Origin: Alphaproteobacteria bacterium
GTDB lineage: Bacteria; Pseudomonadota; Alphaproteobacteria; UBA828
Assembly: GCA_965237415.1 (NCBI GenBank)
Contig: CBDEFM010000001.1
Coordinates: 649,357-713,356 of the forward strand
Reading direction: 5' to 3'
Length of the DNA stretch: 64,000 nucleotides
Below, piece after piece: positions 1-64,000 of the stretch (position 1 is the stretch's first letter; each line of letters starts with the position of its first letter). The translations under genes and the position numbers were made by a program. The notes beneath the pieces are model-generated. The model ran no database searches, was not told the origin of the DNA, and saw only the letters and a list, made by a program, of their open reading frames with translations.

Positions 1-371
1 ATCTCCCGCTTCGACAGCTCCGAGAAGCTGGCGAGCTACTTCGGACTGACACCGCGCGTGCGACAATCCGGCAATCGGCCGGCCTTCCACGGAAAGATCT
101 CTAAACACGGGAACGCGACGGCGCGAACCATGCTGATCGAAGCCGCGTGGGTGGCCGCATCCGTTCCCGGACCGCTGCGCGCCTTCTTCCTCCGCGTCAA
201 GGCGAAGAAGGGGATGAACGTGGCCGCGGTGGCGACAGCGCGGAAGATCGCGGTTCTGATCTGGCATCTGCTGACCAAGGACAAGCCCTACGAATGGGCC
301 CGGCCCGCCTTCGTCGCCATGAAGATGCGCAAGCTCGAGTTGAAAGCGGGTGCGCCGCGGGCCTATGGAAA

Positions 372-1396
372 GGCTCAATTAGTGATTCGTATGCGTCATC
401 GTGTTACGGCGGCGGCGAGGCAGGCCCGGTCATTGGCGCCGGGGGCGAGGCCGACGAGGTGGAACCAGCTCAGGTAGTTGTCCAGATAGCGGGTGGCGAT
501 GCCGCGGCGGGGGCGCAGGAAGTCCTTCAACCTACTGTGGCGGCTGTTCACCGTCTGCACATGCAGATCGCCCCGAACCCGTTCCCCCATCGAGCGGTTG
601 AGTGCTTCGTGGCTCACCCCGAGCGCGGCGGCGCAAGGTGGGTAGCTCGCGCCGCCGTCGGAGACCAGCAGGGCGTCCTTCGCGACCACCGGATCGAGGG
701 CAGCCGCGAGCGCCGCCGCATCGACCCTGGGCAGCACAGTGCTGACCGTCGTTCCGCTGCGGTTCGCCGCCATGAGAACCGGCACCTGCTCGCGCGAGAG
801 GCCGCGCTTCTTCGCCTTGCCGCCCCGCCGCCGTGCCTTGCGTCCCAGCCCGCGCGCACCCTTCCGGCTCTCCAGGACGTAGGTCTCGTCCGCTTCCACG
901 ATCCCCTTGAGCACCTCCGAATCGCTCCGCGCCGCCGCCAGAAACCGGTGACGCCAGCGGAACGCCGTGCTCACCGCCACGTCGCAGCGCGCCGCCGAGG
1001 CCTTCACCGTCTCCCCCTTCGCCAGCGACGCCCCGAACGACAGCCAGCGTTCCTTGTGGTGCAAGCCCGACAGCGGCGTACCGCTCAGCGCGTTGAAGGT
1101 CCTGCCGCAGCCCTTGCACTGGTAGCGCCGCAGACCCCGCGCCATACCGCGCGAAACCGCCCCCTCGCTCGCGCAGTGCGGACAGCGCCGGGCCTCGTCC
1201 ACACCAAGCTCGATCGCGGCCTTCGATGCCTCGCCTTCGCTCCGGCCCGACAGCACCGCGAGCGCCTCGCGCCGCTGCGCGCGCGTCAGCCCGCGCGCCG
1301 CCGAAAACCACACCTGGAAACCTTTGACGTCCATAATCCAACCTCCTGACGTTCCAGGCATTCTATCGCAAATACATACGATTCGCGAATTGAGCC
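372..1396 (-). mobile_element. IS1595 family insertion sequence, apparently intact
   Basis: Imperfect 22-bp terminal inverted repeats (GGCTCAATTAGTGATTCGTATG versus the reverse complement GGCTCAATTCGCGAATCGTATG). 8-bp target duplication TATGGAAA at 364-371 and 1397-1404. Confidence 0.92.
396..1334 (-). CDS. IS1595 family transposase
   Basis: Zn-ribbon CPHC...CKGC, HTH (STAFRWRHRFL), VEADETY motif, HVQTVNSRHSRLK...RGIATRYLDNYLSWF. Confidence 0.9.
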   Translation of the reverse strand: MDVKGFQVWFSAARGLTRAQRREALAVLSGRSEGEASKAAIELGVDEARRCPHCASEGAVSRGMARGLRRYQCKGCGRTFNALSGTPLSGLHHKERWLSFGASLAKGETVKASAARCDVAVSTAFRWRHRFLAAARSDSEVLKGIVEADETYVLESRKGARGLGRKARRRGGKAKKRGLSREQVPVLMAANRSGTTVSTVLPRVDAAALAAALDPVVAKDALLVSDGGASYPPCAAALGVSHEALNRSMGERVRGDLHVQTVNSRHSRLKDFLRPRRGIATRYLDNYLSWFHLVGLAPGANDRACLAAAVTR

Positions 1397-1576
1397 TATG
1401 GAAAAGCCGGACCCGGGCGGGACTACTGGATCAAGGAGATCCGTCATCGGGAGCTGGAACTGGTCGGCTACGCTGAAGCCGCCTACGCCAAAATGGCGGA
1501 GAACTGGCAGCCGAGACCTCCCACCGCCGCAAAAAACTGACACGAGAGCAACTTTGGGCTGTTCAACAACATCCGT

Positions 1577-1927
1577 ATCCAGCGGCACCTGGGGGCGGTC
1601 GACGAACACGCACAGCCCTTCGCGATGGTTCAGCAGCGAGCGCAGCGCCTTGCCCTCGCGCGCCTGGTCGGACAGGCCGGCGAACTCCTGTTCGGCCTGC
1701 GCGAACAGGCCGTCGAGTGCCTCCTTCAGCGTTCCCTGCGCCGCATCGAACGCCGGCGTCTGGCGCTCAAGCCCGGGGTCGTAATGCTCCAGCCGCGCCT
1801 CGTTCAGGCGGTAGAGCAACGCGATCCGCTCGATCCATCCCTGGCGCCAGTCCGTCAGTCTCACCTGGCCGGCCGCGCACTCGATAAAATAGCGGCGCAT
1901 ATGGGACCAACAGAATGCAAGGGTCAA
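1577..1927 (-). pseudogene. IS66 family transposase (TnpC) internal fragment
   Basis: TLAFCWSHMRRYF...LLNHREGLCVFVDRPQVPLD; paralogous to 22346-22527. Confidence 0.8.
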
Positions 1928-1957
1928 GCATCTGGTGCTGTGCCGGGTCGAGAAGCG

Positions 1958-3848
1958 TATAGCGCGACGATCAAGATGAGACTCCGTATTGCCTCATTCT
2001 TGGATGTTCCCGAGCTTCGAGGTGCTTGCCTCACGTCGATGTTCCCCAAGGTCACGGCTTCGCTTCACTTGTCACGGCTGTGTCCCCAGGCGTGGTGCTG
2101 GAGTTCTGGCAGCGTCGGCAGCTGTGGGTAACCGGCTTGCCGCAGCGACCTCCATGAGTCTGGCGGCGGCGAGCCGGTTATCCACAGCGGTGGCCAAGGC
2201 AAGATCGGCCTTGTCGGCTGGTGCCGGTACCACGGTGTCGGATTGGCTCGCTCCAAACACCAGGTCGTGGGCTTGCTCCTGGCGCCAGACCTGCACGCGG
2301 CGTTGCAGCGTACGCAGAAGATTGTCGGGATAACGGTCGGGATGCTTTGCCTGTAGTTGTTCGAGCAGTTGACGGCTCGTTCGCCACGGCTCGGCTTCGA
2401 ACCATTCCCGCAACTGCTCGGTGACGTCAGCCAGGGGATCGGGCCTGCGGCGGCCCCGTTTCGGCTTTGCAGCGGGCCGCGCCGTCGGCCGCACATCACC
2501 ATCCTTCCATGCCGTTCGCAGCCCGGCGAGAAACTCGTCGATCGGCGGCACACCGGCCGGCGCCGATTGAACCGCCACGGGCCGGTCGGCAAGATCGACC
2601 AGACGCTGTTGCGCCCGTCTCATATCCCTCAACAGGCGGATCGGATCCAGGGTCGCGAACGGCGCGCTCACTTCGTCGCGAACGCTTTGCGGTGTGCGCT
2701 GATCCGCGAGCAGGCGTTGAAAGGGCGTTGCCGGAGGATGGTAGCGTTTACACACGTGGGCGCCGTCGCGCGTCTTGCTGGCGAGCTTGAATGAGGGCTG
2801 GAAGAAATTCACGAACAATCTCACTGTGGCGTAAAGCTGCGACAGTGCAGCCACGGCCTCCGGGCCCTCCAGGCGGCGATAGCCCACGATGCGGCGAACG
2901 ATCGCGCCGTTCTTCTGCTCGACAAAGGCCTGATCGTTCTTGCGCCAGGGGCGGCAACGCGTGAACTCGATGCCGGCGTCGCGGCAATAGTCCCGCACCG
3001 TTTCGTTCATGAACACGCTGTCATTGTCGGTGTCGAACCCGAGCAGGTCGAACGGCAGGAGCCTGCGGACGGCCGTCAAGACCGCGCTCACGAGCGTGCG
3101 CTCGCGGAACAGCAAGGGAGCGCACTCCGTCCATCCCGTGGCGATATCGGTGAGTACCAGCGTCTGGACAAAGCTCCCGCGCGTCACCGGGCCGCTGTGA
3201 GCCACCAGATCGGCCTCGGCGAACCCTGGCGGCGGATCCTGCCAGTCAGCATAGGTGCGCACCGGAATACTCCGCCGCACCGATGACGATGCGAGCGAAG
3301 ATCTTCGGCGCCGCCCGCCGGCCTGCTCTCGTATGCTGCGAAGTGACCGGTCGATCGTCGCCGCACTCATGGTCAGCAAGCGGCATCGGACATCGTCGGC
3401 GAGCTCAAGATGACCATGCCGTTCCATGGCTTCGACGAGAGTGGGAAGCAGCGGCTTCAGGCGCTTCCCGCAAATGCGGTCCGACGCTTCCCACAACACA
3501 ACCAGTGCCTCGCGCACCGCATCGTCGTAAAGCCGCCGGCCAGCTCGCAAGGCTGCCGCTGGGCGCGACGACGAGCCGCCTCGCAGCAATCGCATCACGT
3601 GCTTCCGGTGATAGCCCGTCACCGCCACGAATTCATCCAGAATGCGCGTCTTCTCCTCGCGTCCGCTCTCGCCATACCGCCGTGACAGCGCTGCCACAAG
3701 TTCATCCCGTGTCGCCATGCTCACCCTCCTCATACCCAAAGCCCCCGATCCATTCCCCTCGGGAGCATTTCAGATGAGGCAACGAGTCGCTCAAAAGGAG
3801 CAAATCAGGCGAGGCAATGCGGAGTCTCATCTTGATCGTCGCGCCGCA
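1958..3848 (-). mobile_element. Insertion sequence with rve/integrase-core DDE transposase (IS481-related/ISNCY-type)
   Basis: About 38-bp inverted repeats (…GCGCGACGATCAAGATGAGACTCCG[T/C]ATTGCCTC) and a 5-bp TSD AAGCG at 1953-1957 and 3849-3853. Internal TTGCCTC/GAGGCAA sub-repeats near both ends. Confidence 0.88.
2072..3739 (-). CDS. DDE integrase-core transposase
   Basis: EKTRILDEFVAVTGYHRKH N-terminus; EADLVAH, FDTDNDSVFMN and FTRCRPWRKNDQAFVEQKNG core motifs. Confidence 0.88.
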   Translation of the reverse strand: MGMRRVSMATRDELVAALSRRYGESGREEKTRILDEFVAVTGYHRKHVMRLLRGGSSSRPAAALRAGRRLYDDAVREALVVLWEASDRICGKRLKPLLPTLVEAMERHGHLELADDVRCRLLTMSAATIDRSLRSIREQAGGRRRRSSLASSSVRRSIPVRTYADWQDPPPGFAEADLVAHSGPVTRGSFVQTLVLTDIATGWTECAPLLFRERTLVSAVLTAVRRLLPFDLLGFDTDNDSVFMNETVRDYCRDAGIEFTRCRPWRKNDQAFVEQKNGAIVRRIVGYRRLEGPEAVAALSQLYATVRLFVNFFQPSFKLASKTRDGAHVCKRYHPPATPFQRLLADQRTPQSVRDEVSAPFATLDPIRLLRDMRRAQQRLVDLADRPVAVQSAPAGVPPIDEFLAGLRTAWKDGDVRPTARPAAKPKRGRRRPDPLADVTEQLREWFEAEPWRTSRQLLEQLQAKHPDRYPDNLLRTLQRRVQVWRQEQAHDLVFGASQSDTVVPAPADKADLALATAVDNRLAAARLMEVAAASRLPTAADAARTPAPRLGTQP

Positions 3849-3896
3849 AAGCGCCCGCCGAAGCTCGACCTCGACGTCTACCCGTATCTGCCAAAG

Positions 3897-5060
3897 GCCA
3901 CCGTGCCGCAGCCGAGACGGCGCGAGGAGATACGGAGGTTCCGCCAGGACCCTGACTGCCGCCTGTTCCTGTCCTCCGAGGCCGGCGGCGTTGGGCTCAA
4001 CCTCCAGATTGCCGACACGGTGATCAACATGGACCAGCCTTGGAACCCGGCCAAGCTCGACCAGCGGATCGCTCGGGCGTGGCGCAAGCATCAGCATCGC
4101 ACGGTCAGGGTTTTCAACCTGGTGAGCGAGGGCACGATCGAGCACCGGATGCTGGGGCTTCTGGAGGCGAAGCGGACCTTGGCCGAGGGCGTGCTCGACC
4201 GGCGCGGCGACCTCGCCAATATCCCGCTTCCCACGGGCAGAACGGCCTTCATGCAACGCTTGAAGGCCGTTCTTGGCCCGGACCAGACGACGAAGCCCGA
4301 CGAGGCCGCCGCGCAGCCGGTGTCCCCGCGTGAGGCTCTGCGCGACCGGCTTATCGCCGATCATGGAACTGTGCTGCAACGGATCCTGGGTCATGAGGAC
4401 GGAACGGCGATCCTGGCGGTGATCGACCTTCCGCCCGGGCGGATTGGCGCGGAGGAAGAGCGTCTGGCGGGGCTGACGGAACTCGCCGTCACGGTGATCG
4501 ATCCCGCAACCCATGAGTCGATGTTGCGGCTGGCTCGATCGGGGCTGATTGCTTCGCCGACGGAAACGATGGAAGACATCTATCCCGAGCCGGGGGATCG
4601 GGAACGCGAGGACGAACGGGTGGGGCTGCTCCGAGCCCGGGCACTCGCGGATCGTGCGAATCACAAGCTCAAGGCTGCGCAGCTACTGGCTGGCGGAGGA
4701 TTCGGCGAGGAAGCACGCGCACCGGCCCTCGACGCGATCCGCCTGACTGCTGGCTGCCTGGCGGCATCGACAATGGAAGCGGAACCCGAAGACATGGATC
4801 AAGCCGCCGTCTTCCTGGCCAAATGGGAACCCGTCGAAGAAGCCGACGGTGTCGCGCTCAACGCGGTGCGGGCACTCTCCGGCGACACGACGGAACCGGA
4901 TATTGTCGAGACTGCCGCTGTTTTCCTCGATGACGTGTCAAAGCGGATCTTCAGAAACGGTGGGGATGCGCTCGGCACATTGAAGCCGGTCCCTTCGCAG
5001 GGCGTCGATCACGCGTATCCCCAGTTGTCAGCCGAGGACAGGGTATCTGACAGAGGCTAA
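3897..5060 (+). pseudogene. SNF2-family helicase C-terminal fragment (5' truncated)
   Basis: LFLSSEAGGVGLNLQIADTVINMDQPWNPAKLDQRIARAWR (helicase motifs V/VI). The N-terminal DEAD-like domain is absent. Confidence 0.8.
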
Positions 5061-5337
5061 ACGCCGAACGGTAACACGACACAGCCGGCAAGTAGGCACG
5101 AGAGCGCGGTGGGAACAAGAAGTGGGAACTTCGCCATCGCAAGCGCCGGTCTCGGTGGTTGCATGGGCTTGCAACAGCCGAGACAGCCATTTGCTGACGA
5201 CTTCAATCTGATCCCCGCAATCCTCTACACGGCACGCAGTACGTTACCGCAGGGAGCGTGGCTGCCGCGCTCGATGCATCGTGGTCTCGGACGGCCTTGA
5301 GCACGAGCGCCCCGTCGGTGGCGGCCACAAGGGACTC

Positions 5338-5427
5338 ACGCGTCGATCACGACAGGCTGCCTGGTTTAGGGACGGCGACTGGGAACGCGTCGATCACGAC
5401 AGGCTGCCTGGTTTAGGGACGGCGACT
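5338..5427. repeat. 43-bp direct repeat (5338-5380 and 5385-5427) duplicating the 3' end of iolG
   Basis: ACGCGTCGATCACGACAGGCTGCCTGGTTTAGGGACGGCGACT occurs twice, separated by GGGA. Confidence 0.95.
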
Positions 5428-6410
5428 CTTCGACCGGTCTTGAGGGATTGGACGGCGGCATCAGCTATGGCGAGAGCTGCAAGACCGTCGGTGCCATCCG
5501 AATAGGCAACCTCCCTACCCCTGATGAGGTCGCAGAACGCCTCGATTTCGAGCCGATAGGCGTCGACATAACGATCCATGAAGAAGTCGCGGAGCGGGTC
5601 GGTGGCGAACCCCGCCGCACCGGCCCGCGCGACCGTCGTGGCCACGGGATTTCCGGCCGAGACCATGCCAAGGGAGCCGTGCACCTCGACCCGCTGGTCG
5701 TAGCCATAGGTGGCCCGGCGGGAGTTCGAGATCGCGGCGAGTCTTCCACCCTGCGAGCGCAGCATGACGGCTGCTGTATCGACATCGCCGGCGGCACCGA
5801 TGGCCTCGTCGATGAGCACCGAGCCTGTCGCGGCGACCTCGACGATTTCTTCGCTGATCAGGAACCGGGCCATGTCGAAGTCGTGGATCATCATGTCTCG
5901 AAACAACCCGCCGGAGCGTTCGACAAAGCCGATCGGCGGTGGCACCGGATCGCGCGAGGTGATCTGCACCAGCTCGATATCGCCGATGTCCCCGCTGTCG
6001 ATCACGTCGCGCAGGCACCGGAACGACGGGTCGAAGCGACGCTGGAAGCCGATCATCAATGGAACACCGCATCCTTCCGCCACGGCCACACTCCGTTGCG
6101 CCCGGGCGAGGTCGAGGGCGACCGGTTTCTCACAGAAAATGGGCTTGGCCGCTCGAGCCGCCCTCTCGATCTGATCGGCGTGCAGGTCTGTGGGCGTCGC
6201 GATCATCACGCCCTGGATGGCCGGATCGTCCAACACCTCATCGGCCGAGGCGACGCGTGCGCCGGTCAGCCGGGCGACGGTCGCGGCGGCGGCTTCGTCG
6301 GGGTCGGCGACGGCAACCAGTCGCGCATCCTCGATCCCCGCGAGCGAGCGAGCGTGAACGCGGCCGATCCGGCCGGCGCCGAGGAGCCCTAGCGCGACAG
6401 GGCCGCTCAC
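5394..6410 (-). CDS. iolG: Inositol 2-dehydrogenase (Gfo/Idh/MocA)
   Basis: GLLGAGRIG Rossmann motif, FCEKP, GFQRRFDP, GGLFRDMMIHDFDM, YGYDQRVEVHG. GTG start overlaps the iolB stop. Confidence 0.93.
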   Translation of the reverse strand: MSGPVALGLLGAGRIGRVHARSLAGIEDARLVAVADPDEAAAATVARLTGARVASADEVLDDPAIQGVMIATPTDLHADQIERAARAAKPIFCEKPVALDLARAQRSVAVAEGCGVPLMIGFQRRFDPSFRCLRDVIDSGDIGDIELVQITSRDPVPPPIGFVERSGGLFRDMMIHDFDMARFLISEEIVEVAATGSVLIDEAIGAAGDVDTAAVMLRSQGGRLAAISNSRRATYGYDQRVEVHGSLGMVSAGNPVATTVARAGAAGFATDPLRDFFMDRYVDAYRLEIEAFCDLIRGREVAYSDGTDGLAALAIADAAVQSLKTGRRVAVPKPGSLS

Positions 6411-7219
6411 GACCCGGCGTCCCGACGATAGATCCAGTCGTGATCGGGATGGTTCCTGAAGCGCCACTGGCGCTTCGGGCCGGCCATGACGTTGAGGTAG
6501 TACATGTCGTAGCCGTAAGGCGCGCCGCACGGGTGGTGGCCGCGCGGCACGAGAACGGTGTCGCCGTCGGAGACCGCCATCGTCTCGTCCAGGTCTCCGT
6601 CCTCAGTGAAGACGCGTTGGATGCCGAACCCCTGCGGCGGGTCGATGCGGTGATAATAGGTCTCCTCCAGATAGGTCATCTCCTTGCCCTCGTCGGCATC
6701 GTGCCGATGGGGTGGATAGCTCGACCAATTGCCCTGGGGCGTGAACACCTCGGTGATCAGAAGGCTGTCGGCGATATCTGCGTCGTCCATGGCGATGGGG
6801 TGGATATAGCGCGTGTTGGCGCCCTTGCCGCGCTCCAGCAGGGGGATACCGGCCGGATCGATGGCCGCCGCTGCGTGTCCGCCAGCTCCCGGCGCCGAGC
6901 AGACCGCGATGGTGCAGTCCGTCTCCGCCCGAGCGGACCATGAGCTTCCGTTGGGCACGTAGACGGCATGGGGCTTCTTCCGCTCGAAGACACATATGCG
7001 TTCGCCCTGGAGGCCGAAATCGACGTCCGGCGTCGCCAGATGGGCCTTTCCCTCGACCATGACCAGGATCACCTCGCGACTGCCGGTCTCCTCGCCGGCC
7101 GTCTCGCCGGCCTCGAGCGCGTAGACGGCGAACCCGACATAGCGCCAACCGGCGTCTTCCGGCGTGATATCGATAATCTTGCCTGTCGAGCCCGAGGGTT
7201 TTCGCAAGAGACTGGTCAA
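6407..7219 (-). CDS. iolB: 5-deoxy-glucuronate isomerase
   Basis: [51 protein letters not shown] start overlaps the iolE stop. Confidence 0.93.
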
Positions 7220-8124
7220 TTTGCGTGCTCCTTGTCCAAACCGGCTTCCCGCGCCATCGCGCGAAGCGTCTTCAGTGCCAATGTCTGGTAGACGACCGGG
7301 TCGCGTGCCGCCGGGTCCTGCTCGGCCTCGGTGATGAGCCAACCGGAGTAGCCGTGCCGGGCGGCTATGCGCAGGACAGCCGGGAAGTCGACGCAGCCTT
7401 CGTCGTCTCCCGGCACCGTGAACACGCCGAGCTTGACTGCCTTGAGGAACGACAGGTCCTCGGCCATCGCCTTCCGGCGAATTGCGGGGCGCACGTTCTT
7501 CGCGTGAATGTGGACGATACGATCCATGTATCGCTCGGCCAGCGCTGCCGGATCGGCACCGGCGAACGCGGCGTGCCCGGTGTCGAGCAGAAGCCATGTG
7601 CTGGGGCCGGCGTGCGCCATGAACGCCTCGATGTCCGCCCCGCTCTCGACCACGGTTCCCATATGGTGATGGTAGGCGAGGCGGATGCCGTGACCCGTGC
7701 AGTGTGCGGCGATCGCCTCCACGTCCGCGCAGAACGCGGGCCAGCGGGAGGGATCGAGCGTCGGTCGGTCAGAGAGCGGCGCGTCGAGTGCGCCGTGAAC
7801 GGCGCCGGTCGTTTCGCAGGCGATGCAGGCCGAACACCCCAGCGCCTTCAGCACTTCGAGATGCGGCTCCATCTCCGCGATCTCGTCCGCGACGGATCGT
7901 TCGAGCAGTCTCAAGGAATGCCAGCCTGAGACGTAGTCCAGCCCGTAGGTGCCAAGCACCGCCTTCAGCGCCCCAGCATCGGCGGGGAACTTGTGACCCT
8001 TCTCAATCCCGTCGAAGCCGATCCGGCTGGCATCTCTCAGACACTGTTCGAGCGGGATGTCGCCGCCGAGGCTCCGGTCGTCGTCGTTCGACCAGGCGAT
8101 GGGGTTGGTGCCGTAGCGGATCAT
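7216..8124 (-). CDS. iolE: myo-inosose-2 dehydratase
   Basis: [39 protein letters not shown]. Confidence 0.94.
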
Positions 8125-9941
8125 TGGCGCCTCTTCAGCGCCGCGTCATAGGCTTCGCGCGCCCGCACGACCTCGGCACGGTCCGAGACTTCGGGCACCG
8201 CGACGTCCCACCAGTGACCGCCGGCCCCCGTGCTCACTGCCGGGTCGGTGTCTATCACGATGACGGTGGTGCGGTCGGCCGACCGCGCCTCGCTTATGGC
8301 GGCCTCCAGGCCCTCAATGCCGTCGACATGGGTCGCGACAGCTCCCATCGAAGCGGCGTGGGCAGCGAAATCGATGACCGACGGTGCCTCGTGCCGGGCC
8401 GTATTGAGCAGGTTGTTGAAGCTCGCGCCGCCGGTGGCCCGCTGCAGCCGGTCGATGCAGCCGAAGCCGCGGTTGTCGAGCACGACCACGGTGAGCTTGA
8501 GACCGAGCATGACGCTGGTCGCAAGCTCCGAGTTCATCATCATGTAGGAGCCGTCGCCGACGATAACGACCACATCGGCGTCGGGACGCGCCATCTTGAC
8601 GCCGAGACCGCCGGCGATCTCGTAGCCCATGCAGGAATAGCCGTATTCCAGGTGATAGTCGCCCTGGCGCGGCGAGCGCCAGAGCTTGTGCAGCTCGCCG
8701 GGCATGCCGCCGGCTGCGCAGACGATCATCCCGTTGTCGCCGATGGTTCGCTGAACGGCGCCGATCACCTGGGCGTCCGATGGCAGGACGTTATTGCCGG
8801 GCGCGCCGGTGGCCGCGTCGGCAGCGCGGTTCCAATCGGTCTTCAGCGCCTGGCTCGGCGGTGTGAAGGCGTGGTCACCCAGTGCGGCGTCGAGCTCGTC
8901 GAGGGACGTCCGCGCGTCGCCGACGACGCCGATCGCGTCGTGCTTCGTCGCATCGAAGGCTGCCGCGTTGATCGCCACCAGCCTTGCGACCGGGTTCTGG
9001 AACAGGCTCCACGAGCCGGTGGTGAAGTCCTGCAGGCGGGTGCCGATCGCTAGGATCAGATCCGCCGCCCGTGCGATTTCGTTGGCGGCTTCGGTCCCCG
9101 TCACGCCGATGGCGCCGACGCTGCACGGGTGCGACCAGGGCAATGCCGACTTGCCGGCCTGGGTTTCGGCAACGGGGATGCCACGGCGCTCGGCGAAGGC
9201 CGCAAGCGTGTCGCAGGCTTGGGAATAGTGAACCCCGCCGCCGGCGATGACGAGCGGTGTCTTCGCCGCGCGGAGCGCCCGGACCGCGCGCTTCAGCTCG
9301 CGTGCATCGGGCCGTTGCCGGCGCATGGTCCAGGTCCGGGACTCGAAGAACGCGTCGGGATAGTCGTAGGCCTCGGTCTGGACATCCTGGCACAGAGCGA
9401 GGGTGACGGGTCCGCACTCGGCGGGGTCCACGAGCGTCGCCATCGCACGTGGCAGGGCCGACAGCAGTTGCTCGGGCCGGGCGATGCGGTCGAAGTAGCG
9501 GCTGACCGGGCGGAAGCAGTCGTTGGCGCTGACGGTTCCGTCCCCAAAATCCTCGACCTGCTGGAGGACCGGGTCGGGGAGCCGGTTGGCGAAGACGTCT
9601 CCCGGCAGGAACAGCACCGGCAGGCGATTGACGTGCGCCAGCGCCGCCGCCGTGACCATGTTGGTGGCACCCGGTCCGATGGACGACGTTACCGCCATGA
9701 GCCGCTTGCGGTTGTTGGCCTTGGCGTAGGCGATCGCGGCGTGCGCCATGCTCTGCTCGTTATGGCCACGCCAAGTGGGGAGCGAATCGCCCGCGCGGTG
9801 GAGGGCCTCGCCGAGTCCAGCGACGTTGCCATGGCCGAAGATCGCCCACACCCCGGCCACGAGCCGCTCACCGTCCTCGTTCACCTGTGCGCCCAGATAG
9901 CGGACGAGGGCCTGCGCCGCCGTCAGTCGGATCGTGCTCAT
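8121..9941 (-). CDS. iolD: 3D-(3,5/4)-trihydroxycyclohexane-1,2-dione acylhydrolase (TPP-dependent)
   Basis: [53 protein letters not shown]. Confidence 0.95.
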
Positions 9942-11847
9942 GGTCGTCCCAATCCCGCGCATGCCTCGTCCCAAGCCGCGCAGAGGCCGGCGAAGGTTTC
10001 GGCCATGCGCGTTACTGCCATATCGTCGGTCATGGTACCGGCCATCCAGGCCCGGGCGACATCGGCAAATATGGTGCGCCCAATGGCGAACCCCTTGACC
10101 AGATCGTGCCTGGCCGCAACCCGAAAGCTCGCGTGCAGGTCGTCGACGGGCGCATCCAGGCCGAGTACGAGTATGCCCCGGCAATAGGGGTCGTTGGCGG
10201 CGATCGCGTCGCACGCCAGTTGCCATGCCCTATCCAAGACCATCGGCTCCAGCTTCCACCAATCGGGGTAGACGCCGATGGCATAGAAGCGCTCGATGAT
10301 CGCGGCCGTCAGCGTCTCGTCCGCCGGTCCGTACTTGGAGGGAATGACCTCCAGCAAGAAGTCCAGATCGTTGGCGCGTGCCGCGTCGGCCAGTCGCTTG
10401 ACCGTGGCCTCCTGATCGGCGCGCAGGTCGTCCGGGTCGTCCGGACGATAGAAGCAGAGAACCTTCACCACGTGTTCGGACGGCCATTCCGCCAAGGCCG
10501 AGCCGAAATCGTCGCCGATTTCTACGGCCAGCGGTCTCGAGCCGGGCTTCTCCACCGGACGGGCGATCCAGAGGCCGGTCCCCGCCGCCGCGAAGAGCGC
10601 CGCGCGGCCGAGGCGCATGTCGCAGAGGATGCCGAAGCCCTCGCGCCCGTCGGCGACGCGAAGCGTCGCATCCAGGCAGAGGTTCTTGAATGCGCCGATG
10701 CGCTCCGGCGCCGATCCGCAGCAGGCCGCCATGTGCTCGAGCTGCGTGCGGTGATCGAAGGCGAAGACACGCATGCCTGGCCATGTCCTGGCGCGGTTGG
10801 TCGACCAGTGGATCTGCTCCAGGCGCGCATCGTGCCGCACGGCGGGCGTGGAGGGGCCATGGTCCAGGAAGTGGCGCAGCTCGATGGCGCTGGGGTAGGC
10901 CGGCGTGCAGCCGTGACGCGAGACGGCGAGCGCGCCGCAGGCATTGGCGATGCGCAAGGTCTCGGCCCAGTCCTCGCCCGAGAGCCATCCCTTGAGCAGG
11001 CCCGCCATGAAGCCGTCGCCGGCGCCGAGCACGTTGAAGACCTCGACCATGAAGGATTCGCCGCTGATCCCCTCGTCGAGGGACGCGGGAACTGGCCCGT
11101 CGAACGCGGTGGCGCCGGCGGCACCCCGCTTGCAGACCAGGGTCGCCGCGCTCACAGCGCGCACGTTGGCCAGCGCCTCGTACGTCGCGGTCGCGCCGCC
11201 GGCGATGTGAAATTCCTCCTCCGTGCCGACGATCACGTCGAAACGGCCGAGGATCCCTTGCAGCTTGGCCGTGACCGCCTCCGATTCGATGAAGCGGTTC
11301 TCGCCGTCGCCGTGGCCCGACAGGCCCCAGAGGTTGGGCCGGTAGTCGATGTCGAGGATGGTCTTCGCGCCGGCCGCGCGGGCCAGATCGACGGCGCGGA
11401 GGGTCGCGGCCTCGGTCCGGGGATGCGACACGTGCGTGCCGGAGGCGAGGACGCAGCGGGCCTCGGCGATGAACTCAGGGTCGATATCTTCGGGCGAGAG
11501 CGCCATGTCGGCGCAGTTCTCGCGGTAGAAGATCAGCGGGAAGCGTTCCTGATCGCGGATACCGAGCAAGACGAGCGCCGTGAGGCGCTCCGGGTCGGTG
11601 ATGATACCGCGCACGTCCACCCCTTCGGCCCGCAGCTGCTCGCGGATGAAGCGCCCCATGTGCTCGTCGCCGACGCGGGTGATCACGGCCGATTTCAGGC
11701 CGAGCCGTGCCGCACCGGCCGCCGTGTTGGTGGGCGAGCCGCCGATGTACTTGCGGAAGGTCCGCATGTCCTCCAGCCGGCCGCCCACCTGGCCGCCGTA
11801 GAGGTCGACCGACGATCGGCCGATGGATATGACATCGAGAGGACGCA

Positions 11848-11851
<4 letters not shown>
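9938..11851 (-). CDS. iolC: 5-dehydro-2-deoxygluconokinase fused to a C-terminal DUF2090/aldolase-like domain
   Basis: [10 protein letters not shown], PfkB VLGAGDGF motif; C-terminal FAFDHR...PDWWKLEP...GFAIGRTIF. Confidence 0.93.
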
Positions 11852-12665
<814 letters not shown>

Positions 12666-12666
<1 letters not shown>

Positions 12667-13763
12667 TATCGCTCTCCCGTGATCAAGCGGCGGACGTAGG
12701 TGTTGAGGATCACTGCCAGCAGCAGAATGACGCCGAGGAAGACGCGGAAGAGGCTGCTCTCCACGCCGGTGAAGAAGAGCCCTTGCTGAACGACGCCGAA
12801 GATCAGCGCGCCGAGCGCAGCGCCGACCACGGAGCCGTATCCGCCGGTGAGCAGCGCGCCGCCAATCACCACGCAGATGATGGCTTCGAACTCCTTCAGC
12901 AGGCCGCGGTCCGCGGCGGCGGAGCCGAATTCCGTCACCTGGCAGGTGGCAAAGACGGTGGCGCAGAAGGCAGTGAACATGAACATCAGGATCTTGACGC
13001 GGTTCACGGGCACGCCGGTGTATCGCGCGGCCTGGGCGTCGCCGCCGGCGGCGTAGATCCAGTTGCCGAATTTCGTCCGGGTAAGTACCCAGTGCCCGAC
13101 GAGGACCAGGCCGATCGCCCACACGATCAGCATGGGAACCCCGTCTACCACCGGCTCTCCCTCGCGGCGGCCGCGCGTGAAGGTGGCAATCAGGCCAAGA
13201 TCGGCGAGCCAGTCGAAGAGGCCGCCGAGAATCGTGCCGCCGAAGACGGGCGCCAGCCAGTCGCCCTCCGCCGCGTCCTTCACGCCGCCGATGATGGTCT
13301 TGCGCGTGGTGGTGATGGAAATGAAGATTGTGAGCCCGCGCAGAATATAGAGGAACGCGAGGGTGACGATGAAACTCGGCAGGCCGGTCTTGATGACGAT
13401 CCAGCCGTTCAACGCGCCCAGTGCGACGGCAACGACGAAGGCCAGAATGATCCCGAGCCAGACGGGATAGCCCCAGTGGACCGAGACGATTGCGATGACG
13501 ATGCCGGCGAAGCCGATCATGGAGCCGACCGAGAGGTCGAATTCGCCGGCGATCATCAGCAGGCAGGCGCCGACGGCGATGATCGCGAACTGCGCCGAGA
13601 CGACGCCCCAGTTCATGATGCCTTCCGGCGAGAACATGCCGGTGTCGGACGCCACCATGAGAAAGAAGACGAAGACGAGGATCGTGCCGCAAATGGCGCC
13701 CAGTTCGGGCCGGATCATGGCGCGACGAAACGACGACATCTCCCTCAGGCGTTCGTCGGGCAT
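12666..13763 (-). CDS. Sugar (inositol) ABC transporter permease
   Basis: Hydrophobic protein; [30 protein letters not shown] (RbsC-like). Confidence 0.92.
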
Positions 13764-13861
13764 GGCTCCCTCCCGCAATATCCCCCGATCACAAGGCGGG
13801 AATCCGCCGCGGCGCCAGGCCGCGGCGGATCGACCCCGAGCCGGGGAAGGTCAGGACAGGA

Positions 13862-14812
13862 TCAGCGGTATTCCCCCGCGTACTGCTCGACCAGGGCGAT
13901 GTTGCCCGTGGTGATGAAGCCGGGGCCGGAATTCATGTGGCCCGAGGGCACAACGCCGTAGCGCGCGAGGTTGGTGAGGATGATGACCGGCATGTAGCCC
14001 TGAAGATAGGGCTGCTGGTCGATCGCAAACGCGATCGTGCCGTCCTTGACCCCGGCGGCGATTTCGCCCGAGAGGTCGAAGGTGCCGAAATGAATCTCGC
14101 CCGAGAGGCTGAGCTCGTCCAGCGCCGCCAGCGTCGGGTGGGCCGAGGTCGGCCCCAGCGTCAGGATTCCGTTCGCATCCTCGTTGCTGTTCAAGTACGC
14201 CATCACCTTGTTCTTGATCTCGGCCGGGTCCTGACCGCTATCGATCATCTGGTTGCCGAGCTCCACGCCAAGGGCATCGGCGTAGCCCTGGCAGCGATCG
14301 ACCGAGGCCGGATTGGTGATGTAGTGATTGACGCACAGGAACTTGGTGACGCCCGCCGCCTTGGCCTTCTTGCCGGCACCGAATCCGGCGTCGTATTCCG
14401 GCTGGCCCACATGCAGCAGGGCGCCGAGCTGCTCGGATTGCTCGTGAGTGCCCGAATTGATCGTGATGACGGGAATGCCCTTGTCGACGGCATCGGTGAT
14501 GGGGCCGCTGAGCACGTCGAAGTCGGCGATGGTGACGATGATGCCGTCCGGGTTGGCCGCCGACGCCTGCTCGACGATGCGGGCCATGTCGGCCAGGTCG
14601 CCGGTCGGCGGATTGCGATAGTCGACGGTCACGCCCATCTGCTCGCCGGCGATCCCGATCGCGTTCTTGATCGTGTTCCACCAGCTGTCGCTGTCCGGCG
14701 CGTGGCTGATGAGGACGAACTTTTCGCCCTCCGCCGAGGCGATTCCCGGGCTCGTGGCCAGACCGATCGCCGCCAGCGCGGCGGCTGCGAGCGCAATGAC
14801 TCTGGATTTCAT
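13862..14812 (-). CDS. Sugar (inositol) ABC transporter substrate-binding protein
   Basis: Signal peptide, GIPVITINSG, FAIDQQPYLQGY; GGAGGA RBS. Confidence 0.9.
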   Translation of the reverse strand: MKSRVIALAAAALAAIGLATSPGIASAEGEKFVLISHAPDSDSWWNTIKNAIGIAGEQMGVTVDYRNPPTGDLADMARIVEQASAANPDGIIVTIADFDVLSGPITDAVDKGIPVITINSGTHEQSEQLGALLHVGQPEYDAGFGAGKKAKAAGVTKFLCVNHYITNPASVDRCQGYADALGVELGNQMIDSGQDPAEIKNKVMAYLNSNEDANGILTLGPTSAHPTLAALDELSLSGEIHFGTFDLSGEIAAGVKDGTIAFAIDQQPYLQGYMPVIILTNLARYGVVPSGHMNSGPGFITTGNIALVEQYAGEYR

Positions 14813-14895
14813 GGACTCCTCCCATTTCATGTGCGCCGGAGCCGCCCGGCGGCGATTTGCGTCCACCCGGGGCTCCGGGCGCGGCTACCACAAAT

Positions 14896-14909
14896 AGAAT
14901 ACAAATTCC
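14896..14909. promoter_or_regulatory. Putative IolR operator (AGAA-N6-TTCC) upstream of the ABC/iol operon
   Basis: AGAATACAAATTCC, one mismatch from the GGAA-N6-TTCC IolR consensus known from alphaproteobacteria; lies in an AT-rich intergenic region. Confidence 0.55.
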
Positions 14910-14938
14910 ATTATTGGAAATCAAAGCGAAAAAGGTGA

Positions 14939-15772
14939 CTATGCGCCGGCGGCCTTTGCGTGGCGGCGCGCGCCGACCGAGACCGCAATCGTCATGGCGA
15001 GCGCCAGCGTCGCCGCGAGAGGGCGGAATGCGCCCACGTCGATCTCGGATACCGTCAGCGCCACGGTGCCGAGACGGCGCAGGGGGCTCACGCCGGCGTC
15101 GGTAATCGCCACCACCGACGCCCCCACCGCGCGCGCATGCGCCGCAAGATCGATGGTCTCGACGGTATAGGGGGCGAAGGAGATCGCGATCAGGACGTCG
15201 TTCCCGCGCACGCTCAGATGGCTGCTCATGCGGCCCACGTCAGCGTGGTGAACGCTCGCCGCGCCGAGCTTCTCGAATGCATAGGCCAGATAGGTCGACA
15301 CCGGCATCGACCGCCGAAATCCCGCGAGGTGGATGACGTCGGCTTCGGCGATCAATTCAACGGCGGCTTCGAGATCATTTATATCCAATGAAACCAATAG
15401 ATTCTCGAGCGAGGAGCGCCCCGCGGACACGAACTCGCCGAAGAGCGCCGCCGGGCTGTCGTCCGCTCTCGCGTGCAGCATATCGAGCCGGGTCGTGTAG
15501 TCGGGCCACTGCCGCTGGGCATAGGCCTCGCGAAAGAGCCGCTGCAACGCGGAGAACCCCGAGAACCCCAGCACCTGGCAGAACCGCACGAAGGCGGAAG
15601 GCTGGACCTCCGCCATCTCCGCGAGCTCCGACACCGTGGAGACCGCAATGCGGTCCGGATTGAGCAGCACGAAGGCGGCACACTGTCTGAGCCGCTTCGG
15701 CAGCTCGGCCGAGCCCTCGTGCAATCGGGCGAAGAGGGCATCGATCGTTTCCGGAGGCTGCGAATGGTTCAT
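14939..15772 (-). CDS. iolR: MurR/RpiR family transcriptional regulator (inositol repressor)
   Basis: HTH (VSELAEMAEVQPSAFVRFCQVLGFSGFS) plus SIS domain (AISFAPY); adjacent to the iol genes. Confidence 0.88.
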   Translation of the reverse strand: MNHSQPPETIDALFARLHEGSAELPKRLRQCAAFVLLNPDRIAVSTVSELAEMAEVQPSAFVRFCQVLGFSGFSALQRLFREAYAQRQWPDYTTRLDMLHARADDSPAALFGEFVSAGRSSLENLLVSLDINDLEAAVELIAEADVIHLAGFRRSMPVSTYLAYAFEKLGAASVHHADVGRMSSHLSVRGNDVLIAISFAPYTVETIDLAAHARAVGASVVAITDAGVSPLRRLGTVALTVSEIDVGAFRPLAATLALAMTIAVSVGARRHAKAAGA

Positions 15773-15823
15773 TGCAGGCAGTTCCCAGCATCGGCTCTGG
15801 GCAACGGGGACGAACCGCAATAT

Positions 15824-15839
15824 TGGAACAAATGTTCCA
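15824..15839. promoter_or_regulatory. Putative IolR operator, palindrome TGGAACAAATGTTCCA
   Basis: Exact GGAA-N6-TTCC about 50 bp upstream of the iolR start. Confidence 0.7.
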
Positions 15840-15990
15840 TTTGGTCAATTTCGTGAGAGTTGTTGGTCGCGGTCGTCCCAACGCGGTCATACGCATGTTG
15901 TCCGGCACGCTTGTTGGAGGCCAATCGGAAGATGGATCGTGTCCCGCGGAGTGGTGTAAGAGCCTCGCGTCCTACGCGGTATCCGGCGGG

Positions 15991-17220
15991 TTAGACCGAT
16001 GGCCTCGCTCTCACAACCCGTGGAGGGTTTCCCGCACCGCTCCGGCAAGCGATTCGTAGCCGCGAGGCCGACGCCTTGACGGCCTCGCGCGCCAGGTGGG
16101 CGTAACGCGCCGTCGTCTCGATGTCGCTATGGCCGAGCAGCTTGACGATCATCGGCAGGGTTTCGCGAGGCGCCAGCGCCCGGGAAGCAAAGCAGAGCCT
16201 GAGACCGTGATAATGCTCGGGCACCGAGACCTCGCTGACCTGGGCGCCGCGCTCCTCCAGCCGGCGCACCGCCGCGAACACCGATTCGTCGACCGCCGGC
16301 TCGCTCCCCGGCAGGCCGAACTCGGGCCAGGTCTCGGTCGTCTGGCCGAAGCCCTCGCTGAGCACGCCGATGCGGATTCCCTCGCAGCCCGCGCCGATGG
16401 CCGGCATGTAGTCCTGCACATAATCCGCAGGGATCACGCCCCGCTGGCGCGGATCGAGGGGGTCGGGGCCAGCCAGCACCGAGAGCATGCGGGCCGTGTT
16501 CTCAACCGTGTTCGTCATAGGCCCGATGTGGTCGAGGGTCATGTCGATCGCGAGGCACCCGGTATAGGGAATGAGGCCGAAGGTCGCCTTGTGCCCGACC
16601 ACGCCGCACCAGGAGGCGGGGATGCGGATCGAGCCGCCCTGATCGCCGCCGATGGCCATGGCCACGTCGCCGGCGGCGACCGCGGCGGCGCTCCCCTTCG
16701 ACGAGCCGCCGGGCGCATGGGTGGGCTTGCGCGGATTGCGCACCGGGCCGTAGCCGCTGGTGTGGCCGCCGCCGGAGAAGGAGAAGTCCGCGCAGGCCGT
16801 CTTGCCGACGATGGTGGCGCCCGCGTCGAGCAGGCGGGTCACGATGGTGGCGTCGATGATGGGCACGTAGCCTTCGAGGGCGCGCGCGCCGTTCATCATC
16901 GGCAGGCCGGCCACGGAGACCACGTCCTTGATGCCGATCTCCTCGCCCGCGAGGGAACCCGAATCGGCGCCCTTGATCTCGGCTCGCCAGTACCAGGCGT
17001 TGTAGGGGTTCTCGTCGGGGTGCGGCCGGTAACCCGAGGTCCGCGGATAGGCGACGGCCGGGCGTTCCTCCGGCATGTCGTCGATGTGGCGCAGGCTCGC
17101 GATGGCGCCACGCATGGCGTCCCGCTGGTTGGTGAGGTCGTCGAGCGACATGTCCAACCCGAAATCCGCAGCGATCTCGGCGAGCTGATTGATGGAAGGG
17201 AGTTCCGGACCACGCGACAT
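15991..17220 (-). pseudogene. Amidase-signature enzyme, C-terminally truncated and fused in frame to a tyrosine-recombinase tail
   Basis: GGSSKGS...GGDQGGSIRIPASW amidase signature. After about 16200 the frame reads FASRALAPRETLPMIVKLLGHSDIETTARYAHLAREAVKASA, the integrase box II with its catalytic Tyr. Confidence 0.8.
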
Positions 17221-17396
17221 GGGGGCCTCGTCTCGGTTGGTGGGAGCGATCCTCGATCCTAGGCCGCCCCGATGCCACCGATTACGGCGCGCAAACGAGG
17301 TGTCGATCGCGTATGAATTGGGGTGTCGATCTTGGTAGCGGGGAGCCGACCTCGCCGCTAGTATCGCGCCTCCAACCTGTAGAGGGGTCTAGCGAA

Positions 17397-18638
17397 ATGG
17401 GTCAGATGAGCCGGCGCCACGCGCCGATTAACCTGCGTCAGAGCGGCGACTTCAACGCCAAGATGCTGCTCTCCACCCGTGTGCGAAAATCGCCTTACTT
17501 TCATCTGGCAAAGGCCGCCGGCTGCTGGTGCTACACGGTCTACAACCGCATCTATCACCCGCGCGCCTACATTCCGCTGGAGGAAGGCGGCCTGCTGGAG
17601 GAATACAAGTACCTCACCGAGCACGTCACCATGTGGGACGTGGCCGTGGAGCGGCAGATCCAGGTCAAGGGCCCCGATGCGGAGAAGTTCGTCGACTTCG
17701 TGATCACCCGCGACGTGAAGAAGATCGAGACCGGCAAGGCGCGCTACGTCATCCTCTGCAATCTCTATGGCGGCATCATCAACGACCCGGTGCTGCTGCG
17801 CGTGGCCGACGACGAGTTCTGGTTCTCGCTCGCCGATTCCGATGTCGGCATCTACCTGCAGGGCGTGAACGCCGTCGCCAAGATGGATGTCGAGGTCAAC
17901 GAGATCGACGTCTGCCCGGTGCAGATCCAGGGACCCAAGGCGCAGGACCTTATCCGCGCGCTGGTGGGCCCGGCGATCGACGACGTGCCGTACTACGGGC
18001 TGCTCCAGAACGTGGAGGTCGGCGGCTGCGAGGTGGTGATCTCGCGCTCGGGCTTCTCCGGCGAGGCGGGATACGAGATCTATCTCATCGACGCCACGAT
18101 CAACGCCGACGCGATGTGGAACGCGGTGCTGGAGGCCGGCAAGCAGTTCAACCTGCGGGTCATCGCGCCGGGGCATATCCGCCGCATCGAGGCCGGCATC
18201 CTGAGCTGGGGCCAGGACATGGACATCGAGACCAACCCCTATCAGGTCGGCCTCGGCTGGCAGGTCAACTTCGACAAGGGCGACTTCATCGGCAGGGAGG
18301 CACTTGCCAGGATCAGGGACGAGGGCGTGACCGAGAAGCTGGTCGGGCTCCGCATGGGCGGCAAGCCCATCACCTGGTACCCGGCGGACTTCTACATCGT
18401 GCGCGACGGGGCGACCGACGTCGGCTACGTCACCAGCGCCTTCTGGTCGCCGGCGCAGAACTCTAACATCGCGCTCGCCATGCTGCCGATCGGCTACAGC
18501 GAGGTCGGCACCAGGCTCACCGTGGAGCTGGACAAGCAATACGCAGACGCGCCGGTGGACGCCGAGGTGGTGGAGACGCCGTTCAAGCCCTCGGATTCGC
18601 CCGGCAGCGGCTACCTGCTCACCGGCTCCAAGCTCTGA
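17397..18638 (+). CDS. GcvT-family aminomethyltransferase/demethylase (DmdA-like)
   Basis: RVRKSPYF...YTVYNR, HVTMWDVAVERQIQVKGPDA, GGIINDPV, FWFSLAD, RSGFSGEAGYEIY, RRIEAGILSWGQD. Start position uncertain. Confidence 0.85.
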   Translation: MGQMSRRHAPINLRQSGDFNAKMLLSTRVRKSPYFHLAKAAGCWCYTVYNRIYHPRAYIPLEEGGLLEEYKYLTEHVTMWDVAVERQIQVKGPDAEKFVDFVITRDVKKIETGKARYVILCNLYGGIINDPVLLRVADDEFWFSLADSDVGIYLQGVNAVAKMDVEVNEIDVCPVQIQGPKAQDLIRALVGPAIDDVPYYGLLQNVEVGGCEVVISRSGFSGEAGYEIYLIDATINADAMWNAVLEAGKQFNLRVIAPGHIRRIEAGILSWGQDMDIETNPYQVGLGWQVNFDKGDFIGREALARIRDEGVTEKLVGLRMGGKPITWYPADFYIVRDGATDVGYVTSAFWSPAQNSNIALAMLPIGYSEVGTRLTVELDKQYADAPVDAEVVETPFKPSDSPGSGYLLTGSKL

Positions 18639-19165
18639 GCGCCGCGCCTGACGGGATCGCCCCGCCCTGCCCTGCATACGGGCGGGGCGTCCGTTCGGCG
18701 CGCGCCGGCGCTGAGCATTCCGAGGGGCCGTGAGCGCCGCGCCGCGGGCCGAGCGGCTGCGCGACCACTTCGTCGGCTGGCAGTGCCGCATCCGCGCCGA
18801 CGCCATGCGGCGCCGGGAGGGCCGGCCGACGCTCGGCATGCGGCCGCAGGCGCTGAGTGCGGCGGGCGAAGAGCTTGCGCCGGCCGTGACCACGCTCCTC
18901 GTGCGGAAGGAGGCGGAGGCTTTCGCGCCCGAGTTCCGCCATCTGGCGCGGCGCACCCACGAACCGCGGGCGATGCGCGAGGCGGCGCTCGCGCTGCTGG
19001 CGGAGCGCTACTACCAATATGCGCGGGATTTTTCGGGCCTGCTGACCGCGACCTTCGCGGCCGAATCTCCGCTCGCCGCAACGCTCGCGCACGAGGGGCG
19101 CTGCGTGCTCTCCTTCGCCCAGGACGGCCAGCGCTACGCGCTGCCCTGCGCTGTGGCCTTGCTAG

Positions 19166-19274
19166 GAGCCTGCGCCGTAGGAAAATTGCCTACTATATGT
19201 AGTGGTGTCAGATTATTCTTTACTACTACCTATGGTGTCTGAAGGTGCCCAAAAGCGTTCTGCGGCGCAGGCTC
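19166..19274. mobile_element. 109-bp MITE-like non-autonomous element
   Basis: Terminal inverted repeats GAGCCTGCGCCG(T/C)AG, flanked by CTAG on both sides (19162-19165 and 19275-19278); AT-rich non-coding interior. Confidence 0.75.
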
Positions 19275-19275
19275 C

Positions 19276-20428
19276 TAGTGTGATGTCCCAGAGATAGATG
19301 ATATATTTATGGGCAGTTTCCTGTCAGGAGTCTGCCCATGCCCCGTGGTCGCCCCATCGAACCCGTCGTTCTCACGGACGACGAGAAAGATCGGCTCCTC
19401 AGCCTCGCCAACTCTCGCTCCTTGCCTCATGGAGTGGTGCGGCGTGCGCAAATCGTTCTCGCCTGCGCCCAGGGCGAGGCGAACGCCTCGATCGCCCGGC
19501 GCATGCGCCTGAGCGATGCCACCGTTGGCAAGTGGCGCAAGCGCTATCGCATGCAAGGGATCGAGGGGTTGCACGATGAACTGCGCCCGGGCCGGCCCAG
19601 AACCCATGACGATGAACGGGTCGCCGAGGTCATCAACACCGCGCTCCAGACCAAACCACCCGATGGCGCCACCCATTGGAGCGTGCGCGCCATGGCCGAG
19701 CAAAGCGGCGTCTCCAAGAGCACCGTGCAACGCTGGTTCAGTCTGTTCGCCATCCAACCCCACCGCCAGCGCTACTTCAAGCTCTCCAACGACCCCTTCT
19801 TCGTCGAGAAGGTGCGCGATATCGTCGGCCTCTATCTCAACCCGCCCGACCACGCCGTCGTGCTCTGTGTCGACGAGAAAACCCAGGTCCAGGCGCTCAA
19901 CCGCACCCAACCGATGCTGCCGATGGGGCTGGGCTACGTCGAAGGGGTCACCCACGATTACGTCCGTCACGGCACCACCACCCTGTTCGCCGCCCTCGAC
20001 ATCGCCACCGGACAGGTCATCACCCAGTGCAAGAAGCGCCATCGCCACCAGGAGTTTCTCGCCTTCCTGCGCCACATCGACGCCAACCTCCCCGAACCCT
20101 TCGACGTTCACCTCATCGCCGACAACTACGCCACCCACAAGTACCCGAAGGTCAGAGCCTGGCTCGCAAGGCGACCGCGATACCACATCCACTACACACC
20201 CACCTATGCCTCGTGGCTCAACCAGGTCGAGCGCTGGTTCGGCATCATCACTCAAACCGCCATTCGACGCGGCTCGTTCTCCAACGTCAGCGAACTGGTG
20301 AACAAGATCGATCTCTTCGTCCACCACTACAACGCCAAAGCCACTCCCTTCATGTGGACCGCAACCGCAGACTCAATACTCGCAAAAGTCCAGAGACTTT
20401 GCTCATATATCTCTGGGACACAACACTA
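19276..20428 (+). mobile_element. IS630 family insertion sequence
   Basis: Inverted repeats TAGTGTGATGTCCCAGAGATAGATGA versus reverse complement TAGTGTTGTGTCCCAGAGATATATGA; CTAG at both junctions. Confidence 0.92.
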
Positions 20429-20429
20429 G
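19338..20429 (+). CDS. IS630 family transposase
   Basis: [54 protein letters not shown]. Confidence 0.95.
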
Positions 20430-20749
20430 GGGCCGACGACTCGCACCGCGAGGAAACCTGGTGGCACAACGCGTTGTTCAACCCGTCGCTGCCGCCGGAC
20501 GTCCCCGTCCTCGCCTTCGCGCCCCGCTGGCTGGAAGCAACCGCCGATCCCGGGCCGGACGGGCGGCGATAGCAGCTGGCTGGTTCGCCGCCGTCGCCAG
20601 CGGTGGAGCAAGCCGCAGCGTCATTGCGCGTTCGCTCGCCACACGCCGAAAGGAAGGGAAACGACCGATGCCGGAGCCGGTCTCAGACAAGACATCCATG
20701 TTCGACCGTGCCATTCCCGTGCTCGCTTCGCTGGAGATCGCGACCTCGC

Positions 20750-22187
20750 GGAGCTATGGCCGAGAGTGGGTGACGGGCTGAGAGAAGGAGGTGGCGTATT
20801 GTGGGGGGTGACGAAGCCTCCCGGTCTCCAAGCAAGGAGTGATACGCCATGACGGAAGAGATAGTGTTGTCGCGCTGCACCATCCAGGGGTGACGGCCGA
20901 TCCGCTGACCGAAGTACTCCGCGCCGGAGCTCGCGAGCTCCTGGCACAGGCCATTGAAGCGGAGGTTGCCGCCGTGCTGGCGGCGCATGAACATCTGAAG
21001 ACCGAAGACGGCCGCCGGCGCCTGGTGCGTCATGGCCACGGGCCGGAACGGGCGATCCTGACTGGGTCATGGCCACGGGCCGGAACGGGCGATCCTGACT
21101 GGCATTGGTCCTGTGTCTGTGCGGCGCCCGAAGGTCCGGGACCGTGGCAGCGTCGGAGGAGAGCGCATCCGTTTCACGTCGGCCATTCTGCCCCGTTTCG
21201 CGCGGCGGACGCGGTCGCTGGATGCGGTTTTGCCGACGCTCTACCTTCGTGGCGTGTCCAGCGGGGACTTCCAGGAGGCGCTGGAGGCGTTGCTCGGCAA
21301 GGACGCCTCTGGCTTGTCGGCGCAGGTGATCGGCCGCCTGAAGGCGGAGTGGGAGGCCGAGCACGAGCGCTGGCGCCGGCGCGACCTGTCGGCCCGACGC
21401 TACGTCTACATGTGGGCCGATGGCATCTATCTCCAGGGTCGGCTGGAGGACGAGAAGCAATGCATTCTGGTCCTCGTCCTCATCGGCGCCACGCCTGAGG
21501 GACGCAAGGAACTCGTGGGCTTCCAGGCGGGGGTGCGCGAGAGCGCCCAGAGCTGGCGTGAGTTGCTGGCATGCCTGCGCGGGCGCGGGCTCACGATTGG
21601 TCCCGAGCTCGCCATCGGCGATGGCGCTCTGGGCTTCTGGAGGGCGCTGGAGGAGATCTTTCCCGACACCCGCCGCCAGCGCTGCTGGGTCCACAAGACA
21701 GCCAATGTCTTGAACAAGCTGGCGAAGTCGCGACAAACGGCCGCCAAAGCTGCCCTGCATGATATCTGGATGGCGGATGGCCGCGCCGAGGCCGAGAGGG
21801 CGATGAATACTTTCGCCGCCAAGTACGACGCCACATACCCCCAAGCCGTCGCCTGCTTGACAAAGGACCGCGACGCCTTGCTGGCCTTCTACGACTTCCC
21901 GGCCGAGCACTGGCGGCATATCAGGACGACCAATCCAATCGAAAGCGTCTTCGCTACCGTCCGCCACCGCACCGTGCGCACCAAGGGCTGCTTGTCTCAC
22001 GGGACAACTCTGGCCATGGTCTTCAAGCCGATCACCACCGCCAGCAAGACCTGGCGGCGGCTCATGGGAAACAATCGGTTGCCCAAGGTCATCGAAGGTG
22101 TGAGATTCAAAGACGGTATGCAGGTCGACGAAACCAAAACTCGCGCCGCCGCCTGATCACGCCGTCACCCAAAATCGGGCATAACTC
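20750..22187 (+). mobile_element. IS256 family insertion sequence with frameshifted transposase
   Basis: 8-bp TSD GACCTCGC (20742-20749, 22188-22195); inverted repeats GAG[C/T]TATG[G/C]CCGA...TGGGTGACGG; transposase motifs YMWADGIY, IGDGALGFW, QRCWVHK, IRTTNPIES. Confidence 0.9.
21029..21102. repeat. 37-bp exact tandem duplication frameshifting the IS256 transposase
   Basis: GTCATGGCCACGGGCCGGAACGGGCGATCCTGACTGG x2. Confidence 0.95.
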
Positions 22188-22656
22188 GACCTCGCTCGAC
22201 TTCTTCCACAAGCTCGGTTTCGAAACGCACAACTTCGGCGACCACAACTACGGTATCGCCGTCCGCGAGCACATCGAGATCCACTTCTGGCTTTGCACCG
22301 ACAGGCACGTTGCCGAGAACACCTCCCGCTACGTCCGTGTGCCGTGTCGAACGCCGGCGTCTGGCGCTCAAGCCCGGCGCCGTAATGCTCCAGCCGCGCC
22401 TCGTTCAGGCGGTAGATCGACGCGATCCGCTCGATCCATCCCCGGCACCATTCCGTCAGGCTGACCTGGCCGGCCGCGCACTCGATAAAATCGCGCCGTT
22501 GATGAGACCAGCAGAACGCAAGGGTCACCAGCCCCCCGCGAAGGCGAGCGAGCCGCTTGTAGGCGCTATAGCGGTCGCAGACGATGACCGTGTGGAGGAG
22601 GGCCGCCGCGAACAGCTTCTCCGCCGCTTCGGCGCTGCGCGAAGGGTCGATATGGA

Positions 22657-24586
22657 GTGCGCCAGGCTAACTGGTGCAGTGCAGCCGGTGAAAGTCCGGC
22701 GGGAAAGGAGAAGGCTAGCCACCACTTCCACCCCGAGTCATGGGCCGTCATCCGCGAGGATGGGGGTTAAGCGTTGACAGGGGCGCGTGCGGGCAGGGCT
22801 ATTGAGCACCGAAAGAGACTCATCCGGGATGCCGAGGCTTTTTCCATAGGCCGAAGGTAGCATCTGGTCCACCGATATGGCGACTGGGGGGACAGAATCC
22901 CGCGGTGTCTAAGAACCCATGCACGTACGTACGCACTGCACCGGGACCTGGGAGGTCTCTATGCCATCCCGCTGTCGTGGCGGGGTCGCTGAGGAAAGGA
23001 GGAATCCGTAACCGATGATGCACGGCATGGAGAAGTCAGACTCGGGAATAGTAGCTGTGAAGCCGGCGAACAAAGGGATGAGAGTCCCGGCGGAGTCGAT
23101 GGAGCGAAGGACCGAGCCCAAGGGGAATCTGGAAGGCCAAAGCACGCGCCGGACACAGGACCGGGAAAGCGTGACACAGGCGGCTGACCGGATACGGCGA
23201 TTTGTACAACGGGAGCCACGGGAGCGTCTGACGACGCTTCTCCACCATGTCACGGTCGAAGCGCTGCGCTGGGCGTTCTTCGCGTTGAAGAGGAACGCAG
23301 CGGCAGGCGCGGATGGCATGACGTGGCGGATGTACGAGGAAGGGCTGGAAGGCCGTCTAGCCGACCTTCACGACCGCGTGCACTCGGGAGCGTACCGGGC
23401 GACGCCATCACGGCGGGTGAATATTCCGAAACCGGATGGCGGCACACGACCGCTCGGCGTCGCGGCCATAGAGGACAAGATAGTCCAGAAGGCTGTGGCG
23501 GAGATAATCCTGACGCCGATTTACGAGGCGGAGTTCCTGGGGTTCAGCTATGGGTTCCGGCCCGGGCGTGGGGCGCATGATGCGCTCGACGCGCTCGCGG
23601 CTGGCATCAAACGGCGCAAGGTCAACTGGGTGGTGGACTGTGACATCCGTGCATTCTTCGACAACGTGTCGAGGAACTGGCTGGTCCGGTTTCTCGAACA
23701 CCGCATCGCGGACAAGCGGGTTATCAGGCTCATCATCAAGTGGTTGAACGCTGGCGTCATGGAAGATGGAGAGTGGCGGGACAACCTGCGGGGGACGCCG
23801 CAAGGCTCGGTGGCTTCACCGGTCTTGGCGAACATCTACCTGCACTATGTCCTCGACTTGTGGTTCCAGAAGAAGTGGCGCAGCCATGAGGTCGAAGGCG
23901 ACGCAATCATCGTGCGGTACGCCGATGATTTCGTGGTGGGTTTTCAGCACAAGCGGGACGCGGAGCGCTTCCTGAACGCCGTAAAGGAACGGTTCGAAAG
24001 CCTCGAACTGGACACACACCCCGACAAGACCCGGCTCATCGAGTTCGGGCGGTTTGCCCTGAAAGACCGTCGGCAACGAGGGCAGGGCAGACCGGAGACC
24101 TTCGACTTTCTGGGCTTCACGCACTACTGCGCGAAGGACAGACGAGGGAGATTCCAGTTGGGGCGCAAACCGGTCGCGAGGCGGATGAGCCGGACACTGA
24201 AGCGGATTAAGGAGGCGCTACGCAGGCGGATGCACTGCAAGTCCAAGGAGACGGCAAGATGGCTGGGGAAGGTGCTCGACGGATGGCTCAACTACTACGC
24301 AATCCCGAACAGCTACCGATACCTCGACCGTTTTACTATCCGCCTGAAGCGACTGTGGTTGCGCACGCTACGCCTACGGTCGCAGAAGGACCGCACGACA
24401 TGGGCCGATATCACGGCACTGACCAAGACCCATTGGCCCAAGCTGGAAATCCGACACCCGTGGCCGGACCAACGATTTGCCGTCAGCGCTATGCGGGGCG
24501 GAACCCAAGGGAGGAGCCGGATGCCCTAGCGGGCCTGTCCGGATCTGTGCGGGGGGGCGCTGGGCAACCAGCGTCCCTACCGCGAT
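22657..24586 (+). ncRNA. Group II intron (about 1930 nt), antisense within IS66 tnpC
   Basis: 5' GTGCG at 22657. Domain V GAGCCGGATGCCCTAGCGGGCCTGTCCGGATCTG and domain VI ending CCCTACCGCGAT at 24586. EBS1-like TCCATA (22843-22848) is complementary to the 5' exon end TATGGA. Excision restores the host frame. Confidence 0.92.
23015..24529 (+). CDS. ltrA: Group II intron reverse transcriptase/maturase (no endonuclease domain evident)
   Basis: AAGADG, IPKPDGGTRPLG, SYGFRPGRGAHDAL, GTPQG, RYADDFV, FDFLGFT, GWLNYY (X domain). Confidence 0.95.
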   Translation: MMHGMEKSDSGIVAVKPANKGMRVPAESMERRTEPKGNLEGQSTRRTQDRESVTQAADRIRRFVQREPRERLTTLLHHVTVEALRWAFFALKRNAAAGADGMTWRMYEEGLEGRLADLHDRVHSGAYRATPSRRVNIPKPDGGTRPLGVAAIEDKIVQKAVAEIILTPIYEAEFLGFSYGFRPGRGAHDALDALAAGIKRRKVNWVVDCDIRAFFDNVSRNWLVRFLEHRIADKRVIRLIIKWLNAGVMEDGEWRDNLRGTPQGSVASPVLANIYLHYVLDLWFQKKWRSHEVEGDAIIVRYADDFVVGFQHKRDAERFLNAVKERFESLELDTHPDKTRLIEFGRFALKDRRQRGQGRPETFDFLGFTHYCAKDRRGRFQLGRKPVARRMSRTLKRIKEALRRRMHCKSKETARWLGKVLDGWLNYYAIPNSYRYLDRFTIRLKRLWLRTLRLRSQKDRTTWADITALTKTHWPKLEIRHPWPDQRFAVSAMRGGTQGRSRMP

Positions 24587-26497
24587 AGTAGACGGCATCG
24601 CTGCTGACCGAGGTCCACAGCCAGGCGCGGCTCGACCGGTCTTCCCCGCGAAGCTCTTGCACGCGCCAGCTGGTTTCGTCGGCATGGCGCAGCGCCGCCT
24701 TGTCCTGGTGCGCGAGGATCGCCCCGGCGACTGGCTCGAACAGTGGCACGAAGCGGAGCATGCTGTCGGCGAGCGTGCCGGGAGAGATCGGCAGCCCCCG
24801 GTCGGACAGCCACGCGGCGACCCGCTTGAGCGGGCGGTAGCAGGCATAGCGTTCGAACAGGACGCAGGCCCACACGCTGATTCCGTAGGGCGTGTTGCGG
24901 AACAACCGCGGCACCGGGGGCGCCGACACTTCGATCGGCGACGACGCGCAGCCGCAGGCCCGGCGCCAGCGCGGACGGCGGATCACACGCTTGTGGGCCT
25001 TGACGTCGATCTCGACGAGCGGGGAGATATCGGCGCCGATCGCCGCATAGGGCTTGCCGCAACAGGAGCACACACGCGCCTCCTTCGGCGGGTTGATCTC
25101 CTCCTCGCGCTCCTCGAGCCCGGGCCGTCGGGTACGGCCATGGCCTGGGGCGCCGCGCTGCTGGCCGCGCGGGCGTCCGGAACGCGGCGTCTCCTGCTTC
25201 TCGCTCTTTCGGCCGAACAGCGCCTTCGACAGCACCGCCCCGGTCGCGCGAAGCCTGGCAAGCTGCGCTTCCAGCGTCTGGATCCGATTCCACGACGCCT
25301 TCGCGCCCTTGCGCAGCCGGGCGTTCTCCCTGGACAGCGATTTGATCGTGGCCTTCTGGCGCCGCGATCTCCGCAATGCCCTGCGCAGGTCGGCATCCGC
25401 AATGGACAGCGACTTCGACAGCGTCTTCCTGACCGCTCGAAGCCCGGCAAGCTCGGACTCAAGCGCCTTTCTGATTGCACGAAGTTTGGCAGGCTGAACC
25501 TCCAGCGACGCTTGCCGCCTCTCCAACTTCCGCACGGTCCTGCGCAGCCGGGCGTTCTCCTTGCCGAACGACGTGATCGTGGCCTTCTGGCGCCGAGATC
25601 TCCTCAGGGCTGTACGAAGTTGAGCAGCCTCGTCGCACGACAACTTTGACAGCGTCGCCCCGGTCGCGCGAAGCTTGGTAAGCCGCGCCTTCAATTTGTC
25701 CTTTTGGGCCTCGGACACGTTCAGAGCAACGCGCAGCCGGTAGCCCTCGCCGGACAAGGATTTCACCGCGTCCTTCTGGTCGCGCAGTCGCCTCAGTTCC
25801 GCAACAAGACGAACGATCTCGCGGTTCTGCGATCCGATCGTCTCCTTGTGGGTTTCCGCGCCCTGCAAATCCTTGCGCAACTCACGGACCTCGTACTCCA
25901 GCAACCCGGCCTTCGCCGCCCGGGCCTGCGCCACCTTCAGAGCCTTGCGCAGCTGGTTGACCTCCGTGAGCGACACAACCGGGGGCTGCCTGGCGGCCTC
26001 GATGCGGGATTCCGAAGGCCGCTGCTCAAACCGCGTCACTTCCGCCTTCGATGATTGCGCGGCCTTCACCGCGCGACGCAGTTCCTTCACCTCGACGCGG
26101 GACGCCTCCAGCTTGCCCCGACAGCTGTCGAGCTGCCACTTGAAAGAACCCGCCCGGGAACGAGCATCCACATCTGACCGGCGCAGCTCTTCACAGCGTG
26201 CTTCGGCCGCGTCCGCCCGCGCCCGTTCCCGCTCCGCACGGGCGTGCTGCCGCTCGTACAGCGAACGCCAGTCGCGCGGCTGCTGCTCCAGCACGGACGC
26301 AGGGAACGACCAACCTGCATCGTCACCATCGGCCTGCGTCAGCGCTGCGCCAATATCTTCGTCGAGAACCGCCATGCGCTCAACGATAGCCCATGGCAAA
26401 ACGCGTTACCAGCCCAATTTTAGAGTTCATCCCGACATGGATGATGAGCCCAACGTCGGCCTATACCGGCCCGACCGAACCTTTACCGCGATGGCCG

Positions 26498-28255
26498 CTA
26501 CTGCTCGTCCGGCCGCGCCATGCGGTAGCCGGCGCCGCGCGCGGTGACGATCCAGGCCGGCGCGTTGGGGTCGTCGCCGAGCTTCTCGCGCAGCTTCTTG
26601 ACGAAGGCGCGCACCAGCTTCGGGTTGGCGCGGTTGCGCTCGCGCCAGACCTGGCGCCGGATGGCGTCGTAGGTCGAGACCCGGTCGCCGGCCTGCGAGA
26701 GCACGCGCAGCAGCTCGAACTCGGTGGCGGTCAGCTCCACAGGGTTGCCGGCGACGGTCACCCGGCGCCGGGCGTAGTCGATGGCGAGGTCCCCCAGCAC
26801 GTAGGGCTCGGGCTCGGCGCGCCCGCGCAGCGCCGCCCGGACCCGCGCCGCGAGCTCGGTCGGCGAGAAGGGCTTGACGATGTAGTCGACGGCGCCGGCC
26901 TCGAGCGCCCGCGCGATCGTCTCGTCCCTGCCGTAGCCGGAGATGAAGATCACCGGCAGGTCGGCGAGCGCGGGGACCTGCGCCATCAGCTCGATGCCGT
27001 CGGTCCCGGGCAGCATCAGGTCGAGCAGGACCAGCGCCGGCTTCTCGGTCCCGATGATGTGCGACAGGTCGCGATGGTCGCCGGTCGCGAGCGGGGCGTA
27101 GCCGGCTTGCGTGAGCGCGTCGCGGACATAGCGCAGCGTCTGCGGGTCGTCGTCGACCACGAGGATGCGCACCGGCCCGGCGTCGTCGCGCAGGGCGCGC
27201 GACGGGCTCGTGCCGGCGGCCGCCGCCTCTGCCAGCGGCAGCGTGAAGGTGAAGCGGGCGCCCCGCCCGGCGCCGGCGCTCTCGGCCCGGATGCGCCCGC
27301 CATGGGCCTCGACCAGCCCCTTGCAGATGGCGAGGCCGAGGCCCGTGCCGATGCCGGGTTCGCCCTCGCCCTCGCCGGGCTGGCCCTCGCCGGCGGGGGC
27401 GGGTGCGCGGGCGGCGTCGTATTTGCGGAACAGATGCGCGAGGCGGTCCGGCGCCACGCCCCGGCCCTCGTCGGAAACCGAGATCGCGACCTGCACCCCG
27501 TCGCGCGCCGCCTCGATCCGGATCGGCGTCGACACCGGCGCGTGGCGCGCGGCGTTGGACAGCAGGTTGTTCAGCACCTGCACAATGCGCTCCCGGTCGG
27601 CCATCGCCCAGGGCAGGTCCGGCGGCAGGTCGATGACGAGGGTGTGCCGGCCGCCGCCGGACAGGAACGTGGTGCGCGCCCGGTCGACCAGCGCCGCGAC
27701 CTCCGAGGGCTCCGGCGCCACCGACAGCGTGCCCGCGTCGATGCTCCCGGCGTCGAGCAGGTCGGCGATGAGGCCGCTCATGCGGTCGGCCTGCTCGTCG
27801 ATGATGCGGAAGAACTGCCGGATCTCGGCCGCACCGTAGAGCCGCGCGGCGCCGAGCACCGTGGCGGTCGAGCCCTTGATCGAGGTCAGCGGCATGCGCA
27901 GCTCGTGGCTCACCATGCCGAGGAACTCCGCCCGCATGCGCTCCAGCTCCTGGAGCGGCGCGAGGTCCTGCATGGTGACCACCACCGAGGCGACGGCGCC
28001 GGCCCCGGCATCGGTCGGCGCCGCGTGGATCGGCGTCGCGTTGATCAGCGTGGTGATGCTGCGCCCGTCGGGAACCGAGAGCTCGACCTCCTCGGCGCGC
28101 ACCGTCTCGGCGCTGCTCAGCGCGCCCGAGAGCGGGAACCGGTCGAGCGCGATCTCGCGCCCGTCGGCGCGCCGGCAGGTGATCACCTGGAGCAGGTCCT
28201 CGGCGCTGCGGCCCGGCATGCGCAGGCTCTCCACCAGCCGCGTCGCCTCCCGGAC
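26498..28255 (-). pseudogene. Hybrid sensor kinase/response regulator (PAS-HisKA-HATPase-REC-winged helix), 5'-truncated
   Basis: VSHELRMPLTSIKG, QVLNNLLSNA, GTGLGLAICK, ILVVDDDP, LLDLMLP, YIVKPF, LTATEFELL, ARGAGYR. No credible start upstream of about 28255. Confidence 0.8.
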
Positions 28256-29600
28256 CAAGGCCCTCGGAGGTGGCGCCTGTGGTGTCTCGCTTGCGCGGGG
28301 CACTTGTGCGGTGATCAGGTCAGCGCAGAGCGCCGGCCGGGCCGGTCGGTGACCAAGGCCACACGGGGACTGAACCGAGCCGCACCCCCCTGAGCGCCGG
28401 GGGTCCCGCTCCCATTGGGAAAACTTATGGGCGTTGAAGGAAAACGATATTGGAAATGATCCCGGAGCTTCGCTAGATTGCATCCACCCGATGGGGATCT
28501 GGTTGAAGCCGAGGAAGGACCGATGCTGCAAGGGATGATGACCGTGAATGACCGACGCCTCCGGATGGCCCTCACGGGGCTCGCCATGGCCGTCATGGTC
28601 GTCGTCATCGTCGTCGCCGGCATCGAACCGGCGCTGGCCTTTGGCTGCAGCAGGTGACCGCACCTTCGCTGGTTCAGGCCGCGTCGGACAGGCCCCCTTG
28701 CCGGTCCGGCGGTGGACGCGTCCGATACGGTAGCCCGGAAACTCGAACGCTCCTCCCGGGCATCTTCGGGGCGGCAGAGGTCGCGGCCAAGTGGCACACC
28801 GACGGCTGGATGCGCTCGCAGATGCGGCGCTGGATCGCGAAGGCCAAGGCCCTCGTCGACGGCGGCTGGCGCGACCTGGTGCCCCGCTACGTGTCCGACG
28901 AGTGACGGGAATGGGCAGGTCGTCGCGAAGCACGGAATCGAGGCTGCTTGCGGAGCGATGCGGCAGCGGGAAACGAGGGGCAACTGCGTCAGGCCGCCGT
29001 CGGATTACGAAAGCGATAGCTCCGGCCATACACGTTCGGTCGGGACACCGAACCTACGCTGGCTCCGACGTCATCCTCACGGCCCCACTGAACGGCTACA
29101 AAGCGGATCACGGCCCGATCGCAGGGTTGGGGACAATGGCAAGCGTTCGGTCGCGCCGGGATGGGGCGGGCCTCAGCGCCGGCCGAATGACGAATGACGC
29201 CGAGTTCAACGGCGTGATCGCCAGGGAAAAATGCTGTCGGGCACTGGGAATGCCTGACGCTCCTGCCAGCGCGGAGGGTAACGGAGCCAGTGGGCCGGAC
29301 AGGCCCCGTTCGGAAAGGACACCGGACTGCCGCTGCGCCGGCGCCGCCATCCCGGCGCGACCGAACGCATACAGATCGGCGGCCAGTAACCGTTCGACGG
29401 CCGGGGGAGGGCGATGACGACACGCCGGACCAGCCAGGTCGCAGCGGGGAGAACACGGAAACGCCGTTGTCTCCAGGTAGCCCGCGAGCCGATGACCGAA
29501 GTGTTTCGGGTCGCGAGAGGAGCGTCCGTCAGTTCGCCCGTGGAAGGCGGCGACCAGGGTGCCGGAGCCGGCGCCCTCTCGTACCGTTCATGCGGGCAGG

Positions 29601-30608
29601 TCATCGGAAGGGGCCGGGAAACAGCCACGGGGCAATCCTGAGGCCGTTCCGGTCGACCCGGTCGGCGGTAATCCCGTTCGACAACTCGTCGTCGATACAT
29701 TCCGTCGCGATTTGCATGGCTTCCAGAAGGGGGCCGCGCCGATCGATGTCATGCTCCCAGAGAAGAGCCTCTTTCGAATCGAGTACGGCAGCACGTTCAG
29801 CCATCACCTTCGGATGGGTGTGCAGCCATCGCAGAAACGGGATGGCATCGGGCGTTTCGCGCCAGAGCTCGCCGCATTGTTCCGCATACTCCTTCGCCAG
29901 GTCTGGACCGGCGAAGTTCGTGCCATGCCAAATGCCGACCGGCATGGGCGCGGGGTTTCCGCAGAGGATTTCCGGGATATAGACATTCTCGACGAACCCG
30001 CGCCTGAGACTGGTTGCGGCCGCCGCGTGCCGGCCCTGCCGGAATTGCAACAGCGCCATCTCATACCAGTAAGGCGGATACTCCGCCGCCTCCGTCTCGA
30101 ACAGGGACTGGGCCCGCTCTTCCTGACCGGTGCGCAGGTACTCGGAGCCGATGATGTAGCGGATGCCCTGGTTGTCATCGGGGTTCCATGCCAGCATCCG
30201 CTCCATGATCGCTATGGCCTCGGTGGCGTTGCCCAGTTGCAGATGGCAAAGGGCAGCCCCGTGAGCCGCGCGAAGAAAGGGACGGTTCTCCAGGAACTTC
30301 CACTCGATGAATTCCTGGAAGTCCGGGGGAATGAGTTCCGTCCCCAGCGAATAGCCCCGCATGCAGGACTCCAGTGCGCGTTTGAAGGTTCCCCGGTCAT
30401 ACAGCGCGTTTCCGAGATGCGCATGGCCGTCGATGAACCAGGGATGGCGTTCGACCAAGTCTTCCAGCGCCTTGACATACCAGGATGTGGAAGGCCGGTC
30501 GGCCCCTCGCCGCTCCAGGAGATCGTCGAGTTCCTCGACGACGCCGTCATACCCCGGTGGATATACGAAGACGGCGACGTCTTCGTGCATTTCAAGGGTG
30601 ATCGTCAT
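29601..30608 (-). CDS. Tetratricopeptide-repeat-containing hypothetical protein
   Basis: PWFIDGHAHLGNAL, ENRPFLRAAHG, LAWNPDDNQGIRY; helical TPR-like segments. Confidence 0.7.
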   Translation of the reverse strand: MTITLEMHEDVAVFVYPPGYDGVVEELDDLLERRGADRPSTSWYVKALEDLVERHPWFIDGHAHLGNALYDRGTFKRALESCMRGYSLGTELIPPDFQEFIEWKFLENRPFLRAAHGAALCHLQLGNATEAIAIMERMLAWNPDDNQGIRYIIGSEYLRTGQEERAQSLFETEAAEYPPYWYEMALLQFRQGRHAAAATSLRRGFVENVYIPEILCGNPAPMPVGIWHGTNFAGPDLAKEYAEQCGELWRETPDAIPFLRWLHTHPKVMAERAAVLDSKEALLWEHDIDRRGPLLEAMQIATECIDDELSNGITADRVDRNGLRIAPWLFPGPFR

Positions 30609-31206
30609 CGCCCGTTCTCGCCGGATTCGGACCGGGGTTTCGTTTCCGGCTCCAGCGCCCGGACGGCCGCCATGGCGATCGTCACGGCGAGGTCCGTGCT
30701 CAGCGTTGCGATTCGTCTTCCGGGATTCTCGATCATGCGAATTTGATGGCGCAATCGAAGATCGCAGTCAACGCAGCCCAGCCACGAAACCTGACAATCA
30801 CAGATATCGAGTCAGCAACCGGGGTTGTCGCTTTGGGTTCGGCGTCGTCGTCGGTCTGTCCATGAACAGCGCCTGTGAACCTTCCGGCCAATAACCGGAG
30901 ATGCACAGGTCAAGATCCTACCTCCGCAACCTCATATACCCCGTTATGCCAACAGGATAGCTGGGTATTTCATTTTCCGTCCCCGAGCTGATTGCCTGGC
31001 CGTAAGCATACTGTAAGCGGAGTCAATGCATCGTGGGGCCGGGCTGTGACCGCGCGTGGCAACGTCGCCCGCGGAATTTTCCTGCGTTCACACGCATGGC
31101 GCCGCATGGCCAGCCCGCCGCCGGGGTCGCAACCTGAAAGCGGGGGTCCCCGGTGCGCGCGGCTGGCTGCGCCGGTCGGTCTGCGCGCGCCAGGTCGGTA
31201 AACCGG

Positions 31207-31262
31207 GGCGGTGCTTACGGCGGGCTGGCGGTGCTTACGGCGGGCTGGCGGTGCTTACGGCG
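31207..31262. repeat. 20-bp tandem repeat, about 2.8 copies
   Basis: GGCGGTGCTTACGGCGGGCT x2 plus a 16-bp partial copy. Confidence 0.9.
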
Positions 31263-31324
31263 ACCGGTATTGCGCCGGTGGCCACGAGACGTTGGCGGCC
31301 ACCCACCCGGTTCCGCCCACTGTC

Positions 31325-31570
31325 GGATACCCTGGTTGTCATCGGAGTTCCACGCCAGAATCTTCTCCATCATCGTCACCGCTTCCCGGGATCGGCCCAG
31401 CCGCGGATGGCAAAGGACCGCCCCGCGAGCCGCGCGAAGAAGCGGGCGGTTCTCCAGAGTTCGCATTCGATGAATTCCTGGAAGTCCGGCGGAATGAGTT
31501 CCGCCCGCAGCGCATTGCCCCGCATGCAGGATCCGGTGCGCGTTTGAACTTTCCCTGGTCGTACAGTGCG
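31325..31570 (-). pseudogene. Degraded partial duplicate of the TPR gene (matches about 30160-30410)
   Basis: ELIPPDFQEFIE / LENRPLLRAARGA / ILAWNSDDNQGIR, with frameshifts. Confidence 0.8.
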
Positions 31571-31874
31571 TATGGGGCCCACGACCGGGCCATCAGACTC
31601 CTCCGGAGCGGTGGGCGGTCATTTCCGTGTGTACGGATCCGCCGGCGGCCGAGGGCGCCGGCGCTGCCCGTATGTCCTCTGGGCATCGAATTCGACCCAA
31701 TCGGCATTGGCATTTTCGGTTTCCGGTCGTTAATCGATTCGGTCCTTGGCGCCGCGGTGGCGGCGTCGAGAACCGGCAGACAGGACCATGACCGGGAGAC
31801 TATCGGGAAGGGCCTGGGCGAAAGCCTTCGGCCGCGCGCGGGCGGCGGGACGGGCCGGGCGGCGGCGTAGCGCG

Positions 31875-32393
31875 ATGGACGTGGTCGTCGTCGAATCGCC
31901 CGCCAAGGCGCGGACAATCCGCAAGCTTCTCGGCAGCGGGTACCGGGTGCTGGCGACCAGCGGCCATGTCAGCGACCTGCCGGCCAGGGCGGGCTCGGTC
32001 GATCCCGAGGACGGTTTCGCGATGGTCTACGAGACCGGGCGCCGGGCGGCGCGGGCGCTCGCGGCCATCCGGGCGGCACTCGCGGATGCTGGCCGCCTGG
32101 TCCTGGCGACCGACCCCGACCGCGAGGGCGAGGCGATCGCCTGGCAGGTGCTGACCTGGCTGCGGGAGCGGGACGCGATCGGGGAGACGCCGGTCGCGCG
32201 CGTCGTCTTCCACGAGATCACCCCCGGAGCCGTGCGGGACGCGATGGCGCATCCGCGCGAAATCGACCTGGACCTGGTGCGGGCGCAGCAGGCACGCCGG
32301 GCGCTGGACTACCGTGCCGGCCTCTCCGACAATGCGGACGAGGGCCTTGCCACCGGAGACTTCGACAACACCGGGTTGGACGGGGCCGGTTAA
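31875..32393 (+). pseudogene. Type IA topoisomerase N-terminal TOPRIM fragment
   Basis: VVVESPAKARTI, SGHVSDLP, LATDPDREGEAIAW, RVVFHEIT, AQQARRALDY, then loss of homology and a stop. Confidence 0.85.
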
Positions 32394-32720
32394 GCGGTTC
32401 GGCCCTGGGGGCGATGTGGTTCATGGCAGTCTCCATGGAGGGTTGCATCGGTGCGGCGCCGGCGGCGCTCTCCGGCCGCCCCACGCCTGCCCTCCCCACG
32501 GGCCGACTCGGCCTCCTGGCGGTGCTCCGGGCAGCTGCACACCTCGATGGCGGTGCTGTGCCGCGGACCCGGGCCGAATCCGGTGCCGGCTGGGTTGACG
32601 CGGCCGGGCCGTTGGTCGAGGAATTTGCACTGTCGCGGGAAGTGGGTATTTCCGGCGGCCTGGCCATGGGGGACGCCGGAGTTCCAGGGTAGTGCGGACG
32701 AGGGAAGGCAGGAGGGTTCG

Positions 32721-33800
32721 GTGAGCGGAACGCGCGATCGCGAGGTGGCACGGTACTGGGGCGGGTTGTCCCTGCTGGTTCGGCTCTCGCAAGCCGGTAC
32801 CGAACTGTCGAGCGAGGAAGTCGGCGCGCTGCTGGGGACGCGGAATGTCAAGGGGATCGGGGCCGCGTTATCCGGGACCAGGGGCACGCTCCGCGGGGCA
32901 GGCATTCGCATGGAGGAGGCGGCAATCCGTCGGACGGTGCGCGGCCGGAGTGTCTGGACCGGCGGACCGCGGATCCGCCAGGCGATGCATGTTCTCGAAC
33001 AGGAGCGCTACCGATGGACGATCGGCAGCGTACGCAACGATTCACCGATAGAGAAGGTTCGACCCGGGGAAACGGGGCCGGTGCTCGTGCTTCGGGCGCT
33101 GAAGTCCCGGGGGAACGTCTACCGGATCGACGGCGGGATGACCGAACTGGACGAGATCCTCGACGACGACCTGTTGGAGATCGGTGACGCCCGAAGCGAA
33201 ACCATCGGGGAAACCTTCGTCGCCCGGATCGAACCGGGCGAGGACGGGCGAGAGCACCCGGTGCCGGATGGCTACGGGGAGAACGGCATCTGGGTGCGCG
33301 GCGAGCACGATTACGACGATTCTCGAGTGCCGGGCGCGATCGGGACTGGACTTTGGTCGATCATGATCGCCTGGGTCGGCGAAGCGACCTGGGTCGAGCG
33401 CCGCCTTCCGTTCGAGGACGTGCGCCGGCAGGTGGCGATGGCAAGTGCGGAAAACAGCCGATTGTTTTCCAGGGATGCGATCGCACACTGGCGGGACGTC
33501 GAGCCGGAATCGTGCTTCCGCTATGTGAACTGGATCGGCGCGCGCGGCCTCGACGGCCCGCGGCATGCGCCTCCGCTGCGCATGCGATTGCGCTGCTGGT
33601 ACGAGGTCGTGATCGGGACGGCGACGGGCAGACGCATCGTTCTGCGCGAGGAAGGGCTGCGCGGCGACGACGCGCGTACGACGAGCCGGGCGATCGGACG
33701 TTGGCGCCAGTTGCAGGACAAGGCAGCCAGCGAGCCGGTAGCGTTCCGAGAGCTCCGGATCGCCAGGAAGCAGCCTCGGCCGATGCCAGCGGACCGATAG
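32721..33800 (+). CDS. Hypothetical protein
   Basis: Long open frame with GC3-rich codons; GGAGG RBS before GTG at 32721; no motif recognised. Confidence 0.55.
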   Translation: MSGTRDREVARYWGGLSLLVRLSQAGTELSSEEVGALLGTRNVKGIGAALSGTRGTLRGAGIRMEEAAIRRTVRGRSVWTGGPRIRQAMHVLEQERYRWTIGSVRNDSPIEKVRPGETGPVLVLRALKSRGNVYRIDGGMTELDEILDDDLLEIGDARSETIGETFVARIEPGEDGREHPVPDGYGENGIWVRGEHDYDDSRVPGAIGTGLWSIMIAWVGEATWVERRLPFEDVRRQVAMASAENSRLFSRDAIAHWRDVEPESCFRYVNWIGARGLDGPRHAPPLRMRLRCWYEVVIGTATGRRIVLREEGLRGDDARTTSRAIGRWRQLQDKAASEPVAFRELRIARKQPRPMPADR

Positions 33801-34446
33801 GGTAGGCACAGAACGGGGGGTCGGGAAGGTGGGCGAGTGGCCAAACAGCACGAAATACGGCACAGAGCGCATAGCCACCGGTCAGGCGGTGCTCCCACAA
33901 GGATCGACGTTGACCGGGGCGACGCGGTACGGATAACTGGGGAGCTATGGCCAAAGCGCGACGGGGAATCGATGGATTGGAGGATTCGGTCACGACCCAA
34001 GGCGTCACAAACCGTCTCGATATGGAATCCGGCCGATTGCTATACGATGACGGACGGACATGGGCTCAGCGGCCAGCCGCGGCGAAATCCCAAGAGGACA
34101 GCCGCGTTGGGGGCCGGGACGCTACTGGTCCGGATGCTCGATTGCATATGTGGCAAGGAGGTGATGTACCGCAACATCTTGATGCGGTCGACCAGGGAGG
34201 CGGCCAGAGAAACAGCCGGAATGCACCTTGAATCAGCCGCGACGCTGTCCGAAAAGGCGGAGCCACCTCAGTCGAATGAGGGTTCGGAAGCGTGGTTCCG
34301 TCAGGGAGTGGGACCGCTGACTAGTTGTCGACAACCGTCGCCCTCCCGCAGCCGCGGACCTCGCCCATGAACGAGTTGAGCTACGAAGTTGTTATCCTCG
34401 CATGGGCCGACCGGATATGTACAATCAGATTATCCAAGCCTAGCGT

Positions 34447-35877
34447 ATGTCAACACCGAACCCGCTGCCACAGATAGCGGCGGCTACTAGAGAAGCATCT
34501 TGGAGCACTAGGATGACCGTTGCACGCAACGACCAAGTCTATTTCAAAAGCCTAAGCCTCACCAACGTACGTTCATTTGGCGAGACGCAACAGCTCGATA
34601 TGACCGATGCAGATGGCCGACCGGCTCAGTGGACTCTAATCCTCGGTAACAACGGCGTTGGAAAGACAACACTGCTTCAATGCCTCGCATCGATGCGGCC
34701 GGTTCCTGCAGTACCCGCTAAAGAAGACACCAATGCTCCGACCCCCGAGAGAGTTGTGCCTGCCCTTCTACAGCGTGAGAACAGCGAGCTCGTTGCATTG
34801 GCACGGGTCGGCGAGGAAGAGGTGAACTTGCACGCTGCTCTCGTTGTAGGTCAACCGTTTCGTTCAAAGGCCACGAAGGCTAAAGAGGTTGTTTTCAAGG
34901 CGAACATTCGGGTTAAGAACGGAGAGCTAAAAAACGTAAAGCAAACTTCTGTTGACATGAAGAATGCTAGCGAGCCGCTGGTTATTGGATATGGGGCGGC
35001 GCGTCACATGCATAGCAGGGGTGCTGAGGTCTTCATGCCACATCCAGACCCAACGGCATCACTGTTTGATCCTAGCGTAGAGCTTGTAGATACAAGAGAT
35101 ATTCTGGAACAGCTCGACTATGCGGCGGTGAAGCGACAACCTCGCGCAAAGGGTCTTCTTTCATGCATCAAGGAGGCCTTGGCAAAGCTTCTCCCGGACG
35201 TAGAAAAGGCCTCAGCAGTTAAGTTGTATGGGCCTGCGCCGCCGGGTTCCCACAACCGAAAAGCTGGCGTCCAAGTTGTGACGCCCTATGGGGAGGTTCC
35301 TTTTGAGGCGCTAAGTTTAGGCTACCAAACGATGACGGCGTGGACAGTCGATTTGGCCTGGCGACTTACACAACATTACCCAAATGCTGATGATGCGTTG
35401 CAAATGCCGGCGATTGTTCTCATTGATGAGCTTGATCTGCACTTGCATCCACGCTGGCAGCGGGAAATACGGGATAGCATTTCGGACGCGTTTCCGCGAA
35501 TTCAATTCATTGCGACTGCGCACAGCCCGTTACTGGCACAGTCATATTTGGACCTCAACTTAGTTGTCGTGCGACAAGAAGGCGGCCAAGCAATCATCGA
35601 AAGAGATTCAAACATTGTTAGAACTTGGCGGATTGATGAAGTAGTTACCAGCGCCCTTCACGAAGTTAACTCTGTCTATTCTCCCGAGATTGGGCGTGAA
35701 CTTCGGGAACGAACCAAGCTCTTGCAAAAGCGCCGTCTAACTCCAGAGAACAAGAAGCGCTTGGACGAGCTGAATAATTTGGCAGAAAAACTCGTCCCGG
35801 CAATTGATTCGGATAACCATCGGGCCCTGGATGTTATTCGGCGGGCAGCAAGCCTCTTGGATGTGAACGAGAAGTGA
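34447..35877 (+). CDS. ABC/AAA-type ATPase, PtuA (Septu)-like
   Basis: ILGNNGVGKTT Walker A, LSLGYQ, VLIDELDLHLHPRWQR, QFIATAHSP; AT-richer than the flanks. Confidence 0.85.
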   Translation: MSTPNPLPQIAAATREASWSTRMTVARNDQVYFKSLSLTNVRSFGETQQLDMTDADGRPAQWTLILGNNGVGKTTLLQCLASMRPVPAVPAKEDTNAPTPERVVPALLQRENSELVALARVGEEEVNLHAALVVGQPFRSKATKAKEVVFKANIRVKNGELKNVKQTSVDMKNASEPLVIGYGAARHMHSRGAEVFMPHPDPTASLFDPSVELVDTRDILEQLDYAAVKRQPRAKGLLSCIKEALAKLLPDVEKASAVKLYGPAPPGSHNRKAGVQVVTPYGEVPFEALSLGYQTMTAWTVDLAWRLTQHYPNADDALQMPAIVLIDELDLHLHPRWQREIRDSISDAFPRIQFIATAHSPLLAQSYLDLNLVVVRQEGGQAIIERDSNIVRTWRIDEVVTSALHEVNSVYSPEIGRELRERTKLLQKRRLTPENKKRLDELNNLAEKLVPAIDSDNHRALDVIRRAASLLDVNEK

Positions 35878-36659
35878 TTTTGGTCATTAAGCCGGTTGCC
35901 CCTCGCTCATTGGCTGCCGGTGTCGCAGAAACCGTCACACATTGCACTGACTTCGATGCCGACCCACAGGGTTACCGAGATGGCGCAAAATCATTTTCGT
36001 TCAAGCGCTCGATATACGGCAGTGCTCGAGTAAAGAATGTCCTCAAAGGTGCTCAGAAAGAAAAGTGTTGTTTTTGTGAGGCGCGGTTCGATGCAAATTA
36101 TCAGGGGGATGTCGAGCACTACCGACCTAAAGGCGCGATTGGTTCTGGAAAGACAAAGATCAAGCCGGGATATTATTGGCTGGCTTACACTTGGAACAAT
36201 CTCTATTACGCGTGCGCTGACTGCAACCAGTATCGGAAGCGTGCAGCTTTTCCACTAGTTGATGAAACCAATAGAGCACTGGATCATCATGGTGCAATAG
36301 GTGACGAAGATCCACTCATCCTGGACCCGGGTGGCCCCCGCGATCCTCGCGATCATATTCGTTTTGTTAGGGACGTGCCGACGGGGACCACTGCTGCTGG
36401 GCGAGAAACCATTGGGCGCCTAAAACTCGACCGAGAGGCACTGTGTCGAGACCGTCGAGAGCACTTTCGTATTCTTCAAGCAATGATTGACATCATTCGC
36501 CTCAACGAATTTGACGAGCGACCAGAGGCGATGCGATGCGTGCGCGATGCACGCTCAAATTTGGTGAATTATATGGAGCCAGAGGGCAAATACTCGGCCG
36601 CCGCCCGGGACTTTCTGGCCCCTTTTCGGCAATACTGGGAGGCAAGAATTCAATTGTGA
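35874..36659 (+). CDS. HNH endonuclease, PtuB/TIGR02646-like
   Basis: KCCFCE, DVEHYRPKG, YYWLAYTWNNLYYACADCN; GTGA overlap with the ATPase. Confidence 0.85.
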   Translation: MILVIKPVAPRSLAAGVAETVTHCTDFDADPQGYRDGAKSFSFKRSIYGSARVKNVLKGAQKEKCCFCEARFDANYQGDVEHYRPKGAIGSGKTKIKPGYYWLAYTWNNLYYACADCNQYRKRAAFPLVDETNRALDHHGAIGDEDPLILDPGGPRDPRDHIRFVRDVPTGTTAAGRETIGRLKLDREALCRDRREHFRILQAMIDIIRLNEFDERPEAMRCVRDARSNLVNYMEPEGKYSAAARDFLAPFRQYWEARIQL

Positions 36660-36780
36660 TCCGGCACGTTCGAGTCGATGTAGCCCAATTCCTTTTCAGG
36701 TCACTTTCGCTCGTAACCCGTTCGGCCGCAATTGAAACGAAATCTGCCAATATACGGCTTTCTACGGTGCAAGCTTTCAG

Positions 36781-37140
36781 CCCGGTTTTCTCAAACCTTG
36801 GTCCGAGACGAGGATGGTCGGCGGGTTTTTGGGTATTGGTTTGGGATGACCGTGGGCTGCGGCCGGGTGGGGGATTTGAGGCGAGCGGAGACGGCCTCCG
36901 TTTGGCGGGTGGGTTGTGTTGCGCTGTGCCTCTTTTGTTGCTGGGACGGGTTTGGCTGGGCCGCTTACGCCGCGGCGGCGGATAGTCGGTGGTGGGCGCG
37001 TTGGAACTCGCTCCGGTTAAGGACAACCGGAAACCATCGCGAACTTGATCCGTCGCACGCTGATGCGCACCAGGGCGGCGATCTTCAGCAGCTTGAGCCG
37101 GATGGTGCCGCAGCTTGCCCTGGCGAAGCGGGTACCCTCG
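36781..37140 (-). pseudogene. IS1380 family remnant (C-terminus and end)
   Basis: Minus strand reads GTRFARASCGTIRLKLLKIAALVRISVRRIKFAM; end-like CCCGGTTTTCTCA at 36781. Confidence 0.65.
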
Positions 37141-37246
37141 AAGCCATCGCCGCCGGACACCCCAACAGCCGCATCGACGAACTGCTCCCCTGGAACTTCA
37201 CGCCCGCGTCAACCTGAAATCCAGGTGCCGCGCCGGCACCGCTTAC
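37140..37246 (+). pseudogene. IS66 TnpC C-terminal tail and right end
   Basis: EAIAAGHPNSRIDELLPWNF, followed by CACCGCTTAC (GTAAGCG-type end). Confidence 0.7.
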
Positions 37247-37258
37247 GATAGTTCAGCG

Positions 37259-37452
37259 TTCAGCGCCTTCGTCAGCGTACCGATGTGGACCGACCCGCTC
37301 TTGATGATTCAGGTCTACGACCCGGTGCTCACTCCGCGCTCGGAGGCGACACTGAGCGCCATCAGCGCTTTCCTGTTCCTGTTGATCGAGCTACTGGACC
37401 ACTTTGGCGCCGGGGTGCTACCCAGTGTCGGGGCGTGCTTCCAGGCGCGTGT
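37259..37452 (+). pseudogene. Degraded N-terminus of a PrtD-type type I secretion ABC transporter
   Basis: FSAFVSVPMWTDPLLMIQVYDPVLTPRSEATL...FLFLLIELLDH...GACFQAR resembles the PrtD motif (P-L-F-M-L-Q-V-Y-D-R-V-L-x-S-R-S-x-x-T-L). Confidence 0.5.
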
Positions 37453-37585
37453 TGGCCCCAGAATATTCAAGCGGAAAGACAGGATACGATGATGGCGGTA
37501 CTGGATGGGATTGTCGCGACGGTAGTGGAAAAAAAGCGGGCTACGGGTCGAGGGGTTGTCGGAGAGACTTGCTCGCTCCACATAT

Positions 37586-38434
37586 TTATGACCTAGTGCT
37601 GCTAGTGTAAGGAAAATACGGTGCCAAGAATGAAGAGGCAAGCCGATACCCTGAAGTTGTCCAATTGCGAGAGCTGATAAGACGTGCCACGCCAACCATT
37701 TCCGCTTCTATAGCGCTGACACGTGCTCTTCCGAACTCCGCACTTTGTGGCCGTTGATTTACGATGTCGGCCCAAAATGCTCGAAGATTGCCGAAGACAT
37801 AAATTCCATGAACAAGTCCCTGCAAAGTTCGTCTTTCTCCTTTCCACGGGGAATGTACTAAGATCTCATCGGTATTGTTCGCTATCAGCGGCTCCACTCT
37901 CTCAACCAAGGAAAGCTGAAGGTGAAGTGCTTCGTGAACGATACTCTCCGCTAGACGCTCCACTCTGTATTGCGCGTCCACTGGTGGGCACGAAACAAAG
38001 ATAGAAAAAGGCAATGCGGGGTCGCTAAAACTAATGTCGATCTCGTGGTCGTTGCTAATCAGAGGATGCAAAGACCGACACATCTCCGTGACGGTTGCAT
38101 GAATTTCCTGATTGTCTTGTATTAGAACCAGTGAATCGACCAACGTGTGCATAAACATTTTGCCTTCCAAGTCACATGCCTTGGCAAGTTGTAGACCCAC
38201 GCTCTCCCAGGGTTTAGCTAAATCACCCGACAATAGCTCCACAATCATATTTGGGCAAGGTGACGACGGTAGCCTTTCAGATGGGCTTAGGGATTTAGGG
38301 TTGGATCCACCTAGGTGCCGAGAAGTAGAGTAATGATACCAAGGAGAACATTCACCAAGAAACTCCTGCCTCAACTTCGTCGGTGCAGATGGGTGCCAGC
38401 CGCATGGCCGAGCAATTAGGTCGTAAACTGTCAT
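37586..38434 (-). CDS. HExxH-motif protein (aKG-HExxH peptide beta-hydroxylase-like)
   Basis: ISFSDPALPFSIFV, LAESIVHEALHLQL, SPWKGERRTLQGLVHGIYVF. Confidence 0.85.
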   Translation of the reverse strand: MTVYDLIARPCGWHPSAPTKLRQEFLGECSPWYHYSTSRHLGGSNPKSLSPSERLPSSPCPNMIVELLSGDLAKPWESVGLQLAKACDLEGKMFMHTLVDSLVLIQDNQEIHATVTEMCRSLHPLISNDHEIDISFSDPALPFSIFVSCPPVDAQYRVERLAESIVHEALHLQLSLVERVEPLIANNTDEILVHSPWKGERRTLQGLVHGIYVFGNLRAFWADIVNQRPQSAEFGRARVSAIEAEMVGVARLISSRNWTTSGYRLASSFLAPYFPYTSSTRS

Positions 38435-39009
38435 CCACTGGCGGGGTAAAAGGAATACACGATCGTAAAACGCTCTCCCGAATGCACAGTGCTAACGGCA
38501 TGATAAGAGTGTGGCGAAATTAGAAATGCTTGGATTGAACCATTAAAAGGCTCGATCACCTTACTTAGGGATTCAGGCTCGGGTCCTGAAAATAGCATCA
38601 AATAGCCGCCATGTTCGGGTTTCCAACCCCTATTAAGTTGAAGTAGGAGCCGATGGCTCTCTCCTCCGGGGATGAAGTCATTGTGAATACGTATGGTTTG
38701 GCCGCAAACAAGCTTATGTGCGGTGATGTCAACAGATTCGCTCAACGATTGACCAAATAGCTGGAATAGTTGGCGACGCAGCGACGCTAGAGCGTTGGGA
38801 CAAATAAGGTGTTGCAAGAAGGGAGGTACGGAGATATGGCGAAGACTGAATTCGTACTGCTCATAGAAGTCTGTAGTGGTTGGCGTCCAAGGGGCTTTTT
38901 CTTCCAGCCAAGTAAGACATTCAACGAAATTTGATAGCATTACCGTAGGCGCAACCAGATGTTCGAAAGGAACGCTGGCGAACTCTACATTGTCAATATC
39001 AGGAAACAC
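38431..39009 (-). CDS. yhhC: 2OG-Fe(II) oxygenase, YhhC-like
   Basis: DFYEQYEFS, IRIHNDF (HxD), GGYLMLF, SYHAVS...RFTIVYSF. Confidence 0.8.
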   Translation of the reverse strand: MFPDIDNVEFASVPFEHLVAPTVMLSNFVECLTWLEEKAPWTPTTTDFYEQYEFSLRHISVPPFLQHLICPNALASLRRQLFQLFGQSLSESVDITAHKLVCGQTIRIHNDFIPGGESHRLLLQLNRGWKPEHGGYLMLFSGPEPESLSKVIEPFNGSIQAFLISPHSYHAVSTVHSGERFTIVYSFYPASG

Positions 39010-39012
39010 AGA

Positions 39013-40188
39013 TCAGCTCGGCGGTTGAAATGGCACTTGGCCAAAGTCGAATTCGCCCAGTCGATCAACAGCATGATTTATTAAGAGGGCGTGGTCCTTG
39101 CAGTAGACGGAGGGGTTGTTGTAACCGTGTTCCTCGCTCCAGCGGTACAAGGGCATTCCCCCACCGCAAAGGGGGAGAAAAGGGCAGACTTTACACTCGG
39201 TGCAGGTCGGAATCTGCATAGCGGCATAAGAAAGGTACTCGTGGGAAGAAAGAACGTCATCTAAGGTGCTATTCACTATGTTCCAACAGTGATCAAAACG
39301 GTCGGCACCTTCGTAGGAGGCGCGCAGTGTGTCGTTCTTACGAATATCACCGTTAGTCTCAACAATCAGGATGCCATGTTGGTCTTCACCAACCCCTTCC
39401 TTCTGGTTAGAGCCCCCAAGATACAGTTTTACTAAATCATCAAATATGCGGATTGGAACACTTGATTTGTCGGAGAGGTACAAATCGAAGAGTCGCACCA
39501 ACCAGTCTCCATACTCAGTGGTAGTAAAATGTGACTTACTGGGCGGGAGCCGGTCATGGTTCCCATCTTGCAACAGGAAATCCATGCTTGGGGTATCCAG
39601 TTCCTTCAAGAAAGCGTATACAGAATCGGGTGAAATAGAAGGCTGAATCACGGACAAAGTTCCAGCAAAAAGAAAATCGTGCTCTGAATGCGAGGCCAAT
39701 AGGCGTATACCTCGGAGTACGGCTGAGAATGTGCTCCGGCCACGACGGTCAAGTCTAGCAATATCATTTGCTGCGCGGGGCCCGTCTATACTGACGGATA
39801 CACTTGTCCGGGTCTCTGCAAAGAGGTCCAGAAACTTCTCCGAGAGGAGGGCTCCGTTTGTTTGAATGCTGATGGGGTGACGATCAGGGTTCATTGAGGC
39901 TCGCAGCCCGCGAAGCAGTAGTGCCAAGTCCTCAAAACCTAGTAGAAGAGGCTCGCCGCCGTGCAGGACAATGGCGAATCCTGCGCGCTGATGCGCCGCA
40001 TGCGCGGCTAGCCGATCCCGGACGGCCAGCAGCGTGTCGCGGCGCATGCGTTTCGGTTGGCTGCGCCAACCTGTATCTGGTCCTTGATATATGTAGCAAT
40101 AGGAGCAGTCAAAGTTGCAGCGGCTAGCGGTCTTGACGAGGACTGTGTCCACACGCTTGGAGGCGGTGACGGGGTGGCTAAAGCGCAA
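39013..40188 (-). CDS. yhhB: Cyclophane-forming radical SAM/SPASM peptide maturase, YhhB-like
   Basis: KTASRCNFDCSYC (CxxxCxxC), HGGEPLL, IQTNG, SVSIDGP, SPASM CTECKVC...CGGG...NPSVYC. Confidence 0.9.
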   Translation of the reverse strand: MRFSHPVTASKRVDTVLVKTASRCNFDCSYCYIYQGPDTGWRSQPKRMRRDTLLAVRDRLAAHAAHQRAGFAIVLHGGEPLLLGFEDLALLLRGLRASMNPDRHPISIQTNGALLSEKFLDLFAETRTSVSVSIDGPRAANDIARLDRRGRSTFSAVLRGIRLLASHSEHDFLFAGTLSVIQPSISPDSVYAFLKELDTPSMDFLLQDGNHDRLPPSKSHFTTTEYGDWLVRLFDLYLSDKSSVPIRIFDDLVKLYLGGSNQKEGVGEDQHGILIVETNGDIRKNDTLRASYEGADRFDHCWNIVNSTLDDVLSSHEYLSYAAMQIPTCTECKVCPFLPLCGGGMPLYRWSEEHGYNNPSVYCKDHALLINHAVDRLGEFDFGQVPFQPPS

Positions 40189-40193
40189 AACGG

Positions 40194-40388
40194 CTACCTA
40201 CCGCCGCGATTGTGTCGGTTGTGGACGCGGTCATAGCCGGCTTTGGCGTTATGCTCGTTTCGCACCTCCTCCATTAAACGAGACAGGACGGGGTGGCGCG
40301 TCGCCAGAACGGGTCGGTCCGTGCTCGGGCGATCATCAGTCGAGGGCGGTGACGAATCCAGTGACGGTTGGGCAGCATGATTGTCCAT
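40194..40388 (-). CDS. yhhA: Triceptide precursor peptide, YhhA-like (64 aa)
   Basis: MDNHAAQ...HPVLSRLMEEVRNEHNAKAG-YDR-V-HNR-HNR-GGR; GGAG RBS; 5 bp upstream of the rSAM gene. Confidence 0.85.
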   Translation of the reverse strand: MDNHAAQPSLDSSPPSTDDRPSTDRPVLATRHPVLSRLMEEVRNEHNAKAGYDRVHNRHNRGGR

Positions 40389-40599
40389 GGTTTGGGCTCC
40401 AGCTTCCTTCGTGGCGGTCCGACCGAGTACTAGAATGGCGAAGAGGCCATTGGCTAGCATGGTAGTGTAATGGCTAGGATAGATGCAAGAAGGAAAGTAA
40501 ATCATTGATAAAGCGGAGTTTTTCTCTTCTCATAATCGTAACTTATTGAAAACAAACAATTCTATTTTCTATCTTGAGGGGACGCGGGCTGAGCCGTCG

Positions 40600-41050
40600 G
40601 TCGTCGGCCACGCGCCGACGCCGCTCGACCCCGCACCGAACATGGGCGCGGCGCTCGGCATCGGTGTGTGGATCAAGCGCGAAGACTGCACCGGGCTCGC
40701 CTTGGGCGGCAACAAGGTGCGCCAGCTTGAGTTCCACTTTGGCGCGGCGCAGGCGTGCGGCGCGGATACGGTGCTGGTCACCGGTGCGGTGCAGCCGAAC
40801 CTGATGCGCATCGCCGCCGCGGGTGCGCACCAGGTTCGGGATGGAGGCGCACATCCAGCTCAAGGAGCGGGTGGACGGCGCCGGCGGTCCCTACCGCACA
40901 TCCGGCAACCTGTTGCTCGACCAGGTGCTGGGCGCTGCGCTGCACCCTTTCCCCGGGGGCGGGGACGAGGCGGCGGCGGACGCGGCGATGGAACGGCGCT
41001 CGCGTCGGAGAGCTGTAAGCCCTACGTCATCCACTCCGAGCCGGGGCATC
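40600..41050 (+). pseudogene. D-cysteine desulfhydrase/ACC deaminase family remnant
   Basis: HAPTPLD, WIKREDCTGLALGGNKVRQLEF, TGAVQPN; continuation SGNLLLDQVLGA is in another frame. Confidence 0.8.
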
Positions 41051-41126
41051 CGCCGCGCCGGCGCGTGGGACGCGAAGCTGTGCCGAACATTTAGGGGCGA
41101 TTCGCGAATAGCGGGAGAAGGCGGCG

Positions 41127-41150
41127 CGTGACGCGACATGTCGCGTCACG
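41127..41150. repeat. Perfect 24-bp palindrome
   Basis: CGTGACGCGACATGTCGCGTCACG. Confidence 0.95.
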
Positions 41151-41232
41151 ATATAGATTGAATCCGGTGACTATATGATTACGGATTGAAACTGAAGGCT
41201 AATAAACACAATGGTAGTAGTGAGTTAGCACG

Positions 41233-41325
41233 TTACGAAGCACAAGAGTGCCATAGGTCATGAATCGGCACATCGGATAGCTCGGCCCGCTTCCGGATGC
41301 GACGACATGGCTGTTGAAGGTGGGT
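41233..41325 (-). pseudogene. Degraded tyrosine-recombinase fragment
   Basis: HLQQPCRRIRKRAELSDVPIHDLWHSCAS aligns with DLQHPWRRIRARAELPDVRIHDLRHSFAS of the 46271-47443 integrase. Confidence 0.75.
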
Positions 41326-41441
41326 GGTATGGCTGCCCCGTCCCGGGCGCGGGACGTGCCGTCCCAGGATGCGTCGGTTGACGGTGGTCTGAGCCGGTCC
41401 TATGCCCTGTCCAGCGAACGGAAGGCCGACTGGACGGGGCG

Positions 41442-42131
41442 GTGAGCGAGCGGATCGCGCGGCTGCGCATCGAGCTGCAGGAGCTGGAGCCGAAGATCTG
41501 GCGGCGCATCGACATGCCGTTGTCGACGACGCTGGAGGCGCTGCACGAAGCGATCCAGATGACCATGGGCTGGACCTTCTCGCACCTCTGGGAATTCGAC
41601 ATCGACGGCCGGTGCTACGGCGATCCATCGTTCCGCGAGTTCGACGACGAGCCGCCGGTCTACAAGGCGAAGGCCCTGCGGCTCGGCACAGTGATCGAGC
41701 GCGGAGCGGAACGGTTCGTCTACGTCTACGACTACGGCGACAACTGGCGCCACGACGTGATCGTCGAGGAGGTGCGTCACGGCGACCCGGAAATGGAGTA
41801 CCCGGCCTTCGTGGACGGGGCCCGGCGGTGTCCGCCGGAGGATGTCGGCGGCCCTGGCGGCTTCATGGACTTTCTGGAGGCGACCCTCGATCCGGCGCGC
41901 GAGGAACACCGGGACATGGTCCGTTGGTACGGCGGGCCGTTCGATCCGATCGACTCCGACGAGGCGAGGGCCCGTTTCGGCATGGAGAACATGGCGCGGC
42001 GACGGCGCGGCCTGCTTGCCAGCCAACCACAGGAGCGGCTCGCGGCGTCCGAAACGATGAGGGCGACGTCTCGGGTGGCAGGGCGGATCGACGCGGGCGT
42101 TTTCGGTCCGGAATCGCCAGGCGACGCCTAA
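41442..42131 (+). CDS. Plasmid pRiA4b ORF-3 family protein
   Basis: PKIWRRIDMP, LHEAIQMTMGW, HLWEF, YVYDYGDNWRH, GARRCPPEDVGG. Confidence 0.9.
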   Translation: MSERIARLRIELQELEPKIWRRIDMPLSTTLEALHEAIQMTMGWTFSHLWEFDIDGRCYGDPSFREFDDEPPVYKAKALRLGTVIERGAERFVYVYDYGDNWRHDVIVEEVRHGDPEMEYPAFVDGARRCPPEDVGGPGGFMDFLEATLDPAREEHRDMVRWYGGPFDPIDSDEARARFGMENMARRRRGLLASQPQERLAASETMRATSRVAGRIDAGVFGPESPGDA

Positions 42132-42623
42132 GGCACTCTAGGACAGTCTGCACTTTGAAAAAATCTGAATGCGGTTTGATGACGAAACTTGAGATATCAA
42201 TAGGGATTATATTTTTTCTTGTTTGATTACAATAGATTAGTGGATTTGTCATGAAGCATGTACTGTTTACGGTGGCGGGATTATGCGCCAGAGCGGCGGC
42301 GAGAAATTCACCATTGAATCGACGCTGTACGAAACGCCGCCATGGTACAACTACTGGATGGGGCTCTTTGCAGCCAATCACCAAGAATGGAGACAGATGG
42401 GGTTTCAGGCTATAATCCCGAAGCGGATTGCCATTTTGGCGGAACTCGCAGAAGTCTTGCTTAAGGGTTCGATCCTCGATCAGGTAAAGTACGAATTGAC
42501 GAAGGTGACTGCTGAAGGCCGCGATTTCAATTTGTGTCCGTCACACGATGGCTGGTACCTGATTGGTTGAACCCGACCAATTGTGTTCGGAAAGGCAGGA
42601 TCGGCTCATATGGAACACGCCGT

Positions 42624-43019
42624 CTAGCTCCATCTCTCCCAAACACGGTCGTACCACCTGCCTTCCGATTTCGAAATCGGCAGGTGCCACATGATCGCAT
42701 TCCGAACAATTGAGTAATGGCTTCTGCATGGGAACTTGACCCCGATCGAAGGCCGCAGGGTTAGATACTCACCATCGTAGGTCAAGCTTCGAGTCTCAGG
42801 GTCCAGCGTCACGTCGACCAAACGACCACACCCGCATGGACATAGATGGGAAAGGGTGGCGAACCTCATGCTGACGTAAAGTGTGCCATTTTCCATTTCG
42901 GGTAAGTGCGGGATTGTCTCAACAAACAATGGTTTTAGTACTATTGATTCTCGGTTCCTCACATCATAGTTTGGATAAGAATTGCGACTCTCCCGCTTTC
43001 CCCATTTCCAAAATCGCAC
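42624..43019 (-). CDS. DUF6527-like protein (putative Ubl-operon peptidase)
   Basis: GTLYVSMRF...HLCPCGCG...LTYDGEYLTLRPSIG...PCRSHYSI. Confidence 0.8.
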   Translation of the reverse strand: MRFWKWGKRESRNSYPNYDVRNRESIVLKPLFVETIPHLPEMENGTLYVSMRFATLSHLCPCGCGRLVDVTLDPETRSLTYDGEYLTLRPSIGVKFPCRSHYSIVRNAIMWHLPISKSEGRWYDRVWERWS

Positions 43020-43020
43020 T

Positions 43021-44157
43021 TTACACCCCCCTCGGTATGAGAGATTGTTCACTAGCACTGTAGTGTAGGCACTCTTCTCTTTGTTCCTGCCAGAATTGAC
43101 CGCGCATCTTTCTCCAAGACTGAATTGCCCAGCCAGCAGCCATTGAGTAGACGTCGGGCAAGTCAAGGCTTCCATAGTCGTCCTGTCCCGCCTGGCCAAC
43201 TTGAGGGATAGCATCCCTCCAAGAGGACACACCGACGTGGGCGGTTACTATCCGTAAGGAAACCTTGACTCGCCTGTCTATACGCACTGGTGAGAGTCCT
43301 ACGACGACGAACGGAATTCCAGCGTTGGCCAGCGTGTCACACACCATCATCCGGTCGTCAGCGTCGTCCACGGCCACGAAAGTGAAAGTGGACTTTTCAA
43401 TGACCTCCTGCACGTTTTCAGGGCGCACCCTTACATTGTGGCCATGTACGTCCGTATGGATGAGGGAGTAAGCCTCCTGGAACCAGTGGGCCTTCGGCCT
43501 ACCGATCCAGACGTTCGGATCGAGGCCACCGGGCATGCGAAGTATGTTCTTGGGTTCAATGCAGTCGTAGTCCCATCCATGAACCTCTCGAGGGTCGGCC
43601 TTGACAACAAAATCTGCTATCCATGCGCCGACACCACCGAGGCCGACAATCGCCACACGCTCTTGAGCTACCAGACGCCTCCACTCCCTTGCTTCTGGCA
43701 GTTGGTCACCAAGCACATCGAACGTATAGGGACGAGGAGCTGGTTCCTCCCTTGACGCAGATTGGCCAAGGAACAGCGCATATATCTGCTTGACATAATT
43801 GTTTAGTGCTTCCCAAGCATCCTCATACTCGCGGCCTTTCAGCTTGATCGAAAGAACAAGGCTGGAATGAGCCCGTCCAATCACGCCGTTGGTCAACTCA
43901 TTGCCGGACCGGTCGTACAATCGTCCATCGGAGAGACCTCGTATATTGGCCGTGTGCAAAGCACCTTGTTGCCAGTCGTGGCTTGCTTTGAGTTCGTCCG
44001 TGTTTGATGCGGTGCCTACGCAGATGTGACACTTGCCTGCGATATTCGGCGCGACAAAACAAGGCACGCCCAATGCACTTATTTCCAAGTCTCGACGCTC
44101 AATTGTCCACCCACGTCGCTCCGCTTCACGGCGAGCCAGTGATTCATGCTCAGACAC
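43021..44157 (-). CDS. ThiF/E1-like adenylyltransferase with N-terminal (DUF6791-like) domain
   Basis: RVAIVGLGGVGAWIAD, D...KNILRMPG, FTFVAVD, GIPFVVVG. No C-terminal CxxC Zn motifs. Confidence 0.8.
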   Translation of the reverse strand: MSEHESLARREAERRGWTIERRDLEISALGVPCFVAPNIAGKCHICVGTASNTDELKASHDWQQGALHTANIRGLSDGRLYDRSGNELTNGVIGRAHSSLVLSIKLKGREYEDAWEALNNYVKQIYALFLGQSASREEPAPRPYTFDVLGDQLPEAREWRRLVAQERVAIVGLGGVGAWIADFVVKADPREVHGWDYDCIEPKNILRMPGGLDPNVWIGRPKAHWFQEAYSLIHTDVHGHNVRVRPENVQEVIEKSTFTFVAVDDADDRMMVCDTLANAGIPFVVVGLSPVRIDRRVKVSLRIVTAHVGVSSWRDAIPQVGQAGQDDYGSLDLPDVYSMAAGWAIQSWRKMRGQFWQEQREECLHYSASEQSLIPRGV

Positions 44158-44166
44158 GCACTTCCC

Positions 44167-44472
44167 CTAGGCCAGATATGAGTCGTCAATCTTGAACGAC
44201 AGTTCATCAACCACGGCCATTGGTTCATCCGATGGATAGAAAATTCCCTTTGTTCCATCTTTCGCCGTCCAGTTGATCCCCGGAAGATCACCTATGACGT
44301 GTCGATCCGGATCGAGTTTGTTCCACTGTTCGACCACTTGCGCAAAGCTAATTGTCGGCTTGTCCCACAGCACCGAGCGAGCATTGATGTAAATTGTGAA
44401 CTCCTTGATGATGTCCGTTGGTTCGATTTCGATGGGGATGGGTCCATCGCCGTTACCAGGTTCTTGCACCAT
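44167..44472 (-). CDS. Multiubiquitin-domain (ubiquitin-like, beta-grasp) protein
   Basis: FTIYINAR...TISFAQVV...SFKID pattern; GAGGAGG RBS; directly upstream of the E1-like gene. Confidence 0.7.
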   Translation of the reverse strand: MVQEPGNGDGPIPIEIEPTDIIKEFTIYINARSVLWDKPTISFAQVVEQWNKLDPDRHVIGDLPGINWTAKDGTKGIFYPSDEPMAVVDELSFKIDDSYLA

Positions 44473-44492
44473 GTTGCATTCCTCCTCGTTGT

Positions 44493-44918
44493 TTAGCTAT
44501 GTCTCTGTCCGTTTGCCTCTAGTGTTCTGCACGTAGGGCAAAGAGCATCCCCCGGCGGGCGGTCAAGTTGCTCAAGGAAGTTTGTCGTGGGCCACCCAGA
44601 GCAGTTCTCGACCCAATGCCACCAGCCGCCGAAGGCGGTCTGCTGTGCACGTCGATACATTCGAAGCTCCTTGCGCCCCGCGTGGGTCAACACATGCCGT
44701 CCTGCCGGTGTCTGAACCAGATGACCAACCTGTCGAATGGCGTATCTGATGATTCCGGCGCGAGAGGTCGTGGTCGTCACAGTGGAATCGGGGTCGATAT
44801 TTCGCGTCAAATCGGCGATGTGCTCGCCGATGGCCAGCATTGAGGCTAGGTCCGTCGCATTCGCCCGAAACGACAAGTTCGCTTCTTCCTTGAGGTCGTC
44901 GTCCTGCTTGTCCGCCAC
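44493..44918 (-). CDS. Hypothetical protein: possible ribbon-helix-helix N-terminus and C-terminal Cys/His (WHW...C...CPTC) module
   Basis: AGGAGGG RBS before GTG 44918; SRAGIIRYAIR; WHWVENCSGWP...LCPTC. Confidence 0.5.
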   Translation of the reverse strand: MADKQDDDLKEEANLSFRANATDLASMLAIGEHIADLTRNIDPDSTVTTTTSRAGIIRYAIRQVGHLVQTPAGRHVLTHAGRKELRMYRRAQQTAFGGWWHWVENCSGWPTTNFLEQLDRPPGDALCPTCRTLEANGQRHS

Positions 44919-45314
44919 CGGTTCCCTCCTGCATCGTTCGCCCAAGGATGTAGCACGTAGAAGGTTTATGTGCAACCCGGACGTACTAAGACGGACATTG
45001 GCAGACGTCGTAGTTCCAGGAAGGGGTCCATAGAGGCAGCCGCGCCGTGGTCCGTCTGAATGCGGCTCACGGCGAGGAACCGATGGTGGAAGATCGGCGC
45101 GGCAGGTAGGTAAGGCCGCGAGTGCAGTGGCAGCCCCACCCACGGCACGATTTGGCCGTCATTCTGGCCGAAGTTCACCAGCGTCCTCCTAAGGCTGCCC
45201 GCCGCGGAGAGGGCGGGGCGGGCCTCGCTGGGAGCGGGCCGGCGGTTGGGACTCCGGAGGGAGCGGTGCCGCCGTCTCTTTTTCGCCTGTTCGAAGCAGC
45301 ACGGCACGACGCAG

Positions 45315-45737
45315 TCAGCGGAGCACGGTACGGCTCTTCTTAGAGCGAGCTAGTTCAAGGAAGCGGGTCTTGATCCGTGCGAGCAGTCTTGGCGGGATGA
45401 AACCGTAGCTGAAGGTGTCCGGCTGACTGGGCAGCGGAGACAGCCCGGCATTGGGCCATTCATCGATATTGTGCTCCGACACGATCACCCAGCTCGGCGC
45501 GTCGTCGAGGCCCAAGGCCTGACTGACGCGCGCCGGGACTTCGATTCCCACGGTATCGCCCGCGGGCGGTGTATGGGTGATCGGCAGTAGAACGACGTAG
45601 CGCGGAAGAACCGCCGGATCGGCGGCTACCAGACAGGACGGACGGGTCTTGCCCTGGTCGTGACCGGCGGCGGCCTCATGCATCCAGAGGTAGTCGTAGC
45701 GGATGACCAGGCCCGGCTTCGGATCAGGAAGCGCCAC
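45315..45737 (-). CDS. PemK/MazF-like toxin
   Basis: PDPKPGLVIRYDYLW, GKTRPSCLV, VVLLPITHTPP, LGLDDAPSWVIVSEHN. Confidence 0.75.
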   Translation of the reverse strand: MALPDPKPGLVIRYDYLWMHEAAAGHDQGKTRPSCLVAADPAVLPRYVVLLPITHTPPAGDTVGIEVPARVSQALGLDDAPSWVIVSEHNIDEWPNAGLSPLPSQPDTFSYGFIPPRLLARIKTRFLELARSKKSRTVLR

Positions 45738-45950
45738 CCTTCGCTCCTGCGTCGTTCGTCGGAGGTCTTGTAGCACAGTGCAGTGACATGTGCAACAATG
45801 ACATACGACGTTGGGCGTAGACGCACGTGCTAGCGCGATCCAGTGCGAGTAGGATCCGCCGCGCCGTGGTCCATCTGGATGCCGCTCCAGAGGCAGTCGT
45901 AGCGGACGACCAGGTCCGGCTTCGGATCGGGAAGCGGCACCGCTTCGTCG

Positions 45951-46205
45951 TTACGTCAGCAGGTCATCGAGCGGCTTGTGCTCTACATCCATCTCGGCGC
46001 GCTCCACGGCGTCGATGACCACATCGGCGGCGGCGTCTGTGCGATGGCTGCGCTGTGCCGAAGCCCGAAGCCAGTCATATTGCTCCGCAGACATGAGCAC
46101 GAACTCGCGGCGCCCATGCCGGGTTATCTCCACCGGCTCGCGCCGCGCCTCGTGCTGGAACCGGCCGAACTTGCGCTGGAACTCGAAGGCGCTCACGGTG
46201 GGCAT
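45951..46205 (-). CDS. Phd/YefM family antitoxin
   Basis: VSAFEFQRKFG...EPVEITRHGRREFVLMSAEQY. Confidence 0.88.
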   Translation of the reverse strand: MPTVSAFEFQRKFGRFQHEARREPVEITRHGRREFVLMSAEQYDWLRASAQRSHRTDAAADVVIDAVERAEMDVEHKPLDDLLT

Positions 46206-46270
46206 GGCAGCCTCCCCAGGTAACAGGTACCTGCCGCAATATACGTATTATCCGTAGAGATGAAAGCGGC

Positions 46271-47443
46271 TTATGGCGCAGTAACGAGATCGTTGTCGAT
46301 GCTGTCGCCGATGCGCGCCGCGGACGCCTTCACGGTATCGCGGGCAAGGTGGGCGTACCGGGCGGTGGTCTGGACCTGGGTGTGACCGAGCAGTTTTCCG
46401 ATCATCGGCAGCCCTTCGCCAAGCGCCAAAGCCCGTGAGGCGAAGGAATGGCGGAGGTCATGAATTCTCACATCGGGCAGCTCGGCCCGCGCCCGGATGC
46501 GCCGCCAAGGATGCTGCAGATCGGTGAGGTTGGAGCCAGGCAGCTTGCCAGCGATCACCCAGTGATTGTTTTCGTCTCTGGGCAGACAGGCCAGTAGCCG
46601 CACGGCTGAAGGCGCCAGCGGTACGGCGCGGCCGCCCGTCTTGGTGTCGGGTAACCGCAACTCGCCGGCGTCCAGGTCGACATAGTCCCAGCGCAGCTTC
46701 TGGATCTCGGAAAGCCGGCAGCCGGTCAGCATCAGCAATCGGATGGCAACCACTGCCGAGCGGGTCTCGGAGCCGTCCTCGAGGATTTCATCCAGAACCT
46801 TGCCCAGGCGCTGGAATTCCTCGGCGCTCAAGAACCGTTCGCGCTTCTCCTCCTTGAACCGCTTGACGTGCAGGCAGGGGTTCGAGGCATCGGGGCGGAG
46901 GCCCCACACTTCGGCCAGGTTGAACATCTTGGACAGCACACCGAGCGTGCGGTTCGCCTGGTAGGGGGTCTTGCGCAAGCCGTGGTGTAACTCTGCGATG
47001 TCACTCCGCTGAACTTCGGTGACCTTGCGGCGACCGATCCTGGGATCGATGAAGAGTTCGACCGATCGTCGGTACTCATAGGCGGTGCTCGGTTTGCAGT
47101 GGGCGGGGACGTATTCCTCCAAAAAGCGCACGCCAAGATCCTTCACGGTCCCGATCTGCCGGTCTGCGTCCCGTTGCGCGGCCGGGTCGCCGCCGGACTT
47201 GACCTCGGAGAGCAGGGCCATCGCGCGCCGGCGCGCCTCTTCCGGGGAAATGGCCGTAACCGGTCCGAGGGTCATTCGGCGGACCCGACCGTTGGCGCGA
47301 AACTGGGCGACGAAGAACTTGCGGCCGGAAACCCTGACGCGCAGACCGAATCCGGGCAGTTCCCGGTCCCAGTAGAAGCGATCCGATCCGTCGCTCTCAA
47401 TGCGATCGATGACGCGTTTGGTGATCTTGATCTGTGCCGGCAT
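46271..47443 (-). CDS. Tyrosine integrase with N-terminal arm-DNA-binding domain (P4-like)
   Basis: FYWDRELPGFGLRV, LMLTGCRLSEI, KTG, IHDLRHSFAS, LLGHTQVQTTARYAHL (complete catalytic set). Confidence 0.93.
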   Translation of the reverse strand: MPAQIKITKRVIDRIESDGSDRFYWDRELPGFGLRVRVSGRKFFVAQFRANGRVRRMTLGPVTAISPEEARRRAMALLSEVKSGGDPAAQRDADRQIGTVKDLGVRFLEEYVPAHCKPSTAYEYRRSVELFIDPRIGRRKVTEVQRSDIAELHHGLRKTPYQANRTLGVLSKMFNLAEVWGLRPDASNPCLHVKRFKEEKRERFLSAEEFQRLGKVLDEILEDGSETRSAVVAIRLLMLTGCRLSEIQKLRWDYVDLDAGELRLPDTKTGGRAVPLAPSAVRLLACLPRDENNHWVIAGKLPGSNLTDLQHPWRRIRARAELPDVRIHDLRHSFASRALALGEGLPMIGKLLGHTQVQTTARYAHLARDTVKASAARIGDSIDNDLVTAP

Positions 47444-47660
47444 GGCGTTCCCCGCTTCCCTCTCCGCTGGGAAGCACCATATCACGCTGGGAATCCCATG
47501 GGAATCACCAGAATTCAAAACCGGGACGTTCGCGAGCGTCGACTGGCGAGTAATATGGCATTTGACGACACCACTAAGCTACTGTAATATAGCGGTATTG
47601 TCGTAGATAGGCGGTGGCCGGCGAAGCGAGGGTCGAATTGGCGAAGGCATCCGATACAAA

Positions 47661-47704
47661 CTCATAACCTGAAGGTCGTAGGTTCAAATCCTACCCCGCA
47701 ACCA
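47661..47704 (+). other. 3' fragment of tRNA-Met(CAT), probable att site
   Basis: CTCATAACCTGAAGGTCGTAGGTTCAAATCCTACCCCGCAACCA: anticodon loop, T arm and CCA end. The D arm and 5' half are absent. Confidence 0.88.
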
Positions 47705-47939
47705 AAATGCACAAGAGAAGTCCGCTTACGATCTAGATGGCCGCACTGCAAGCGCGTCGGGCTGAAGGACAGGGGCTGGTGCAAGCGGTCGGTCCGGCGG
47801 AACAGGTGATCGAGCAGGCTGGGGAGTGTCGTCGGGGCAGAAGTCGTGGACGCCGGCGCGTCGAAGATCGCGGTTCTGAGGGCCGGCAGACTGGGACCTA
47901 CGCGTAACCCGCTTACTCATGCCACGGGAATTGAGGCGC

Positions 47940-49112
47940 CTACAGGATATCCGCCGCAATGCTGACGGCGACCCGCTCGGCGGATTCCCTGATGGAGTCC
48001 CGCGCGAGATGCGCATAGCGCGCGGTAGTCTCGACCCGGCGGTGACCGAGGAGCCGGCCGATGATCGGCAGGCCTTCGCCGAGCGCCAGCGCCCTCGAAG
48101 CGAAGCTGTGCCTGATGTCGTGGATGCGCACGTCGCGGAGCCCGGCCCGCGCGCGGATGGTCTGCCACGCCCCGTCTATGTCGGTCATGTGCGTGCCCGG
48201 CTTGTGCCCCGGAATGACCCAGGGATTGCCGGGCTTGTGCGGCAGGGCTTGGAGAACCCGAACCGCCGCGGGCGACAGATGGACCTTGCGGGCGCCGGTT
48301 TTCGAGTCGCCCAGATGAATCTCGCGTGCATCGAGATCAACATGTTCCCATCGCAGCGTCAGGATTTCATTTCTGCGGCACCCCGTCAGCATCAACAGAC
48401 GGATCGTCGAGATCGCGCCCGCCGAAGCGCCGCCCTTGGTCGATACCTCGTCGAGAACCTGGCCGAGGCGTGTGAACTCGGCATCGGTCAGGAACCGTTC
48501 CCGCTTACGCTCGGGGTTCTTCGGAATTGAGCGGCAAGGATTGCAGCCTTCCGAAACCATGTCCCAGCCCTCGGCAAGGCTGTACATGTGCGACAGCGTC
48601 TTGACCGCCATGTTCGCCATCGACGGGGTCTCGCAAAGGCGCTCGTGCAGCTCCATGACGTGCCTGCGCTCCACCGCCGCCAGCGGCAGCTTGCCGAGCG
48701 TCGGCACGATATGGCGGTTGACGGTGCTGCGGGTCGTCTTCGCGGTCTTCGGCTTGCAGCGATGCGCGACATGGTCTTCGAGATAGCGCCGCGCCAGGTC
48801 GGCGATCGTCGGGCCGTCGGCGAATTTCGCGGCGAGCGGCAGGGGGACCGGGTCCTCGCCCGCCTTGACCCGGGCGATGATGAGCGCCGCTCGCTGGCGC
48901 GCCTGTTCGGCGCCGAGGACCGTGTGGCGCCCGACCGTCACCCGCTTCGGCCCCTCCGGCCCCCGCGCTTGGGCAACATAGACCTTGCCCCCGGACGGAT
49001 AGACCCTGATTCCGAACCCGGTCAGATCGCGGTCCCAGAACACCGTGTCGCGTTCGACGGCCAGTGCGGCCACCGTGCGGTTCGAGAGGGTCTTGTATTG
49101 CAACATCGCCAT
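47940..49112 (-). CDS. Tyrosine recombinase with arm-DNA-binding domain
   Basis: VFWDRDLTGFGIRV, LTGCRRNEI, IHDIRHSFAS, LGHRRVETTARYAHL. Confidence 0.93.
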   Translation of the reverse strand: MAMLQYKTLSNRTVAALAVERDTVFWDRDLTGFGIRVYPSGGKVYVAQARGPEGPKRVTVGRHTVLGAEQARQRAALIIARVKAGEDPVPLPLAAKFADGPTIADLARRYLEDHVAHRCKPKTAKTTRSTVNRHIVPTLGKLPLAAVERRHVMELHERLCETPSMANMAVKTLSHMYSLAEGWDMVSEGCNPCRSIPKNPERKRERFLTDAEFTRLGQVLDEVSTKGGASAGAISTIRLLMLTGCRRNEILTLRWEHVDLDAREIHLGDSKTGARKVHLSPAAVRVLQALPHKPGNPWVIPGHKPGTHMTDIDGAWQTIRARAGLRDVRIHDIRHSFASRALALGEGLPIIGRLLGHRRVETTARYAHLARDSIRESAERVAVSIAADIL

Positions 49113-49136
49113 CGCGTTCTCCCCGACCGACCGGCT

Positions 49137-50321
49137 TCACGCCGCCTCGACGTTTTCCGATATGAGGTGGGCGCCGATGCTGTCGCCGGTGCGGGCCGCG
49201 GCGGCCTTCTCCGCGTCCTGCACGAGATGCGCGTAGCGGGCGGTGGTCCCGACCTTCGAATGGCCGAGGAGCCGGCCGATCATCGTCAGGTTTTCGCCGA
49301 GCGCCAAAGCGCGCGAGGCATGGGAATGCCTCAAGTCGTGGATGCGAACATTCTCCAGACCGGCAAGCGCCTGGATCCGGTTCCAGTAGTAGGAAAGGTC
49401 CGGCAGGCAGGCGTCGGGCTTGCGGCTCCGGATGACCCAGGGATTGCCGTCGATCCGCTCGATGCCGTCGAGCACCTTCAGAACCGGCGTCGTCAGCGGC
49501 ACCATGCGCGGGCCGACCTTGCCCTCACGGAGCCGCAACTCGCCTGCCATGCGGTCCACGTCGTCCCACCGCAGGGTAAGGATTTCGGACTTCCGGCAGC
49601 CCGTCAGCATCAACAGCCGGATTGCCGCGATCGCCGACGGCCACATCGATCCGTCGGCTTCCGCTTCCCGCAGGGCCGCACCGACTTCGCGGTATTCTTC
49701 CGGCGTCAGGAACCGCTCCCGGGATTGCTCGGGGTATTGGCGTACCGCCCGGCAGGGATTGCGGTGCGGAGGCACCAGCTCCCAGGTCTGGGCCAGCGAG
49801 AACATCTTCGACAGAACCCTGACGACATGGTTGGCCATGGAAGGCGTGTCGCGGAGGCGATCGTGGAGCGCGATGACATCCTTCGACCCGACGTCCTTCA
49901 CGGCCATGGTCCCGAGCGCGGGAAGGATGTGCCTGTCGATGGCAACCCTGTACAGCTCGACGGTCTTCGGCTTGCAATGGACGGTCACGTAGGCGCGGAG
50001 GCTGCGCGCCGAGAGATCGGCGACGGTGGGCTCGGGCTGGGCCTTGGGCGGGAACGGGTCCTCGCCGCGCTTGATGCGGTCGATGACGGCCGCCGCTTCA
50101 CGCCGTCTCTCGTCGATCGCGATCCCGGCAAAGGGCCCCAGCGTCACGCGCCTGGGGCCGGCGGGTCCCCGGGACTGGACGACGTAAACCTTCCGGCCGG
50201 AGGCCTGGACGCGCACACCGAACCCGGCGAGATCCCGGTCCCAGAAGACGGCGTCCTTGCCGGTGACCGGCAGGGCGCCGATGCTGCGGGTGGTGAGTCG
50301 GAGGGTGCTTCTCTTCGGCAT
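49137..50321 (-). CDS. Tyrosine recombinase with arm-DNA-binding domain
   Basis: VFWDRDLAGFGVRV, LTGCRKSEI, IHDLRHSHAS, LGHSKVGTTARYAHL. Confidence 0.93.
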   Translation of the reverse strand: MPKRSTLRLTTRSIGALPVTGKDAVFWDRDLAGFGVRVQASGRKVYVVQSRGPAGPRRVTLGPFAGIAIDERRREAAAVIDRIKRGEDPFPPKAQPEPTVADLSARSLRAYVTVHCKPKTVELYRVAIDRHILPALGTMAVKDVGSKDVIALHDRLRDTPSMANHVVRVLSKMFSLAQTWELVPPHRNPCRAVRQYPEQSRERFLTPEEYREVGAALREAEADGSMWPSAIAAIRLLMLTGCRKSEILTLRWDDVDRMAGELRLREGKVGPRMVPLTTPVLKVLDGIERIDGNPWVIRSRKPDACLPDLSYYWNRIQALAGLENVRIHDLRHSHASRALALGENLTMIGRLLGHSKVGTTARYAHLVQDAEKAAAARTGDSIGAHLISENVEAA

Positions 50322-50479
50322 TGCGATTCCCCGGCGGTCCGATGCGGCCCGGATTGTGTAAGCAAACCGCAAACGAGCGGCATCAATCTGTGGGGGTATC
50401 AGAGCGTATGTTTGGCATTGACGCAAGGGGTGGGGAACGACGGGAGTGAAAATATCACCAAAGATAACAGTCTCTTAGG

Positions 50480-51307
50480 CTACGCATGGCACTCCAAGGC
50501 ATCGTTTGGCAACAGGCCGAAGATATAGCCTGTCTTTCTGTCGGGCAGGAACAGTCTGCCCTCGCGGTAGAAGCGCCATTTCAGAGTGACGATCTCGCCG
50601 GTGCGGCATCCGGTGAGCAGCAACAGCCGTATGATCGCCTCGGCCGGTGGGTACTCGGCTTCATGACGCGCAAGCACCTCGCCCAGTCGACGGATTTCCG
50701 CCGTCGAAATGAAGCGCTCCCGCCCCCGGCGACGATAGCGCTTGATACCGGCGCACGGATTGGTTCCCTCCGGCCGGTAGCCATAGACCTCGGCTTGGCG
50801 CATGATGACCGAGAGGACGGGAGCCGAGCGGTCCGCCGCTGCCGGGGTATTGTGGAGCGCCGCGAACCAGCGGCGAACGTCGCGGGCGGTGATGTCGCCG
50901 ATCGGGCGCCCCTTGAACCAGGGTAGGATTTGGTTGTGGTAGTAGCCCCGGTTAACCCTGAGCGTCGAGGGTTTCCAGTTTCGGGCGTAGCGCCGAAAAA
51001 CTTCGTCGGCGACCGTCTCGAACGCGGTGTCGGGCATCGCCGCAGCCTGCGTGTCGTGTCCTTCCCGAATTTCGGCCAGCATGGTCTTGGACCTGGCGCG
51101 GGCCTCGTCTGCACGGATGGAACCGGCCTCACCGACGATCTTCCAGACTCGCCGGCCGCGGTGCTGGCTGTGGACGAAGTACCGCTTGGCGCCCGAGGGC
51201 AGGACCCTGACGCCGAAGCCCTTCAGATCGCGGTCGCGGAGGTCGTAGGCGGATTTGCGCGCCTTGAGCGCGTGGACACGGCGCTGGTCGAGGCGAACGG
51301 TTGCCAT
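50480..51307 (-). pseudogene. Tyrosine recombinase, C-terminally truncated
   Basis: DRDLKGFGVRV, LTGCRTGEI, LPDRKTG, then divergence; lacks HxxR and the catalytic Tyr. Confidence 0.85.
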
Positions 51308-51485
51308 TGGATTCCCTCCTGCAGTCTGTTGCAGCCGGGGAGAAAACGCGGACCGATTCCGCGTCCACCGGCTAGAACAGGAGGAAAAAAGCAACTCTGT
51401 ATCAGTATGTTAGCACTATAGGTGCGCGACCAGGTGTGCGTTCAGGAGATCCTGCCGCCGGAGAGATAGACGGCGGTCAGCGCCG

Positions 51486-52403
51486 TCACGGCTCCACCGG
51501 CGGCGTCGGCTGGCGCCGCGCCGCGTGGATCAGCAGCGCGACCCCCGCCAGCATCAGCACGGCGGCGGCCCAAACGTAAGCGCTGTGGCTCTCGTTGAAG
51601 AAGAGAATGCCCCAGCCGAGGCCCGCCACCACCACCACATAGTTGAACTGCGAGAAGAACACCGGCCCGGCCGCGCGGACGATGATGAGGAAGGTGATGT
51701 ACATGGTGATGGTGACGCCGGCGGCGCCGAGGATCGCAAGGTCGGCGGCGGTGTCCGGCCCCGGCACCACATAGGTCTCGCCGAGCCCGATCATCACCGG
51801 CGCCAGCAGAATCGCGGCCGCCGCCACGATACCGCTCGCAAACGTCAGCACCGGCGTCTCCGGCGGGTCGATCAGGGCCGCGAGGTTGTTTGTCAGCGCG
51901 AAGGAGGCGGGCGCCAACAGTGCGAGCAAGAACCAGCCGACCATGCCGGGCTCGGGCAGGGAAATTGCGGGGATCGTCATGAGCAGGATGCCGCCCACCC
52001 CGCACAACACGCCGATCAGGCTGAGCGCGCGGAGCCGCTCCAGCCGAAGCGTCAGCGCGATCAGATAGGTGATCGGCGGCGAGAGAATCACCACCATCGA
52101 GAGGATGCCCGTCGGCAGCTTCGGCGCGAGCCAAGTCATCAGCGCGACGGGCGCGGCGATGCCGAACAGCCCGAGCACGAAATAGGCCTTGAGGTGCCGG
52201 GCTTCCAGCCTGGGCAGGGCACGCCGCCAGGCGGCGACTATCAGCAACAGGACTGCCGCGCCGAGGGTCTGCCAGAAGGTGAAGGCGACCGGCGGCGTGC
52301 CCGCCTCGACCGCGATCTTGTTCATCGTGAAGATGAGCGGATAGATCGCCCCGATCGTGAACAGCAGGAAGATCGGGAGAGAAAGCGGCCCGCGGCGCCG
52401 CAT
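51486..52403 (-). CDS. DMT/EamA family transporter
   Basis: About 10 hydrophobic segments; AAGPVFFSQFNY...WGILFFNE. Confidence 0.88.
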   Translation of the reverse strand: MRRRGPLSLPIFLLFTIGAIYPLIFTMNKIAVEAGTPPVAFTFWQTLGAAVLLLIVAAWRRALPRLEARHLKAYFVLGLFGIAAPVALMTWLAPKLPTGILSMVVILSPPITYLIALTLRLERLRALSLIGVLCGVGGILLMTIPAISLPEPGMVGWFLLALLAPASFALTNNLAALIDPPETPVLTFASGIVAAAAILLAPVMIGLGETYVVPGPDTAADLAILGAAGVTITMYITFLIIVRAAGPVFFSQFNYVVVVAGLGWGILFFNESHSAYVWAAAVLMLAGVALLIHAARRQPTPPVEP

Positions 52404-52430
52404 GGAACGTGAAGGCTGGAAGGCTAGAAG

Positions 52431-53234
52431 CTAGAGGGCGGCTACGCCGGCTGTGCGCTCAGGTTCCGCCAGAAGGCAGTCGTCCGCGAGCGGCTCAATC
52501 GGGGTGAAGTCCCGGTGCGCGATGTACTCCGGCCGCTGGAAGCGGCGGATCGCGTTGTCTACTCGATTGGCCGAGAAATAGACCGCAAGCCGGCCCCACG
52601 GCGACATGTTGGGCGCAGAACCGTGCACCAGATTGCAGTGGAAGAGCAACGCAGCGCCGGGCTCGCCCTTGGGCGCGACAATTCCCCCTTCCGCCACCAG
52701 CCGCTCGATCGTTTCGTTGTCGACGGTCCAGAGCGGATAGCTCGTGGTGTCGGTGTCGTGGCCGGCCTCGATCCGGCCCCGACGGTGCGAGCGGGGAATG
52801 AACATCAGCGGGCCGTTGAACTCGTTCACCGGATCGAGGAAGACCGCGAGGTTCATGGCCCGGGGCTCGGCCATCAAGTCGTCCCGCGACCACGTGCCGT
52901 AATCCTGATGCCACTGCCAGACGTCGCCGTCGAAGGCGGCCTTGGCGTTCACCTTGAACTGGTGGATGTAGATGGGGCCGCCGAGGACCTGCATCGCAGG
53001 CTCGACCAGGCGCGGATGGCAGGAGAGCCGCCAGTAGATGTCGCTATAGGTGTGGACCCCGAAGGCGGTGCGCACCGCGCCGTTCCGCTCGCGCACGATC
53101 TCCGGCCCCTTGCGGGCGAAAACCGCGGGCAGCGCCGCGCGCAGCACCGCGGCCTCCGCCGCCGAGAAGAGCTCCGGCAGGAAAAGATAGCCCTCGCGGT
53201 CCAGGGTCTCGCATTGTTCGGCTGAAAGCTTCAT
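52431..53234 (-). CDS. Phytanoyl-CoA dioxygenase family 2OG-Fe(II) hydroxylase (ectoine/proline hydroxylase-like)
   Basis: QFKVNAKAAFDGDVWQWHQDY, NGPLMFIPRSH, FHCNLVHGSAPNMSPW. Confidence 0.88.
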   Translation of the reverse strand: MKLSAEQCETLDREGYLFLPELFSAAEAAVLRAALPAVFARKGPEIVRERNGAVRTAFGVHTYSDIYWRLSCHPRLVEPAMQVLGGPIYIHQFKVNAKAAFDGDVWQWHQDYGTWSRDDLMAEPRAMNLAVFLDPVNEFNGPLMFIPRSHRRGRIEAGHDTDTTSYPLWTVDNETIERLVAEGGIVAPKGEPGAALLFHCNLVHGSAPNMSPWGRLAVYFSANRVDNAIRRFQRPEYIAHRDFTPIEPLADDCLLAEPERTAGVAAL

Positions 53235-53324
53235 CGGCCGCTCCCTCCTGCGCCTCACGCGCAAATTGCGCCGACAGAGCCGGGTGCGTCAAGACGCCAA
53301 GTGCGGGCGCTACGTTGCCGCTGC

Positions 53325-54257
53325 CTAATCGGATGCTTTGCTGGCAGGGGCGGGCGGCCGGTTGACCAAGAAGAGGCCCGCGAGCATCAGGACCAGCGCA
53401 AGCCAGATCCAATAGCTGTGGCTTTCGCCGAAGAAGAGCACGCCCCAGCCGATGCCGGTAAGCGGGATCATGAAGTTGACCGTCGTAAAGAACACGGGGC
53501 CCGCGAGGCGGATGATCTCGACCATCAGGTAGAAGACGAGCGCCGTGACCCCCGCCGCGCCGGCCAGCGCCCAATCGCCGTCGGTCATCGGCCCCTCGAA
53601 CCACCACCACTGGCCGGTCGCCGCCATCACGACGAACATGAATAGGGCCCCGGTCGCCAGAACGCCGCCGGCCAGCGGTAGCGCGCCGGCGGCCGGCGGC
53701 TTGAGCCACGAGATGATCAGCGCGTTCGCGACATAGAGCACCGGCGCGACGAAGCTCAGCAACACCCAGGGCGCCATGTCCGGGGTAGGAAGGCTGGTTT
53801 CGGGGACCACCACCAGCGCGACGCCGCCGACGCCGAGAACCAGCCCGACGGTGCGGATCGTGCGGAAGCGGTCCATGCGAAAGAGCGCGGCGGCCGGATA
53901 CGTGAGGATGGGCGTGAGCGTCGCGCCGAGGCCCAGCACACCCGCCGGAACCTTGGGCGCGACGAAGGCCAGCACGGTGTAGGTCATGCCGAATGAGATC
54001 GTGCCGAGCGCGATGTAGCCGCGCATGTGCTCCCACGAGAGCTTGGGCAGCGTGCGGAACACCGCGCCCAGACCCAGCAGGATGAGCGCGGCACCTGTCC
54101 CCATCCAGAACACGTAGGGGATGAAGGGAATGCCGTCGGTGGTCGCCAGCCGGTTGAGAGAATAGAGGATCCCCCAGCCGAGGGCCGAGACCACCAGCAG
54201 AACTGCCGACCAGAGGAGCGCGTATGCGCCGTCGCCACGCGGTGTGGGCTCCGTCAC
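53325..54257 (-). CDS. DMT/EamA family transporter
   Basis: Paralog of 51486-52403; LAGPVFFTTVNF...WGVLFFGE. Confidence 0.88.
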   Translation of the reverse strand: MTEPTPRGDGAYALLWSAVLLVVSALGWGILYSLNRLATTDGIPFIPYVFWMGTGAALILLGLGAVFRTLPKLSWEHMRGYIALGTISFGMTYTVLAFVAPKVPAGVLGLGATLTPILTYPAAALFRMDRFRTIRTVGLVLGVGGVALVVVPETSLPTPDMAPWVLLSFVAPVLYVANALIISWLKPPAAGALPLAGGVLATGALFMFVVMAATGQWWWFEGPMTDGDWALAGAAGVTALVFYLMVEIIRLAGPVFFTTVNFMIPLTGIGWGVLFFGESHSYWIWLALVLMLAGLFLVNRPPAPASKASD

Positions 54258-54273
54258 ACGCTGTCCCCCGGCT

Positions 54274-56268
54274 CTACAGCTTCATGCCGAGGGTCCTGCC
54301 TTCGTAGAAGGCCATGCTCGCGGTGCGTGCCGCGACCATGTCGCCGACGGTGTGGACCTCGATAGCGTCGGCGTCGAGTGCGCGGGCAAGCGCGTCGTCG
54401 ACCGTGTTGGTGGTCGCCAGCACCAGGCTGTCGAACGCCAGCTCCCGCACGTCGCCCGTGTAAAGGTTCGCGATCGTGGCCGTGGTCCCGGCCCAGCGTG
54501 TCAGCGCATGGCTGCAAACCACCTCGACGCCCATCTTCGCGAAGCGCTCGCGCGTGCTCGGGCCGAGGTGGGAGACATCGAGCGCCTCGGCAGGCTTGTC
54601 GGACGCGGTGACGACGGTCACGTCGTGGCCTTGTTCGGCGAGGTGCAGCGCGGTACCGGAGGCGGGCCACCAGCCGTTGAGGTCGTCGAGCAGAAGGACC
54701 CGCTTGCCGGGCCGGGCGGCGCCCTCGAGAACGTCATTGACGGAACAGACGTTCTCCTGCTCGACGCCGGGCAGCGCGTCGACGTGGGGGAGGGCGCGCT
54801 GGAACCCGGTGCGGGTCGGCTGAGACCCGGTGGAGAGCACGACGGCGTCGGCGCCGAAATCCCGAATGGCGTCGGGGCCCAATTCCGTCCCGAGCTCGAC
54901 CCGGACCTGCAGCTTCTCAAGCTGGCTCCGGTACCAGCCCAGCAGCTCGCCGATCTCGTCCCGCTCCGGCTGTGCCGCGGCGAGGCGGAACTGCCCGCCG
55001 AGGTCTGCCGCCTTCTCCACCAGCGTCACGCGATGCCCGCGCGCAGCCGCGACACGCGCCGTCTCCAGCCCCGCAGGGCCGCCGCCCACCACCAGCACAT
55101 GGCGGGGTTTCTCGGCCGGCGGGGCGCTGTCGCCGTCCCAGGCATGTTCGCGGCCGACGGAGGGATTGACGAGGCAGGAGATGTGGTAGTCCCGCATGCG
55201 CCGCCCGATACAGAGCTGATTGCAGGATATACACGGCCGGATGTCGTCCGCCCGGCCCTCGCGCGCCTTGTTGGCGAGGTGCGGATCGGCGATCTGCCCG
55301 CGCACGATGGAGACGAGATCGCAGAGCCCGCTCGCGATGGCGGCCTCGGCGCGCTCGGGCGTCTTGACCCGTGCTTCGGCCGTGACCAGCGCGTGCGTCA
55401 CGACCTGCTTGATGGCGGCGGCATCCTGCGTGCCCAGTGGCGTCGCGTGATGGAAGCCCGGCACGATCGCCGTGAAGCGGTTGATGTAGCTGCCGGTGCC
55501 GCAGGAGAAGTAGTCCGCGAGGCCGCGCTCGTCGAGCCAGGCGAAGATCTCCTGCTTGTCGGCCATGGTAAGGCCGCCGGGATAGGGCTCGGCGCCGGAG
55601 ACGGTCATGCCGACGATGAAGTCCGGCCCGCAGGCCTTGCGAATGCCGTCTGCGATCTCGGTCACGAAGCGGAGCCGGTTCTCCAGGCTGCCGCCCCAGG
55701 CATCGTCGCGCCGGTTGGTGAGCGGCGACCAGAACTGGTCGATCAGGCAGGAATAGCCGGCGAAGAGGTCGACCCCGTCGAACCCGCCCTTCTGGTCGCG
55801 CACCGCTTGGTCGATAAATGCCTGGATGAGCTCGCGAATCTCGGCCTCACTCATCGCGTGACTGCCCCAAGGGTCGTGGTGGCTGACCTGACCGGAAGGG
55901 GACCAGTAGGGCGCCCAGGAGTTGTCCTGATCGCCGTGAGCGCCGACGTGATAGATCTGATGACACATGACGGTGCCATGGCTGTGGCATTCGTCGGTGA
56001 TCTTGCGGAAGTGGGGAATGACGGCGTCGTCGGCCATGAAGTTGCCGCGCGTGAGCACCGCCGTCGGGTGCGGCGGCGTCGGTTCGACGACGATCATGGC
56101 GGCGCCACCCCGCGCGCGCTCGCGGTAATAGCCGAAGTGCCGGTCGAGCGGCAGCCCGCCCTCCGCCATGTTCGCCGTGTGCGCGCCGAACACGATGCGG
56201 CACTTGAGGGTGTGCCCCCGGAGGCGCACCGGCGTGAACAGCTTGGGGAAATGCTCCGGCTTCGTCAT
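54274..56268 (-). CDS. NADH:flavin oxidoreductase (OYE-like TIM barrel, Fe-S and FAD domains)
   Basis: ERARGGAAMIV, TNRRDDAWGGSLENRLRF, CISCNQLC, VVGGGPAGLETA. Confidence 0.9.
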   Translation of the reverse strand: MTKPEHFPKLFTPVRLRGHTLKCRIVFGAHTANMAEGGLPLDRHFGYYRERARGGAAMIVVEPTPPHPTAVLTRGNFMADDAVIPHFRKITDECHSHGTVMCHQIYHVGAHGDQDNSWAPYWSPSGQVSHHDPWGSHAMSEAEIRELIQAFIDQAVRDQKGGFDGVDLFAGYSCLIDQFWSPLTNRRDDAWGGSLENRLRFVTEIADGIRKACGPDFIVGMTVSGAEPYPGGLTMADKQEIFAWLDERGLADYFSCGTGSYINRFTAIVPGFHHATPLGTQDAAAIKQVVTHALVTAEARVKTPERAEAAIASGLCDLVSIVRGQIADPHLANKAREGRADDIRPCISCNQLCIGRRMRDYHISCLVNPSVGREHAWDGDSAPPAEKPRHVLVVGGGPAGLETARVAAARGHRVTLVEKAADLGGQFRLAAAQPERDEIGELLGWYRSQLEKLQVRVELGTELGPDAIRDFGADAVVLSTGSQPTRTGFQRALPHVDALPGVEQENVCSVNDVLEGAARPGKRVLLLDDLNGWWPASGTALHLAEQGHDVTVVTASDKPAEALDVSHLGPSTRERFAKMGVEVVCSHALTRWAGTTATIANLYTGDVRELAFDSLVLATTNTVDDALARALDADAIEVHTVGDMVAARTASMAFYEGRTLGMKL

Positions 56269-56473
56269 TTCGCTCTCCCCCTCGCCGTCTTCGCCCACGA
56301 GTGGGCGCCGCATGCCGTTCGCCGCGTTCGTGCGCCCGAGGCCGTGGCCGATAACCATAGCACCATCGCCACCCCCAAGGGCGCAGAGGGACTGGGCGGA
56401 AGCGGAGGCGCACCGTCTGTGCCCACAGGTTTTCATGGACATCGAAGCTATGGCGTGAGATCAGGCAGGCACC

Positions 56474-57388
56474 ATGCGGTGTGAGAGTGTGAGCTTCTAC
56501 AGCGAGGGCGTCCGGCTTGCCGGCGATCTCTACAGACCTGCCAACGCCGGCCCGGAGGATGCCCGCGCCGGCATCGTGCTCTGCCACGGCTATACCGGGG
56601 TGAAGAGCCTCTACCTGCCCGACAACGCGCGGGTGCTGACGGAGGCGGGCTACGCGGTGCTTACCTTCGACTACAAGGGCTGGGGGGCGAGCGAGGGGCC
56701 GCGCGCCCGGCTCGCGCCTTTCAGCCGTGTCGCCGACGTGCAGGCCGCCCTCACCTTCCTCGAGACCCGGCCAGGTCTCGACCCGGCACACCTCGGCCTC
56801 TACGGCACCAGCTACGGCGGCGCCACGGCGATCTGGGCGGCCGCGCTCGATACGCGGGTGCGCTGTGTGGTCAGCGTGGTCGGCGTCGGCGATGGGCGCC
56901 GCTGGATGCGGAGCGTGCGCCGGCCGGACGAATGGCACGACCTGCTCGCCCGCGCGCGGGAGGATCGCGAGGCCGCCGTCGTGAGCGGCGAGTCTCAGTT
57001 CGCCGAGCGCGACGAGATTCTGCTGCAGGACCGGGCATCGGCCGCGCTTTCGGCCGCGGCGCGGGCCAACAATCCCGATGCGGTCTCCACCGTGCCTGCC
57101 TCCTTCATCGACGAGACGCTCTCGTTCCACGCCGACTGGGTGGTGGGAAAGATTGCGCCTCGGCCCCTGCTCCTCATCACAACCGAGGACGACCGCCTGG
57201 TACCGCCCGAGGAGTCGCGGTCCCTCTACAGCCTTGCCGGCGAGCCGAAGAAGCTCATCGTGCTCAAGGGCTATGGGCACTACGACGTCTATGCTGAGCC
57301 CGCCTTCGGCGAGGTCATGGCGGCGACGCTCGCGTGGTATCGGGCGCATCTCCCGGCACAGGCACTCGACGCCCCGCCAGCGGGCTAA
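56474..57388 (+). CDS. Alpha/beta hydrolase
   Basis: VLCHGY, FDYKGWGASEG, GTSYGG nucleophile elbow, GHYD. Confidence 0.9.
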   Translation: MRCESVSFYSEGVRLAGDLYRPANAGPEDARAGIVLCHGYTGVKSLYLPDNARVLTEAGYAVLTFDYKGWGASEGPRARLAPFSRVADVQAALTFLETRPGLDPAHLGLYGTSYGGATAIWAAALDTRVRCVVSVVGVGDGRRWMRSVRRPDEWHDLLARAREDREAAVVSGESQFAERDEILLQDRASAALSAAARANNPDAVSTVPASFIDETLSFHADWVVGKIAPRPLLLITTEDDRLVPPEESRSLYSLAGEPKKLIVLKGYGHYDVYAEPAFGEVMAATLAWYRAHLPAQALDAPPAG

Positions 57389-57392
57389 CCCT

Positions 57393-58391
57393 GTGAGCGA
57401 GCCCGTCACAATCACGCTCGCGCCTGCGGGTGAGCGCTTCACCTGCGGCCCAGGCGAGACCATCCTGCGCGCAGGGCTCGCGGCGGGCTTCGCCATGCCC
57501 TACGAGTGCACGAGCGGAAGCTGCAGCTCGTGCAAGGGGCGGCTCATCGCGGGCGAAGTGGAGTACCTCTGGCCCGATGCCACCGGGCTCAGCGAGCGCG
57601 ACCGCCGCAAGGGCGACCGCATCCTCTGCTGCCAGGCGCTGCCCAAGGGCGATTGCGAGGTCCAGGTGCGCCTCGGCCAGGTGGAGGGCGCGCGAGAGGA
57701 GCCCGCGCCATCACCCTTCACGGCTACGGTCGAGACGCTGGAGCAGCTCGCGCCGGGTGTTATCGCTTTCAGCTGCCGGCCGGAGCAGCCCGTGCCCTTC
57801 CTGCCGGGGCAGTTCGTGCTCCTCCAGGTGCCGGACGGCCAGCGGCGCGCCTACTCGATGGCGAACACCGAGCCCGAGACACTCGCCTTCATCGTGAAGG
57901 AGAAGCCGGGCGGCCACGCGTCTCGCTATCTCTTCGACGAACTCGCGCTCGGCGACACGGTAAGCCTGGAAGGGCCTTACGGCCGGGCTTACCTGCGCAC
58001 GCCGCCGGTGCGGGAGATGGTCTGCGTCGCCGGCGGCTCCGGGCTTGCGCCGATTCTCTCGCTCGCGCGTGCCGCCATCGCAGAGCCCGATACCCTTGCC
58101 GTACACCTCTTCTTCGGAGCGAACAGCGCCGAGGAACTATTCATGGCGGACGAGATGGAGGCGCTGGCCGCCGAACACGATCGGCTCTCGCTCACGCTGG
58201 CGGTCCGCGACGGCGCGCCGGGTGCGGCCACCGGCCTCGTCGGCGACGTCGCGCTGGCGGCGATGGAAGGGCTGGCCGAATGCGATTTCTACATGGCCGG
58301 GCCGCCGGGACTGATCGATGCGCTGCTCAGGCCCGTCATGCGGTGCGGCAAGGTCCGGCCTGAGCGCATCTTCTTCGACCGCTTCTACTGA
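57393..58391 (+). CDS. 2Fe-2S ferredoxin:NAD(P)H oxidoreductase (monooxygenase reductase type)
   Basis: ECTSGSCSSCK...ILCC, RRAYSMAN, GPYG, VAGGSGLAP, AGPP, FFDRF. Confidence 0.9.
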   Translation: MSEPVTITLAPAGERFTCGPGETILRAGLAAGFAMPYECTSGSCSSCKGRLIAGEVEYLWPDATGLSERDRRKGDRILCCQALPKGDCEVQVRLGQVEGAREEPAPSPFTATVETLEQLAPGVIAFSCRPEQPVPFLPGQFVLLQVPDGQRRAYSMANTEPETLAFIVKEKPGGHASRYLFDELALGDTVSLEGPYGRAYLRTPPVREMVCVAGGSGLAPILSLARAAIAEPDTLAVHLFFGANSAEELFMADEMEALAAEHDRLSLTLAVRDGAPGAATGLVGDVALAAMEGLAECDFYMAGPPGLIDALLRPVMRCGKVRPERIFFDRFY

Positions 58392-58519
58392 GCCCCGCGC
58401 TCCTCGGCGTGGCCGGCGGTCGGTCATGGCGCGCTCCCCGCCACTGATTTAGCATAAGCCCGAAAATGGAAACGGCCGCCCGGCCGGATGTCACAACCCC
58501 GAGAAGTCAGGAGGACGCC

Positions 58520-60007
58520 ATGGCCTTTCGCGTCGAGGAAACGACGATTGCCGGTATCCACGCGGCGTATCGTTCAGGCGATCTCACCGCGGCGGAGCTC
58601 GTGTCGCGCTATCTCGCGCGGATCGAAGCCTACGATCGAAACGGCCCCGCCCTGAACTCGGTGATCAACGTCAACCCGAAGGCAGTGGAAGAGGCCGAGG
58701 CGCTCGACGAAGTGTTCGCCAAGGGCGGGCTTACCGGGCCGCTCCACGGCATTCCGGTGATCGTGAAGGATCAGATCGAGACTGCCGATATCGTCACGAC
58801 CTTCGGCTCCGCCGCCGCCGCCGGCTACCTGCCGGAGAAGGACGCGACAACGATCAGGTTGATGCGCGATGCCGGCGCGATCATCCTCGCGAAGACGGCG
58901 ATGCCCGATTTCGCGACCTCGTGGTTCGGCTATTGCTCGGCCATCGGCGAGACCAAGAATCCCTACGATCTTGGCCGCGATCCAGGCGGGTCGAGCGGCG
59001 GCACCGGCTGTGCGGTCGCCGCAAATCTCGGCGCCATCGGCCTCGGCGAGGATACGGGCGGCTCTGCCCGACTGCCGGCTTCGTTCGACAACCTGGTGGG
59101 GCTGAAGGTAACGCCTGGCCTGATCAGCCGGGCCGGCATGTCGCCGCTCGTCGTCTTCCAGGATTCCGCCGGGCCGATGTGCCGCACCGTCACCGACCTG
59201 GCCAAACTGCTGCAGGTCATCGTCGGCTTCGACCCCGAAGATCCCTATACCTCAACGGCGCTCATCGCCGGGAAGACGGACTACGTCGCTTGTCTCGACA
59301 AGGACGCGCTATCGGGCAAGACCATCGGCGTCGTGCGTTCGGCCTTCGGCGACTCGTCCAATCCCGATGCGGCGGCGGTCAATGCGGTCATCGAGGGTGC
59401 CCTCGGCGCGCTGAGGGGCGCCGGCGTGACCCTTGTCGATGTCGAAATCCCCGATCTCATGGATTACATCGTGTATTCGTCGCTCTACATCAATCATTCG
59501 CGGAGCGCGATCGACGAGTTCATGGCGTCCCGCCCCTCGTTGCCGCCGGAAAGCATTCGCGCGCTCTACGATGCCAAGCAGTATCATCCGGCGCTCGATC
59601 TGTTCGAAGAGATCGCGCAGGGTCCGGAAGACCCCTATTCGGATCCGGAGTATTATCCGCGCTACACGACCTCGGAAAAATTCAGGCGGGTCGTCATCAA
59701 TCAGATGGGCAAGGCCGGTGCCGATGCGCTGGTCTTCCCGACGACCCAGGTCCAGTCGCCAAGGCGCGAGGATCTCGACGCCGGGCAATGGAAGACGCTC
59801 GAGTTCCCCACGAACACCCTGATCGGCGCTCAGACCTGGATGCCGGCGATCAGCGTGCCTGCCGGCTTTACGCCTGGCGGCGTGCCGGTGGGGATGGAGA
59901 TCCTGGGCCTGCCCTACCGCGAGGGCGATCTGCTGGCGCTCGCCTATTCCTTCGAGCAGGCGACGCAGCACCGCCGGGCACCGGCCGCCACGCCGGAGCT
60001 GGGTTGA
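58520..60007 (+). CDS. Amidase-signature family protein
   Basis: GPLHGIPVIVKD, PGGSSGGTG, GEDTGGSARLPA. Confidence 0.9.
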   Translation: MAFRVEETTIAGIHAAYRSGDLTAAELVSRYLARIEAYDRNGPALNSVINVNPKAVEEAEALDEVFAKGGLTGPLHGIPVIVKDQIETADIVTTFGSAAAAGYLPEKDATTIRLMRDAGAIILAKTAMPDFATSWFGYCSAIGETKNPYDLGRDPGGSSGGTGCAVAANLGAIGLGEDTGGSARLPASFDNLVGLKVTPGLISRAGMSPLVVFQDSAGPMCRTVTDLAKLLQVIVGFDPEDPYTSTALIAGKTDYVACLDKDALSGKTIGVVRSAFGDSSNPDAAAVNAVIEGALGALRGAGVTLVDVEIPDLMDYIVYSSLYINHSRSAIDEFMASRPSLPPESIRALYDAKQYHPALDLFEEIAQGPEDPYSDPEYYPRYTTSEKFRRVVINQMGKAGADALVFPTTQVQSPRREDLDAGQWKTLEFPTNTLIGAQTWMPAISVPAGFTPGGVPVGMEILGLPYREGDLLALAYSFEQATQHRRAPAATPELG

Positions 60008-60042
60008 TCGTTTCGGCTTGATTTTTCAGGTTGGCGTGGCGC

Positions 60043-61062
60043 TCACGCGCCGGAGCGCGTCGCCACACGGCGCGCAAGCACGTCGAGCGCAAGCGCGCCG
60101 ACGATGATCGAGCCCTTGATGATGTCCTGGTAGAAGACGCTGATGTCGAGCAGGACGAAGCCGTTCGATATCGTCGCGATGATGCCGAGACCCACGACTG
60201 TCCGCCACATCGACCCGAAGCCGCCGGCGAGAGAGGTCCCGCCCACGACGACGATGGTCAGCACATCGAAGATGATGACAGGGTCGAGATTGGCCTGGGC
60301 CGAGTTGAGCTGAGACGCCGTGAGCGTGCCGGCGACGCCCATGCACACGCCTGAGAGCACATAGGTGCTGCCGATCACGGTGCGGACGCGGATGCCGGAA
60401 AGCCGGCTCGCCTCCCGGTTGCCGCCGACGGCGTAGATCGCCTCGCCATAGACGGTCTTCGCGAGCACCAGCCCGCCGACCAGGAGGAAGCCGATCAGCA
60501 TCATCCCCGAGAAGGGGAAGCCGTGCCAACGGCCGGCGCCGAGATCGCCAAAGGCCATGTCGGGCACGACGAAGGCCGCGTTCTTGGTCATCACATAGGT
60601 GACGCCGCCAAGGATGAATCCGGTGCCCACCGTCGTGATGAACGGGTTGATGTTGACGCCGACGACCAGCACCGCATTGAGGAGACCGACGACGAATCCT
60701 GCCGCGATGGCGGCGAGGAACGCGTAAGCGGGGTCCACCATGATGCCGACCCCGGCCGCGACCACCGCGCAGAGCGAGTAGCCGGAGGCGATCGACAGAT
60801 CGAAGCCGCCGGTCAGGATCACGTAGGTCATGCCCACTGCCATGATCCCGGCCGGCGCCCACTGGGACAGCATGTTGAAGATGTTGCCCTGGGAGAGGAA
60901 TGCGGGATTGCCGATGGAGACGACGATGACGAGAATCACGAAGGCGACGATGATTCCGTAGGTGCGGAACGCGACCCCGCCATAGTGCCGCAAGAGGGCC
61001 GCGCTGCTCTCCGTGCGGCTGCCGGAGGCGGAATCCTGGGGCGGGGGCGGCGACGGGTTCAT
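60043..61062 (-). CDS. Sugar ABC transporter permease
   Basis: GMTYVILTGGFDLS, YAVGGNREASRLSGI, VVGGTSLAGG. Confidence 0.92.
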   Translation of the reverse strand: MNPSPPPPQDSASGSRTESSAALLRHYGGVAFRTYGIIVAFVILVIVVSIGNPAFLSQGNIFNMLSQWAPAGIMAVGMTYVILTGGFDLSIASGYSLCAVVAAGVGIMVDPAYAFLAAIAAGFVVGLLNAVLVVGVNINPFITTVGTGFILGGVTYVMTKNAAFVVPDMAFGDLGAGRWHGFPFSGMMLIGFLLVGGLVLAKTVYGEAIYAVGGNREASRLSGIRVRTVIGSTYVLSGVCMGVAGTLTASQLNSAQANLDPVIIFDVLTIVVVGGTSLAGGFGSMWRTVVGLGIIATISNGFVLLDISVFYQDIIKGSIIVGALALDVLARRVATRSGA

Positions 61063-62600
61063 GCCGCAGCCTCCCCCTCCACGCCAAACGTCATCGTGAG
61101 AACGCGCTCCAGGGAGAGGTCCTCACGCTCCAGGATGGCAACCTGCCGTCCCTTGGCCAGCACCAGGACGCGGTCGGCAATCTCGACCACCTCCTCGAGC
61201 TCCGAGGACACCATGATGATCGCCATTCCTTCGTCGGCCAGGCGGCGCATGACGGCGAACATCTCTCCCTTCGCGCCGACATCGATGCCGCGCGTGGGCT
61301 CGTCCATCAACAGCACCCGCGGCCGGCGGTGAAGCCATTTGCCGACCACGAGCTTCTGCTGATTGCCGCCGGACAGCGTCTCCGTCGGCGCGCCCAGACG
61401 GCGCGGGTCGAAGGCGAGCGAGGTGGCGATCGCCTCGGCCGCGGATTTGCGGCGCCCGCTTCGCACGATCGCGCCGGGCGCGATTCCGCGCATGTCGGTC
61501 ATGGTGACGTTCACGAAACCGCTCTGGCTCAGCACCAGCCCCTGGCCTTTTCGATCTTCGGGCGTAAGCGCGATCCCGAGCTTCAGTGCCCGGCCGATCG
61601 TGCGTGGCAAGGGCTGCGTGCGGCCATCGATTGTGAGCGTTCCTGCGGCGCCGGGCTGAGTGCCCGCCAGGGCGCACAGCAGCTCGGTTCTGCCTGCGCC
61701 CACCAGGCCCGCGATCCCGAATATCTCGCCGGCGCGGAGGACGAACGAGATGTCCTGGAGCTTGCCGGGCACCGCGACGCCGTCCACGCGCAGGAGCTCA
61801 TCACCGTCCGAGGCACGCCGGCGCGCGGGGAGCGCGCGCAACTCGGTCCCCAGCATGGTGCTGACCAGCTTCTCCTTGTCCCACGCGCCGACGTCGGCCG
61901 TGGCGACCATCTCCCCGTCGCGCATGACCGAGATTCGGTCGCAGAGTCTCAGCACCTCGTCCAGATCATGGGAGATATAGATGACCGACGTGCGCTCGTC
62001 GCGAAGCCGACCCACCGTCTCGTAGAGCCGCTCGCGCTCGTTGGGCCCGAGCGACGCCGTGGGCTCGTCCATGATGAGAATGCGATGATCGGCCTGGAGC
62101 GCCCGCATGATCTCCAGTATCTGCTGGTTTGCCACCGAGAGATCGCCGGCAAGGGCCCTCGGCTGAATAGTGACGCCGAGACGGGCGCCCAGCTCCCGGA
62201 AGCGCTGTTCCATGGCGCGCCGATTCACTATGGGTCCCCGCCGCATGGGGCGGCCGAGAAACACGTTCGAGGCTGCGGACATGTCCGCGACGATGGTGAG
62301 TTCCTGGTAGATCGCAGCGACGCCCGCGCGCTGCTGGGCGCGGGGGCCGTGCTGGTCGACCGCTTCGCCGAATATCTCGATGCTGCCCTTATCGGCTGTG
62401 TAGGCGCCGGTGAGGATCTTGATCAGCGTGGATTTGCCGGCGCCGTTCTCGCCCACGAGGCCGTGGACCTCGCCTTCACGAAGCACGAAATCGATACCCT
62501 TGAGCGCCTGAACGCCGGGGAACGACTTCGAGACGCGCTCGACGTGGATGGCGTCGAGCCCGGCGGACGATGTTGCGGGCGGGTCGATCCGAGCCTCCAA
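61059..62600 (-). CDS. Sugar ABC transporter ATP-binding protein (two NBDs, RbsA-like)
   Basis: GENGAGKST, MDEPT, LSGGNQQK, DEPTRGIDVGAK. Confidence 0.93.
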   Translation of the reverse strand: MEARIDPPATSSAGLDAIHVERVSKSFPGVQALKGIDFVLREGEVHGLVGENGAGKSTLIKILTGAYTADKGSIEIFGEAVDQHGPRAQQRAGVAAIYQELTIVADMSAASNVFLGRPMRRGPIVNRRAMEQRFRELGARLGVTIQPRALAGDLSVANQQILEIMRALQADHRILIMDEPTASLGPNERERLYETVGRLRDERTSVIYISHDLDEVLRLCDRISVMRDGEMVATADVGAWDKEKLVSTMLGTELRALPARRRASDGDELLRVDGVAVPGKLQDISFVLRAGEIFGIAGLVGAGRTELLCALAGTQPGAAGTLTIDGRTQPLPRTIGRALKLGIALTPEDRKGQGLVLSQSGFVNVTMTDMRGIAPGAIVRSGRRKSAAEAIATSLAFDPRRLGAPTETLSGGNQQKLVVGKWLHRRPRVLLMDEPTRGIDVGAKGEMFAVMRRLADEGMAIIMVSSELEEVVEIADRVLVLAKGRQVAILEREDLSLERVLTMTFGVEGEAAA

Positions 62601-62689
62601 TGCCTAGCGCCTTCCACGCCCGCTCGTTTCACGAGGGAACGGGCGAAGAGGGCCGGGTGTGCGTCCCCGGCCCCCGCGCCGCTGCGCCC

Positions 62690-63775
62690 CTAATAGTTGG
62701 GGTTCATCGTGTCGGCGTTCTCTTTCGTGATGATGATCGTGCCGGGGCCATCCGCCACCGCCGGCAGGTCCGCCTCGTTGACGTACCCGTTGATCGGCTC
62801 GCCCTCGAGCGCGGCAATCAACGCAACGGCGGCGTAGTAGGACTCCTCCCAGGGCAGCAGCACCGTCGTCTCGTTGTAGACGCCGGCCTTCACCTTGGCG
62901 ATGCCGTCCTTGGTGGCACCGATGGAATAGATCCTGACGTCGGTGCCGGGCTTCTTGCCTGCGGCCTCGACCGCCTGCTCGACACCGCGCGACATGTCGT
63001 CCCAGGACGAGAGAATCACCGTGATATCGGGATGCGCGAGCAGCGCGTTCTGGATTTTCTCCAGGGCCACGCGCGGGTCGAAGTTCGCCGGCTGGTCGGA
63101 GACCACGTCGGCGTTCGGAAACTTCTCGATGCCCTGCTGGATGGCGTTCTCCCAGAACCCGAACAGGTCGGAACCGACGAAGCCGCCGACCGCCGCAACC
63201 TCGCAGGGCTCCGTGCAGGATGCGAGCGCGTTGTCGACATGGGCGTTGTAGTAGGCTTGGCGCTGCATGGTGATCGTTGCCGCCAGACCTGCAGAATAGT
63301 CGGCGTCGTCGCACATCGGCAGATCCAGAGAAACGGTGGGCTCGTCGAGCGGCTCGAGGTGGCGCTTCCACATCGAGCAGGCGGCCGCAGCCGCCGTCGG
63401 CGCGAACAGGTAGCCGTCGAAGCCCTCGGTGATCGCGTTCTGCACCTGTTTGATCTGCGTCGCCGGGTTGAAGTTGGCGGCGAAGCGCTTGTAGGTGAAT
63501 CCGTACTTCTGGGCGGCTGCCTCAAGGCCTGCGCGCCGCGCCGAGCAATAGGGGTTCTGGCCGCACTCGGTCAGATAGGCGATCCGGTAGGCCTTGGACG
63601 GCGTGGTGTTCCGCGCGTCGAATTCGAGAATCTTTTTTGCGTTCTCGGCGGCATCGCCTGCCTCCGCGCGAGTGGCGTCGAGCACCGTCAGCAGCGCGAC
63701 GCCGAGCCCAAGCGCAAGCGCCGTCGTCAGCGGCCTCTTCAGCACGTGACGCAATGTGTTGCCGAAACTCATCAT
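62690..63775 (-). CDS. Sugar ABC transporter substrate-binding protein
   Basis: Signal-like N-terminus; QIKQVQNAITEGFDGYLFAP; periplasmic binding protein type I pattern. Confidence 0.85.
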   Translation of the reverse strand: MMSFGNTLRHVLKRPLTTALALGLGVALLTVLDATRAEAGDAAENAKKILEFDARNTTPSKAYRIAYLTECGQNPYCSARRAGLEAAAQKYGFTYKRFAANFNPATQIKQVQNAITEGFDGYLFAPTAAAAACSMWKRHLEPLDEPTVSLDLPMCDDADYSAGLAATITMQRQAYYNAHVDNALASCTEPCEVAAVGGFVGSDLFGFWENAIQQGIEKFPNADVVSDQPANFDPRVALEKIQNALLAHPDITVILSSWDDMSRGVEQAVEAAGKKPGTDVRIYSIGATKDGIAKVKAGVYNETTVLLPWEESYYAAVALIAALEGEPINGYVNEADLPAVADGPGTIIITKENADTMNPNY

Positions 63776-64000
63776 GACCTTATCTCCCTTGTTGACGCAG
63801 TCCGGACAAGCGGCACGCCCGAGGGCCTGTCCAACTGCCGGCGACGACGCCGAACTCTCATGTGACCGTACGTCCGGCCGTTCGCGCGGAGCCCACAGGG
63901 ACTGCGGATCGAACGCGGGCCGGCGCACGCACTATCCAAAGTTTCCCATTCGGATGCCGCCGGGGCAACTCAGCGGCGGCGCCCGCTGTGGCGCAAGGGG

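Follow-up and report, generated by a model that had tools for sequence, protein, structure and literature searches.

The window, the whole stretch of 64,000 nt that was analysed here, comes from Alphaproteobacteria bacterium (UBA828) (GCA_965237415.1, CBDEFM010000001.1, positions 649,357-713,356, forward strand). Reading of its open reading frames (ORFs) revealed four minus-strand genes, yhhA-yhhB-yhhC-HExxH, spanning 37586-40388 (Table 1), with gaps of 5 nt between yhhA and yhhB and 3 nt between yhhB and yhhC, and an overlap of 4 nt between yhhC and the HExxH gene. The tight operon of a preliminary description of this DNA was thus recovered with exactly the same reading frames. All four products scored above the curated cut-offs of their NCBIfam families: YhhA with NF041705 (47.8 bits, cut-off 36), YhhB with NF041707 (477.3 bits, cut-off 445), YhhC with NF041706 (231 bits, cut-off 150) and the HExxH protein with TIGR04267 (aKG-HExxH; 87.1 bits, cut-off 40). 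Pfam concurs, with Radical_SAM in YhhB and 2OG-FeII_Oxy_4 plus 2OG-FeII_Oxy_3 in YhhC. The CxxxCxxC cysteines of YhhB (C24, C28 and C31) and its C-terminal cysteines (C332, C335, C341 and C363) were invariant in eight homologues. The four genes are a real, textbook YhhA/YhhB/YhhC triceptide cluster with an added aKG-HExxH hydroxylase, and the biosynthetic part is already known, because all four genes exceed the NCBIfam cut-offs.

Table 1. Features of the yhh-ptuAB locus and its surroundings (positions within the window).
Feature	Position	Strand	Description
ptuA	34447-35877	+	Septu-type ABC ATPase; PADLOC PDLC00304, E 1.2e-142, positions 6-440 of 444
ptuB	35874-36659	+	HNH nuclease; PADLOC PDLC00339, E 6.7e-79
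ptuAB-yhh spacer (operons convergent)	36660-37585	.	926 nt; IS66-type remnant; not a conserved part of the module
ORF within the spacer	36732-37217		match to the tail of DDE_Tnp_IS66_C (Pfam)
aKG-HExxH-type peptide beta-hydroxylase	37586-38434	-	282 aa; motif HEALH
yhhC	38431-39009	-	192 aa; 2OG-Fe(II) oxygenase, by family a peptide Asp beta-hydroxylase
yhhB	39013-40188	-	391 aa; radical SAM/SPASM three-residue cyclophane synthase
yhhA	40194-40388	-	64-aa precursor; C-terminus ...YDRVHNRHNRGGR
Three tyrosine recombinases	46271-50426		

The operon is richer in A+T than its flanks, as had been noticed before, with a G+C content of 0.47-0.53 at 37500-40000 as compared with 0.62-0.76 at 25000-34000 and 0.64-0.69 at 45000-50000. 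The ATG of yhhA is preceded about 8 nt upstream by a GGAG-like site, a putative ribosome-binding site. Scans of the window for consensus promoters and terminators gave fewer sites than in shuffled sequence. Parts of the window were without cover in RNA-library contigs.

The C-terminal core of YhhA reads YDR-V-HNR-HNR, in agreement with the preliminary description, and is followed by GGR, while the leader carries a conserved L-x-R-L-[IM]-E-E-V-R motif. When 69 precursors with cognate YhhB identities down to 43% were aligned, the core Y[D/N]R-x-[H/Y/F]NR-HNR was nearly invariant, and Y52, R54, R58, H59, N60 and R61 were invariant. The core is strongly basic and aromatic, and its near-invariance is more in keeping with a fixed target inside the cell than with an antibiotic that diversifies. 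Among the closest described counterparts is the triceptide system of YhhA, YhhB and YhhC (Sugiyama et al., J Am Chem Soc 2022, as presented in PMC11002830, PMC11499958 and PMC12186529), which has the same precursor family with identical YDR, HNR and HNR motifs, and of which our YhhB and YhhC are above-cut-off equivalogs; the module in the window differs by having a fourth enzyme, the aKG-HExxH protein encoded on its own, and PtuAB linked to it. The accessible text of these three accounts deals with chemistry and assigns no biological role. According to the same partial sources, YhhB joins Tyr-C3 and His-C2 to Arg-Cbeta (PMC11002830) and the YhhC product is erythro-beta-hydroxy-Asp (PMC12186529). 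Members of the TIGR04267 family also occur as beta-hydroxylase domains in one chain with a radical SAM cyclophane synthase (Morishita et al., Nat Chem 2024, as presented in part in PMC12636437); they hydroxylate Asp and His after cyclophane formation, and such an enzyme can also cut the peptide backbone oxidatively (PMC12636437). The HExxH protein of the window likewise has a cyclophane-forming radical SAM partner, but is a separate gene after yhhC. A genome of the same genus and two plasmids were found to hold the fused form; there it is accompanied by GNAT and glycosyltransferase genes, and YhhC and PtuAB are absent. On the basis of family membership and the published work on homologues, YhhB would staple the YhhA core into three 3-residue cyclophanes (Tyr-Asp-Arg, His-Asn-Arg and His-Asn-Arg), YhhC would put a hydroxyl on the Asp beta-carbon, and the HExxH enzyme would add at least one further beta-hydroxyl, most likely on a ring His or Asn. 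This predicted ring formation and hydroxylation agrees with the chemistry proposed previously for the locus.

On the other side of a spacer lie ptuA and ptuB, which overlap by 4 nt. Septu is a widespread defence system, and the pair resembles stand-alone Septu in its full-length PADLOC matches, conserved ATPase and HNH motifs, and overlapping ptuA-then-ptuB order. In 16 Yhh-linked PtuA proteins the Walker A residues (G67..K73 T74 T75), the signature residues S290, G292, Y293 and Q294, the Walker B/D-loop residues D327 and D330, and the H-loop residue H359 were invariant, as were C65, E69, H82, N109 and N118 of PtuB in 22 sequences. The spacer ORF groups with a 554-aa ORF of a related locus (L004), and the nearest relative (L001) has two different genes at the spacer position. 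In the window ptuAB and yhh run towards each other, separated by 926 nt that hold an insertion sequence (IS) remnant, and they are not co-transcribed. The preliminary description had rightly seen a PtuAB-like pair as a neighbour, though it left the pair outside the coordinates of its finding, and PtuAB is in fact a conserved partner, as described below.

The other neighbours from which a defence role had been argued fared less well. A supposed ubiquitin-like operon comprised a ThiF/E1-like gene plus DUF6527, with nothing further confirmed by Pfam; Pfam, PADLOC and NCBIfam gave no sign of a supposed toxin-antitoxin module; and an island bounded by integrases was borne out to the extent of three tyrosine recombinases in the window, whereas integrases are not conserved beside relatives. 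The argument from neighbours therefore holds in a stronger form for PtuAB, which is conserved, but not for the Ubl-like genes, the supposed toxin-antitoxin module or the integrases, which are not. A tRNA-Val called by ARAGORN at 40972-41055 was considered as an integration site and rejected; it lacks Rfam support, as does any tRNA in the window, and lies inside a PALP gene fragment.

We examined the gene neighbourhoods of related loci across genomes. A total of 87 loci were fetched, giving 78 distinct ones; the sample is not unbiased, because all loci come from one query lineage, and 29 of the 78 groups were uninformative and 14 readable on one side only. An HExxH protein was present in 41 of the 78 loci, HExxH together with PtuA/B in 25, and PtuA/B at a contig end in 4 more. 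Among the HExxH loci readable for 2.5 kb or more to either side, the window included, 16 of 18 carried PtuAB, one carried an OLD-type ATPase-Toprim nuclease, and one, which is IS-disrupted, carried neither; with the window excluded, an ATPase-nuclease was found in 16 of 17. PtuA and PtuB lie within a few kb in six of the seven genome loci with 62-87% identical YhhB, and in the seventh (L005) the PtuAB position is taken by a 512-aa OLD-type ATPase-Toprim nuclease. Five gene arrangements were distinguished among the 29 Ptu-positive groups, with PtuAB downstream and convergent (11 groups), upstream and co-directional (9), upstream and divergent (7), nested between yhhC and HExxH (1; L007), or downstream and co-directional with a 4-nt gap (1). 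PtuAB and yhh share a low G+C content, while the flanks are of higher G+C and mostly unrelated, and the host sites differ. L002 has 210-nt direct repeats on either side of the six genes; no flanking repeats were found in L001, L003, L004, L006, L007 or the window, and such repeats were therefore discarded as a general signature of the cassette. These data establish PtuAB as a conserved partner of the yhh-HExxH operon, and this neighbour link is the new element here: our literature searches found no published account of it, although figures or supplements of the primary enzyme papers may show neighbours.

The two halves also occur apart. Four loci, as well as a Vibrio plasmid, carry yhhABC only, HExxH and PtuAB being absent from the available flanks (only about 2.1 kb downstream in L082), which indicates that the peptide system can also stand alone; the contexts of yhhABC-only loci without PtuAB are mobile or defensive, and include McrBC, ThsB-TIR, Tn7-like genes and a relaxase. 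No PtuAB was seen within the available flanks of an HExxH clade (L092, L093, L094 and L096), nor at the fully flanked L098. Conversely, sister-clade PtuAB was found without any YhhB in three sampled genomes, so PtuAB of this kind can stand alone as well. No YhhB relatives were found in phage genomes at E 1e-30.

In phylogenetic analysis the 21 Yhh-linked PtuA proteins formed a clade of their own (SH-aLRT 85) that excluded 28 other PtuA-like proteins, and it is this clade, together with the linkage to a four-gene RiPP operon, that sets the pair apart from stand-alone Septu. The PtuA and YhhB trees were strongly incongruent (AU p 3.5e-68 and 8e-67), so that partners must have been exchanged among such systems, and adjacency has nonetheless been kept. 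We found no clade-specific insertions in Yhh-linked PtuA comparable to the extensions of retron PtuA, and only 8 residue positions distinguish it from three sister sequences.

The preliminary description had stressed that no exporter or leader peptidase adjoins the operon, and this was confirmed in the window, where none of 19 scanned ORFs between 29.5 and 50.5 kb was a transporter or peptidase. The locus differs in this from a classical exported RiPP antibiotic cluster. It was confirmed also among relatives: 150 of the 214 neighbours within 5 kb of 41 related loci were sampled and 149 scanned with Pfam, and none was an ABC exporter, C39 peptidase, HlyD or MFS protein; no peptidase was recurrent. 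ABC-ATPase-type partial matches were likewise absent from 148 Yhh neighbours (the two longest of the 150 were excluded from the PADLOC set), in comparison with 8 of 150 control neighbours, sampled from 468 around unrelated radical SAM genes. The enrichment of defence genes that had been proposed as a check gave a mixed answer. Raw PADLOC matches were not commoner near Yhh (25/148) than near controls (32/150), the latter being dominated by partial matches to methyltransferase mad2 (18 proteins) and ABC-ATPase domains of mad3 (8); after a post hoc filter of at least 70% profile coverage, 19 Yhh and 4 control matches remained (Fisher p 0.001). The enrichment, seen only after this post hoc filter, is suggestive. 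The yhh neighbourhoods were also rich in mobile-element genes, including integrases, transposases, a resolvase and conjugation genes.

PtuAB is almost always alongside the operon and an exporter never, which suggests an intracellular immune peptide rather than a secreted antibiotic. We consider it highly probable that yhhABC, HExxH and ptuAB form a six-gene functional unit, and probable that this module has a defence role. The fuller reading, that the six genes of the window are a mobile module for defence whose RiPP is intracellular, and that this module is analogous to the retrons that co-opted PtuAB, is the one we favour, with somewhat less assurance. Points against it are the occurrence of each half alone, the HExxH loci that lack PtuAB, the convergent layout in the window, the raw PADLOC rates, and the absence of a clade-specific insertion in PtuA. 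The product would stay in the cell and act with PtuAB as one anti-phage unit, as we infer from the sequences and their conserved linkage. Taken together, the preliminary interpretation, with its retained and anti-phage peptide, is partly supported.

To our knowledge, the way in which Septu is activated is clear for two forms only, stand-alone and retron-bound. The retron-bound form offers a close parallel: in the accessible parts of recent accounts, retrons co-opt stand-alone PtuAB, which is the toxin, with RT-msDNA as its antitoxin (PMC12819146, PMC12640716). As in type I-A retrons (Ec78/Retron-Eco7), a separate biosynthetic module adjoins PtuAB, and the ATPase-Toprim effector of type I-B retrons has its likeness in the OLD-like ATPase-Toprim alternative at L005. 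The PADLOC matches include the retron models ATPase_I-A, HNH_I-A and ATPase-Toprim_I-B, so that, by model names, the alternative of HNH or Toprim is common to yhh loci and retron types I-A/I-B. In contrast to a type I-A retron, PtuAB of the window has no adjoining reverse transcriptase or retron non-coding RNA: no reverse transcriptase domain was found in the ORFs around PtuAB, and no retron RNA in the window by Rfam. The NCBIfam retron-type models were far below cut-off (117.9 versus 500 for PtuA, 40.5 versus 150 for PtuB), and the partner, which is DNA in retrons, would here be a cross-linked, cationic peptide.

By this analogy, PtuAB would be gated by the modified peptide, which the cell would make continuously, or by the enzymes that mature it. 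We put forward tentatively that the modified peptide gates the nuclease; the most likely logic would parallel type I-A retrons, in which RT-msDNA restrains the PtuAB toxin until phage removes it. A more specific version, which we regard as more speculative again, is that cross-linked, hydroxylated YhhA serves as sensor or antitoxin of the PtuAB (or OLD-type) nuclease in a RiPP-gated abortive infection, a peptide counterpart of retron msDNA. The supply of peptide would depend on SAM, 2-oxoglutarate, iron, oxygen and translation, and a steady supply would hold the nuclease off; a phage that shuts down host synthesis or destroys SAM would stop the supply, and the nuclease would fire. Structure prediction of PtuA, PtuB and YhhA with our own alignments gave 0.01 against a mark of 0.32, a value that speaks neither for nor against an interaction; the actual ligand would be cross-linked and cannot be modelled.

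The best of the other explanations is that the peptide itself is antiviral, binding a polymerase or the nucleic acid of phage or host, with PtuAB as an independent second layer kept by synergy. The strongly basic, aromatic core and the mobile or defensive contexts of the yhhABC-only loci are in line with this, and there is a precedent in the lanthiphages, class I lanthipeptide clusters in defence islands that protect against phage (bioRxiv 10.1101/2024.06.26.600839). These too are RiPP clusters in defence islands with a proposed anti-phage function, but they involve another RiPP class, other enzymes and other phyla, and the accessible part of that report mentions no dedicated ATPase-nuclease partner. 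We regard a directly antiviral peptide as unlikely, since it leaves unexplained the separate clade of Yhh-linked PtuA, the OLD-type nuclease swapped in at the PtuAB position (L005), and the nesting of PtuAB inside the operon (L007). It is less likely still that the RiPP operon and Septu are unrelated cargo travelling together, the peptide serving, for example, metal binding, signalling or a cofactor. Such hitch-hiking would suit the occurrence of yhh and PtuAB each alone, the abundance of mobile-element genes around the loci, and the flanking repeats of the L002 cassette; however, the adjacency persists through five rearrangements and partner exchange while the remaining neighbourhood is not conserved, and of 401 genomes sampled from the phylum only 53 had PtuA-like genes, as compared with 16 of the 18 loci with good flanks, the window among them. 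A secreted product of the usual kind, antibiotic or signal peptide, exported and freed of its leader by unlinked housekeeping transporters and peptidases, is very improbable: dedicated peptidases are missing from many RiPP clusters and the oxidative backbone cleavage reported for an aKG-HExxH enzyme could stand in for one, but no exporter was found near the 41 loci while the control radical SAM clusters do show exporter-type ATPase matches, and a near-invariant core is atypical of competitive antibiotics.

The conserved coupling of Yhh and Septu, as part of the favoured six-gene defence module, thus offers a RiPP a definite role within its own producer cell that can be put to the test, and would give a second case, besides retrons, in which a biosynthetic module has been recruited to serve an ATPase-nuclease effector. 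If the peptide does control the nuclease, the small-molecule regulators of bacterial immunity, among them nucleotides and msDNA, would come to include post-translationally modified peptides, and some "orphan" RiPP clusters would belong in searches for defence islands and not in those for antibiotics.

The tight operon of precursor, radical SAM/SPASM, oxygenase and HExxH genes claimed in the preliminary description was confirmed at 37586-40388, where all four ORFs exceed the curated NCBIfam cut-offs (Table). Running from yhhA to the HExxH gene, the ORFs are separated by 5 nt and by 3 nt at the first two junctions and overlap by 4 nt at the last. The operon is AT-richer than its flanks, as had been proposed, with a G+C content of 0.47-0.53 versus 0.62-0.76 farther left and 0.64-0.69 farther right. 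It also has no adjoining exporter or peptidase: a scan of 19 ORFs from 29.5 to 50.5 kb of the window detected no transporter or peptidase gene. The nearby PtuAB-like pair held up equally well, both genes giving full-length PADLOC matches to Septu; PtuA keeps the full set of ABC ATPase motifs and PtuB the HNH residues. The pair is convergent with the yhh operon, and the 926 nt between them hold an IS66 remnant.

Table. Features of the window and, where an L-number is given, of related loci
Feature	Position	Strand	Remarks
yhhA, precursor, 64 aa	40194-40388	minus	ends in YDRVHNRHNRGGR; NCBIfam YhhA, 47.8 bits (cut-off 36)
yhhB, radical SAM/SPASM protein, 391 aa	39013-40188	minus	NCBIfam YhhB, 477.3 bits (cut-off 445)
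yhhC, 2OG-Fe(II) oxygenase, 192 aa	38431-39009	minus	NCBIfam YhhC, 231 bits (cut-off 150)
HExxH protein, 282 aa	37586-38434	minus	NCBIfam aKG-HExxH beta-hydroxylase, 87.1 bits (cut-off 40)
ptuA	34447-35877	plus	PADLOC Septu PtuA, full-length, E 1.2e-142
ptuB	35874-36659	plus	PADLOC Septu PtuB, full-length, E 6.7e-79
Three tyrosine recombinase genes in a row	46271-47518, 47940-49112, 49137-50426	minus	right edge of low-G+C region
DUF6527 gene overlapping ThiF/E1-like gene	42624-44157	minus	weak PADLOC E1-E2 and NCBIfam PRK06153 matches
Small ORFs beside the DUF6527/ThiF pair	44167-44472, 44493-45143		
PLP-dependent enzyme gene fragment (PALP)	40546-41094		first ~80 residues only; high G+C
Plasmid pRiA4b ORF-3-like protein	41442-42131	plus	PF07929, E 2.8e-58
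Group II intron domain	22691-22917	plus	Rfam RF02005, 165 bits
ORF after the group II intron domain, 504 aa	23015-24529		probably the intron-encoded protein
L002, direct repeats of 210 nt	6772-6981, 12675-12884		95% identical
L005, OLD-type ATPase-Toprim nuclease, 512 aa	7742-9280	minus	PADLOC HEC-04 (E 4e-37), retron I-B ATPase-Toprim (E 6e-24)
L092, ORF upstream of yhhA	1497-2597	minus	
L093, ORF upstream of yhhA	343-954	minus	
L096, ORF upstream of yhhA	265-876	minus	
L098, IS (DDE_3 transposase)	11166-12269		splits yhhB from yhhC

The same combination recurs in related genomes. Seven genome loci encode a YhhB with 62-87% identity to that of the window; tblastn recovered the complete yhhA-B-C-HExxH set in all seven and PtuA plus PtuB, at ~40-83% identity, in six. 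In the seventh, L005, the OLD-type nuclease takes the place of PtuAB and shares the low G+C content of the yhh genes. The six genes of the close loci lie below their surroundings in G+C content (0.52-0.57 versus flanks of ~0.71 in L002, for example), and their flanking genes are unrelated to one another, those of L002 and L003 excepted. The direct repeats of L002, a kind of bracketing not seen in six other loci (the window among them), enclose exactly ptuB-ptuA-yhhA-B-C-HExxH between two host genes and resemble the scar that an inserted cassette would leave.

To widen the sample, 80 further YhhB loci (43-60% identity) were taken from a profile scan of metagenome contigs, HMMs built from the window plus the seven loci above were mapped onto all 87 loci, and near-identical loci were merged into 78 distinct groups. 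HExxH occurs with PtuA and/or PtuB in 25 groups and with an OLD-type gene in one, while in four others PtuA/B is present and the contig ends, or the operon decays, before HExxH. Only yhhABC was found in four groups, and 29 were too short to classify. In 14 groups HExxH is present and PtuAB is not visible, with one side readable or hardly any flank. A single group, L098, carries HExxH and neither nuclease although 2.5 kb or more is readable on either side; its yhh genes are interrupted by an insertion sequence, with a RADAR-like RdrB gene upstream. An ATPase-nuclease accompanies 16 of the 17 HExxH loci whose yhh genes have 2.5 kb or more on each side, or 17 of 18 with the window added. In one clade with HExxH and no visible PtuAB, low-G+C ORFs (366 aa and 203 aa) immediately precede yhhA; those of L092 and L093, the two scanned, have no Pfam match, and the ORFs of L092, L093 and L096 may be alternative partners.

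We considered whether this association could be due to chance. Among the 401 genomes sampled from the phylum, 53 encode a PtuA-like ATPase (E 1e-8 or better), a frequency at which such a gene would rarely fall within a given 5-kb neighbourhood by chance. A tree of 49 PtuA-like proteins places the 21 from Yhh loci in one clade (SH-aLRT 85, not starred), sister to three PtuA of YhhB-less genomes and apart from the other 25. These three, the closest in the 401-genome sample, are ~40% identical; their genomes contain no YhhB above the cut-off, and PtuB adjoins PtuA in two of them. For the Yhh-linked proteins, the trees of PtuA and of YhhB match at the tips and conflict deeper: the YhhB of the window and of L001, its nearest relative, groups with L002-L007, and their PtuA with L137, L129 and L122. 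In AU tests of these groupings, which were chosen after seeing the trees, each data set rejected the grouping of the other (p 3.5e-68 and 8e-67). This conflict indicates that PtuAB pairs were swapped among Yhh systems and changed position, adjacency being regained each time, as selection for a functional link predicts and simple co-inheritance does not. Among the 29 Ptu-positive groups, ptuAB takes five arrangements relative to the yhh genes: it is downstream and convergent, as in the window, in 11, upstream and co-directional in nine, upstream and divergent in seven, placed between yhhC and HExxH in one (L007), and downstream and co-directional after a 4-nt gap in one (L116).

An alignment of 69 precursors showed that the Y, R, R, H, N and R of the core Y[D/N]R-x-[H/Y/F]NR-HNR are invariant. 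The core lies at the C-terminus or at most four residues from it, and is preceded by a conserved leader motif, L-x-R-L-I-E-E-V-R. Its constancy, while YhhB has diverged to 43% identity, would fit a single, fixed target of the peptide. Loci that have HExxH or PtuAB and loci that lack them show no difference in their cores, so the target of HExxH is not readable from the precursor sequence. YhhB is reported to join Arg-Cbeta to Tyr-C3 and His-C2 (PMC11002830; PMC11499958), and YhhC to form erythro-beta-hydroxy-Asp on YhhB-modified YhhA (PMC12186529). The aKG-HExxH domains are described as hydroxylating Asp/His beta-carbons after cyclophane formation, some having oxidative backbone cleavage as a further activity (PMC12636437). 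By homology, the peptide is predicted to be made with three small cyclophanes and one or more beta-hydroxyls. Given the NCBIfam membership and this published chemistry, the biosynthetic half of the finding belongs to a known family, to which the available portions of these four papers assign no biological role.

YhhB exceeded the cut-off in two of 20 other genomes of the window's genus and is therefore accessory; none was found in phage records. Besides the four metagenome groups, yhhABC alone occurs on a conjugative Vibrio plasmid. A gene for a fused YhhB-HExxH protein of ~710-740 aa was found in L206 (G402, a same-genus genome) and on two plasmids, L200 of Novosphingobium and L201 of Rhizobium. 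It is accompanied by GNAT and family-2 glycosyltransferase genes, and YhhC and PtuAB are absent; a Piwi/SMEK pair adjoins it in one of these records, and a His-Xaa-Ser (HxsABC) system does so in another.

The neighbourhoods were assessed with a sample of 150 genes within 5 kb of 41 loci, of which 149 genes were covered by the Pfam scan. The "export-less" character extends beyond the window, as the 149 include no ABC exporter, C39 peptidase, HlyD or MFS protein. Transport genes were limited to one MacB/FtsX permease, one TRAP DctM and one chromate transporter, and peptidases to single cases of S9, M1, S8 and an SDH-type ClpP-like protein, with M78 twice. Since neighbours of unrelated radical SAM genes gave eight ABC-ATPase-type PADLOC matches, a positive control, and Yhh neighbours none, exporters near Yhh loci would be detectable. 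Mobile genes recur (integrases, transposases, resolvase, Tn7-like TnsD/E, relaxase, conjugation genes), as do defence genes, which comprise AbiEi/AbiEii, ThsB-TIR, TIR-STAND, SLATT, a Cap15-like 2TM effector, Pycsar PycC+PycTM, McrBC, type I/II R-M, Mrr, SIR2 and a pPIWI-associated nuclease. Counting the defence matches gave a weaker result. Raw PADLOC matches (E 1e-12 or better) numbered 25 of 148 Yhh neighbours versus 32 of 150 control neighbours, 26 of the 32 being partial methyltransferase or ABC-ATPase domains; enrichment appeared only with a post hoc filter of at least 70% profile coverage (19 versus 4, Fisher p 0.001).

In the window itself, the DUF6527/ThiF genes are a conflict operon of the ubiquitin-like conjugation type, not conserved beside other Yhh loci; between it and the yhh operon lies the pRiA4b ORF-3-like gene, of host-like G+C content. 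The recombinase row may be an element of the recombinase-trio type, for which Rfam found no tRNA target. An 84-nt 'tRNA-Val' called by ARAGORN at 40972-41055, inside the PALP fragment, was rejected as lacking Rfam support. Metatranscriptome contigs (four libraries, one study) align at 95-99% identity with parts of ptuA, ptuB, HExxH, yhhC, yhhB and yhhA, one spanning yhhC-yhhB and one yhhB-yhhA. The contigs carry neither strand nor level and may include DNA carry-over, and are compatible with yhh/ptu transcription in a close relative. A 192-nt contig at 40201-40392, almost exactly yhhA, occurred in two RNA-library runs with the stretch's highest depth (18 and 28); it may derive from a short precursor transcript present in abundance or be a product of the assembly.

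We infer that the peptide product is retained in the cell and that the six genes form a single anti-phage unit. One possible explanation is that the peptide itself is antiviral, with PtuAB as a second layer, and the yhhABC-only loci fit this better than a model in which the nuclease is gated. However, we prefer the gating hypothesis, in which the peptide or its maturation would gate the PtuAB nuclease, as inhibitor or activator, directly or indirectly. The nearest worked example of a separate module joined to PtuAB is the type I-A retron, which is reported to have taken up stand-alone PtuAB, its RT-msDNA binding PtuA and neutralising the toxin until a phage nuclease removes the RT-msDNA. The replacement of PtuAB by an ATPase-Toprim in L005 parallels the retron I-A/I-B alternative, and together these two points favour gating. 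No combination of PtuA/PtuB with cyclophane, SPASM, RiPP or HExxH was found in the searched literature, which lies outside the primary triceptide papers and their supplements, where a figure of neighbours may exist; co-mentions of Septu and radical SAM include general surveys. Taken together, both halves are of known kinds, and what we class as new is Septu with a RiPP module or, equally, a Yhh triceptide cluster with an effector.
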